Source: Heterodontus francisci (lineage: Eukaryota). From it: a stretch of 64,000 bases of DNA. Made by a program: the position numbers and the translations under genes. The notes beneath the pieces are model-generated. The model was not told the origin of the DNA and searched no databases. It saw nothing but the letters and a program-made list of their open reading frames with translations. Location: NCBI RefSeq assembly GCF_036365525.1, contig NC_090404.1, positions 8,556,001 to 8,620,000 of the forward strand. Direction: 5' to 3'. This document shows positions 1-64,000 of this stretch, piece by piece; the first letter of the stretch is position 1, and each line of letters opens with the position of its first letter.

Positions 1-1379
1 GGGACAGGCTGAATGGACCCGAGCGTCCTTTGCTATATGTCCTCGTTAGTATATTCAATATTACAACTTGCGGGCCTGTCTCTTCACATCATTTTGAGTT
101 TCTCACTCAAGACTCGCTCAGATGACGTCAATTACCTGACTGACCTCAGGACCGGCCATTGGGCACTGCGTCTTTCTAGGAAGCAAATGGGGGGCTCTTT
201 GCACCAATCAGCGAACAGTACTTGAGCACAGTCTCTTAAAAATAAGCTTTTCAAATAGCGTACAGCATGGAACTGGATTCAGAGCAGCTCGTCTTCCATT
301 TTAAGATTATTTGACTCATTAATCTGCTCAGCCTCACTCCTCTACCTTCTCTTTACCCACATCCGACAAAACAGGGCTTTTGATGACCTAGGTTTTTTTT
401 GAGCGAAGTAAAGCGAAAACCGCAGGATGTCAGTTATGTTGATTAAATAAAAATCCACGATGTAATATGTGAGTTTTCCGATATCCTCTTGCGGTTTTTA
501 ACCCTGATCAACGGTTTCCATCAATTGCTTATGAAGTCAAGGCAGCATTAACCTCCATATTATTAGCTTTCTGTCACCCTTTTGTGTTCAGTGTGTGTAA
601 GAGTGGGATAACAGGAAAAAGAGAAAGGATAGCAATCCTGGAAATATTTCAAAAAAGCTTAGTCACCCCGCAGCGTACTTAAACCCAATCTTGCTGATAT
701 TTTCAGTGGATCATCAGGAACTGTTACCCGTCATATTGGTTCTAAAAGTCCCCCCATTGTGGAATGAGCGCTTCATAGACATTTTCACATCATTGACACA
801 CGCCATGTCAGAACCGGAATCAATGACGTAAATGGAGGTGGACAAATACTCTGATTCATAAATTCTACAAAACACAAATAAGGAGACAAATCAGGAATCT
901 AACGGAATGCGGCAGGCAAAGGTATCACGTTACTTTGGAATTCGTTTCAATTTTATTTTCCAAGCTACCTGATGCCACTTCTGAAACGTTACTGAAGTCG
1001 AAATATTTCAGTGAAAAGGAAGCGACGCCCGAACGCGAACAGAAATCCTTGCCGTTAAAGACCACAATCAAACTCAGTTTGTAAATGCCCCGGCGCAGGA
1101 AAGAGCAAGAGATTTCGGCAGAAAAATAACTGCGGGAAATTCAAAACTTTCTTTCCGAGAAAGAGAAAACAAAATATGTGTCTGTGTGTTTTTTGGCCGA
1201 TTTTGTGTTTCTGAATGTCTGTCTGTACAGTTCTGGAAATGGAACAGAGGAAGTCGGATTAATTGCAAAACCAAGTTGTTTTGGTATAATAATAAAACGA
1301 ATATTTAATGTTTCCGTTCTATTTCTATCTCTCTTTGTCTCTTCTCTATTTCCATCTCGCTCTGCAAGAACATCTCCAT

Positions 1380-1790
1380 CGACACTGCCCCATGAAACAC
1401 TCCGAGAAAACGTAAAATATGGATTAGATACAGAGTAAAGCTCACTCTACAACGTCCGATCAAACACTCCCAGGGCAGTAGAGCATGGGTGAAATACAGA
1501 ATAAAACTCACTCTACACTGTCTGATCAAAGATTCCCACAGCTGATACATCTCGGTTAGGTACAGAGTAAAGCTTCTTTTACACTTTCCCATCAATCACT
1601 TCCAGGGTGAGTGCAGCATGTGTTGGATACAGATTGAAATTTCTTCCTACACTGTCCTATCAAACATCTCCTGATCAAATACAGCATGGCTTAGATAAAA
1701 AAAGTAAAGATCCCTCTATATTGTCCCGTCAAATATTACCAAAGAAGGTACTGTTTGGCTCAGATGCAGGTTAAAGCTCACTCTTTCCCA
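1380..1790 (-). repeat. ~70-bp unit satellite-like repeat (reverse orientation of the array at 6830-7570)
   Basis: Recurring GGTTAGATACAGAGTAAAGCTCNCTCTACACTGTCCNATCAAACACTCCCAGG units; degenerate copies continue to ~2480. Confidence 0.7.
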
Positions 1791-1794
1791 GAAT

Positions 1795-2165
1795 CACAGA
1801 ATTATTACAGTACAGAACGCCCATTCGGCCCATCATGTCCACACCAGCTCTCTGGAAGAGCAATTCACTCAGTTCCATTCCCTCACCTTCTCCCCATAAC
1901 CCTGCACGTTCTTCCTTTTCAGACAACTGTCAATTCCCTTTTGAAAGTTTCAGTTGAACCTGCCTCCACCACACTCTCAGGCAGTGCATTCCACACCTCA
2001 ACCACTCGCTGTTGAAAATTTGCTTCCTCGTGTCACTTTTACTTCTCTTACCAATTGCCTTCAATCTGAGCCCTCTCGTTCTCGATCCTTTCACGAGTGG
2101 GAACAGTTTGTCTCTATCTATTCTGTTCAGGCTCCTCATGATTTTGCATACCTCTATCAAATCTA
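1795..2165 (-). mobile_element. CR1-type LINE 3' fragment
   Basis: Minus ORF 1930-2160 reads KIMRSLNRIDRDKLFPLVKGSRTRG, the C-terminus of CR1 ORF2 also seen in the 19756-20919 ORF. Confidence 0.8.
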
Positions 2166-2976
2166 TAATATTCCATCAAATATTCTCAGAGTAGATTCTA
2201 TTTGGGTCAGATACAAAATAAAGCTCGCTCTCCATTGTGCCAATGTTCCCAAAGCAGCTGCAGCATGGATTATATACATAAGGACGTGTTACAACGAGCA
2301 CTTACATGTCAACTGCTGCAGCTGTTAAATAAAACTCAGAGCTTCCTTTAATCTACCCCACAAAATACTCCAATGTCAGGAACATCATAGCGGATGCACG
2401 GAATATATCTGTTATCCTGTTCCATTAAATACTCCCATATCAGGGAGAATACGATTACATACAACCTAAAGGTACTCTTTCCTATTCAGCAATGCCTTAT
2501 TGCAGCTCCAGAATGTTTTTGAACCAATAACAGCATATTGTCAACTGATAAAAGTTTGAACCGTGAGAGTCCAAGTATTGACCTGCCGAACATTCAGGTA
2601 GTGGCTCAATGGATAAAATAATGGTCATAAATGGAAACCGAAATGAGTAAACGTGGTAACGTCTCGACTGAAGTCAGGGGGAATGTCATCCTTAAAGCTG
2701 CTTCATTTTTATATGAGCCAAACTGGTTCACTAATAGTCTTAATTTATATCAGGTTTATTGCTAGAATCTTTAAAAGGAAGAGGGAATGCAGAGGTGTTT
2801 TAGATTTCCAATTCTCATTATGTCACTTGAAGAATGTTTCCAGTCAAAGTCTATTTCCAAATCCTCGGATACCACGGTCAGATGATATCTAAGTGCTATG
2901 TGCGTGCAATCATTTACAAGTACCTCACACAATATTAGCTCTCTGGGCCGTGCTTATCTATACATTACAAACAATT

Positions 2977-3080
2977 TTAACTTAAGTGCCTCACACGCAT
3001 AGTCATGAGCACTTTGAAGGCGAGTGTCTTGACCAAGCGCAGTCTGATGAAGTACAGGGACAAACCCATTTCACTGAAAC
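2977..3080 (-). pseudogene. TCR alpha/delta-class transmembrane/cytoplasmic exon
   Basis: Minus strand ggcag|GT TTC... reads (G)FSEMGLSLYFIRLRLVKTLAFKVLMTMRVRHLS*. It has the LS-x4-R-x4-K-x3-F-(N>K)-x-LMT-x-R motif of TCR alpha/delta TMs; phase-1 acceptor AG at 3082-3081, TAA at 2979-2977. Confidence 0.8.
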
Positions 3081-4553
3081 CTGCCCCACGTGAAATAGAA
3101 CAGTGAGAACCAGAAAGCAAACTTTACCAAATTTCGCATTTACTACGTATCAACGCAAAGCGTTATTTCAAAAGATTTAGCAGAATCGCCTACATTTCAA
3201 TGCATATGCCTCTGCTTCTGTATGTCTTTGTGAGTGTGTTTCTGCTACCTGAGTATGTGCCAGTGTGATGTGGGTGCCGGTTATTTCTGCGTGTGCATCT
3301 CTGTGTGTCTGTGAGGATATGTGCATCATTTATGTGTGTCTGTTTGTGTTTGCATGTGTGTTTTCTGCCTAAATGCATTTGTTCCCTTATATATATATGG
3401 AATATATTATAAATCCATATATTCTGCTTGAGTTTACAGATAGATAATTCGCAAAACACGTTCCAAAATGTTCTTGGCGAGAGTCGGCGAAGAGGAAATG
3501 AGGCTGTTTAAACTCTTTAGTGTCCTCAGATTATTACAACCCAGAAGGCACAATAAATAAAAACAGATAGCTGAAAGAAAGAGATTTCATTTGTAAACAG
3601 TGGCACTACGACGCAGGTGCAGATATTTTCTGGGTTATTTATTTGTGGCGACATTTTCAAAAGTTTCTAAAATTCCGTGTTTATTTGGTTTAGAAGCAAA
3701 TTCCTACCACTATCGCTAACATACAACAATCAGAGTAATCGCCTCTCAGTCTCTATTAAAGAACATTATGAAGAAGTTAATGGATGTTTCACCCTGCTGA
3801 ATATTTCATCTGTAATTTTAACTGTGCTACTTTAGAAAGCATCTTTCACAGTCTCATGATGTCCCAAAGCGCATTACATCCATACGGAAAATGTAATCCA
3901 TTAGAAATTGCACTGTAGGGTAACACAGCAGACAATAATGTGCATAACAGGATCCAGCAAACAGCAATGGGATATTTAACAGATATTCTGATTGTAAGTA
4001 GGGTTCAGGGCTCAATATTGGCCCACGACGCCAGGGAGAATTTCCAAGTTCTTTCAAAGAATGCCATTGGATATTTTGTGTCCATCTGGAAGGGCAGACA
4101 AGGCCTCGGTTTAACCTCTCGACAGGAAAATGAACCCATGACAGTGCAGTTTTTCCTGAAATCTCAGCCTAGATTTTATGCTGAAACCTTTGGATTTGGG
4201 TTGGGATGACGTTCTTTTTGGAATATAGTGCAAAAGGAAATTCTACAACTGCAGCATGTAGCGAGCACACAGATTCTCCAGTTTGTAGCTCAACAGGTTA
4301 AAGAGCTGTTTTTACCCGTGAGGCGAAATGTTCACTCCGAAAATTTATGAATCTTATAACGAAATCAACACCTGAACGCAGTCACAGTTTGTCGCATCGT
4401 CTCAGTTTGTGAATCGAAGGCTCTGTTCCCAGGATCTTCTTTGGACAGTTCCACATCTCACTTCCTAAACGGAAATGCATAGAACATTCCTGTGATTCAA
4501 ACTCCCTTAGAAATCAATGAAAACATCAACATTCACAAGGGCTGCTGCGTCAC

Positions 4554-4604
4554 CTGGATGTTGTACAATGTTTTTGTCTCTGGTTCCGGGATCCAGTTGA
4601 TAAT
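4554..4604 (-). pseudogene. Candidate connecting-peptide (hinge) exon of the TCR-type constant gene
   Basis: 51-nt phase1-phase1 segment, acctag|ATTATC...CATCCAG|gtgacg, reading DYQLDPGTRDKNIVQHP, located between the C and TM exons. The expected Cys appears only out of frame (CAT TGT ACA). Confidence 0.45.
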
Positions 4605-5309
4605 CTAGGTTGACACATAGGTGCAGAATGATGCCAGGAGTTATCTCGTCCCTGCTGTTACCTTGTGGTAAGATTAAACTAGCCTCTTCAGGTCGAGGGT
4701 AAGAGATATCTCGAGGTGTCGGGAATTGCCCTGCTTTGCTGACCAACATTGACACCTCACTCAATGCAATGAAGACATGTTGACGGATTATGCAAGTAAC
4801 TCACTATTTGTGGATCCTGATGTGTGAAATACTGACTGCAAAAATTGGCTTCTAAACAACAGTGACTTCATTTGAAAAGTTAACACGCTGTGTAAACATT
4901 TCATCATTCCCTTTATAGCCCTTTGGTTGTTAGGTCAGATACTAAAATGATTAGCGCCTTTCATGCCGACCCAAAGTGCTTCATAAACATTTTTGTACAG
5001 TCACCAATGATCAGATCATCTGCGTTGTAATGATTTGGAGAAAGGTATTCCCCAGGGCACTCGGGAGAACTCCCAGGAGTTCTTTGGACTAGTGGTGGCA
5101 TCATTTCTGTGTAACTGAGAGAACAGATGGAGCGTCGGTTTAATGTCTCGTCCGACACGGCCGACAACGGAGCACTCTTTCAATGATGTACTGAGATCTT
5201 CAGCCTGGGTTATGTGCTCAAATCACTGGAGTGGGCCTCGAATTTACAAACATCTGGCCGACATGGATCATGGGATCAATAAATTGTTGAAACGCAGCTT
5301 TTCCATAAA

Positions 5310-5582
5310 CTGTTTGCAGGACTATCTCGTCTGGCACCGTGGCGTGTTCAACTTTGCAATCGATCACACCCCCATGTCTCCATCGATATATCGGTAGAAA
5401 AACAGCCGGTGTGTATCTCCCATGTACGGCGGGATGAATTCAACTTCCTGACTGCGGTGGACGAAGTCTTCATGGATATGTTAATTTCTGGTGGATAGAA
5501 ATCCGTCACCAATCAAACTGCGGCTGCGTCTCCTCCCACGCTCAGAGCTCCACTCTGAAGGCGGAAGAGGTGCGTTTTTTGC
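5310..5582 (-). pseudogene. TCR alpha/delta-class constant Ig-domain exon (stop plus frameshifts)
   Basis: After ctttccag it reads HLFRLQSGALSVGGDAAAV*LVTDFYPPEINISMKT..., then in a shifted frame GRYTPAVFLPIYRWRHGGVIDCKVEHATV. First Cys is TGA. AAVCLVxxFYP without the following Trp fits Cdelta/Calpha rather than Ig or TCR beta/gamma. Donor site uncertain. Confidence 0.75.
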
Positions 5583-6829
5583 CTGGAAAGTTTGGTGAGC
5601 TCTGTGATTTGAATGAAATAATGTCAATATCTAGGACAATATTAAAATAGAATGAAATGATCCTTCTAATTCTAATGCTCAATAAAATCGCTCCTTCATT
5701 TCCTCATCCCATTTCAGTGTCGCAGTTGATGTGAATGAATTGTTCTCGTTCAGTTTTACTCTGATCATTCTGGAATTTATTTTCAATAAGGAACAGAATA
5801 TGTTTAGTAATGAATTTACAGGCATTGCGTGAATTTCGAGAGTAAAATATTAAAGAGGTCTTATGTTACTAAGTCGTGGAGGTTCTGTTACTGCGCAGAA
5901 GCTGCCTGGGTGCTTTTTTAATTAATAAAAATGTCTTTTACAGTTACGATTGAGGAAATTGGCTAAGCTCAAGAGCCCTGCTTTCGGAGACATACGATGT
6001 TACAGCCCATCGGTAGTTAATGATATCTAACCCCGACTAGACCTTGAACTATTTAAAGTAGTCCAGTCCTAAACCCATCATGTGAAATACACCCTGAGAA
6101 TAGCCGTTTAAATTCCATAGGCGTGCTCAGAAACATGCAGTGTTTACAAGGGTGTGGGTCGAGAACAGGACAAATTTTGAATTAATGAAGTGTCATTTTA
6201 TTTACAGAAATTAATATATCTTTCTGAAAATTTCCATCTCCTATGACTTTAATATTATAAAGTTCCATGTTCATTTAATGAAAAGGTAATATTTCACAAG
6301 GTACCGGGCAGAAAAAGATTAACAATTAGCATGAACTAATTTTACCATAATGTAGTAAATATTAGCAGGAGATTAACTTGGAATATAATACCAGCATTAA
6401 TTTATGAAACAAAATGAGCTCCCACAATGGCGTTACGTTCTGCCCAGCATTCCCAGTGTGGAGGGAGATTTATCTTAAATGAGCTGTGACTGTTTTATTC
6501 CGTAAAGTTCAAACAACATAAATTTGTATCTAACAAATCAGATGCAAGAGCTCGAGCCAGGTATCTAAAAATAAACCATGTTATTGCTCCAAAGAAACAA
6601 CTAATCGAGTTTACTCTTCTTTCTAAATAAAATCTCTCTAATTCTTATTGAATTGATAATGAATAAATATTTTGAGCAGCCGATCATTATTGAATGCAAT
6701 TGGCTTAATCTTGAGAGTGCTTTCCGAATAAACAATTTCAGGAAGTGACCATAACGCTCCAGACAGCAACGCCTGTTCAGATCTGAACGTCAGCTGGAAG
6801 ATATTTTGACGATTCAATTAGACGGTGTG

Positions 6830-7570
6830 AAGATTTGCTCTCTATCTCACCAGTGCTGTACCTTCCCGGCAGATGTTGAAACTGAAAGTGCAGAGGCAGT
6901 CTTACTCCATATCTAACCCGAGTTGGCATGTGTTTGACGGTAAAGTGGAAAGGAAGCTTTAATTTGTATCTGATCTGTGCTGCACCTGTCCTGGGAGTGT
7001 TTGATGGGACCGTGGAGAGGGAGCTTTACTCTGTTTTTGACACGTTTTTGTTTTTCTTTTTTTAGGAGGGAGAGGGGATCACGTCGGGCGCTGTGCAATG
7101 AATTCAGAACTGAATCACAGTGTCGAGGGAGCTTTACTCGATATCTAACCCTTCATAGTGAGGTACTGCTTGAACGCCAGGTTATTCACTACCTCCATGT
7201 CGCATTTATTGGTGGCCTATAACAGGTAGTGGCAATGAGAATAGAGGGGAGCTTTACTCCGTATCTAACCCCATGATTTTTCTTTTTTTCCTAACCCCGT
7301 GCTGTACCTGTCCTGGGAGTGTTTGATGGGGGACAGCGTAGAAGGAGCTTTACCCTGTATCGAACCCCGTGCTGTACCTGTTCTGGGAGTGTTTGATGGG
7401 GACAGTGTCGAGGGAGCTTTACTCTGAATCTAACCCCGTGCTGTACCTGTCCTGGGAGTGTTTGATGGGACAGTGTGGAGGGAGCTTTACTCTGTATCTA
7501 CCCCATGCTGTATTTGCCCTGGGAGTGTGTGATGGGACAGTTTAGAGGCAGATTTATTCTGTATCTAGCC
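6830..7570 (+). repeat. ~70-bp unit satellite-like repeat
   Basis: Units CTAACCCCGTGCTGTACCTGTCCTGGGAGTGTTTGATGGGACAGTGTNGAGGGAGCTTTACTCTGTAT, best preserved at 7290-7570. Confidence 0.8.
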
Positions 7571-8384
7571 ATTTTTTTTTCATTTTTCTTTTTTTCTTTA
7601 TCAGCCAGGGTTCCTGCTCCTGATCTCTATCTTACCCTTGCTAAATCTGATCTGAGAGTGATTGGCCAGGCAGCGTTCAAGGAGCATTTATCTGCATCTA
7701 AACAATAAACTGCGAGTGCTCGAGCCAGTTGTATAAGAATAAATCTCTCCAAAGCCCAGATCTAACAACGCAAACTCATTTATATTAAAGTTCTTTCTAA
7801 TAAAGTGTGTGCGCGGGTTGTAATGATTTATTAATTTTCAAACGTTTCGAGTAACAGATAATTATGGAATGAGAGTGACCTGATCTTTAGCTTAATTTCA
7901 GACTAAATAGTTTCAGGGAGTTATTGATTTAGTGACGGGTTTGACCAACTCCAGAAAGCAGCGTCAGTTCTGATCTGGTTGGAGGCTGCAGATACTTCGA
8001 AAATCCAAATAATGTCGAACTCGCGCTCCAAATAGCTTATGTTTGAAACCGTTATTTTGTTCAATTATTTCTTTTAAAAAAGGAAGCAGGTAGGTACCAA
8101 GTCGGGTGAGATGCAGTTATTGCACTGGGTCACAAGGCTTATCGTCGCTGAATTGCACTTCAGCGAAAACATTAAAGAGATACCATCAGACTACAATGAG
8201 TCATTATTTACAAAAAGCTTCAAGCTTCTGCAACAGTATCCAATTGACTCATTTACGTCAAGTTCCTTTCCTATTTCATTTATATCAAGTCACAAAAATA
8301 GAGCTGATTAGGAGGCTCAATATTATGAAGTGTTTCCTTCTATTAAGTCGGGAAGAACTAATTCTGTTGCATCGTATGGGATCA

Positions 8385-9060
8385 TAAAATCTTACAGCAT
8401 GGAAGGAAGGCATTCGACCCCTCGTTCCTGTCCGTGTTTCGAAATAGCGGTCCAATTTAGTCCCACACCTCAACATTTTGCTCATCATCCTGCAAATTAA
8501 CCTTCATTGTGAAAAAGTCCTCATTTCCACTCAAGTCATTTGGCCAATGATTTTAACCCTTTAACCTTTGGTTACCGACGGAGGAATCAGTTTCTCCCGA
8601 ATTGCTCAATCAAACCCTGTCATAATTTTAATTGGTCTCCCAATAATCTTCACTGCTCTAAGGAAAACAATCCCAGCTTCTCCGATATCTCTACGTATCT
8701 GACCCCTCTCATCCCTGGTTGTGATCCGGCTAAACATTCATTGTCCCTTCTTCAAGGCCTTTCCAACCTTCCAAAAGTGCGGTTTCCAAAAATCCACTCA
8801 ACAATAGTTCATCTGAAACCTGTACAGTGATTTCTAAAGGTTCCGCATGACTTCCTTGCTTTTTGTATTCACTGACTGAATTTACAAAGCCTAGTATCCC
8901 AGATAACTGTATTATCGACTTATCCTGCCACCTTCCAAGATTTCCCAATATGCAGCGCCAGGTCCCTCTGCTTTTATAACGACTTCAAAATTGTACTATT
9001 TAGATTCTACTGCCTCTCCATGTTGAAGCTCCTGAAGTGCAGCGCTTCACATTGATAGAA
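8385..9060 (-). mobile_element. Degenerate CR1-type LINE fragments
   Basis: Minus-strand remnants similar to CR1 ORF2 3' end (GILGFVNSVSEYK). Confidence 0.55.
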
Positions 9061-10068
9061 TCATAGACTAATACAGACAGAATGAGGCGATTCGTCCAAT
9101 TATTCCGGTTAACTTGCACTTGCCATGTGTTTGCCCATTTCATCAGTCTGTTTATGTCCTCCTTGTGGGAAACGGATTATTAACTGACTGGGAGGGAGGA
9201 GGAAATTCATGAGAGACCCGTTCAGTACAATAGGATACAGCACAAATCATAATGCATTTAAGAGCATGTCTCTTCCTCCAATTCTGAGAAGGAAAGAGAT
9301 AGACTCGAGACATTCCCGATTCGTCTAAAGGTGGAATCTTAGAAACTAGGATAACGAAAGTTCCCTATTGACTTCTGTGCACTAAATCATTCAGTGCATA
9401 TTTTCAAGTTTATATATTGCAAATGTCCTTTATTTATGGGGACAAAGAAGATTTAGATTCCAACGCTGGAATTTTAAAGAGTTTATAAAGGAATTTGGGA
9501 AGCATAATTTCCCCGATTGGTGAGTTGGTAAGGAGACGGCACTGATTGAAAATCTGTACCAAAGGAATGAGGGAGTGGGAAATCTGTTTTCCTACACAGT
9601 GGGTTGTTAGCACTTGGAATGTCCTATCAGAGAATAAAAAACAATCAGCAATCAGAATCCATAATAGCGCGAGAAAATGGAACATTTGAAAAGAAGATTT
9701 GAAATTGAAAGTAGAACGAGATTGGTGGAGAAATCTTTCACAGGCTTGATGAGCCAATTTGCCCTCTTCTGTGCTATAAATTTGTATTATTGTATAATTC
9801 TGGATCATGCTTTGTAAATATGATTGGATTTGTTTTAAGCATAAGACAACTGGTAGATCTAGCGGATGTAGTTATGTGACTAGGAGAACTAAACCCGCTG
9901 CAATTCAGATAAGTGTATCACCTGAAAATAACAACTTGCAATTTCATAGCCACTTTGCCGTAGTAAACACTCAGAAGAACATTCCCTGCAGTCAATTTTC
10001 AAGTTGTTTGGTTAGATATACGCTAGGGTTACAGAATCTAAATTATGAAATTGGTCATCCTTTCCCAA

Positions 10069-10442
10069 CGACACCGTCTCCACCGGCCCCCACCCCACCT
10101 CCACCACCCACCCACAGCACCCCCCACCACCCCCCCCCCCCACCCCACCCCAGTCAACCCGCACACTCTGCGGCCAGCTCGCCTGTGAAGAACTCAACAC
10201 CAACAGCTCCGTAGCCTACGGCTGTTTGGCGATGGACTACACCCCCGAAATCACCACCATTTCTTGGAAGAAAAATAAAGAACCGATCAGTACTAGATTC
10301 AAGACTGACCCGTCAGTGCCGACCAAGAAGGGAACCTACACCCTGAGCTGCCAGTTAACCATCACCGAGTCAGAGGTGGGAAGCAGCAAAATCTACTGCG
10401 AGGTTCGACGCGGAGAGTCGGTCTGGATCAATAAACTGCCAC
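10069..10442 (+). pseudogene. IGHM: IgM heavy-chain constant exon Cmu1, disrupted
   Basis: TPSPP-[77-nt C-rich insert 10086-10162][93 protein letters not shown], matching shark IgM CH1. Acceptor reads tttcccAA instead of AG, the insert shifts the frame, donor c|gttagt. Confidence 0.9.
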
Positions 10443-10459
10443 GTTAGTGTCGTATACAA

Positions 10460-11100
10460 GGGGTAAAGTGAAAAACAGATCAGTTATATTCAACCTGTAC
10501 AGAACTTTGCTTCGGTCAGCCTGAGAGTACTACACATAATCCTGGTCTCCATTTCACACTTAGTGCGCTGTGGTTAGTTTCGGTTTTCATACTGCAAGAA
10601 TGATACAGAAGCACTGGAGAAGGTACAAAAAGATTTACAAGGGCAATACCAGAACTGAACGATTATAAATGTCAAAAAGTAATTAAAAGGCTGTTGCTCT
10701 ATTCTTTAGGAAAGAGAAGGTTGCGGGTTGACCAAATACTGGTTTTTAACATTATGAATGCGTTTAATAGGTTATGTGGAGAGAAAATATTTCTGCAAGA
10801 GAGGAAGCCCAACTCTAGGGGTTATAAGCATAATAAATTCACGAATAAATGCAACGAAGAATGCAGGAGAAGTTTCTTCAGCCAGCGTGTTTAGAATGTG
10901 GAACTTGCGACCACATAGAGCGGTTGAGACAAATGACATAGATGCCCTTTAAGAGGAATCGAGATGAGTATATGAGGGAGAAAGGAAAGGATATTGATAG
11001 CGGGAGACAAAGCATAGTGGGAAGAGTTCATGTGGAGCAATAACTTCGACATTGATCTATTGGATCAAATTATTTGTTTCTATGTTTTAAATTCTATGTA
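10460..11100 (+). mobile_element. CR1-type LINE 3' fragment in the Cmu1-Cmu2 intron
   Basis: LYSLGKRRLR...FFSQRV C-terminal CR1 motif. Confidence 0.7.
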
Positions 11101-11174
11101 ATAATATTTGTAACAACGGTTTACAGTTATTTTGGATTGCAACAAAAATACCTATATATTGTATTTTCTTGAAG

Positions 11175-11486
11175 ATCGTGTGTTGCATCATCCAATTGTT
11201 ATCCTCACCCAGAGTTCCAGTGAAGAAATTACAAGCAGCAGATCTGCAACTGTCTTGTGTTCAATCATCGATTTCCATCCAGAGTCAATAACCGTGAGTT
11301 GGTTGAAGGATGGACAACCCATGGATTCGGGCTTCGCCACCTCTCCCGCCTGTGAAGCGAACGCGAACTTCTCGACGACCAGTCGGCTGACAGTCCCCGC
11401 TGGGGAATGGTTCACCAACACGGTCTATACCTGCCAAGTCTACCATCAAGCGGTCACCCAAAGCCGAAACATCACCGGATCTCCGG
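11175..11486 (+). CDS. IGHM: IgM heavy-chain constant exon Cmu2, open frame
   Basis: 312-nt phase-1 exon, gaag|ATC...CCGG|gtaaga: [104 protein letters not shown], matching shark IgM CH2. Confidence 0.92.
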
Positions 11487-12169
11487 GTAAGAGACACAAA
11501 CCGAGGAAGCTCCGGATAATTCTGAGTAAAGTCAGGACTTTGATTGAAATTAGTGTAAAGCACAGAATTATTTCGAATTTATAATCGTGTAGCTTGTGTT
11601 TCGTTCCAAAGTAAAGGAGAAGAAAGACTTTCCTTTTTTCAGCGCGTCTAGACTCCTCTCAGAGATTCAATCCACAAGGAAGAAGGTGAGCGGTGAGATT
11701 GAAGCAATAAGTCAGAGGTTGTGGCTATTTCCTGTGTTTGTGAAAGGGACAATTCGTCCTATTAAATTATGTAATGGATTACTCTGATTCCACTAACGGA
11801 ATCCTCTGGAACCATAGGTAATGCATTTATGGGGAAGCTAGATAAGTAGATGAGGTAGAAAGGAATAGAAGGAGATGAAGCAAGGTGGGATGAAATTCGT
11901 GTGCAGCATAAACATCAGCACAGATTAGTTGGGCCGAATGCCCTGTTCCTGTGCTGTAAACTCCATGTAATTTTCCATTCTAATCCTTTAAGTCCTCAGT
12001 GAAAAGGATTGTATCCGCCTCTGCTCCGGGCTGGAAAACAGGACGGGTCCCAGAGGCGTAAAGGAAAACCTTTAAAATCCAGCGCAAAGCCCATTCCTCT
12101 CACATCGAACCAGTGCTCTCATTGCACATGGTTATTGGTAGGCTGTGAAAATCTGAACAATAGTAACAT

Positions 12170-13250
12170 TTCACACACAAACGCAAAAACACATATAAAA
12201 CACTTGCATATATATGGAGACTCAAACACATAAACACATACATTAACAAAGACACACATATATAAACACATTAAGAAGCACAAACACGCACAACATTAAC
12301 TGATTTACACACAAACGCACGCATTAGTCCGCTCACACAGGCACACAAGTAACCACGGGTGTGAACGCATACATAAATACAGTGAAAAACATCCACTAAA
12401 ACAGTCATACAGACATAAGCACAACACACATCAATCCACTGACCCTCATACTCACACACACACACACACACGCACCCCGACAAACACGCACCCTGACACA
12501 TATAAATGCAACACACTAATATCCTCAAATACACACATGGACACGCAGACACGTTCGTAAACACAAACATGAACGGAAACAGACACACTGAAAAACGGAC
12601 ACATTAACACATACACACAAACGTAAACACACAGTGACATATATCGACAAACTCACTCTCTCTCACACACACACAAACAGAATGTTAAATATCTCCATTA
12701 ACACGATCATATACACTCATTAACACTATCAACACTCATTCTCATGTTACCTCATAAACAAATGGCCACACAAAGACAAATATCAACGAACGACGCAACA
12801 GGCATGGACGCCCAAACGCACTCATAAACAAACACACTCACACACACATGGACCCACACATACACAAACATACACGTTAACACACACACAAAAGGACACG
12901 CAAGCACACACATAAACAAACACACGGACAGACACACAAACAAACACATTAACATCTTGGCATTTCTTCGTGAATGAAGATTTTAGGAAGGTTTCGCTCG
13001 CAGTTGCACGCCCGCTGGTGGCAAGTCAGGCCTAGCGTCGACCGCAACACATAAACACTCAAGCACACACGTTAACACACACACCGAAAAAGGACTCATA
13101 TAGACACATTAACACACTCAAGGTAACACAAACACACACATTATCACACTCGCGCACATAAATGGATTCACAAACACAGAAAAATGCAAAACAGATAGAA
13201 ATGCACACACTAAAACACGTATACTAAATGTCACATGATACACCTATGTG
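12170..13250. repeat. Degenerate (CA)n-rich low-complexity tract
   Basis: Imperfect ACAC/AAAC repeats over about 1 kb. Confidence 0.85.
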
Positions 13251-13836
13251 AATTCAAATGTACTTTATGATTGAGTGAAGTCTCCAATAATTGCCCTGAA
13301 TAAGTAATCCGTGACACGATAATATTTCACTGGTCTTTATGTGGGTCCTAAAACACACTGAAAGAATGTCCTCAGTTTAATACTGATACAAGTTAAAGCT
13401 GTTCATAGGATTTCCACCACAGGATTTGAACTCACAGCCGACTCTCAATCAGAATCCTTGACGGTCTCCAACTAAGTTGCTATCGAAACATAACGCATGC
13501 GTGATCTATATACAATCAGGTATCTCACCTTCATATTCACGAACGTTAGATTGTCCGAGATTAACCCAAAATAAATTGGCGTCTGACAATGAAGGAAAAA
13601 AGAAATAAAGATTTTCCAGCACGAAATGTATGAGAATCTTAAAGGAAGAACGGTTGTGGTGTCAGGAACAGGAACATTGCTGAGAGTCATTCATTTAAAG
13701 TCAGATATACGTTGAAGATTAAATTACAGAACAAAATGGTATCTCAGAGTAATGATAAGAAAACAGAATATAATAATTATATGACATCCTGGATTAATAA
13801 ACGACCTGAATATATTTCCCCCTCGACATCCTGTAG

Positions 13837-13964
13837 ATTCCTCCGGCCACATCTGGATTGAAGACTATGAAGAAGAAAGCGGCAACATCAGGGCAGCCAC
13901 GTCCACATACATCATCCTGTTCCTCCTGAGCATTTTCTACAGTGTTACCCTCACCCTGGTGAAG
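13837..13964 (+). CDS. IGHM: IgH (IgM) transmembrane exon TM1, copy a
   Basis: ctgtag|AT...GTGAAG|gtgaga: DSSGHIWIEDYEEESGNIRAATSTYIILFLLSIFYSVTLTLVK. Splice sites intact; the conserved W(TT) is replaced by R(AA). Confidence 0.88.
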
Positions 13965-14779
13965 GTGAGAAGATTCAATCCACCCGCAGTCACAAGAGCC
14001 TGGGGTCCATCTGACACATTCACACTGGGGAGCAGTGAGCCCGGCAATCATTCAAAGAGCACGAGGCCTATCTGATAAAGCAGGGAGGAAGGATCTTGTG
14101 AATGAAACCCAGAGTCTGGTTTCTACTGGACTGATAGACTCTCTCTTTCCCATTTTGTTTATAGAAGACGGAACGATGAACGGAAAGACTGTATTTGAGG
14201 GAGAGGGGTTGAGGGATAACACATTATATGCATGGACATTTGGAAGGTTCAGCTCACTAACATTGCCAGAAACAGTTTGTGTGCAAGCCGGACAAAGTTA
14301 AATTCTGATGGATAACAATTTATGTTTGTATGGGGGGGTCTTGGTGTCCTTTTTGAACGAGCAAAGCGCATGTAGTTGATTATTTCATTCTGATGGTGTT
14401 CATTTAACCCCAGTTCAGCCATGTTGGACTACAGTAGAAGTGTATCCCTCCCCACCCCCCACCCCCCCTCTCTCTCTTTCCTTCTCCCTTTAGGTGCTGC
14501 ACAGATCCTCCTGCTCTCTTCCAACCGCCCTGCTCTCGGGCAAGAATGAGTTCCTTTGAAGGATCCCGAGTCCAAATGGACCACACAGACTGAAGACACA
14601 AATAGTCTGCGCTAGAGTAATCACTTCCAACCCTTCGCCATTCTCAGCAGCACTAATTAAGACTGACTCTGTATTCTGTTTCCTTGACAGCATTTCTCTA
14701 TGTTCTGAGACATTTTCTCCGATACGATCAGAACGTCACCCCAGGCATCCTCTCTCCCACTGCATTCCCTCCTCAAATA

Positions 14780-15785
14780 CTGAAGCGGCCATGTAGAAAT
14801 GCAGCAAGACCTGGACAATATCCAGGCTTGTGCTGATAAGTGGCAAGTAACATTCGCACGCCACACAAGTGCCAGGCAACGACCATCTCCAACAAGAGAG
14901 AATCTAACCATCTCCCCTTGAAAATACCGTAACGGTATCACGATCATTGTATCCCCCACTATCAACATCCTAGGGGCTACCATTGACTAGAAACTGAACT
15001 GGAGTAGCCATATAAATACCGTGGCTACAAGAGCAGGTCAGAGGCTAGGATTCCTGAGGCGAGTAACGCACCTCCTGACTCCCCAAAGTCTGTCCACCAT
15101 CTACAAGGCACAAGTCAGGAGTGTGATGGAATACTCTACACTTGCCTGGATGGGTGCAGCTCCAACAACACGTATATCTGACTAAGATATCATCCCTCCT
15201 TACTGCAGTAATTGACTCCTTGATCAATAGTGCAATGCCACCTCCTCTTCTACACCTACAGTGCTGTTAGGAAGGGAGTTCCAGGATTTTGACCCAGCGA
15301 CAGCGAAGGAACGGCGATATAGTTCCAAGTCAGGATGGTGTGTGACTTGGAGGGGAATTTGCAGGTGGTGGTGTTCCCATGTATTTGCTGCCCTTGTCCT
15401 TCTAGTTGGTAGATGTCGCGGGTTTTGAAGGTGCTGTCTAAGGTGACTTGGTGCATTGCTGTGGTGCATCTTGTAGATGGTACACAGTGCTGCCACTGTG
15501 CGTCAGTGGTGGAGGGACTGAATGTTTGTGGATGGGGTGCCAATCAAGCGGGCTGTTTTGTCCTGGATGGTTTGGAAATCTGTCAATCTCTGCTTTAAAC
15601 ATACTCAATGACTGAGCTTCCACAGCCCTCCGGGGTAGAGAATTCCAAAGATTCACAACCCTCTGTGTAATGACATTTCTCCTCATCTCTGCCCCAAGTG
15701 ACTTCCCCCTTATTTTGAAATTGTGTCCCCTGGTTCTAGACTCCTCAACCAGGTGAAATATCTTACCTGCATCTACCCTGTCTAT
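14780..15785. mobile_element. Mosaic of LINE fragments in both orientations
   Basis: 14780-15172 (+) and 15257-15572 (-) match the LINE family at 42345-43268; 15573-15785 is a minus-strand CR1 3' piece (TQRVVNLWNSLP). Confidence 0.75.
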
Positions 15786-16029
15786 CTATAACGATACCCC
15801 AGGGTCCTACAAGACAAGGGGCGGCACTGGACCTAATCTTCGGGAATGAAGCCGGACAAGTGGTGGAAGTCTCATTGCGGGGGGGGGGGGGGGGGGGTGG
15901 GGGGGGGTGCATTTCGGGGATAGTGACCATAACTCTGTAAGATTTAAGGTAGTTATGGAAAAGGACATAGAGGGACCGGAAATAAAGGTACTGAGTTGGG
16001 GGAAGGCAGATTTCAATATGAGTCATCGA

Positions 16030-16355
16030 GAGAGATGCAGCACTGAAACAGGCCCTTTGGCTTACCGAGTCTGTGCTGACCATCAACCACCCATTTATAC
16101 TAATCCTACATTAATCCTATATTCCCTACCACATACCACCTTCCCTCAATTCTCCTACCACCTACCTACACTAGGGGCAATTTACAATGGCCAATTTAGC
16201 TATCAACCTGCAAGTCTTTGGCTGTGGGAGGAAACAAGAGCACCCGACGGAAACCCACGCAGTCACAGGGAGAATTTGAAAACTCCACACAGGCAGTACC
16301 CAGAACCGAACGTGGGTCGCTAAAGCAGTGATGCTAGCCACTGCGCCACTGTGCC
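16030..16355 (-). mobile_element. tRNA-derived SINE (V-SINE/HE1-like)
   Basis: Reverse complement begins GGCACAGTGGCGCAGTGG (tRNA-like A box) and has the GTGTGGAGTTT...TCTCCCTGTGACTGCGTGGGTTTCC core; same family as 25965-26277. Confidence 0.8.
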
Positions 16356-16985
16356 AAAATGATTGAACAAGATCTGGTCAAAGTGGACTGGGATCAGCTA
16401 CTTGGAGGAAAGTCGCAATCAGATCAGTGGGAGTCATTCAAAAATGAAATAGTGAGAGTTCAGGGCCATCATGCTCGTGTAAACGTGAAGGGTAGGACTA
16501 ACAAGCCCAGGGAACCTGGATGTCAAGCGATAGAGAGGATTGGATAACGAATAAAAAAGGAGACTTATGGTAGATTCACAGGGCTGAAAACAATGGAGGC
16601 CCTAGAGGAGTATAGAAAGTGCAGGCGGTACTTTAATAAGTAATTAGGAGAGCGAAGGGGGGCATGAAAAACACTGCAGGCAAGATAAAGGAAAATCCCA
16701 AGGCCTTTTATAAGTATATCAAGGGCAAGAGGATCAGCAGGGAATGACGAGGGCCCATTAGGGACCAAAGTGGCAATCTCTGTGTGGAGCCGGAGGACGT
16801 AGGTGAAGTTTTAAATTATTACTTTTCATCTGTGTGCACTATGGAGAAGGACGATATAGCTGTAGAGATCAAGGAGGGGGATTGTGATAGACTTGAATAA
16901 ATTAGCATTGAAAGAGAGGAGGTATAGCGGTTTTAGCGGTCTTAAAAGTGGATAAATCCCCAACGCCCAGATGAGATGTATCCCA

Positions 16986-17186
16986 AACAAAAACAAGAAA
17001 TGCTGGAATCACTCCGCAGATCTGGCAGCATCTGTGGAAAGAGAAGCAGAGTTAACGTTTCGGGTCAGTGACCCGAAACGTTAACTCTGCTTCTCTTTCC
17101 ACAGATGCTGCCAGACCTGCTGAGTGATTCCAGCATTTCTTGTTTTTGTTTCAGATTTCCAGCATCCGCAGTATTTTGCTTTTATT
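16986..17186. mobile_element. Penelope pLTR-derived fold-back insertion with 14-bp target-site duplication
   Basis: ~80-bp inverted arms centred on GGGTCA-G-TGACCC; TGAGATGTATCCCA duplicated at 16972-16985 and 17187-17200. Confidence 0.85.
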
Positions 17187-18771
17187 TGAGATGTATCCCA
17201 GGCTGTTGTGTGAGGCAAAGAAGGAGATTGCAGGGGCTCTGACACAAATTTTCAAATCCTCTCTGGCCACAGGAGAAGTGCCAGAGGACTGGAGGACAGC
17301 GAATGTGGTACCATTATTCAAGAAAGGTAGCAGGGATAACCAGGTAATTACAGGCCGGTTCGTCTAACATCAGTGGTAGGGAAACTAATGGAAAAAATTC
17401 TGAGGGACAGGATTAATATCCACTTAGAGAGGCAGGGATTAATCAAGGATGGTCAGCGTGGCTTTGTCAAGGGGAGATCATGTCCAACAAATTTGATCGA
17501 ATCTTTCGAGGAGGTGACTAGGTGTGTAGATGAGGGTAAAGCTGTTGAAGTAGTCTACGTGGACTTTAGTAAGGCTTTTGATAAGAGCCCGCATTGTAGA
17601 TTGGTCAGGAAGGTAACAGCCCATGGGATCCAGGCCAATTTAGCAAATTGGATCCAAAATGGGCTTTGTGGCAGGAGGCAGAGGGTGATTGTCGAGGGTT
17701 ATTCTTGCGAGTGGAAGCCTGCGACCAGTGGTATACGCAGGGATCGGTGCTGGGACCCTTGCTCTTTTGTAGTGTACATTAATGATTTAGAAGCGAATAT
17801 AGGAGGTATGATCAATGTGTTCGCAGATGACACGGAAATTTTTGGTGTTGTAAATAGTGAGGAGGAAAGCCTTAGATTACAGTATGATGTAGATGGGCTG
17901 GTAAAATGAGCAGAGCAGTGGCAAATGGAATTTAATCCTGAGAAGTGTGAGGTGATGCATTTTGAGAGGACTAACAAGGCAAGGGAATATACAATGGATG
18001 GTGGGGCCACTGGAAGTACAGAAGGTCAAGGGGACCTTGGTGTACTTGTCCCTAGGTCACTGAAGGGAGAACCACAGGTAGATAAGATGGTTAGGAAGGC
18101 ATATGGGATACTTGCCTTTATTAGCCGGGGCATAGAATATAAGCACAGGGAAGTTATGACGGAGCTATATAAAACGCTAGTTCGGTCACAGTTGAAGTAC
18201 TGTGTATATTTCTGGGCACCACACTAGAGGATGGATATGATTGCACTGGAGAGGGTGCAGAGGAGATTCACCAGGATGTTGCCTGGGCTGGAGCATTTCA
18301 GCTACGAAGGGAGACTGGATAGGCGAGGGTTGTGTTCCTTAGAGCAGAGAAGGCTGAGGGGGTACCTGATTGACATATACAAAATTATAAGGGGCATTGA
18401 TAGGGTAGACAGGAAGAAACTGTGCCCCTTAACGGAGGTGTCAATAACCTGGAGGCATAGATTTAATGGAAGGGATAGGAGGCTTAAGAGGGGATTTGAG
18501 GAAATAAAATTCACCCAGAGGGTGGTTGGAATCTGGAACGCACTGCCTGCCTGAAGAGTTTTTAGAGGCAGGAACCCTCACAACATTTAAGAAGTAATTA
18601 GATGAACACTTGAAACGCCATAACATAGAAGGCTACGGGCCAAATGCAGGAAAACGGGATTAGAATAGAAAAATGCTTGATGGCCGGCATGAACACGATG
18701 GGCAGAAGGGCCTGTTACTGTGCTGTATAACTCAATGACTTTCCCTGCTCCATGCCCTCTGATACCATCTC

Positions 18772-21018
18772 TCACAATTCGGTTAGGTTTACCTTAGCGA
18801 TGGGTAGGGACAGGTATATACCGCAGGGCAAAAATTATCGCTGGGGGAAAGGAAATTATGATGCGATTAGGCAAGATTTAGGATGCGTAGGATGGGGAAG
18901 GAAACTGCAGGGGATGGGAACAATCGAAATGTGGAGCTTATTCAAGGAGCAGCTACTGCATGTCCTTGATAAGTATGTACCTGTCAGGCAGGGAGGAAGT
19001 TGCCGAGCGAGGGAGCCGTGGTTTACTAAAGAGGTTGAAGTGCTTGTCAAGAGGAAGAAGAAGGCTTATGTTAGGATGAGACGTGAAGGCTCAGTTAGGA
19101 CGCTTGAGAGTTACAAGCTAGCCAGGAAGGATCTAAAGGGAGAGCTCAGAAGAGCAAGGAGAGGACACGAGAAGTCATTGGCGGATAGGATCAGGGAAAA
19201 CCCTAAGGCTTTCTATAGGTATATCAGTAATAAAAGAATGACTAGAGTTAGATTAGGGCCAATCAAGGATAGTAGTGGGAAGTTGTGTGTGGAATCAGAG
19301 GAGATGGGGGAAGCGTTAAATGAATATTTTGCGTCAGTATTTACAGTAGAGAAAGAAAATGATGTCGAGGAGAATACTGAGATACAGACTACTAGGCTAG
19401 ATGGGATTGAGGTTCACAAGGAGGAGGTGTTAGCAATTTTGGAAAGTGTGAAAATAGATAAGTCCCCTGGGCCAGATGGGATTTATCCTAGGATTCTCTG
19501 GGAAGCTAGGGAGGAGATTGCAGAGCCTTTGTCCTTGATCTTTATGTCGTCATTGTCGACAGGAATAGTGCCGGAAGACTGGAGGATAGCAAATGTTGTC
19601 CCCTTGTTCAAGAAGGGGAGTAGAGACAGTCCTGGCAATTATAGACCTGTGAGCCTTACTTCGGTTGTTGGTAAAATGTTGGAAAAGGTTATAAGAGACA
19701 GGATTTATAATCATCTTGAAAAGAATAAGTTCATTAGCGATAGTCAGCACGTTTTGTGACGGGTAGGTCGTGCCTCACAAACCTTAATGAGCTTTTCGAG
19801 AAGGTGACCAAACAGGTGGATGAGGGTAAAGCAGTGGATGTGGTGTATATGGATTTCAGTAAGGCGTTTGATAAGCTTCCCCACGGTAGGCTATTGCAGA
19901 AAATATGGAAGTATGGGGTTGAAGGTGATTTAGAGCTTTGGATCAGAAATTGGCTAGCTGAAAGAAGACAGAGGGTGGTGGTTGATGGCAAATGTTCATC
20001 CTGGAGTTTAGTTACCAGTGGTGTACCGCAAGGATCTGTTTTGGGGCCACTGCTGTTTGTCATTTTTATAAATGACCTGGAAGAGGGTGTAGAAGGGTGG
20101 GTTAGTAAATTTGCGGATGACACGAAGGTCGGTGGAGTTGTGGATAGTGCCGAAGGATGTTGTAGGGTACAGAGGGACATAGATAGGCTGCAGAGCTGGG
20201 CTGAGAGATGGCAAATGGAGTTTAATGCGGAAAAGTGTGAGGTGATTCACTTTGGAAGGAGTAACAGGAATGCAGAGTACTGGGCTAATGGGAAGATTCT
20301 TGGTAGTGTAGATGAACAGAGGGATCTTGGTGTCCAGGTACATAAATCCCTGAAGGTTGCTACCCAGGTTAATAGGGCTGTTAAGAAGGAATATGGTGTG
20401 TTAGCTTTTATTAGTAGGGAGATCGAGTTTCGGAGCCAGGAGGTCATGCTGCAGCTGTACAAAACTCTGGTGAGACCGCACCTGGTGTATTGCATGCAGT
20501 TCTGGTCACCGCATTATCGGAAGGATGTAGAAGCTATGGATAGGGTGCAGAGGAGATTTACTAGGATGTTGCCTGTGATGGAGGGAAGATCTTACGAGGA
20601 AAGGCTGAGGGACTTGAGGTTGTTTTCGTTGGAGAGAAGGAGGAGGAGAGGTGACTTAATAGAGACATATAAGATAATCAGAGGGTTCGATAGGGTGGAT
20701 AGTGAGAGTCTTTTTCCTCGGATGGTGATGGCAAACACGAGGGGACATAGCTTTAAGTTGAGGGGTGATAGATATAGGACAGATGTCAGAGGTAGTTTCT
20801 TTACTCAGAGAGTAGTAGGGGCGTGGAACGCCCTGCCTGCAGCAGTAGTAGACTCGCCAACTTTAAGGGCATTTAAGTGGTCATTGGATAGACATTTGGA
20901 TGAAAATGGAATAGTGTAGGTCAGATGGTTTCACAGTTCGGCGCAACATCGAGGGCCGAAGGGCCTGTACTGCGCTGCAATGTTCTAATTCTAATTCTAA
21001 TTCTAATTCTAATTCTAA
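18772..21018 (+). mobile_element. Young 5'-truncated CR1-type LINE (RT domain, one frameshift) with (ATTCTA)n tail
   Basis: ORFs 18752-19759 and 19756-20919: KSPGPDG, YRPVSLTS, GVPQGSVLGPLLF, FADDTK; microsatellite tail 20983-21018. Confidence 0.95.
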
Positions 21019-21326
21019 CTCAATGAACATCAGACGAGGACCATGTCAGTGACCATCAGATCGTCCCTCCCTGTTACCTGAAACTTTCGATCCACCTGTT
21101 TCGAGTCATCGATTTTTTTTTTGGGTGCCTACTGGCCTGGGGAATATCCACAGACGCTTTGGGAGTTCGGAATAGATATAGACTGATGTGATTAAATAAC
21201 TCAATTGAAAAATAAATTAGGGAAATAATAACACTTCAAGTAGAATAAAACAGTACATAAAATTATAGTAATATATCTCTGGCTAATAAACAACCTAAAT
21301 ATATTTCCTCCTCTACATCCCTGTAT

Positions 21327-21454
21327 ATTCCTCAGATCACATCTGGATTGAAGACCATGAGGAAGAGAGCGGTAAGATCTGGACAACCGCTTCCACATTC
21401 ATCATGCTGTTCTTCTTGAGCATTTTCTACAATGCTGCCGTCACTCTGGTGAAG
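21327..21454 (+). pseudogene. IGHM: IgH (IgM) transmembrane exon TM1, copy b
   Basis: DSSDHIWIEDHEEESGKIWTTASTFIMLFFLSIFYNAAVTLVK|gtgaaa. The homologous acceptor is mutated (tgtaT), but an in-frame ttcctcAG allows a start at 21336. Confidence 0.85.
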
Positions 21455-21646
21455 GTGAAAATATTCACACTTCAATCTGACTGAGGCCATTTCACAAATC
21501 TCTGAAAGTATCATTGGTAAAAACCTGAAGAAATTGCCCCAGACCATTAAATCACTGCTTCATTCTTTATTCCTCGTTTAAATGATCGGTTGGACTTCGG
21601 ACTCTGTGGATTTTTCTTATCTGTTTCTCACTATTTCTGCATTCAG

Positions 21647-21840
21647 GAAATGAAATATGTTGTCTTGGTGATTCTCAAAGTTAAATACCTTCAGTTAATC
21701 GATCCGAATCTACCGCTGAGACAAAAGGAAAACGTGAATTCCAACATTCTGTTTGAAAAATGCATTCGTGTGTGAGATAATCGTGGCTATAATGTTTGAC
21801 AGTTGCTTGACTATTTCAGATGCATGTAAATAAAGTTTCT
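21647..21840 (+). pseudogene. Probable degenerate TM2 exon and 3' UTR
   Basis: ctgcattcag|GAAATGA resembles the canonical GTGAAATGA (VK*) lacking 2 nt; AATAAA near 21829. Confidence 0.45.
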
Positions 21841-23282
21841 CATTCCTTATTTATACTTGTTCCCTTCCCTTTATCTTGAGTCTTTGTTTTTCCCGGAGCC
21901 TGGGGCCTATGTGACACAGAGACACGAACACACACAAAACCTTGGAAAGGTTCACGGAGACTGGGGCCCCAGGACATTCCAAAAAGCGCAAACTCTGGCA
22001 TTTATTCACATAGACTGGGGCTGATCTGACAAATCTATCTCTGCCACAATCTCGCACCTTCCCCCCTCATATCCATGGCCTCCTTCCCTCTCATCTCATT
22101 CACCGTATCCTTAATTTCTCCCCGGGCTCCCGTTGAACCTCGGCTCGGGGAGCTCAGAAGGTATGAGATCACTTTAGGAGGCCGGCGTTCACCCCCACCA
22201 CCGGGGTCACAGTCCTGGGTCACGAACCACATTCAGCACAAGCAGAAGTTCTTCATCACTGAACGGAGGATGATGACGCCCCTTGACCCGGATTGAATGT
22301 GAGAAACAGCCAATCGCGGCGCTGTGACATAAAACAGGATTGTGACGTCTTCCGCGAGAGGACAAACCGGTGGCCATCTTTGTCTGGCTGAAAACACTGT
22401 AAATGTCTTCCGTTTCTGTCTATAAATCACCTTTATTGAAAGGAACAGTGACTTAAAGTTTTCATTAAAGAAGCCGTTCGATTTAAAAGGATAAACGCGA
22501 ATGTTTGGTCAAGGGACACTTTTAAATAGTTGTCCTTAAAGCGGTTGGGGTGATGCGCATGTGCGGCCCGTTCTCCCAGAGAGCAGCACGGTCCGTACCG
22601 CAGATGGGGGCCTTTCACAGCCGCTGTGAATTGTGGGAGAAGCCACCCTCAATCACCCAATTATTAACTGAGTGTTTGCAAATCCACAATAAAAACAGGA
22701 AGTGCTGGTGATACTCAACAGGTCAGGCAGCATTGGTGAAGAGAAAAACAGAGTTAACGTTTCAGGTCTGTGACCTTTCATCCTCCTTCCAGCAGGGACC
22801 TGCCCGGGCTATTGGTCCGGAAGGACTGCGGATGTCTGTTGAACGGAGAATCTCTGATTGGACAAAGAATCCTGGAAATCCCAGGAGGTGTTCATCAACG
22901 CAAACGGGAAAGATGGATTCGAACAAAGAAAAAAAAAGAAGAAACTTTACTGGTCCCTGTGAAAACCGGCGCACAATATATTTAACCTCTAGGGTGAGAC
23001 ACGACTAAGCAAAATATACATTTTTATGGAAAGAATCACTTTATGTACACAGAAAGAAGTGAGAATGTGGAGTAAATGCAGAATTAATTTAATAGAGGAA
23101 ACGAATAGGAGATGAGAAAAGAGCAATGCTGAAGGGTATGAGCAGGAAAAGGAAAGTGCAGACTTAATGAGCTTAATGAAGTTTTGCTGCACGGTAAAAT
23201 TCTACGATTAATTGAAATTGAATATTTATACACATTTGCCATGCTCTATATCACTGCGTCTCTGCCATTCACACCATGTGCA

Positions 23283-23699
23283 GGTTTTTGTACAGCTCTC
23301 TCCGTGCTCTGTATCACTGTGTGTCTGTAATCTCCACTATGTTCAGGTTTTTGTACAGCTCTCTCCGTGCTCTGTATCACCGTGTGTCTGTAATCCCCAC
23401 CATGTTCAGGTTTTTGTACAGCTCTCTCCCTGTTCTCTATCGCTGCGCGTCTGTAATCCCCGCCAAATTCAGGTTTTTGGACAGCTCTCTCCCTTTTCTC
23501 TGTCGCTGTGTGTCTGTAATCCCCGCCAAGTTCAGGTTTTTGTACAGCTCTCTCCGTGTTCTCTATCGCTGTGTGTCTGTAATCCCCACCATGTTCAGGT
23601 TTTTGTACAGCTCTCTCCGTGTTCTGTATCACTGTGTGTCTGTAATCCCCACCATGTTCAGGTTTTTGTACAGCTCTCTCCGTGCTCTGTATCACTGTG
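23283..23699 (-). repeat. Tandem array of seven 23-spacer recombination signal sequences (63-bp unit)
   Basis: Plus-strand nonamer GGTTTTTGT starts at 23283, 23346, 23409, 23472 (GGTTTTTGG), 23535, 23598, 23661, each followed by a 23-nt spacer and heptamer (CACTGTG x3, CACCGTG, CGCTGTG x2, CGCTGCG). A degenerate partial unit lies at ~23240-23282. Confidence 0.95.
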
Positions 23700-24006
23700 C
23701 TGCGCGCCGACTCAGTGCACAGGGATACACAGCGGAGTCACTCAGTTGTAGTTTGGAGATTTTTAACCGGCAGATTTTCTCGGCAGGATCGATAGAAGCA
23801 GAAATTCGTCCCCCGGCTGCGGTTTCTTTATTATCCGCTCCTGAAGTTTGTCTCTGAAGCAGGTATTTCGGAGCCTGCCCTGGGAAGTGTCGGTACCAGT
23901 GTACTGTGTACTGACAGAACCCTGAATATTCGCAGCTTAAAGTAAACGGTGTCACCGGCAGCAGAGGTTTGCAGAGGCGGACTCCGGGACACCAGGGAAC
24001 TGGAAT
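23700..24006 (-). pseudogene. TRDV: Leaderless NAR-TCR-supporting TCRdelta V, copy 1 (+1 frameshift in FR1)
   Basis: ctgcag|AT TCC... DSSSLVSRSPPLQTSAAGDTV/TLSCEYSGFCQYTVHWYRHFPGQAPKYLL...LQLSDSAVYPCALSRRA; extra CDR1 Cys; one extra base at 23944-23946 relative to copy 2. Confidence 0.88.
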
Positions 24007-25479
24007 CTGCAGGATAAAAATGAATATTATCAATGTTTAGCCGGCGTTTACGCGGAGAAACTTGTCAATCGCAGGAATAGTTCTTTTTTTCGCGGTAATT
24101 TGCGTAATTTGACGCCTGTTCGAAATGTATTCACCGTTACTGAGATATGAACCAGTGCGGAGATGATGTGTATTTTATTTTGCACAGCGAGTTGTTATGA
24201 TGTGGAATGCAATGTCAGAATGGGTGGTAGAAGCAGATTGATATTAACTTTCAAACGGGAATTGGATAAATGTTGGACCAGGAAAATGCACGGGTCATGG
24301 AGGAAAAGCAAGGGGGAATGGGAACAATTGGACAGAACCTACAAAGACGATGGGCCGAATGACATCCCTCCATGTTGTCTGATTCAATAATTCTATTGAA
24401 TTTCTGTGTCTATTTTTCTTGGTGGAAGGCAAACTGGAGGAAACATTTTAATATTAGTGAGAGAATCACTTTACAAAAACTGTCAGTCCGGGAGTAACCC
24501 AGCTGTGTTATATCAGTACGCACAGTAAGATCCAACAGAGAGTAATGAAATTCATCAGCACAGATTGAGCGAAACTGACAGTGAACATCAAAGGTCATTC
24601 GTTTACAACAGTTCAACACTACATGAGAGCTCATTGTTGCCTTTCACTCTATTTGTCTAGTTTCTTGCATCAAAAGGGCCCATTTGTCTCTATTTCCCTC
24701 TAATTTGAAAAAAAAATGAAGTTAGTTTCATTTTATTTCTACATTTACTTTGTGCTGTTTGCGGTTCTTGCCATCATGGGAACTTGTCCCGAAGTCTCTC
24801 AGTTGTCAGTTGGGTTCAGTTTGTGCTATTTCCGCAGTGGTTTTACTGTTACTGACTGGGAACTGGCTCTTCTGGATCACTGACAATTTCAATTCCTTCA
24901 GCCCATTGGATAATTCACTCCTGTGTTCTCCAAGCGGAGTTTTCTCTGAATTTTATTTTGTACAGAATCTGCAGAGCAGGAACAGGCCATTCGGCCGAAC
25001 CGTTCTATACCAGTGTTTGTACTCCACACAAGCCTCCCGCGCCCGGACTCTAATTAACCATTTCCACCCTGAACCCTCTGTCCCTCTATTCATTGCTTCC
25101 TCCTTTTTTTTTCAAGTCGGCCCATAAATGCATCAATCCGATCGACTCCAACCACTCCATGTGGCAGCGAGATCCACATTCTGCCCTGTCTCTGGGTAAA
25201 TGAATCCTGCTTAATTAATTTATTCCGTCAGTGACATCATATATGAATGTCTCCTTATTCCGGATTCACCCACAGAAAATAGTTTCTCCATATCCAGCAG
25301 CCCATAATTTAAAAATGTCCATGAAGTCTCATTATTTTTCTCTGTTTTCCAGGGGAAAGAAGCCCAGCCTGTTCAAACATTCCAGATGGTTGTTGATTTT
25401 TTTCAGGATTTCTCAGTTTTTCAGGAGGAATATACGTTCCTCTAAGATTCAAAAACCCAACAGGAAAGATGAATTAACC

Positions 25480-28370
25480 ATGACTAACAAAACAAGTTAA
25501 AGATTACATTAGATCAAAGGAGGTGGCTTAAAGGATTGCCAAAAAAGTGTTAAACCCGAGGATTGGGAGCAATTTCGAATCCAGCAAAAGATGAGCAAGA
25601 AACAGGGAAAAGAATATGAATGCAAGCTCGTGAGAAACATAAAGGCAGACTGTAAAAGCTTCTCTAGATATGTGAAAAGGAAAAGATCAGTAAGGATAAA
25701 ACTGGGTCCATTACAAGCGGAGACAGGAGAATTTATGACGGAGAATAGGAAAATAGCAGAGAAACTAAACAATTACTTTCTGTCTCTATTTACGAGGAAG
25801 ATGCTGAAAATCCCCCAGAAATACTAGGAAACCAAAGGACTTGTGAAAATGAGGAACTTAAATGCCGTAGTATGAATAAAGAGGTAGCACTCGAAAAATA
25901 AACTGGATTGAAGGTTGATCTCTCTGGACCAGATGAGCTACATCCCAGAGTGTTGAATATTTATCTATTTTTATATTTAGAGATACAGCACTGAAACAGG
26001 CCCTTCAGCCCACCGAGTCTGTGCCGACCATCAACCACCCATTTATACTAATCCTACATTAATCCCATATTCCTACCACATCCCCACCTTCCACCTATGC
26101 TAGGGACAATTAATAATGCCCAATTTACCTATCAACCTGCAAGTCTTCGGCTGTGGGAGGAAACTGTGGGAGCCCCCGGTGAAAACCCACGCGGTCACAG
26201 GGAGAACTTGCAAACTCCACACAGGTCGTTGGAGCTGTGAAGCTGCAGTGCTAACCACTGCGCCACTGTGCCGCCCAGTTGAAGGAGGAGGCGACAGAGA
26301 TTGTGGATGGTTTGGTGATTATCTTTCAAAATTCTATAGATTCTGGAAAAGTTCCCGCAGACTGGAAAGTAGCAAATGTAAACCCGTTGTTTAAGAAAGG
26401 AGGGAGAGTGAAAACAGGGATCGAGAGACCTGTTAGTTTGACCTCAGTAGTAGAACAATGTTAGAATCTATTATAAAGGATGTGATAACTTGTTATTAGA
26501 AAATAACGTTATGATTGGGGAGAGTCAACATGGATTTATGAAAGGGAAATCATGTTTGAGAAACCGGTTGGAGTTTTTTTTAGGAGTTTACTTGTAGCAT
26601 AGATAAATGAGAACCAGTGGATGTGTGCATTTGGATTTTGAGAAAGTTTTTGATAAGGTTCAACACAGGAGATTATTAAGCAAAATTAGAATGTGGGATT
26701 GGGGGTAATACACAGGAATGGATTGAAAATTGGTTAACAGAGACAAAACAAAGGATACGAATAAATGGGTCATTCTCAGGATGACAGGCTGTGACTGGAG
26801 GGGTACCGCAAGGATCCGGGCTGGGCCACAGCTGTTCACAATGTATATAAATGATTCGGATCTGGAGACCACATATAATATTTCCACATTTGTTGATGAC
26901 ACAAAAATAAGTGGGAATGTAAGTTGTGAGGATGATGCGAGGAGGCTTCAAGCGATCTTCGGTGAATGGGCAGGAACATGGCCAATGGAATATAATGTGA
27001 ATCAGTGTGAAGTTATCCACTTTGGTGGATAAAATGGATTAAAAAAAACAGAAAGACAGAGTATTTCTTAAATGGTTAGAAGTTGGGAAGTGTGTTGTCC
27101 AAAGGGACCTGGGTGTCCTTGTTCATGAGACACTTAAAGCTAGCATACAGGTGCAGCAAGCAATTAGGAAGGCACATGGTATGTTGGCCTTCATCGCAAG
27201 GGGTTTTGAGTACAGGAGTAAAGGCGTACAACTGAGATCGTACCTGGAGTATTGTGTACAGTTTTGGTCTCATCTAAGAAAGGATAGACATTCCGTATAG
27301 GGAATGCAACGGAGGTTCGCCAGACTAAACCCTGGGATGGTGGAATTATCCAATGAGGAGAGATTGAGAAAAGTGGGCATGTATTCTCTCGAGTTTCGAG
27401 GAATGAGAGGTGATCTCACTGAAAATTGCAAAATTCTTACAGAGCGTAACAGGATGGATGGAGATAGGATGTTTCCCCTGGCTGGTGTGTCTAGAACTAG
27501 GGGACTTAGTCTCAGAATAAGGAGTAGGCCATTTAAGACTGAGATGAGGAGGAATTTCTTCACAAAAAAGGTACTGTATTTTTGGAATTCTCTACCCCAG
27601 AGAGCTGTGGAAGCTCAATCATTGAGCATGGTCAAGACATAAATCGATTGATTTCTGGATAATAATGACATCAATGGATATGGGGAAAGCACGGGAAAGT
27701 GGCGTTGAGGTAAATGATCAGCCATGATGTAGTGGAATGGCAGTGCAGGCCCGATGGGCTGAATGGCCTACTCCTGTTCCAATTTCCGATGTTCCTGTAT
27801 TCCTATGAATGTAAGAAATCGAAGCTGGTCATATAAGAACATCAGTAATAGGAGCAGGAGTAGACCATTCCACCTTTCAAGTCTGCTGCGCCATTCAATA
27901 AGATCAAGGTTGATCATCTACTCCATCTTCCCGCACTATCCCTAGGTCCTTTAATTCATTTAGTATCCACAAATCTATCGAACACTGCCTGGAATATACT
28001 CAGCCACTGGGCATCCACAGCTCCCTAAGGTATAGAATTCCACAGAGTCAGAACAGAAGTTTGAATGAAGAAATTTCTCTTCTTCTCGGTTCTAAATGAC
28101 GACCCCATATTTTTGACTCTAACCCCAAGGTGTAGACTGAGGAAACACCGCCCCAACACCTACCCTGTCAAAGCCCTTCGGAAATTTTATGTTTAACGAG
28201 GTCATCTCTTATTCTTCGAAACACTACGGAATATATGCATAGTCTTGTCAAACTTTCCTCATAGGACTATCCTCTTATCCCAGGAATCAGTCTCGTGGAC
28301 CTTTGTTTCACTCCCCCCAAAGCAAATAGATCCTTCCTTAAATAAGGTGATTAAACTGTACACCGTAGTA
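25480..28370. mobile_element. Degenerate CR1-type LINE (+) followed by minus-strand CR1 pieces, in the J to supporting-V intron
   Basis: VPADWKVANVNPLFKKGG, FVDDTK, FWNSLPQRAVEA fragments; homologous to 51845-55730. Confidence 0.85.
25965..26277 (-). mobile_element. tRNA-derived SINE present only in duplicate copy 1
   Basis: Same family as 16030-16355; the homologous site in copy 2 (~52330) is uninterrupted. Confidence 0.8.
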
Positions 28371-29389
28371 CCCTGGAGAACACCAGAGTTCATCACTGCC
28401 CTTCCCTCCATAAACTTCACCCTTCACCCTGGTGTCGGATTGTACTTCGAATGGCTTCGTTCAATATTTCTATCCATTTCGGTGAATTATTTTTAGCTGG
28501 TTCTAAATAGGTTGTCCTCCAGTCTGTACTTTTTCCCTTGAGTGTTCCTGATCTCCTTTCTAAGAACATTAGCACCTCATCCTCAATCCCTCAGTGTCCA
28601 GTATTGTTTCAATTAACAGTTAGCAGGGTTACAGTTAAATTACTCCAATCCAATCGCTCAAACATCAATATTTAATATAGAGAATTATCTGGAACTGAAA
28701 ACATTTGCATTTCAGTCTGAGGGCGGAAAAGGAGGGAAATGATTGGATGAAGGCAATTGAAATAAATTTCATCTACAATAAAACTAATTTCAGTCGCTGA
28801 ATCCCAATAATAAAATGCCAACGGCACCAACAACAGGATCTCTTGTATCTGAAGCCTGTTTTGTCATGTTGCCGTTTTTCTGCTGCTGCAGATATCGGGC
28901 TGGCTGCTGTCGTGTACTGTTCACTCTCCCTCTATTCACATTGCCCGGCTCGGACGACAACCTCCTCCCCGGGAGAGAGTTCTGTGACCCCGCTCATGTG
29001 CTCACAGGGACAATCACATGGAACACCGAGAGCGGGGTCGAAGTGTCGACAAACTGAGTTCATTTAGGAGAGAGGGAAAGAGAGTAAATCCGGAATGTTG
29101 ATGGGATGCTCGGACATGCCCGTGAAATCAATGCTGATCCAGATGGAGTCAAAGCTACCCGGGCCAGACTGCCTGCTCTGTGGGGGTGTCACATCGACTC
29201 ACTCGGGAATCACACCCGGACCCGACTCCCGGTTCATATTCTGTTCCCCAATCCAAAACTGCAATGGAAAAGCTCTATTGGAAACCTCTGTGTTTTAGTT
29301 TGAAGGGGATTGAAGTGTTACTGAAAACAATGATAAAGTGACAATGAGCATTTTACAGAGATGGCCTGTATGGGTTTGGAGTCACTTAC

Positions 29390-29453
29390 CGGCTGTGACA
29401 GTCACCACCGTCCCGGATCCATCCGCAGAAGCATCCTTCCGCTCATTATATAC
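29390..29453 (-). other. NAR-TCR J segment, copy 1, with 23-RSS at 29454-29492
   Basis: VYNERKDASADGSGTVVTVTA|gtaagt; plus strand CACAGTG (29454-29460), 23 nt, ACAAGAAGT. Confidence 0.92.
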
Positions 29454-29830
29454 CACAGTGACACCGCTCCCAGTCACCCTGGTACAAGAAGTACCGACAC
29501 CTCAATCTACCAGCCGCACATCACCAGATAGTTGGCGATGCTCAATTATTCCAGGGGTTTTAAATCATTTCACAATATTCCCTTGTTTCACAATCCATAT
29601 CTGTTCAACCTGCTGTTTTTGAGACTCTGAGCTCTTAGTGAAATGGCCCAGGAACAGGGGCCGGATTTGGGCGCTTGATATAAAAGGAGAATAATGTCAA
29701 TGAATAATGTCAAAGAAAGCGAACTGAAAGGAGGAAATTACAGTGAAATTAAACCAGATTACAGCGATAATAATATCAATCCTACAATTCAGGATCTGGA
29801 CCTGGAGTATTTATATTTTGATTTTACAGA

Positions 29831-29900
29831 GGTATTTGCTCAGATCTCAAGCACTGTGAATATCCCAGAAAACACAATGTTTCAAGTCAGCACAAAATCC
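29831..29900 (-). other. NAR-TCR D segment, copy 1 (14-nt core 29859-29872) flanked by two 12-RSSs
   Basis: GGTATTTGC-12-CACTGTG-AATATCCCAGAAAA-CACAATG-12-ACAAAATCC. Confidence 0.93.
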
Positions 29901-30260
29901 CCCGGTACCTGGTGAGATGTGGGGACATTACTTTAACAGCGGAGACTGCGGTTCCCGGTTCCAGCTGATAGATCAGGATCCCATCTGGTGTTAGGAATTT
30001 GGAACTGGGACCAGACATTCCCAATCTCCATTCACTGACAGAAAGCCCGGGAAAGACATCACCATCCGCAGACACTCGGCATTTATAAAACTCAAGATGT
30101 TAACGGTAACAATCCAATAACATAAACTAGACTGTGGAGCAGACGGTACGAGGGGGATCTGTGGGGTTGAACGGCAGATTAACTCCGTTTTTTCATTTGA
30201 TTCTGTGATAATCTGCAGTGTGAATTTTTGTACCGCGGGAAGCCGAGGCCCATCACTGTG

Positions 30261-30745
30261 TGTCATCGTACCTGTACTCAGCTTTACAGTAATAGGTGGC
30301 GGTGTCTTCAACTTTCACATCCCGAATTTCCAGAGAAAATGTTTTTTCTGCATTATTCGTCCTCACAGCAAATCGCCCTCCGCTGGAGATCCGCTCCCGC
30401 TTTGTCCCGGTCTGGGTTTGTCTGAAGAAATATCCATTTCGGAATTCATAGCCCCAAAACCCACCTTCATAGTAAACACAGGTGATGGTGAGAGACTGAC
30501 ACTCCTTCCTGGTCACCGCTCCCGGGGTCTGTGTCACTGACTGACTGAAAGAGCCTGGAAATTAAAGAGAGAGAGTTTAATGGGCCATCAGAGCCGAACC
30601 ACATAACGAGACTAAAATCCGAGACAGTGTCTGTAACTCGGATGGACTCAGGCAGTTTCATATTAAAGCCACACAATGTCGGTTTGTTTGGTCGGTACTC
30701 ACGGGGTAAACAGACACACAGGGTGAAAACAAGGAGGATTCCCAT
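30261..30745 (-). CDS. NAR-TCR V, copy 1 (leader 30745-30703, V exon 30554-30261), RSS 30223-30260
   Basis: MGILLVFTLCVCLP|gtgagt; SFSQSVTQTPGAVTRKECQSLTITCVYYEGGFWGYEFRNGYFFRQTQTGTKRERISSGGRFAVRTNNAEKTFSLEIRDVKVEDTATYYCKAEYRYDD. IgNAR-like (CDR2 deleted, RERIS-GGRF) with extra FR1 Cys; CACAGTG-22-ACAAAAATT. Confidence 0.93.
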
Positions 30746-33143
30746 CGTTCTGCTGCCTGGAGCTGATGGTTTCTCTGACGGGGAGCTGGAGACTGCAGCC
30801 CTGGACTGTTCTGGGAGACTGGACCTCAGAGCTGGACTGAAATACTTCAGGGCGATCGAGTTGATTGGCAGAGGGCAGTATCCCGGAGATCATTGATGGG
30901 CCGCACGGTTCCCGGGTCTCTGTCTGTCTGTGTGTTGTGTGAATAAGTGACAGGTTTAAAGAGGGAAGCTGCCGTTTTCGGTCACTTCATTGGGTCTGTG
31001 AGCCCGATGTGAAATCCCTCCCACATTCGTCTGATGTACAGGGGGTGGGGCTGGGGGGGCGTGGTTTCTGTCAGTAGAAGCTGCCGCCCTCCTTTCCCCC
31101 ACAGTAATGAGCTGGGAGGTCGCTCCATGTGCTTTTATTGAGTGGTGTTTGTTGAGGGTGGAATGTGGGCCCAGGACACCGGGAGAATCCCCCCTCCCCG
31201 CTCTTGTTCCAATAGTGCCGGGGATTCTTTAACATCTCCCTGAATGGGCTGGCGGGGCATCGGTTAAACGTCTGATCTGAAGGACGGAGCCTCAGACCCG
31301 GCAGCTTCCTTCAGTCCAGCAACTGAGGGTCAGGTTACAATTTGAGACAGTCCAGTGACATTGTCAATATCCAGGCAGATATACACAATCTACACAAAGA
31401 ATAAACTCTCCCTGTCATTTAAACACATGCTTCCTGCAGCCTCCCTTTCTGTGGTTTGTATTTAAAATGATGTTTGAATTCAGTAATGATTGATTTCCAG
31501 ATCTGTAATATTCAGTTGCCAGTTGCAGTGACAGAGAATGAAGAGACACCCGGAAGGACAATGGACATCGGGGGAACTCTGTGCTTGGGGCTTGTTTTAA
31601 AGATCACAGTCACTACCTTGTGCATTCCGTTTATTTTGTATAAACTGTCTCCGCCCCACTCTGATCAAATAAACTTTGTGAACAGGCCGCGGTGAAAGGC
31701 TCCGGGAAACTGACGGGGAGACAGGGAAAGGACTGCTCAGTACAAATATGGAGTTGTGGATCACAGCCCGGCACACACATGGCCAATAGTTTAATGGATC
31801 TCGCAGCACCTCCAGATGAGGCTGCCGCAGGGTCCTAATGTCCCCCTGAATACTAAACACTCATCTGCTTCATCGGAACATCATTCAAGACCACACACAA
31901 ACTGTCTGCTTGACGCATAATTTTTGCACATCAAGTATTTATCCAATTGCCTTTTACTTTTGAATGTTACTATTGAACCTACTTCCACTGCTCTGTCAAA
32001 TATAATAACTCTTAGCATAAAATTGTTTTATTTATAGAGCGACTTTCACGGAACGAAGCATCCCATCTACAGGTAGGGACAGAAATCTTGTTGAAATATG
32101 ATTCTTGCAGAGGCCAATGTTGCGGAGTTCTTAAGGCACCGGCTGCACTCGCACTAACAGAGGAAGGAATATTAGTAATGTCAATAACACTCATGTTACT
32201 GCACAGCCCAATTTAAAGAGTTCACGAATCCTTGAAAATAATCTGAAGGAGAAATGGTGAATGATTGAAGTTATTTCAATCCCCACTTCATGGAGGTTTT
32301 CATGAACTTGGTGAGGGAGCAGAGGAGATTTAATAGACTGTGATCAGCTATGGGGGACTTGTGGAGAGGCTAGAGAAGCTGCAGTTATTCTCTATATGTG
32401 AAATAAGATTAAGGAGATTTAATTGTGAGGTTCAAAATTATATTGGGTTTTGATATAATAGATCGCATGTAACTGATTCCAGTGGCAGGAAGTTTGATAT
32501 CCCAAGGACACAGATTTCAGGGAATTGCCACAAAAGACATGGGAGAGGAGATTTTTTTTTAAGGGCGAGTTTCATGATTTGGAATGTACAGCCTGAAAGG
32601 GTGGAGGAAGCAGATTCAATAGTAATTTTCAGAGAACTGTATATGTGCTTGAACAGGACTGTATGAGAGCATGGCAAGTAAGACTAAGGCGATAGCTCTT
32701 TCAAAGAGCCGGCGCAAATACGATGGGCCAAATGGTATCATTCGTGACTGTGTGATCCAATGTTTCTCGTCGCTTCATTTCTCCCGCAAGTCAGTTGTTC
32801 CCAGTCACCTAAACAGTGATCAGGAGCAGCCTGGCAACAGAATTCTGCCATCCAACTATCTCCCTTTCCACGACATCAACATCCTCACTGCGCAATCTCT
32901 GCAGTTACACAGAATCTTGAGTTAACTTAAACTGGAGTTGGTGGTAGCCCCGCCCACAGCTTTAGTTTGCTGCTCGCTCTCTCTCTCTCTTTCTCTCTGA
33001 ACTGCCTTGCCTGCCCCGTTTTGGAGATTGCTGTCGCTGGTCCTTGTTTGGTATTAAATCGGCAGTGCAGTGTGGCGAGGATCTGTCTTCCTGCTCCGAC
33101 AGAATATTTCCCAGACTGCAGAGTTACAGACTCCAGGAACACC

Positions 33144-33650
33144 ATGTAGAACCGTCTCTCACCGCTTCTCATTATTATATCACTTCTCAGTAAGTATTTC
33201 CTTCCCAGTAAAAATCCATTCTCCACAGAGCTGTCAATATGGGTGAAATGGTAGTGATGATGGTGTTGATGGTTAGATTGATCGATATGGTATTGATGCA
33301 CATTGTGCCTGTTACTACTTTTTGTATGTTTGAATGGAGCCACCAAGACACAATGGAACAGCCGACTCCTGAAATGATGGTTGAAGGGGAAGGTAATATC
33401 ACACTAATGTGGACCATGAAAACAAGCATTTCTAACACTTTCTGTGCTCCGGTACAGTCAGCACCCTGGGCAGCCTCCACAGTACGTGTTTTATCTCTAT
33501 GGAGGGAGAGTACACCGGAACCCCGACTTCACTGACCGATCCTCTTCTACCTTTAGCAAAACTGCCAAGATTACCCAGCTAAAGATCCACAACGCCCTGA
33601 TCTCTGGCACCGCTGTGTATTTCTGTGCCATCATGTGCCATGAGCCCCAC
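33144..33650 (+). pseudogene. TCR V pseudogene, copy 1
   Basis: Leader ATG TAG...|gtaagt; QDTMEQPTPEMMVEGEGNITLMW.../YSQHPGQPPQYVFYLYGG...LKIHNALISGTAVYFCAI; stop, frameshift, no intact RSS. Confidence 0.8.
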
Positions 33651-34683
33651 CCCGCTGCAGAGATGTCACTGATACTGTATTCACTGAGAGTTGCAGTTAG
33701 AGCTCACCAGAGGGCGCCCTCACACCAGTAAACAGAAGCTATAATTCAGCCTCCACTCTGAGATTCTCAGGAACCTTCTTAAAATTGCAATGAAGCACAG
33801 CAAGCAACAGCCACAGCTGATGTCCACTTGTGCAGTTATATTAGATTGTGATTACAACGCGTATTTATATGAAAAATTAACTTTATATTCGATCTGTGAT
33901 GCCTTGGCTCCCTTTTTGTTTCTCTATGCTCTCCCCCTGTCCACTTGTTCCTCATTATCGCGTGGCTCCACTGTTCAACTAAAAGTGAATACATTTCCTT
34001 TTTCCGGTCTTCAGTTTAAAGGTTTAAAACCTTTGTTTCTGCTCGGAATATAAATTCAGAACCGTTCCAATCGAGCTTCTATAAGCAGGAGCTGTCAGAT
34101 CAGGCCAATGGCTCAACGCAGAATTCCTCACAGCCTGTTCACTGCCATCTGACCACTTCCCAGTACAGCCACCAGAGGGCGGCAGATAGCAATACTCCTT
34201 TCATGGATCAAACGTTGGGCAGTGAGGTGATTTCTGTTTCACCAAAAGCTGAGTAAAACTTGGAATATATAGAAGTTTAATACTTGAAATCAATTTACTT
34301 CAATGGATTGGGAAGGTACATTGAATAATAATCCTCACAAAGAAGCATCCACGTATCGAACGATTGGTTTCTGATACTAACCAGTGAGCAGGACAAGTGA
34401 GTGGAAGTTGTGGAAGATGGTGAAAGAATATTAAAATGTGAATGACAAACACACTCTGAGATTTCATTTCTGAAGCCGCTCGCTGTCCCGTTAGTTGAGA
34501 TCGATGTTAAAGGTTTATTTCTGTTCGGTTGTTTTGTTCAGTAACAGCAGATATCATTGTTCAAATAGGAAGGATCTATAAATCAATCTGGTAAAATACA
34601 GAATCATTGTTAGTTCACTGGTTAACTAATCGGTGAAGGAAATCTCACTGGAGTCACGGTTACCAGTGTGCTGATGGTGAAGT

Positions 34684-34871
34684 TACTGGGATTTGAGAGG
34701 AAGTGCTGACGCCAGAAACGTGTTGCTTATCACCAAATAAGGCACATCCTCAGCCGACTTCGCCGAGCAACGTTTTACAGCAGAGCTGAGCACAGAGGAG
34801 AGCACCGTTCAGCTGAGAGTTTGTGGGGCGGAGCTGTCAGACAGCGCTCTGAAACCCACAGCTGCACAGTT
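34684..34871 (+). pseudogene. TCR alpha/delta V remnant
   Basis: YWDLRGSADARNVLLITK*GTSSADFAEQRFTAELSTEESTVQLRVCGAELSDSAL, followed by heptamer-like CACAGTT; YYC is missing. Confidence 0.6.
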
Positions 34872-35711
34872 CTATGACCAACAGAAAATAAAACAGCAGC
34901 AAACTGCGTATAAATAGAATCATGTGTGTTCGGACTAGCCGCCCTGTCAATGTCTGAATAAGACAAATACTGCTCGGATAGAATATTTCCGTAGGACAGG
35001 TCCCAACAGCTCTGAATACAGATTGTAGATTTCATTCATTCTATAATGAGGGATGAACAGGAGAAACCCACGCAGGATTAAGAGGCCAACTGACCGTGTG
35101 TAGTGTGTGTTCCAGTTCAGGTTTCTCCTCTTCACTGTCGATGTATTATTTTTCTATTTCAGTTAAACCAGCACAGAAATGTACCGCTTTATTGAGGATT
35201 GGGATTATAATCAAGGGGCTCTGTACCCTCCCTTTTCTGAATGTTTGTTTGATTTATGTTTGATGATGACTCACCGACATCATTATTTTCATTCTCCTGT
35301 AACATTGGAGTTTGCACTTAACAATCCACTCTGCCGGGTAGATTTCTTCTGGTCGCTTTAGCTAGAGACATAGTGAATACGTTCTCAAGTAATGAGAAAC
35401 TATGCCACTAAACTGGCCAGTAGATGAAATTTTCCATTCAAATTGGGATGTCACTAATACAGAGAGACCAGAGGCAATCTTCCCTTGTGCGTCCCCAAGA
35501 AGGTAAATGAAAGCCGATCGCTGCAAATCCACCACCAGCTCTCCTCCCCGCACAACCCCTCCCCCCGACCCCCATCAACCAACTTAGTGTTATTCGTGAA
35601 AGTGAGTGAAATAAACTGAACATCTCCATCTCCATTCAACACATGTCACTGTTTCTTTGAGACAACTTCCCTCAGGCTAAGTAAAAAAACAAACTGTTGC
35701 ACAGATTGGTG

Positions 35712-35960
35712 AGAGATCAAACTGCCTCTCATATCAATTAGAGATCAAGCTGCTTCTCAGGTCAATTAGAGATCAAACTGCTTCTCAGGTCAATAGGAGA
35801 TCAAGCTGCATCTCAGGTCAATTCGAGATCAAGCTGCTTCTCAGGTCAATTAGAGATCAAGCTGTCTCTCAGTTAAATAAGAGATCAAGCTGTCTCTCAG
35901 GTCAATTGGAGATCAAGCTGCTTCTCAGGTCAATTGGAGATCAAGCTGCTTCTCAGGTCA
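35712..35960. repeat. 28-bp minisatellite, about 9 copies
   Basis: GAGATCAAGCTGCTTCTCAGGTCAATTA units. Confidence 0.9.
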
Positions 35961-36215
35961 AAAAGAGAGCCAGATGACTATTTCGAATAGTCTTTCTGAT
36001 AAATAGTATTCTATGTTAATGTCTCAGTTGTCTAAGAGTAAAACACATACTTGTGGTTACGAAAGTGACATCAGAACAGTCAAAGCCAATCCTCACAACT
36101 TTTTCTATTTGATGTCCTGCAGGAAGTGACATCATACCAGTATCAGATCTTTCCTGTTCGATGCTCTACAGGTTTCTGAGATCCAAAACGTCCCTCGAAT
36201 ACCGGATCAGCAGAA

Positions 36216-37651
36216 ATGCGACTCCCTGTTCTCGCTGTGCTGTGGCTTTCATTCATTGTCGGTAAGAAACTTAACATATTTGAAAGGCATGAAATCGTGT
36301 GACATTGATCACAAGTCGTGGGAGTCAGTTGCCAGCATTCGCCAGAGCTGGCGGGCAGCCATAAAGACAGGGCTAAATTGTGGCGAGTCGAAGAGACTTA
36401 GTAGTTGGCAGGAAAAAAGACAGAGGCGCAAGGGGAGAGCCAACTGTGCAACAGCCCCAACAAACAAATTTCTCTGCAGCACCTGTGGAAGAGCCTGTCA
36501 CTCCAGAATTGGCCTTTATAGCCACTCCAGGCGCTGCTTCACAAACCACTGACCACCTCCAGGCGCGTATCCATTGTCTCTCGAGATAAGGAGGCCCAAA
36601 AGAAAAAAGAAGTTTCCAGTGGAATAAATTTGAAGAAGAGCGCGTTCATGTTAAATTTGTAATGAACCTGGTTAGACCACAATCGGGTTATTGTGAGCAG
36701 TTTTAGCCTCCAGATTGCAACATGGATATAGGAACAGAAGAGAATGGAGAAGAACGATTTGCAAGAATGATGCCAGAATTGAGAGATAATTTCGCAGAAA
36801 CCATTGTACAGGCTGAGGCTCTAATAAAGGGAAAATTGAAGGCTAATCTGATAGATATCTTTAAAATTGTGAAGTAGTTCGATAGGGTAGACGTAGAGAA
36901 AATGTTTCCACTCGTATAGAATTGCAAGTCTATGAACCATAAATATAAAAGTCACATACAGATCCGGTAGGGATTACAGGAGAATGTAATTCTCCCTCGC
37001 AACCACAAGGAGGGTTGAGGTGAATAGTATGGATACATTTAAGGGGAATGTAGAAAAACAGGTGAGGGAGAAAGGCATAGAAGGATATGCTGATAGAGTG
37101 AGATAAAGAGAGGTGGAGGATGCTTCGGGGGTGGGGGGTGGGGGGGTTTGGGTGTTAACGCTGGCATGGAGCAGTTTGACGGAATAACCTGTTCCATGCT
37201 GTAAATTCTATTGAAATTTATGAAACACTGACTGCGAATTTTCACAGTCGGTTCGATTCAGATGAACTTATAATCGATGATTTCCGATTTCTTTAACCGT
37301 GTGTTCCAGATCTGAGCGATGGAGATTCTGTTACTCAGCGGGAATCCTCGCTCACTCAGACAGAGGGAGAATATGTCACTTTAACCTGCACCTATCCCGG
37401 CGATGGTTATGACTTATTCTGGTACCCAGAATACCCAGGCAGACAGCCCGAGTTTGCAGTCCGGAGGTACAAGAGCGGCCGTGATGAATTGAAGACGGAT
37501 TTCGCTCGGAACCTGTTTTCTGATAGAGTCCAGCAGTCAGACAAGTTGTACCGATTGACCATCTCGAGCTGCGGCTGTCTGACACCGCGGTCTATTACTG
37601 TGCACTGAGCCTCACAGTGATGGGAACGAGCTAAAGCCTCGTACAATAACT
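36216..37651 (+). pseudogene. TCR alpha/delta V (leader 36216-36261, V exon 37310-37612, 23-RSS 37613-37651), single 1-nt deletion in FR3
   Basis: MRLPVLAVLWLSFIV|gtaaga; DLSDGDSVTQRESSLTQTEGEYVTLTCTYPGDGYDLFWYPEYPGRQPEFAVRRYKSGRDELKTDFARNLFSDRVQQSDKLYRLTIS/LRLSDTAVYYCALS; CACAGTG-23-ACAATAACT. Confidence 0.9.
36285..36610 (+). mobile_element. RTE-type LINE 3' end in the V leader intron
   Basis: WESVASIRQSWRAAIK...FLCSTCGRACHSRIGLYSHSRRC C-terminal zinc finger followed by an A-rich tail. Confidence 0.75.
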
Positions 37652-38549
37652 GCCGCAGGTTTCTGGGTCACAGTTGCTGTCTGCTGAGGGCTTTTTACAA
37701 CAGCGGATCACACACTGACACGTGAATACATTCCTGTGCGGGCAGAACCCGAGCACAATCCACATAAACACCATCTAAAACCATTCACATCGATCACTGA
37801 TTCAGTCTGATTATCACATTAACTGTGTGAGGGCAGAATTGGCTGCTGTTTATTTGTGTATCTCTGGGAATTCGCCATTCACATTGAGAATACAAACTCC
37901 AGCAGGTGACCTGGAACTAGTTATATCCGTGCACGGCTACTTCCGATATAACACACTGAAAATGAACAAACAATGATTGGTTTAAAATATCAGTCTGCAG
38001 TGTAAATAGAGGCCTGCCAGCTGGGAACGATCCAAATTATTAAAGTAACTTGATTAAACAGTTCTCAATGTCGAAGACAGTTACACGTATTAACACTAAG
38101 AATCTACAATATAATCGAGTTTTAAGAGGTCGTTTTCAGGACAGCATTAGAAGCTGATGAACAATGATTAATAGACTAATAATCTGTAAGGACAGGTGTG
38201 ATGTGTCTGGGCTCCGGGCCAGATGGTCAGAAGACCGACTGAATACAAAATGATCATAGAAACAGTATCAGAGAGGTTGCCAATATGAAGAGCAAACCGT
38301 GAAAAGGGTATTGTACCAAGACTAGAAAATGGCGCGCACAGTCACTAAAGAGACTGTGTAAATTACAAGATGAGCTAATGGTTTAATATGGTTCGTATTA
38401 ATTAAAAATAAGAAGAACACAATGACGTTATCACTTCCACAAGACGTTACTAATATGTAAAAGACACAACATGTATCTGAAACAAGTGAAATATAAGAGC
38501 TTGAGACAATGCAGGAACCTCAAGGTTATTGTCAAGGATATAAAGCGTG

Positions 38550-38680
38550 ATAAAAACAAGAAATGCTGGAACCACTCAGCAGTTCTGGCAGCATCTGTGG
38601 AAAGAGAAGCAGAGTTAACGTTTTGGGTCAGTGACGCTTCTTCAGAACTGACAAATATTAGAAAAGTCACAGGATATAAA
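38550..38680 (-). mobile_element. Penelope pLTR fragment, inverted relative to the element at 39120-41310
   Basis: Matches 61955-62085 and the reverse complement of 41200-41310. Confidence 0.75.
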
Positions 38681-39119
38681 TCGTGACCCTGGTTGTGGTT
38701 CTCCTTTAATAAGTCTTTACAGGTACAAAAGAAGGACTGAGCTTTTCTTTGCAACTGAAGGTATTCACAATGGTCAGTTTATCACATCAAAGCTGCTCCC
38801 AATGGGAACGAATAATGTCACTTCTATTGCACGCATTGCCATAGCTGGTAAGATTGTAAGCAATCTGACTTGTGAGTTGTGCTTTCTCTTGTACCAAATA
38901 AAACTATTTAATTACCATAACCGTTTTGGTATAGTTCCCTCTTGAATATCTTATAACAGGAACTCGGAAACAATATATTTCTCCGAAGTGATGGAAACAT
39001 TGCTGGGGGAAATTTAAATTTATTCCACCAGATGGCAGCAAACCTCCAGGAAGCACCCTGCAGCACATGCCTGGAAACGCTGGTCTCCTCCAACAGTTCA
39101 CACACAGAGACGGCCGTGA

Positions 39120-41310
39120 AGCTAACTTGTGGACGCTCAGCGCCAACTCTCAGACATTTCTTCATAACTTCCCCTGGACTATGACCCACCGAACATCAAG
39201 CGACTGTCCACAGGACTGTCACTGACCTCATCTCCTCTGGAGATCTTCCGTCTACAGCCTTCCACCTCACAGACCCGCAACCCCGGACAGCCTGCTTCTA
39301 CCTCCTTCCCAAAATCCACAAACAGGACTGTCCCGGCAGACCCATTGTTTCAGCCTGTTCCTGCCCCACTGAACTTATCCTATCTTGACTCGATCTTTTC
39401 TCCCCTAGTCCATTCTCTTCCCACCTACATCCGTGACTCTTCTGACTCCCTACGTCATTTTGACAATTTCCAGTTTCCCGGCCCTAACCGCCTCCTCTTC
39501 ACTATGGACGTCCAATCTCTCTACACTTCCATCGCCCACCAGGACGGTTTGAGGGCTCTCTGCTTCTTCCTTGAACAGAGGCACAACCAGTCCCCATCCA
39601 CCACCACCCTCCTCCATCTGACTGAACTTGTTCTCACATTGAACAACTTCTCCTTCAACTCACTCACTTCCTTCAAGTAAAATGTGTTGCAATGGGTACC
39701 CGCATGGGTCCTAGTTATGCCTGTCTTTTTGTGGGATATGTCGAACATTCCTTGTTCCAGTCCTACTCAGGCCCCCTCCCCCAATCTTTTTCCGGTACAT
39801 TGATGAATGTATCAGTGCCGTTTCCTGCTCCCGCCCCGAACTGGAAACCTAATCAACTTTGCTTCTAATTTCCACCCTTCTCTCACCTTCACATGGTCCA
39901 TCTCCGAAACTTCCCTTCCCTTCCTCGACTTCCCTATCTCCATCGCTGGGGATAGGATGTATACTAATATCTATTATAAACCCACCGACTCCCACAGTTA
40001 CCTCGACTACAATTCTTCACATGCTGCCTCCCGTAAGGTCTCCATTCCATTCTCCCAGTTTCTCCGTCTCCGATGCATCTGCTCTGATGATGCTACCTTC
40101 CATGAAAGCGTTTCTGATATGTATTCCTTTTTCCTCAACCCAGGATCCCACCCCCTCAACCCCATTGTGGTTGACAGGGCCCTCAACGGTGTCTGGCCCA
40201 TTTCCTGCACCACTACCCTCATCTCTTCCCCTCCTTCCCAGAACCGCGACAGGGTTTCCCTTGTCCTCACTTTCCACCCCACCAGCCTCCATATCCAAGG
40301 GGTCATCCACCACCATTTCCGCCACTTCCAGCGTGATGCCACTACCAAACGCATCTTCCCCTCCCTTCGCCTGTCAGCATTGCGAAGGGATCATTCCAAC
40401 TGCGACACCCTGGTCCACTCCTCCATTACCCTCACCACGTCGTCCCCTTTCTACGGCACCTTCCCCTGCAATCGCAGGAGGTGTAATACCTGCCCATTTA
40501 CCTCCTCTCTCCTCACTATCCCAGTCCCCAAACACTCCTTCAGGTGAAGCAGTGATTTACTTGTACATCTTTCAATGTAGTATACTGTATTCGCCGCTCA
40601 CAATGTGTTCTCCCCTACACTGGGGAGACCAAACGCAAACTGGGTGACTGCTTTGCAGAACACGTCCGCTCAGTCCAAAAGCATGAGCCCGAGCTTCCGG
40701 TTGCTGGCCATTTCAACACTCCCCCCTGCTCTCATGCTCACAACTCAGTCCTGGGATTGCTGCAGTGTTCCAGTGAACATCAACGCAAGCTGGAGGAACA
40801 GCATTTCATTTACCGATTAGGCACACTACAGCCTGCCGGTCTGAACATGGAGTTCAATAATTTCAGAGCATGGCGGGCCCCCCATTTTACTTTTATTTTT
40901 AGTTATGTTCTCTTTCTTTTACTTATTGTGTTTATTTTATTTTAGTTTGTTCAGTTTGTTTCTACAGTACCTACCCACTGCGTTTTTATTCATGTTTGTG
41001 CTTGTGGCTGTTCAGTTTTCAGTCCATTCACATCCTATCTGCATTAATGCTTTGTCTTCACACCATTAACATACTGTTTGTCTTTGTTCCATGACCTTCT
41101 GGTCAGCTATTCTGTAACCTTGTCCTATCAACACCTTCTCTTTTGTTATCTCTTGCACCCCAACCCCGCTTTACTTGCTTAAATTCTTTTACATTTCTTA
41201 TATCTGCGTTCTGAAGAACGGTCACTGACCTGAAACGTTAACTCTGCTTCTCTTTCCACAGATGTTGCCAGACCTGCTGAGTATTTCCAGCGCTTTTCGT
41301 TTTTATTTAA
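39120..41310 (+). mobile_element. Penelope-like retroelement (RT plus GIY-YIG), degenerate
   Basis: MDVQSLYTSI, AMGTRMGPSYA, FRYIDE, YYKPTDSHSYL, FTCTSFNVVYCI...GETKRKLG; 3' pLTR. Confidence 0.9.
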
Positions 41311-41659
41311 CCTAACTTCACCCACTGGCTGCTCCAGGACTTGTCTATCAAATACTCCGTGGTTTCAAATCTAATTGTCTCCTGGGATTAAATTGGTGAG
41401 TTCACCTGTTGTCAGGGAAGCGGATTCTCCAGCCTGACCCGGTCACACTCGATGGTCTTTACAGAATCCAAATTCCGCGCTTCGAAGAATTCTAACATCC
41501 ATTCTGTCAATAACGTCACAGTCAGGTTCTCGATGACTTGGTGAGAAATGTGAAATCCATTCGCACCTTAAGAAGTATATTTTGCAGAGTTATATTACAC
41601 CCTTGTTAACTGGCCTCACTTATTAATGCATTATACGTGATTTCTGTTCATTTTACAAT

Positions 41660-42185
41660 AGGACTTGTGTCAATTACTATTGAACTCGACCATACTTCTG
41701 TTTATTTTACACTGGACCCTGTCTCAGTTATTATTGCACGAGAATATGTCTCTTTGTATTTCACTAGGTTCTGTCTCACAAATGACTGCGTTCGGCCATG
41801 TCTCTGTTTATATTATAATTCGCCCATGTTTCTTTGTTTATCTTACATTAGGCCCTGTATCAGCTATTACTGCACTAGAATATGCCTCTGTTTAAATGAC
41901 ACTAGACTCTGTCTCAGTTATTACTACACTAGACGATATCTCAGCCTATATTACACTAGATACTGTCTCGTTTATTGCTGCAATCGCCCATGTATCTTTG
42001 TTAATATCACACAAGGCCCTGTATCAATTACTACTGCACTAGAACATGCCTCTGTTCATGTTACATTAAGTACTGTCTTTGTTATTACTGGACTGGGTCA
42101 TGCCTCTGTTTATGTGACACTGGACCTTTCAACTTTTATATCACTGCAGGCCCTATCTCACTTATTACTTCACTAGGCCGTACAT
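41660..42185. repeat. Degenerate tandem repeat (~54-bp period)
   Basis: Recurring ACTAGGCCCTGTCTCAGTTATTACTGCACTAGAACATGCCTCTGTTTA-like units. Confidence 0.65.
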
Positions 42186-42344
42186 CAATTGTTGGGAAAA
42201 TGCCAGAATCTATTCTAAAGGATGTGATAAATGGGCACTTGGATAATAATGATATGATTGTGCATAGTCAACATGGATTTATGAATGGGAAATCTTGTTT
42301 GACAAACCTGTTGGAGTTTTTTGAGGATGTTTCTAACAGAATTT

Positions 42345-43268
42345 TTTTTATTCTTCCATGGGATGTGGGCGTCACTGGCCATGCCAGCATTTATTGCCCA
42401 TCCCTAATTTCCCTTGAGAAGGTGGTGGTGAGCTGCCTTCTTGAACCGCTGCAGTCCATGTGGGGTAGGTACACCCACAGTGCAATGGAGTTCCAGGATT
42501 TTGACCCAGCAACAGTGAAGGAACGGCGATATAGTTCCAAGTGAGGATGATGTGCGACTTGGAGGGGAACTTGCAGGTGGTGGTGTTCCCATGCATTTGC
42601 TGCCCTTGTCCTTCTAGTTGGTAGAGGTCGCGGGTTTGGGAGGTGCTGTAGAAGGAGTCTTAGTGCGTTCCTGCAGTGCATCTTGTAGATGGTACACACT
42701 GCTGGCACTGTGCATTGGTGGTGGAGAGAGTGAATGTTGAAGGTGGTGGATAGGGTGCCAACCAAGCCGGCGGCTTTGTCCTGGATGGTGTCGAGCTTCT
42801 TGAGTGTTGTTGGAGCTGTACCCATCCAGGCAAGTGGAGAATATTCCATCATACTCCTGACTTGTGTCTTATAGATTGTGGTCAGGCTTTGGGGAGTCAG
42901 GAGGTGAATTACTCGCTGCAGGATTCCTAGCCTCTGACCTGCTCTTGTAGCCACGGTATTTATATGGCTACTCCAGTTCATTTTCTGGTCCATGGTAGCC
43001 TCCAGAACGTTGATAGTGGGGGATTCAGCCATCGTAATGTGATCGAATGTCAAGGGCAGATGGTAAGGTTCTCTTTTGTTGGAGATGGTCATTGCCTGGC
43101 ACTTGTGTGACGCAAATGTAACTTGCCACTTATCAGCCCAAACCTGGACATAGTCCACGTCTTGCTGCATTTCTACACGGACTGCTTCAGTATCTGAGGA
43201 GTCGTGAATGGTGCTGAACATTGTGCAATCATTAGCAAACATCCCCACTTCTGACCTGATGATTGAAG
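42345..43268 (-). mobile_element. LINE RT 3' part nested between CR1 fragments (42190-42345 and 43270-43600)
   Basis: ORF 42391-43431: MFANDCT, WADKWQVTF, YKTQVRSMMEYSPLAW. Confidence 0.85.
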
Positions 43269-44912
43269 GAAAGCTAAGATGGTTCCCCTGGTTGGGGAGT
43301 CTCGAACCAGGGTACATATTTTCAAAATAAGGGGGAAGCCATTTCGGACAGAGATGGGGAGAAATTTCTTTACCCAGAGGGTTGTGAATTTTGGAATTCT
43401 CTAACCCAGAGGGCTGTGGATTCTCAGTCATTGCGTATGTTTAAAGTGGAGATTGACAGATTTCTAAATACAAATGGCATAAAAAAAATAGAGGGATAGT
43501 GTGGGGAAAAGGCATTGAATTGGAGGATCAGCCAAGATCTTTTTGAATGGCATACAGGCTCGAAGGGCTGAATGGCCTACTCCTGCTTCTGTGTTCTTAG
43601 ATAATGCCACTGTTTACATTCCGCTGCCCTACAATACATCTTCAATTCCTGTGCAGTGCGACAGAGTTTAAAGGCACGGAGACCTTTACCAACCTGACTG
43701 CAGCTCGGTGACTCTGACTTCCCTTAGTATACCAGAGACTTGCCATTGTGCTGAGTCCAGTGCCCCTCATATACCAAGTAACAGCTTTCTATGACACAGA
43801 CCGCCCCCGCCACCCCCCCCCCCCCCCGACCCCCCCTTCTCCCAGGTCTGGAAGAGATTGGGAAGTTATCTGTGTCCAGAATGATGGTGGTGGTGTTGGT
43901 GACTAGGAGGGTAGTGACTTTTGTCATATGACAGTCTCCCGAATGGTTCCTTCCTGAGCCTGTGTGAGGTGTCTGCCGCAATGATCTGAGTCTATGGGCT
44001 GCTCCGCGGGAATCACCTTTTAACCACTGAGTATAGACTGTCACTGAGCTGATCCAGAGAGGGAAGCTGCACTCACCTGCACAGGGATATTGATCACAAC
44101 GTCCTTTTAGTTAATCACATTCTCCCACTTAATATATATAATTGCTTTATTTTACGTGCTGTTTGTTCAACCTCTCGTTCCCGTGCCTTTGGACTGTGGG
44201 TGGGAGCTCATGCCTATTGGGAGTTGTGTAGAATCTTGGGAAGATGCAGCCACAATGTGCAGCGCGCTGTCAGACGCTCAAACACACACCGAGAGGAAAC
44301 CAAATTAACCTCGGATCAACTGTCACCCAACTGTTTCCAGGAGCGGCCGAGAAAACAAACTGGAGAATCCAATCGGACGGACACATCCGTCACTGAACCA
44401 TTCTATCGATTAAACCATCCTTGCTTCTCATCAACTGTTTACTCCATTAAAATCATGGATCGATGTTCAGATCAGCACCGAGACAGAGGTTGCTGACACT
44501 CAAACGTCCCTCAAACATGCATAGGCACGTCACGCACCTGTTCTGCGTGTTTCTCCCTATTTCCCCCATTCCCTTTACAGTTCCTAGATTTCCACACATT
44601 TCCCTGTCCCTTGACGACACGATACTTTCTGCATTTGAGATGTGTATCACCAAGCTTCAGTCAGACTGTGTCAAATCAGCCCTCCCATTATTCATTTGTA
44701 TTACACAGATGAGTGCCTGGCCTTTTCCCTAACTGAACGGCAACGGGGCCATTGTAATGGAGGAACACTCAGCACAACCCTAATGAAAGTGTTCAGTTTC
44801 TGTTCCTGCATCGATCTCCCTCTGCTGATGTCTCTGTACCTGCACCTTTATCTCTTTCCACCTGTTACTGTCTCTCTGCATCACGAAACTCAGTCTCACC
44901 TTTAACTCTTTG

Positions 44913-45110
44913 TGACGTCACACTGCAGACTGTGTGACGTCAGGCGGCAATTGGTGTGATGTCATTCTGCAGTCTGTGATGTCAGGTTGTAGTCGCTGAG
45001 GTCAGAATGCAGTCGGTGTGACGTCAGCCTGAAGGCTGTGTGATGTCATTCTGCAGTCTGTGATGTCAGGCATCAGACACTGAGGTCAGACTGCAGTCGG
45101 TGTGACGTGC
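44913..45110. promoter_or_regulatory. Array of ten CRE/ATF-like motifs (TGANGTCA) at 20-22-bp spacing
   Basis: TGACGTCA x3, TGATGTCA x4, TGAGGTCA x2, TGACGTGC x1; regulatory function is inference. Confidence 0.45.
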
Positions 45111-45451
45111 CTATGTAGGCTTGAGAAACGTTTGAGTGTCAGCACCCTCTGTCTCGGAGCTGGTCTGGACATTGATCTATGATTTTAATGGAATAAACAG
45201 CTGATCAGAAGCAAGGACGGTTTGACCAGTAGACTGATTCAGTGACGGATCTGTCTGTCTGATTGGATTCTGCAGTTTGTTTTCTCGGCCGCTCCGGGAA
45301 ACAGTTGGGTGACAGTTTGATCCAAGGTTAATTTACTTCCCTCTCGGTGTGTGTTTGAGCGCTTGACAACGCGCTGCATATTGTGGGTGCCTCTGCCCGC
45401 GATTCCACACAACCCCCAATTGGCAGGAGCTCCAATCCACAGTCCAAAGGC

Positions 45452-45945
45452 AGTTTTTGTACAGTGCTGAGACTATTTTCCATCACTGTGAGTCCCAGAG
45501 ATTGCGCGGTAATACACGACAGCATCAGTCAACTGCAAATCGATAATGGTTACACTTGTGAAGGAGTCTGAGGCTGCGAGTTCTGAAGAGAAACGGATTC
45601 ATAACCATCCTTTCCATTCCACTCTCTCCCAGGACCGTTTCCACACAACAAACTGGTGCTCCTTCTCTAGTTGCAGCCGGGAACAATATAAATAATACCT
45701 GTCTTCAGCGGTGCTATCGGTAAATCTTGCAGTCACCGTTTCACCTACTCTTCCACTCACTGAAGACTGGGGCTGAATAACAGAATCTCCATCACTCCGA
45801 TCTGTAAAGTTTTCAGGAAGGAGATAAGATCGAATATTCAAAGGATTCATTGAAAAAAAAAGTATTAGTTTGAACACGCAATATTGGAGACATCCTTACC
45901 GACAGCAAAGAGCCCAAACACAACCCATTTGCTGAATATCCGCAT
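45452..45945 (-). pseudogene. TCR alpha/delta V pseudogene (leader 45945-45900, V exon 45801-45491, 23-RSS 45490-45452)
   Basis: MRIFSKWVVFGLFAV|gtaagg; DRSDGDSVIQPQSSVSGRVGETVTARF...GWL*IRFSSEL...LQLTDAVVYYRAISG. Both Cys and the Trp are lost, but the RSS CACAGTG-23-ACAAAAACT is intact. Confidence 0.88.
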
Positions 45946-47092
45946 GCCTGCTGTCGAGCCCGAACGTCTTGGTCCCTTTAAAATCCCAAACCCGGACCGG
46001 AACAGACTCCTTCAGAGGTTCCTATTGGTTCATCGCCTCTTCCTGGCCTCACTGTTCCCCTGCAATGACGCAATCTCCAGTCAACCGCCAGATATTCAAA
46101 TGAGATTCCAACCAGGGCCCTGGGTCACCTGCAGTCCTTTGATCCACAGCATAAACTATTTGCCGATGGAGTCATTCTTTCAGTGAGCACAGTCTAGAGC
46201 GTGCGGTCAACTGCAGCCTTGCTGAGCTCCGGGGATTTGTTTCATAGGCCTGAATGGGTCAGCTTACTCACTGATTGTTTATTTCTTCCCGTGTCTGATG
46301 GCTGCCCAAGGGGAAAGAAATCTATTCCCATGCACATTTCATGTTTACGCTCCGTGCGGTATCTGGAGAATTATTGATGGCAATTTAAAATAACTGACAC
46401 AGAGAGACCGGGGGAAATCTTCCGTTTGTGCATCCTCAGCAGAAGATTCATCAAACTCGATCTCCACCAGTCAGTTCAGTCTGGTTAGTGATGGGAAGTG
46501 AAATAAACTGAACTTCTTTATCTACATTCAGCACCCATTTTTGTCACTTTGAAATAATGTCTGACCGCCATCAACCAACTGTGTTGGTAATTTCTTATCG
46601 GGACCATGAGGCCGTGTCCCCAAATATCTGCTGAAACCGGTTAGAATAATGTCTGCCTGAAACTAATAGGAGGCGCCATTCCACTGTGCTGAAAGTAATC
46701 GCATGGGGAGGGAAATGGTGGCGATTGACACGGGAGAAACTCCTTGTGCTGTCTCCCTTCATTTCATATTTTAATATTTAATATTTGAAGGGGAGACAAT
46801 TCCAGGCATATGTGAAAAGGTGTGGGACTAATTGGACGGCTCTGTATAGCAAACAGCACAGGAAGGATGGGGCGAATTGCCTCATTCTGCGCTGTAGGTT
46901 TCGGTGATTCTGGATCCGAGACGATGCCAGTGATTGCTGTCACTCAGTTTCTCACAGTGACCTGGACCTGCTTTACCAGAAACCGCCCGGCTTCTGCCTT
47001 ATGGAACTGACCGAGGAACTCAACCTGCCCGATTGATTGGCACTGCGGGACAGTTTCCAGAGTGTCACAGAATCAGTCTCTTGTGAACCCTT

Positions 47093-48280
47093 CACACAAG
47101 GTGCTGCCTCCTGGGTCCATCTCAGTGTGTGTGTCAGCTCCCAAGGTGCAACCTCCTGGGTCCATCTGTGTGTGTGTGTCAGCTCACAAGGGGCTGCCTC
47201 CTGGGTCCATCTCAGTGTCAATGTCAGCTCACAAGGGTCTGCCTCCTGGGTCCATCTCAGTGTGTATGTCAGCTCACAAGGGGCTGCCTCCTGGGTCCAT
47301 CTCAGTGTGTATGTCAGCTCACACAAGGGGCTGCCTCCTGGGTCCATCTCTGTGTGTATGTGTCAGCTCAGAAGGGGGAGCCTCCTGGGTCCACCTCAGT
47401 GTGTATGTCAGCTCACAAGGGGCTGCCTCCTGGGTCCATCTCAGTGTGTATGTCAGCTCACAAGGGGCAGCCTCCTGGGTCCACCTCAGTGTGTATGTCA
47501 GCTCACACAAGGGGCTGCCTCCTGGGTCCATCTCAGTGTGTATGTCAGCTCACAAGGGGTGCCTCCTGGGTCCATCTCCGTGTGTATGTCAGCTCACACA
47601 AGGGGCTGCCTCCTGGGTCCATCTCTGTGTGTATGTCAGCTCACAAGGGGCTGCCTCCGGAGTCCATCTCAGTGTGTATGTCAGCTCACAAGGGGCTGCC
47701 TCCTGGGTCCATCTCAGAGTATGTGTCAGCTGACACAAGGGATGCCTCCTGGGTCCATCTCTTTGTGTATGTCAGCTCACAAGGGTCTGCCTCCTGGGTC
47801 CATCTCAGTGTGTATGTCAGCTCACAAGGGGCTGCCTCCTGGGTCCATCTCAATGTGTATGTCAGCTCACAAGGGGCTGCCTCCTGGGTCTATCTCAGTG
47901 TGTATGTCAGCTCACAAGGGTCTGCCTCCTGGGTCCATCTCAGTGTGTATGTCAGCTCACAAGGGGCTGCCTCCTGGGTCCATCTCAGTGTGTATGTCAG
48001 CTCACACAAGGGGCTGCCTCCTGGGTCCATCTCAGTGTGTATGTCAGCTCACAAGGGGCTGCCTCCTGGGTCCATCTCAGTGTGTATGTCAGCTCACACA
48101 AGGGGCTGCCTCCTGGGTCCATCTCTGTGTGTATGACAGCTCACACAAGGGGCTGCCTCCTGGGTCCATCTCAGTGTGTATGTCAGCTCACTCAAGGGGC
48201 AGCCTCCTGGGTCCATCTCAGTGTGTATGTCAGCTCACACAAGGGGCTGCCTCCTGGGTCCATTTCATTGTGTATGTCAG
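47093..48280. repeat. 42-44-bp minisatellite, about 27 copies
   Basis: CACAAGGGGCTGCCTCCTGGGTCCATCTCAGTGTGTATGTCAGCT units; explains the long repetitive ORFs. Confidence 0.95.
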
Positions 48281-48424
48281 TTATTAGCAGCATCACTCGG
48301 CACTGCCTTCTGTGTCTATCACAGTGATGTCAGCTCGCAACAGCATCACTCGATAGTGTGTTAGCTTCTGACCGCCATTATATCCGACTTCAACAGGCGG
48401 AGCCCAGGCATCCAAAGCGGCGGC

Positions 48425-48655
48425 AGTTTCTGCAGGAGGATTTAATGGTTCCCGTTGCTGTGAGCCTCAGGGAGCAGCAATAAACTGCAGCGTCGGTCAG
48501 CTGCAGGCCCGAGATAGTTAAACTGGCGAATACAGTCCCGACTTCGAACTCTGCAGAGAAAGGGTTGTTGCAAAATTTGCTTTATTTTCATAACCGCTGC
48601 TGCAGCTCATCAGCATAAACTCGGTTTGTGAGTCTGGGTGTTGAAGACACCCATT
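48425..48655 (-). pseudogene. 5'-truncated TCR V pseudogene with degenerate RSS
   Basis: LQHPDSQTEFMLMSCSSGYENKANFA/PFSAEFEVGTVFASLTISGLQLTDAAVYCCSLRL, then CACAGCA-22-GCAGAAACT. Confidence 0.75.
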
Positions 48656-49189
48656 CTAATCCCCACTCTGCTACCATGGCTCAGGATTCTCTCACCTCAC
48701 TTCTTTGTGTCCCCAGTGGTGCTGTGAGAGCGGTAGGTGGCGAGCTGGCTGTCAGTGAATGGAAACACCCCGAGCAGGGCTGCAGTCACTGTCCTTATAG
48801 GGAGAATGGTTTCGCTGTTCGAGACCGAGTGGGCATGATACCATTGAGCGCTACTGTGCAGGTTGACCGGAATGTTGACCATAGCAGCACACACAAAGTC
48901 CACGATTCCTTGTTTTCATGGTGTAAGTTGCTGTGGCTTTACTTTCCTCTGCAACCGTTCTGAACACGAACCCACCATTCCACCATGTTTTTGATGTAAT
49001 AAAATAATGGCCATTACCACCATTAGGATCAGTGGGAATTGGTGCAAGTTAGGAAAGAGGGAGCAGAGGTTTAGATGACCTCGAGTTTACAAAGGACAGA
49101 ATGTGGGAGGCGGCATGGAGTGTAATAGAACAGTCAAACTTAGAGGTAACGAAAGCCTGAGTTGCAAGATCTGTTCGAAATCTTTCCTA

Positions 49190-49875
49190 TTTAACACGAT
49201 GGTAGTGTCACACAACACAATGGAGGGGATCCTCAATGTGAAGACGGGACTTTGTCTCCACTAGGACTGTGCGGTGGTCACTCCTACCAATACTGTCATG
49301 GACAGATGAATCAGCGGCAGGCAGATTGGTGAGGACGAGGTCAAGTATGTTTTTCCCTCTTGTTGGTTCCCTCACCACCTGCCGCAGACCCAGTCTAGCA
49401 GATATGCCCTTTAGGACACGGCCAGCTCGGTCAGTGGTGCTACCTAGCCAGTCTTGATGATGGACATTGAAGTGCCCAACCCAGAGTACATTTTGAGCCC
49501 TTGCTACCGTCACTGTTTCTTCCAGTTGGTGTTCAACATGGATAAGTACTGATTCATCAGCTGAGGGAGGGCGGGAGGTGGTAATCCGTTGGAGGATTCC
49601 TTGCCCAAGTTTGATCTGACGAAATGAGACTTCGTGGGGTCGGGAGTCATTGTTGAGGACTCCCAGGGTAACTCCCTCCTGACTGTATGCCACTGTGCCA
49701 CCACCCCTGGCAGGACATACCCGGGGATGGTGATGGCAGTGTCTGGGACATTGTCTGTCAGGTATGATTCCATGAGAATCACTGCGTCAGGCTGTGGCTT
49801 GACTAGTCTGTGGGGCATCTCTCCCAATTTTGGCACTAACCCCCCGATGTTAGCAAGGAGGACTTTGCAGGGTCC
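49190..49875 (-). mobile_element. LINE endonuclease-domain fragment abutting the RSS array
   Basis: LWVGHFNVHH, VREPTRGKNILDLVLTN, IGRSDHRTV (APE-type endonuclease motifs). Confidence 0.85.
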
Positions 49876-49900
49876 ATGTCTGTAATCCCCACTCTGTTCA

Positions 49901-50065
49901 AGTTTTTGTACAACTCTCTCCATGCTCTGTATCACTGTGTGTCAGTAATCCCCACCATGTTCAGGTTTTTGTACAGCTCTCTCCGTGCTCTGTATCACTG
50001 TGTGTCAGTAATCCCCAACATGTTCAGGTTTTTGCACAGCTCTGTCCCTGTTCTGTATCACTGTG
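49901..50065 (-). repeat. Tandem array of three 23-RSSs (63-bp unit)
   Basis: Nonamers at 49901 (AGTTTTTGT), 49964 (GGTTTTTGT), 50027 (GGTTTTTGC); CACTGTG at 49933, 49996, 50059. Confidence 0.95.
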
Positions 50066-50371
50066 CTGTGCGCCGACTCAGTGCACAGGAATACACAGCG
50101 GAGTCACTCAGTTGTAGTTTGGAGATTTTTAACCGGCGGATTTTCTCGGCTGGATCGATTGATGCAGAAATTCGTTCCCCGGCTGCTTTTTCTTTATTAT
50201 CCGCTCCTGAAGTGTGTATCTGAAGCAGGTATTTCGGAGCCTGCCCTGGGGATTGACGGAACCAGTGTACTGTGGACTGACAGAAGCCTGAATATTCGCA
50301 GCTTAAAGTAACGGTGTCACCGGCAGCAGCGGTTTGCAGAGGCGGACTCCGGGACACCAGGGAACTGGAAT
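50066..50371 (-). CDS. TRDV: Leaderless NAR-TCR-supporting TCRdelta V, copy 2, open frame
   Basis: ttctgcag|AT... DSSSLVSRSPPLQTAAAGDTVTLSCEYSGFCQSTVHWFRQSPGQAPKYLLQIHTSGADNKEKAAGERISASIDPAEKIRRLKISKLQLSDSAVYSCALSRRT; CDR1 Cys; no leader exon found upstream. Confidence 0.9.
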
Positions 50372-51844
50372 CTGCAGAATGAAAATGAATATTATCAATG
50401 TTTAGCCGGCGTTTACGCGGAGAAACTTGTCAATCGCAGGAATAGTTATTATTTATGCGGTAATTTGCGTCATTTGACGCCTGTTCGAAATGAGATATGA
50501 GATATGAACCAGTGCGGAGATGATGTGTATTTTATTTTACACAGCGAGTTGTTCTGATCTGGAATGCAATGTCAGAATGGGTGGTAGAAGCAGATTGATA
50601 TTAACTTTCAAACGGGAATTGTATCAATGTTGGACCAGGAAAATGCACGGGTCATGGAGGAAAAGCAAGGGGGAATGGGAACAATTGGACAGCACCTACA
50701 AAGACGATGGGCCGAATGGCGTCCCTCCATGTTGTCTGATTCAATAATTCTATTACATTTCTGTGTTTATTTTTCTTGGTGAAAAACAAACTGGAGGAAA
50801 CATTTTAATATCAGTGAGAGAATCACTTTGCAAAAACTGTCCGTCCGAGAGTAACCCAGCTGTGTTATATCAGTACGCACAGTAAGATCCAACAGAGAGT
50901 AATGAAATTCATCAGCACAGATTGAGAGAAACTGACAGTGAACATCAAAGGTCATTCGTTTACAACAGTTCAACACTTCATTTGAGCTCGTGTTTGCCTT
51001 TCACTCTATTTGTCTACTTTCTTCCATCAATAGGGCCCATTTGTCTCTCTTGCCCTCCAATTTGAAAAAAAAAATGAAGTTAGTTTCATTTTATTTCTAC
51101 ATTTACTTTGTGCTGTTTGCGGTTCTTGCCATCATGGGAACTTGTCCCGAAGTCTCTCAGTTGTCAGTTGGGTTCAGTTTGTGCTATTTCCTCAGTGGTT
51201 TTACTGTTACTCATGATGAACCGGCTCTTCCGGCTCACTGACAATTTCAATTTCAATTCCTTCAGCCCATTGGATAATCCTCTCCTGTGTTCTCCAAGCG
51301 GAGTTTTCTCTGAATTTTATATTATACAGAATTTGCAGAGCAGGAACAGGCCATTCGGCCTAACCGTTCTGTCCCAGTGTTTGTACTCCACACAAGCCTC
51401 CCCGCGCCCGGACTCTATTTAACCATTTCCACCCTGAACCCTCTGTCCTCTATTCATTTCTGCCTCCCTTTTTTTCAAGTCGTCCCATAAATGCATCAAT
51501 CCGATCTACTCCAACCACTCCATGTGGCAGCGAGATCCACATTCTGCCCTGTCTCTGGGTAAATGTATTCTGCTTAATTAATTTATTCCGTCAGTGACAT
51601 TATATATGAGTGTCTCCTTATTCTGGATTCACCCACAGAAATTATTTTCTCCATATCCAGCAGCCCATAATTTAAAAGATTTCCATGAAGTCTCATTATT
51701 TTTCTCTGTTTTCCAGGGGAAAGAAGCCCAGCCTGTTCAAACATTCCAGATGGTTGTTGATGTTTTTTTCAGGATTTCTCAGTTTTTCAGGAGGAATATA
51801 CGTTCCTCTAAGATACAAAAACCCAACAGGAAAGATGAATTAAC

Positions 51845-54800
51845 CATGACTAACAAAACAAGTTAAAGATTACATTAGATCAAAGGAGGTGGCTTAAAGG
51901 ATTGCCAAAAAAGTGTCAAACCCGAGGATTGGGAGCAATTTAGAATCGAAAAAAAGATGAGCAAGAAACTGATAAAGAAAGGGAAAAGAGAATATGAATG
52001 CAAGCGAATGAGAAACATAATTGTGGACTGTAAAAGCTTCTCTAGATATGTGAAAAGGAAAAGATCAGTAAGGATAAAACTGTGTCCATTGCAAGCGGAG
52101 ACAGGAGAATTTATGATGGAGAATAGGAAAATAGCAGAGAAGCTAAACAATTACTTTCTGTCTCGATTTACGAGGAAGATACTGAAAATCCCCCAGAAAT
52201 GCTAGGGAACCAAAGGACTTGTGAAAATGAGGAACTTAAATGCCATAGTATGAAGAAAGAGGTAGCACTCGAAAAATAAACTGTATTGAAGGTTGATTAC
52301 TCTCCTGGACCAGATGAGCTACATCCCAGAGTGTTGAGAGAGTTGGCTAGAGAGATAGTGGATGGATTGGTGATTATCCTTCAAAATTCTGTAGATTCCA
52401 GAAAGGTTCCTGCAGACTGGAAAGTAACAAATGTAGACCCACTATTTAAGAAAGGAGGGAGAGAGAAAACGGGGAGCGATAGACCTGTAAGTTTGACGTC
52501 AGGAGTAGAAAAACTTTCGAATCTATTATAAAGGATGTGATAACTTGATACTTAGAAAATAACGTTATGTTTGTGACGAGTCAACATGGATTGTAGAATA
52601 GATAAAGGAGAACCAGTGGATGTGTGCATTTAGATTTTTCGAAGGCTTTTGATAAGGTCCCACACAAGAGGTTAGTAAGCAAAATTAGAGCACATGGGAT
52701 TGGGGGGTAATGCACAGGAATGGATTGAAAATTGGTTGACAGAGAGGAAACAAAGAATAGGAATAGAGTCATAGAATCGTACAGCATAGAAACAGGCCCT
52801 TCGGCCCACCGTGTCCATGCCGACCATAATACCTATTTATACTAATCCCACCTGCCTGCATTAATTCCATCTCCCTCTATGCCTTACTCATTCAAGTACC
52901 TGTCCAGATGCCTCTTAAATGTCGGTACTGTTCCACCTCCTCAGGCAGCTCATTGCAGATACCCACTATTCTTTATGTAAAAAATTTACCCCTTTGCTCT
53001 CCTTTAAACCTCCTCCCTCTCACCTTAAATCTATGCCCTCTAGTTTTAGTCACCCCTACCATGGGAAACAGACTCTGGCTATCTACCCCATCTCTGCCTG
53101 TCATAATTTTATAAACCTTTATCATGTCCCCTCTCAGCCTCCTTCGCTCCAGGGAAAACAGACCCAGCCTATCCAATCTCTCTGTATAACCCAAGCTCTG
53201 TAAACCAGGCAACATCCTTGTGAATCTTTTCTGCACCCTCTCTAGCTTATTTACATACTTCCTGTAGTGCGGCGACCAGAACAGTACTCCAAATGCGGCC
53301 TAACCAACGTTATATACAACTGTAACATGACGTCCCAACTCTTGTAGTCAATGCCTCGGCCGATGAAGGCAAGCATGCCATACGCCTTCTTCATCACCTT
53401 GTCTACCTGTGTTGCCACTTTCAGGGAACTATGTACTTGCACCCCAAGGTTTCTCTGCTCAAGAACACTCCCCTGGGCCCTGCCATTCACTGTATATGTC
53501 CTGCCTGCTTTAACTTCCCAAAATGATCATGTCACACTTGTCTGCGTTAAATTCCATCTGCCACTCCCTTGCTCACTTTCCCTGTTGATCTATATCCTGT
53601 TGTAACCTTAGACAACCTTCTTCACTGTCCACTATACTACCAATTTTGGTGTCATCTGCAAACTTACTAATCATGCCCCGCACATTCGCATCCAAGTCAT
53701 TAATATATATGACAAACAGCAGAGGGCCCAGCACCGATCCCTGTGGCACACCACTGGTCACCAGCCTCCAATCTGGAAAACAACCCTCTAGTACCACCCT
53801 CTGCCTCCTATCACCAAGCCAATTTTGTATCCAATTTGCTAGCTCACACTGGATCCCATGTGTCCGAACCTTCTGGACCAGCCTACCATGCGGGACCTTG
53901 TCAAAGGACTTGCTAAAGTCCATGTAGACAATGTCCATCGCTCTTTCCTCGTCAATCCTCTTGGTCAACTCCTCGAAAAACTCAATCAAATTCGTGAGAT
54001 ATGATTTCCCACGCACAAAGCCATGCTGACTATCCCTAATCAGACCATGCCTTTCCAGGTGCATTTAAATCCTGTCTCTCAGAATCCCTTCCAATAACTT
54101 TCCCACCACTGATGAAAGGCTCATCGGCCTGTAGTTCCCGGGCTTATCCCTGCTGCCCTTCTTAAATAAAGGCACAACATTAGCTATCCTCCAGTCTTCC
54201 GGGTCAGTCTCAGGATAGCAGGCTGTGACGAGAAGGAAACAGCAAGGATCGTGCTGGCGTCATAGTTGTTCACAATCTATATGAATGATTTGGATGTGGA
54301 GACCAAATGTAATATTTCCACATTTGCTGATGACACAAAAATGGATGGGAATGTAAGTTGTGAGGAAGATGCAAGGAGGTTTCAAGGGAACGTAGACAGG
54401 CTCGCTGAATGGGCAAGAACATGGCAGATAGAATATAATGTGAATATGTGTGATGTTATCTACTTTGGTAGATAAAATAGAAAGACAGAGTATTTCTTAA
54501 ATGGTAAGAGGTTGGGACGTTTGTTGTCCACAGGGACCTTGGTGTTTTAGTTTATGAGTCGCTTTTTATGAGCAAGCAATTAAGAAGGCAAATGGTATGT
54601 TGGCCTTCATCACAAGGGGTTTCGAGTACAGGAGTAAAGACGTCCTGCTGCAATTGTATAGAGCCTTGGTGAGATTGCACCTGGAGTATTGTGTACTGTG
54701 TTGGTCTCAGCTCAGGACGGATATACTTGCCATAGATGGAGTGCAACGGAGGTTTAGCAGACTAATCCCTGGGATGGCGGGATTGTCATATGAATGTCAA

Positions 54801-55730
54801 GGCTGATCATTTGCTCCACCTTCCCGCACTATCCAGAGGTCCTTTGATTCCTTTAGTATCCACAACTCCATCGGACACTGCCTGGAATATATTCAACCAG
54901 TGAGCATCCACAGCTCTCTGATGTATAGAATTCCACAAACTGATAGCAAAGGTTTGACTGAAGAAATGTCTCTTCTTCTCAGTTCTAAATGACCGACCCC
55001 TTATTGTGAGACTGTCAGCCCAAGCTGTAGACTCTTATTCTTCGAAACTCTACGGAATATCTGCATAGTCCCATAAACTCTCCACATGAACTGTCCTTTT
55101 ATCCCAAGAATCAGTCTAGTGGAGCTTTGTTTCACTCCCTCGATGGGCTGAATGGCCTGTGCCATGAATGTAAGAAATCGAAGCTGATCATTTAAGAACA
55201 TCAGTAATAGGAGCAGGAGTAGACCATTCCACCTTTCAAGTCTGCTCCGCCATTCAATAAGATCAACGTTGATCATCTACTCCACCTTCCCGCACTATCC
55301 CTAGGTCCTTTAATTCATTTAGTATCCACAAATCTATCGAACACTGCCTGGAATATACTCAGCCACTGAGCATCCACAGCTCCCTAAGGTATAGAATTCC
55401 ACAAACTCATAACAAAGGTTTGACTGAAGAACTTTCTCTTCTTCCCACTTCTGAATGACGACCCCTTATTTCTGACTCTAACCCCAAGCTGTAGACTGAG
55501 GAAACACCGCCCCAGCACCTACCCTGTCAAGGCCCTTCGGAAATTTATATGTTTAACGAGGTCATCTCTTATTCTTCGAAACACTACGAATTTATGCATA
55601 GTCTTGTCAAACTTTCCTCATAGGACTATCCTCTTATCCCAGGAATCAGTCTGGTGGACCTTTGTTTCACTCCCTCTTAAGCAAATAGATCCTTCCTTAA
55701 ATAAGGTGCTTAAACTGTACACCGCAGTAC
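51845..55730. mobile_element. Degenerate CR1-type LINE pieces (duplicate of 25480-28370)
   Basis: Collinear similarity to copy 1. Confidence 0.8.
52767..54200 (-). mobile_element. Younger CR1-type LINE inserted only in duplicate copy 2
   Basis: Minus ORFs 53573-54064 (GVPQGSVLGPLLF, FADDTK), 53251-53490, 52973-53236; absent at the homologous site in copy 1 (~26760). Confidence 0.88.
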
Positions 55731-56747
55731 CCTGGAGAACACCAGAGTTCATCACTGCCCTTCCCTCCATAAACTTCACCCTTCACCCTGGTGTCGGATT
55801 GTACTTCGAATGGCTTCGTTTAATATTTCTATCCATTTCGGTGAATTATTTTTTGCTGGTTCTAAATAGGTTGTCCTCCAGTCTGTAGTTATTCCTTCGA
55901 GTGTTCCTGATCTCCTTTCTCAGAACATTAGCACCTCATCCTCACTCCCTCAGTATCCAGTATTGTTCCAATTAACAGTTAGCAGGGCTACAGTTAAATT
56001 ACTCCAATCCAACCTCTCAGACATCAATATTTAATATAGAGAATTATCTGGAACTGCAAACACTCGCATTTCAGTCAGAGAGCGGAAAAGGAGGGAAATG
56101 ATTGGATGAAGGCAATTGAAATAAATTTCATCTACAACATAACTAATTTCAGTCACTGAATCCCAATAATAAAATGCCATCTGGACCTATAACAGGATCT
56201 CTTGTATCTGAAGCTTGTTTTGTCATGTTGCCGTTTTCCTGCTGCTGCAGATATCGGGCCGGCTGCTGTCGTGCAGTGTTCACTCTCCCTCTATTCTCAT
56301 TGCCCGGCTCGGACTACAACCTCCTCCACGGGGAAGAGGTCTGTGACCCCGCTCATGTGCTCACAGGGACAGTCACATGTAACACCGAGAGCGGGGTCGG
56401 AGTGTCGACAAACTGAGTTCATTTAGGAGTGAGGGAAAGAGAGTAAATCCGGAATGTTGATGGGATGCTCGGACATGCCCGGGAAACCAATGCTGATCCA
56501 GATGGAGTCAAAGCAACCCGGGCCAGACTGCCTGCTCTGTGGGGGTCTCACATCTACTCACTCCGGAATCACACCCGGACCCGACTCCTGGTTCATATTC
56601 TGTTCCCAATCTAAAACTGCAATGGAAAAGCTCCATTGGAAACCGCTGTGTTTTAGTTTGAAGGGGATTGAAGTGTTACTGAAAACAATGATAAAGTGAC
56701 GATGAGCATTTTACAGATATGGCCTGTATGAGTTTGGAGTCACTTAC

Positions 56748-56811
56748 CAGCTGTGATAGTCACCACCGTCCCGGATCCATCCGCAGAAGCATCCTTCCAG
56801 TAATTATATAC
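56748..56811 (-). other. NAR-TCR J segment, copy 2, with 23-RSS at 56812-56850
   Basis: VYNYWKDASADGSGTVVTITA|gtaagt; CACAGTG-23-GCAAGAAGT. Confidence 0.92.
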
Positions 56812-57188
56812 CACAGTGACACCGCTACCAGTCACCCTGGTGCAAGAAGTACCGACACCTCAATCTACCAGCCGCACATCACCAGATAGTTGGCGATGCT
56901 CAATTATTCCAGGGGTTTTAAATCATTTAACAATATTCCCTTGTTTCACAATCCATATCTGTTCAAACTGTTCTTTTTGAGACTCTGAGCTCTTAGTGAA
57001 ATGGCCCAGGAACAGGGGCCGGATTTGGGCGCTTGATATAAAAGGAGAATAATGTCAATGAATAATGTCAAAGAAAGCGAACTGAAAGGAGGAAATTACA
57101 GTGAAATTAAACCAGATTACATCGATAATAATATCAATCCTACAATTCAGGATCTGGACATGGGGTATTTATATTTTGATTTTACAGA

Positions 57189-57258
57189 GGTATTTGCTCA
57201 GATCTCAAACACTGTGAATATCCCAGGAAACACAATGTCTCAAGTCAGCACAAAATCC
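57189..57258 (-). other. NAR-TCR D segment, copy 2 (core 57217-57230), 12/12 RSS
   Basis: GGTATTTGC-12-CACTGTG-AATATCCCAGGAAA-CACAATG-12-ACAAAATCC. Confidence 0.93.
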
Positions 57259-57621
57259 CCCGGTACCGGGTGTGATGTGGGGACATGAGTTTAACAGCGG
57301 AGACTGCGGTTCCCGGTTCCAGCTGACAGACCAGGATCCCATCTGGTGTTAGGAATTTGGAACTGGGACCAGACATTCCCAATTTCCATTCACTGACACA
57401 AATCCCGGGAAAGACATCACCATCCGCATACACTCGGTATTTATAAAACTCAAGATGTTCACGGAAACAATCCAATAACATTATAAACGAGACTGTGGAG
57501 CAGATGGTGCGAGGCCGAACTGCAGGGTTGAACGGCAGATTAACTCCGTTTTTTGATTTGTTTCTGTGAAAATCTGCAGTGAGAGTTTTTGTACCGCGGG
57601 AAGACGAGACCCATCACTGTG

Positions 57622-58092
57622 TGTTCTTGTACCCGTACTCAACTTGACAGTAATAGGTGGCGGTGTCTTCAACTTTCACATCCCGAATTTCCAGAGAAAA
57701 TGTCTTTTCTGCCTTCTTCAACGACACAACAAATCGGCCTCCGTCAGAGATCCGCTCCCGCTTTGTCCCGGTTTGGGTTTGTCTGAAGAAATGTCCACTT
57801 AGGAATTCATAATCCCAGAACCCACCTTCATAGTAAACACAGTTGATGGTGAGAGACTGACACTCCTTCCTGGTCACCGCTGCCGGGGTCTGTGTCACTG
57901 ACTGACTGAAAGAGCCTGGAAATTAAACAGAGAGAGTTTAATGAACCACACAACGAGGCTAAAACCCCAGACAGTGTCTGTAATTCGGATTGACTCGGGC
58001 AGCTTTATATTAAATCCACACAATGTCGGTTTGTTTGATCGGTACTCACGGGGTAAACAGACACACAGGGTGAAAACAAGGAGGATTCCCAT
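57622..58092 (-). CDS. NAR-TCR V, copy 2 (leader 58092-58050, V exon 57915-57622), RSS 57584-57621
   Basis: VTQTPAAVTRKECQSLTINCVYYEGGFWDYEFLSGHFFRQTQTGTKRERISDGGRFVVSLKKAEKTFSLEIRDVKVEDTATYYCQVEYGYKN; CACAGTG-22-ACAAAAACT. Confidence 0.93.
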
Positions 58093-58404
58093 CGTTCTGC
58101 TGCCTGGAGCTGATAGTTTCTATGACGGGGAGCTGGAGACTGCAGCCCTGGACTGCTCTGGGAGACTGGACCTCAGAGCTGGACTGAAATACTTGCGGGG
58201 GATCGAGTTGATTTGCAGAGGGCAGTGTCCCGGAGATCATTGATGGGCCGCACGTTTCCCGGGTCTCTGGCTGTGTGTGTTGTGTGAATAAGAGACAGGT
58301 TTAAAGAGGGAACGTGCAGTTATCTGTCGCTTCATTGAGTCTGTGAGCCTGATGTGAAATCCCCTCCCACATTAGTCTGATGTACAGGGGGTGGGGCTGG
58401 GGGA

Positions 58405-58545
58405 GTTTTTTTTAAATTTAGAGATACAGCACTGAAACAGACCCTTCGGCCCTTCGGCCCACCGAGTCTGTGCCGACCATCAACCACCCATTTATACTAA
58501 TCCTATACTGATTCCATATTCCTACGCCATCCCCATCTGTCCCTA
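58405..58545 (-). mobile_element. 5'-truncated SINE, copy-2 specific
   Basis: Matches the 3' end of the SINE at 25965; absent at ~31060. Confidence 0.7.
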
Positions 58546-60976
58546 TCTGTCAGTAGAAGCTGCCGCCCTCCTTTCCCCCACAGTAATGAGCTGGGAGGTC
58601 GCTCCATGTGTTTTGATTGGGTGGTGTTTGTTGAGGGTGGAATGTGGGCCCAGGACACCGGGAGAATCCCCCCTCCCCGCTCTTGTTCCAATAGTGCCGG
58701 GGATTCTTTAACATCTCCCTGAATGGGCTGTTGGGGCCTCGGTTAAACGTCTGATCTGAAGGACGGAGCCTCAGCCCCGGCAGCTTCCCTCAGTCCAGTA
58801 ACTGGGGGTCAGGTTACAATATGAGACAGTCCAGTGACATTGTCAATATCCAGGCAGATATACACAATCTACACAAAGAATAAACTCTCCCTTTCATTTG
58901 AACACATGCCTCCTGAAGCCTCCATTCAGTGGTTTGTATTTAAAATGATGTTTGAATTCCAGGTCTGTAATGTTCAGAGTTTCCAGTTGCAGTGACAGAG
59001 AATGAAGAGATACTCGGAAGGACAATGGACATCGGGGGAACTCTGTGCTTGGGACTTGTTTTAAAGATCACAGTCACTACCTTGTGCATTCCGTTTATTT
59101 TGTATAAACTGTCTCCGCCCCACTCTGATCAAATAAACTTTGTGAACAGGCCGCGGTGAAAGGTTCCTGGAAACTGACGGGGAGACAGGGAAAGGACTGC
59201 TCAGTACAAAAGTGGAGTTGTGGAGCACAGCCCGGCTCACACATGGCCAATGGTTTCATGGATCTCGCAGCGCCTCCAGATGAGGCTGCCGCAGGGTCCT
59301 AATGTCCCCCTGAATTCTAAACACTCATCTGCTTCATCAAAACATCATTAAAGACCACACACAAACTGTCTGCTTGATACATAATTTTTGCACATCAAGT
59401 ATTTATCCAATTGCCTTTTACTTTTGAATGTTACTATTGAATCTACTTCCACTGCTCTGTCAAATATAATAACTCTTAGCATAAAATTGTTTTATTTATA
59501 GAGCGGCTTTAACATAACGAAGCATCCCATCTACAGGTAGGGACAGAAATGTTGTTGAAATATGATTCTTGCAGAGGCCAATATTGCGGAGTTCTTAAGG
59601 CACCGGCTGCACTCGCACTAACAGAGCAAGGAATATTAGTAATGTTAATAACACTCATGTTACTGCACAGCCCAATTTAAAGAGTCCACGAATCCTTGAA
59701 AATAATCTGAAGGAGAAATGATGAATGATTGAAGTTATTTCAATCCCCACTTCATGGAGGTTTTCATGAACTTGGTGAGTGTGCAGAGGAGATTTAATAG
59801 ACTGTGATCAGCTGTGGGGAACTTGTGGAGAGGCTCGAGAAACCGCAGTTATTCTCTATATGTGACATAAGATTAAGGAGATTTAATTGTGAGGTTCAAA
59901 ATTATATTGGGTTTTGATATAATAGATCGTGTGTAAGGAAGTTTGATATCCCAAGGACACAGATTTCAGGGAATTGCCACAAAAGACATGGGAGAGGAGA
60001 TTTTTTTAAAAAGGCGATTTTCATGATTTGGAATGTACAGCCTGAAAGGGTGGAGGAGTCAGATTCAATCGTAATTTTCGGAAAACTGTTTCTGTGCTTG
60101 AACGAGAAAAATGCAGGGCTGTGTGAGAGCATGGCGAGCACGTAAACCCTCTAGCAAGATTGCTAATTATGCAGCATTATTTGCTCAAGCGTTCCCTGGA
60201 GATGCTCATTCTACCCCTTACTACTACTCAAGGCCCCAGAGTCTGTCGTTCACTTATCCTGATAGAGCTGCCTCGTCTCAGAGTGCTGGCAGCATGGGAA
60301 GGAGTGGAGTTAGTAACATTAGTATGTATGGCTTAAATGGACCAACACCAACACCTCTGCCTTTATTACCTGGACAAACATACCATACTACAGGAATGGC
60401 AGATGCAATCAGGCAACGGTTAGGATCACGATTTGCATGGGCTTTATCTGCTGCTCAATGCCCATCGCTATCTACCTCAAAGGGGCTTACAAACTCCATC
60501 TCCCGCAATATGTCAAGCCTAAGGCGATAGCTCTTTCAAAGAGCGGGCGCAAATACGATGGGCCAAATGGTATCATTCGTGACTGTGTGATCCAATGTTT
60601 CTTTTCGCTTCATTTCTCCCGCAAGTCAGTTGTTCCCAGTCACCTAAACAGTGATCAGGAGCAGCCTGGCAACAGAATTCTGCCATCCAACTATCTCCCT
60701 TTCCGCTCCATCAACACTCTCACCGCGCAATCTCTGCGGTTCCACAGAATCTTGAGTTCACTCAAACTGGAGTTGGTGGCAGCCCCGCCCACAGCTTTAG
60801 TTTGCTGCTCGCTCTCTCTCTCTTTCTCTCTGATCTGCCTTGCCTGCCCCGTTTTGGAGATTGCTGTCGCTGGTCCTTGTTTGGTATTAGATCGGCAGTG
60901 CAGTGTGGCGAGGATCTGTCTTCCTGCTCCGACAGAATATTTCCCAGACTGCAGAGTTACAGACTCCAGGACCACC

Positions 60977-61480
60977 ATGTGGAACCGTCTCTCGCTGCTT
61001 CTCATTATTATATCACTTCTCAGTAAGTATTTGCTTCCCAGTAAAAATCCATTCTCCACAGAGCTGTCAATATGGGTGAAATGATAGTGATGCTGGTGTT
61101 GATGGTTAGATTGATCGATATGGTATTGATGCTCATTGTGACTGTTACTATTCTTTGTATGTTTGAATGGAGCCACCAAGACACAATGTAACAGCCGACT
61201 CCTGAAATGATAGTTGAAGGGGAAAGTAATATCACACTAATGTGTACCATGAAAACAAGCATTTCTAACACTTTCTGTGCTCCGGTACAGTCAGCACCCC
61301 GGGCAGCCTCCACAGTACGTGTTTTATCTCTATGGAGTGATAGTACACCTGAACCCCTCTTCACTGACCGATCCTCTTCTACCTTTAGCAAAACTGCCAA
61401 GATTACCCAGCTAAAGATCCACAACGTCCTGATCTCTGGGACCGCTGTGTATTTCTGTGCCATCATGTGCCATGAGCCGC
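60977..61480 (+). pseudogene. TCR V pseudogene, copy 2
   Basis: Leader MWNRLSLLLIIISLL|gtaagt; QDTM*QPTPEMIVEGESNITLMCTM...GTAVYFCAI; duplicate of 33144-33650. Confidence 0.8.
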
Positions 61481-61951
61481 GCCCTGCTGCAGAAATGTCG
61501 CTGAGACTGGACTCACTGAGAGTTGCAGTTAGAGCTCACCAGAGGGCGCCCTCACACCAATAAACAGAAGCAATAATTCAGCCTCCACTCTGAGATTCTC
61601 AGGAACCTTCTTAAAATTGCAATGAAGCACAGCAATCAACAGCCACAGCTGATGTCCACTTGTGCAGTGATATTAGACAGTGATTACAACGCATATTTAT
61701 AAGAAAAATGAACTTTATATTCGATCACTGATGCCTTGGCTCCCTTTTTGTTTTTCTATGCCCTCCTCCTGTCCACTTGTTCCTCATTATCGCGTGGCTC
61801 CACTGTTTACCTAAAAGTGAATACATTTCCTTTTTCTGGTCTTCAGTTTAAAGGTTTAAAACCTTTGTTTCTGCTCAGAATATAAATTCAGAACTGTTCT
61901 AATCGAGCAGGAGCTGTCAGATCAGGCCAATGGCTCAACACAGAATTCCTC

Positions 61952-64000
61952 GTAATAAAAACAAGAAATGCTGGAACCACTCAGCAGGTCTGGCAGCACC
62001 TGTGGAAAGAGAAGCAGAGTTAACGTTTCGGGTCAGTGACCCTTCATCGGAACTGACAAATATTAGAAAAGTCACAGGTTATAAGCAAGTGAGGTGGGGG
62101 TTGGGCAAGAGATAACAAAGGAGGTCTAGATTGGACCAGGTCACATAGCTGACCAAAAGGTCACGGAGCAAAGGCAAGCAATGTGTTAATGATGTGTTGA
62201 AAGACAAAGCATTAGTACAGATTAGGTGTGAATACACTGAATATTGAACAGCAGCAAGTGCAAACCTGAAAAAAAACAGTGGGTAGGCAAACTGAACAAA
62301 CTAAGATGAAATGAACTAAATGCAAAAAAAAAATTGTAAAAAATGTAAAAAAGAATGTCAAAAAAAGGAAGAAAAAAATAACTAAAAGTGAAAGTAAAAT
62401 GGGGGGCTGTCATGCTCTGAAATTATTGAACTCAATGTTCAGTCCGGCAGGCTGTAGTGTGCCTAATCGGTAGATGAGATGCTGTTCCTCGAGCTTGCAT
62501 TGATGTTCAGTGGAACACTGCAGCAATCCCAGGACAGAGATGTGAGCATGAGAGCTGGGGGGAGTGTTGAAATGGCAAGCAATCGGAAGCTCAGGGTCCT
62601 GCTTGCGGACTGAGTGGAGATGTTCCGCAAAGCGGTCACCCAGTCTGCGCTTGGTCTCCCCACTGTGAGCAGCGAATACAGTATACTACATTGAAAGAAG
62701 TACAAGTAAATCACTGCTTCACCTGAAAGGAGTGTTTGGGGCCTGGGATAGTGAGGAGAGAGGAGGTAAATGGGCAGGTATTACACCTCCTGCGATTGCA
62801 GGGGAAGGTGCCATGGGACGGGGACGAAGTGGTGGGTGTAATGGAGGAGTGGACTAGGGTGTCGCGGAGGGAACGATCCCTTCGGAATGCTGACAGGGGA
62901 AGGGAGGGGAAGATGTGACTGGTAGTGGCATCACGCTGGAGGTGGCGGAAATGGCGGAGGATGATCCTTTGGATATGGAGGCTGGTGGGGTGAAAAGTGA
63001 GGACAAGGGGAACCCAGTCACCGTTCTGGGAGGTAGGGGAAGGGGTGAGGGTAGAGGTGCGGGGAATGGGCCGGACACAGTTGAGGGCCCTGTCAACCAC
63101 AGTGGGGGGAAATCCTCGGTTGAGGAAAAAGGAGCTCATATCAGAAGCACCGTCATGGAAGGTAGCATGATCAGAGCAGATGCGTCGGAGATGGAGAAAC
63201 TGGGAGATTGGAATGGAGTCCTTACAGAAGGTAGGGTGTGAAGAAGTGTAGTCGAGGTAGCTGTGGGAGTCAGTGTGCTTGTAATGGATATTAGTAGACA
63301 ACCTATCCCCAGAAATGGAGACAGAGAAGTCGAGGAAGGGAAGGGAAGTGTCAGAGATGGACCATGTAAAGGTGAGAGAAGGGTGGAAATTGGAAGCAAA
63401 GTTGATAAAGTTTTCTGGTTCGGGGCGGGAGCAGGAAACGGCACCGATACAGTCATCGATGTACCGGAAAAAGAGTTGGGGGAGGGGGCCTGAGTAGGAC
63501 TGGAACAAAGAATGCTCGACATATCCCACAAAACGACAGGCATAACTAGGACCCATGCGGGTACCCATAGCAACACCTTTTACTTGAAGGAAGTGCGTGG
63601 AGTTGAAGGGGAAGTTGTTCAATGTAAGAACAAGTTCAGCCAGGCGGAGAAGGGTGGTGGTGGATGGGGACTGGTTGGGCCTCTGTTCCAGGAAGAAGCA
63701 GAGAGCCCTCAAACCATCCTGGCGGGGGATGGAGGTGTAGAGCGATTGGACGTCCATAGTGAAGAGGAGGCAGTTGGGACCAGGAAACTGGAAATTGTCA
63801 AAATGACGTAGGGCGTCAGAAGAGTCACGGATGTAGGTGGGAAGAGACTGGACCCACGGAGAAAGGATAGAGTATAGATAGGAAGAAATAAGTTCAGTGG
63901 GCAGGAGCAGGCTGACACAATGGGTCTGCCGGGACAGTCCCGTTTGTGGATTTTGGGAAGGAGGTAGAAGCGGGCTGTCCGGGATTGTGGGACTATGAGG
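61952..64000 (-). mobile_element. Penelope-like retroelement, runs off the window end
   Basis: 348-aa ORF 62711-63757 with GVAMGTRMGPSYA and FFRYIDD; GIY-YIG remnant; pLTR at 61952-62200. Confidence 0.92.

Follow-up and report, generated by a model that had tools for sequence, protein, structure and literature searches.

Tandem recombination signals behind a NAR-TCR supporting Vdelta segment look like a repeat expansion

A V segment normally carries one recombination signal (RSS). In the V segments of TCR alpha/delta, this ordinary single signal is a 23-RSS with a consensus heptamer at the coding border, a 23-nt spacer, and an A-rich nonamer. Signals used beyond primary joining are known as the kappa-deleting element/RS, deltaRec and psiJalpha, and the cryptic heptamer of VH replacement; each of these is one site that allows a second event on the allele with a defined outcome (deletion or V replacement). 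Competition between like-oriented signals for one partner has reportedly been followed on tandem-RSS substrates, which are said to be built plasmids with two signals whose use depends on the quality and the position of the signal. Apart from these, head-to-tail repeats with units of 10-100 bp are known as minisatellites.

The NAR-TCR delta chain is doubly rearranging (Criscitiello et al. 2006, as summarised in PMC1845163 and PMC12227049). In these summaries, the leaderless supporting Vdelta is preceded by a NAR V-D-J minicassette, the J of which is spliced to this V. The NAR-TCR V has a Cys in the a-b loop and is without the canonical Trp, and the supporting Vdelta has an extra Cys in CDR1 (PMC1845163). 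The locus described below is organised in this manner and, in addition, carries RSSs in tandem behind the supporting Vdelta. The tandem array is real and apparently undescribed, and it looks like a repeat expansion and not a device.

The window (the whole stretch of 64,000 nucleotides of Heterodontus francisci that was analysed) contains two NAR-TCR cassettes, A and B, the features of which are collected in Table 1. The V segment before the longer array had been named a NAR-TCR supporting Vdelta in the initial annotation, and this identity was supported by the leaderless exon with its acceptor, the NAR V-D-J upstream, the Cys in CDR1, and, at the level of the family, a J splice in RNA. In both cassettes, an acceptor AG directly precedes the supporting V exon, and the minicassette is composed of a NAR V with a 22-nt RSS, a D with two 12-RSSs, and a J with a 23-RSS and a GT donor. 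The NAR V-D-J of cassette A lies approximately 5.4 kb upstream of V-A on the same strand, and its NAR V has a single RSS with a 22-nt spacer at 30260-30223. The length of 22 nt, not 23, was observed for the RSS spacers of both NAR-TCR V segments (30223-30260 and 57584-57621). The NAR V segments read KECQ, which contains the a-b loop Cys, and FFRQ, in which the canonical Trp is absent. The supporting V segments have the extra Cys in CDR1 (SGFCQ; YPC in V-A), and one protein relative of V-B (P0001, 72% identity) has the same CDR1 Cys.

Table 1 Coordinates of the arrays, the supporting V segments, and the neighbouring features within the window.
Feature	Position	Strand	Evidence
Stub of an eighth unit of array A, 20 nt (CGCAGTG + 13 nt of spacer)	23239-23258	minus	17/20 against the consensus; DNA contigs bridge flank, stub, and unit 7
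Array A, seven gap-free 63-bp units	23259-23699	minus	Repeat finding, unit parsing, and RSS pattern search
V-A, leaderless supporting Vdelta exon of cassette A	23700-24006	minus	Acceptor AG at 24008-24007; Pfam V-set E = 8e-14 (part beyond the insertion)
NAR-TCR J of cassette A (..GSGTVVTVTA + one base, then GT donor)	29390-29453	minus	23-RSS at 29454-29492
NAR-TCR D of cassette A, 14 nt (29859-29872) between two 12-RSSs	29831-29900	minus	
NAR-TCR V exon of cassette A	30223-30537	minus	Pfam V-set E = 3e-9; a-b loop Cys, FFRQ
LINE endonuclease fragment, ~670 bp	49208-49876	minus	Pfam Exo_endo_phos_2 E = 8e-11
Array B, three 63-bp RSS units behind V-B	49877-50065	minus	Repeat finding and pattern search; 434-nt DNA contig
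V-B, supporting Vdelta exon of cassette B	50066-50371	minus	Pfam V-set E = 3e-17; frame open from acceptor to RSS (phase 1)

In the RNA-like run of the same sample (X5), contigs were placed on the V exon and almost none on the intron directly upstream. One RNA contig stopped at 24007 and continued into a J that reads GSGTVVTVTA and is nearly identical to the J of cassette A. With its 26 differences this contig belongs to a paralogue, so that it documents the J-to-V splice and the phase for the family and not for V-A itself. The intron upstream of V-A also includes a stretch (24175-24276) with very high word depth in all runs, including that of the related species, and this stretch is a high-copy interspersed repeat. 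Downstream of the cassettes and on the same strand, TCR C-domain-like frames (LVTDFYPPEINISM.. and ..VIDCKVEH) were observed in two frames at 5221-5512 (minus). Between V-A and these frames, no convincing D or J with a 12-RSS was found in the window; a 12-spacer candidate at 21915-21942 was without a J-like flank and was rejected.

Tandem Repeats Finder detected array A at 23242-23699 with a period of 63, 7.3 copies, 90% matches, 0% indels, and a score of 685, and a separate repeat search gave seven copies in register with a start-to-start spacing of exactly 63. The array lies on the minus strand, a point on which the initial annotation was silent, and was parsed from 23699 downward, with units starting at 23699, 23636, 23573, 23510, 23447, 23384, and 23321. 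Each unit consists of a heptamer (7 nt), a spacer (23 nt), a nonamer (9 nt), and a linker (24 nt), and the earlier description of seven like-oriented 63-bp repeats of this composition 3' of the V was thus borne out. The heptamers of units 1 to 7 are CACAGTG, CACAGTG, CACAGCG, CACAGCG, CGCAGCG, CACGGTG, and CACAGTG, respectively, and the nonamer is ACAAAAACC in six of the seven units and CCAAAAACC in unit 4. The spacer of 23 nt and the linker of 24 nt were each kept in 7/7 units. The parsing confirmed the counts given previously, namely six of the seven units with CAC and six with a perfect nonamer. Units 1, 2, and 7 agree with the consensus at 16/16 heptamer and nonamer positions, and the heptamer of unit 5 (CGCAGCG) is without CAC and does not qualify as a heptamer. 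The sequence past the stub of the eighth unit is unrelated flank.

The V frame of V-A reads GCA CAG TGA into heptamer 1 (ORF 23692-24033), and the TGA that had been noticed within the first heptamer was found again both in this ORF and by frame reading. Because 63 bp corresponds to 21 codons, TGA is in frame again in every unit keeping CAGTGA. ORFs of 149-193 aa within array A were rejected as artefacts of the periodicity.

A search of the window for heptamer-N23-nonamer with at most two mismatches gave 12 matches, compared with 0.04 expected from shuffles, and 10 of the 12 fell inside arrays A and B. CAC was kept in 6/7 units of array A and in 3/3 units of array B. When the ten units of both arrays were taken together, the spacer was exactly 23 nt without indels in all ten, the heptamer was exactly CACAGTG in six, and the nonamer was perfect in seven, with one mismatch each in the other three. 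Only unit 1 of each array has its heptamer next to a coding segment, and the later units adjoin the 24-nt linker. The possibility that the RSS unit is a piece of a transposable element was rejected for the window, where no copy was found outside the two arrays.

The initial annotation had proposed that the decay of heptamer and nonamer be compared with that of the linker, and had named equally fast decay as a result that would refute its proposal. Against the unit consensus, the ten units showed, per site and unit, 0.071 mismatches in the heptamer, 0.070 in the spacer, 0.033 in the nonamer, and 0.079 in the linker. The nonamer was the least diverged part, but no excess conservation of the signals over spacer and linker was obtained (Fisher p = 0.37, and p = 0.18 for the nonamer alone, both with ten units). 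As far as ten units can show, the two signal elements have thus diverged to a similar degree as spacer and linker, in agreement with the refuting outcome, although this number is too small to exclude weak selection.

Cassette B is a sister of cassette A with 93% identity over approximately 10.6 kb (23511-34129 vs 49877-61951). The three heptamers of array B are all CACAGTG, and its nonamers are GCAAAAACC, ACAAAAACC, and ACAAAAACT. Array B closes with a full 24-nt linker, and the very next base, at which a fourth heptamer would be due, is the first of the LINE fragment. The flanks below arrays A and B are unrelated, indicating that the homology of the cassettes ends inside the arrays. The remaining four V-type segments in the window (two NAR V and two frameshifted conventional V) have one RSS each, which traces the two arrays to one ancestral event. 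Furthermore, the 63-bp unit, the linker, and the proximal boundary are common to both cassettes, so that two or more units were already present when the cassette was duplicated. Unit A1 has 1 difference from B2, 1 from A2, and 3 from A6; the positional unit pairs of A and B have 6, 2, and 10 differences, respectively, and A3-A5 form a subgroup of their own. The units of the two arrays are therefore not positional orthologues, and the arrays have turned over since the cassette duplication.

Several other features were observed in the window. Cassette B is separated from the next V by sequence that includes a 45-bp satellite of 26 copies (47095-48280). An inverted repeat of 350 bp with 87% identity has its arms at 44184-44533 and 45102-45452, with a 22/84-bp tandem repeat between the arms. 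A frameshifted V (45877-45491) has a single 23-RSS, and the nonamer of this signal ends within 1 nt of the start of one arm. A conventional alpha/delta-type V in the opposite orientation, 37300-37651 (plus), has a frameshift and a single 23-RSS, and the stretch 39265-41307 near this V is an inverted copy of 61954-64000 with 85% identity.

Alignment of V-A with V-B revealed a single 1-nt insertion in V-A, an extra T in the run 23944-23946, without a compensating change, which the initial annotation had missed. The frames of V-A and V-B were read with the single J carry-over base placed before the V exon. In the phase supported by RNA (..TVTA-D-SSSLVS..), V-A has TAA TAA at codons 59-60 (23833-23828). 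In the reads at 23944, the family depth in DNA belonged partly, and in RNA mostly, to the shorter form without the T. Contigs bearing the extra T were also present in the family depth of both DNA and RNA, so that the extra T is no obvious error of the assembly. The frame would be restored by a second AG located 7 nt into the V-A exon (start 23999), and FR1 would then be replaced by a Pro- and Cys-rich stretch that is unlike the Ig fold. V-A is probably a pseudogene, a judgement to be read together with the T-bearing copies that the family depth includes and with the position of the insertion within a T run.

The read data also bear on the number of units. No contig spanning all seven units of array A was found among those listed, and the runs are possibly the assembly's own source, so that the count of seven rests on the assembly. 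One DNA run had almost no depth over 23461-23562, and at position 23480 the sole contigs placed read T, where the assembly reads G; this T would make the nonamer of unit 4 perfect and could be an allele or a paralogue. These points would fit a copy number that is an assembly artefact, with a true locus of one or few units inflated by repeat mis-assembly. However, the units have private differences of a kind that assembly errors of collapse or expansion would not create, and DNA contigs of the sample link the distal flank to unit 7 (22900-23310 with 3 differences, and 22939-23310 with 1 difference). In another run, contigs at about the depth of the flank were placed across the diverged central units of array A, and the independent three-unit array B, continuing into its flank, was matched within one DNA contig of 434 nt. 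An array of 460 bp is, moreover, trivial for long-read assembly. We regard an artefact in copy number as very unlikely.

No joints at the heptamers were found among the read matches listed. The RNA-like run X5 contained an exact 230-nt contig over the distal flank and unit 7 (23076-23304) and a 94-nt contig with 1 difference over the V end and RSS 1 (23655-23748), suggesting low-level read-through transcription of the unrearranged V and its array, or residual DNA.

In a related species (run X6), contigs carried the unit in tandem. Those placed on 23585-23665 continued into a further spacer and heptamer, and one contig returned 111 nt within the array. Most of the X6 depth belonged to a 60-bp form, which is 3 nt shorter in the spacer/nonamer part and is without the 23-nt spacing. 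The summed word depth of the units was far above that of the V exon in X6 and about twofold above it in the sample itself, a qualitative comparison in which depth is not copy number. As a qualitative sign, these depths suggest that the unit can amplify without keeping the RSS geometry. A scan of metagenome contigs with the supporting-V alignment found no relative, and a scan of other collections for two 23-RSSs 10-40 nt apart found none.

Taken together, these findings point to an inherited germline minisatellite derived from an RSS, in which the good distal copies are probably wasteful competitors; we estimate the probability of this reading at about 65%. The supporting Vdelta's own 23-RSS and the 24 nt behind it would have been duplicated in tandem, and at least two units would have been present before the duplication of the ~10.6-kb NAR-TCR cassette. 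The arrays would then have changed in length and been partly homogenised by unequal exchange or slippage, which would have led to seven and three units. In lymphocytes, as the sequence shows, an open V-D joint is possible from unit 1 alone. The distal consensus units would probably also be cut by RAG, as we infer from RSS recognition and from the competition of RSSs on substrates, and the resulting joints, V + n x 63 bp, would contain the stop. In mammalian loci, RAG scans in from a downstream recombination centre. If RAG scans in likewise at this locus, the first convergent signal would be the perfect unit 7, and joining would be diverted from the productive unit 1. The array can be no better than neutral and more probably carries a mild cost, and it may be tolerated in cassette A because V-A is probably already a pseudogene.

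The minisatellite reading agrees with the head-to-tail units, the numbers of seven and three between paralogues, and the other unit form and its abundance in the related species. Twelve tandem arrays cover approximately 5% of the window, a fact to which the initial annotation had given no weight, and in so repeat-rich a window, with one ancestral event, it is not unlikely by chance that one RSS lineage of about five came to lie in a minisatellite. Some observations, however, speak against it: the nonamer has diverged least, three good signals have been kept behind the intact V-B, array A has three perfect units among its seven, a second species also has arrays, and the array border on the V side, like the distal one of array B, coincides exactly with the coding/heptamer border, which plain slippage does not predict.

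An alternative is a selected device, and the initial annotation had suggested three forms of it: a stock of signals for serial re-rearrangement, a RAG-loading platform, which would favour engagement of the cassette, or a decoy that delays joining of the supporting V until the NAR V-D-J has formed. The retention of CAC and of a perfect nonamer in six of the seven A units, the three good signals behind the intact V-B, the expression of a V family that is spliced from the NAR J, and the tandem unit-like sequence in the related species all fit such a device. Within the window, arrays stand behind supporting V segments only, but one ancestral event lies behind both arrays and this link is therefore a sample of one; the longest array, moreover, stands behind the V that is probably frameshifted. 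As had been predicted, a joint through a distal RSS would be non-productive, carrying the in-frame TGA. The proposed stock nevertheless brings no gain, since unit 1 is the sole productive RSS and is usable once, so that a reserve of distal signals adds no productive attempts; by the logic of the arrangement, distal joints only use up downstream 12-RSS partners. None of the three forms found support. The signals show no excess conservation over linker and spacer, and the 23-nt spacing is lost in most copies of the related species. A selected device is thus unlikely in our judgement.

The exact array ends raise the question of whether RAG acted in the germline, building or trimming the arrays by nicking or cleavage at the coding/heptamer border with misaligned repair, an explanation of origin only that is compatible with a minisatellite. 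The 63-bp periodicity starts at the first base of heptamer 1, and array B ends after a complete linker, where heptamer 4 would start, although at this junction it meets the LINE fragment, and LINE elements can create junctions by themselves. An exact position was seen for two out of three independent ends, for which random phase gives a probability of ~8e-4, a post hoc value calculated after the data were seen; the distal end of array A falls away from any heptamer border. The inverted repeat that begins behind another V, within 1 nt of the nonamer end, points in the same direction as the exact ends. RAG is reportedly active in shark germ cells, as judged from germline-joined Ig genes; to our knowledge, however, no RAG reaction has been documented to yield tandem duplications, and we consider this origin very unlikely. 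A broader proposal is that RAG both generates RSS arrays and uses them: nicking in the germline would seed the duplication, which would account for ends lying exactly at heptamer borders, and thymocytes would use the distal signals. The supporting V segments would then pass through stepwise, mostly sterile joints before the productive joint, and RSS-derived repeats would be a distinct class of RAG-driven genome change in sharks; we hold this proposal to be improbable.

Whichever origin applies, a V with several consensus signals is a natural competition experiment on whether RAG takes the first, the best, or any signal, and on the tolerance of sterile joining. Should supporting V segments commonly be followed by arrays, or array ends prove to cluster at heptamer borders, the arrangement would bear on the ordering of the doubly rearranging NAR-TCR and on the reshaping by germline RAG of its own target sites in sharks. 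If the arrays are plain minisatellites, as we think most likely, the lesson is one for annotation, because RSS scanners call many false gene-segment ends here. A full-text literature search returned no account of tandem RSSs behind any V. The arrangement, which the initial annotation had believed to be new, is apparently undescribed, and an earlier description may still exist.

Unit 1 occupies the usual place of the one 23-RSS behind TCR alpha/delta V segments and matches it in the consensus heptamer at the coding border, the 23-nt spacer, and the A-rich nonamer; the difference is that here the signal and 24 nt are repeated head to tail, seven and three times, and that units 2-7 adjoin a linker. 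The RSSs of secondary rearrangement have in common with the arrays that they are extra signals beyond primary joining, which allow a second event on one allele; each of them is a single site with a defined outcome, whereas the distal units here would give stop-bearing joints of one V only. The tandem-RSS substrates share the like-oriented signals competing for one partner, which are found here in a natural chromosomal array. With the NAR-TCR of the summaries cited above, the locus shares the NAR V-D-J minicassette upstream of a leaderless Vdelta, the CDR1 Cys, and the splicing of J to V, and multiple RSSs behind the supporting V are not mentioned in these review-level accounts. Finally, gap-free 63-bp head-to-tail units, a copy-number difference between paralogues, partial homogenisation, and nearby arrays are shared with minisatellites, from which the arrays differ in that the unit is a complete, mostly consensus recombination signal at a place where RAG acts.
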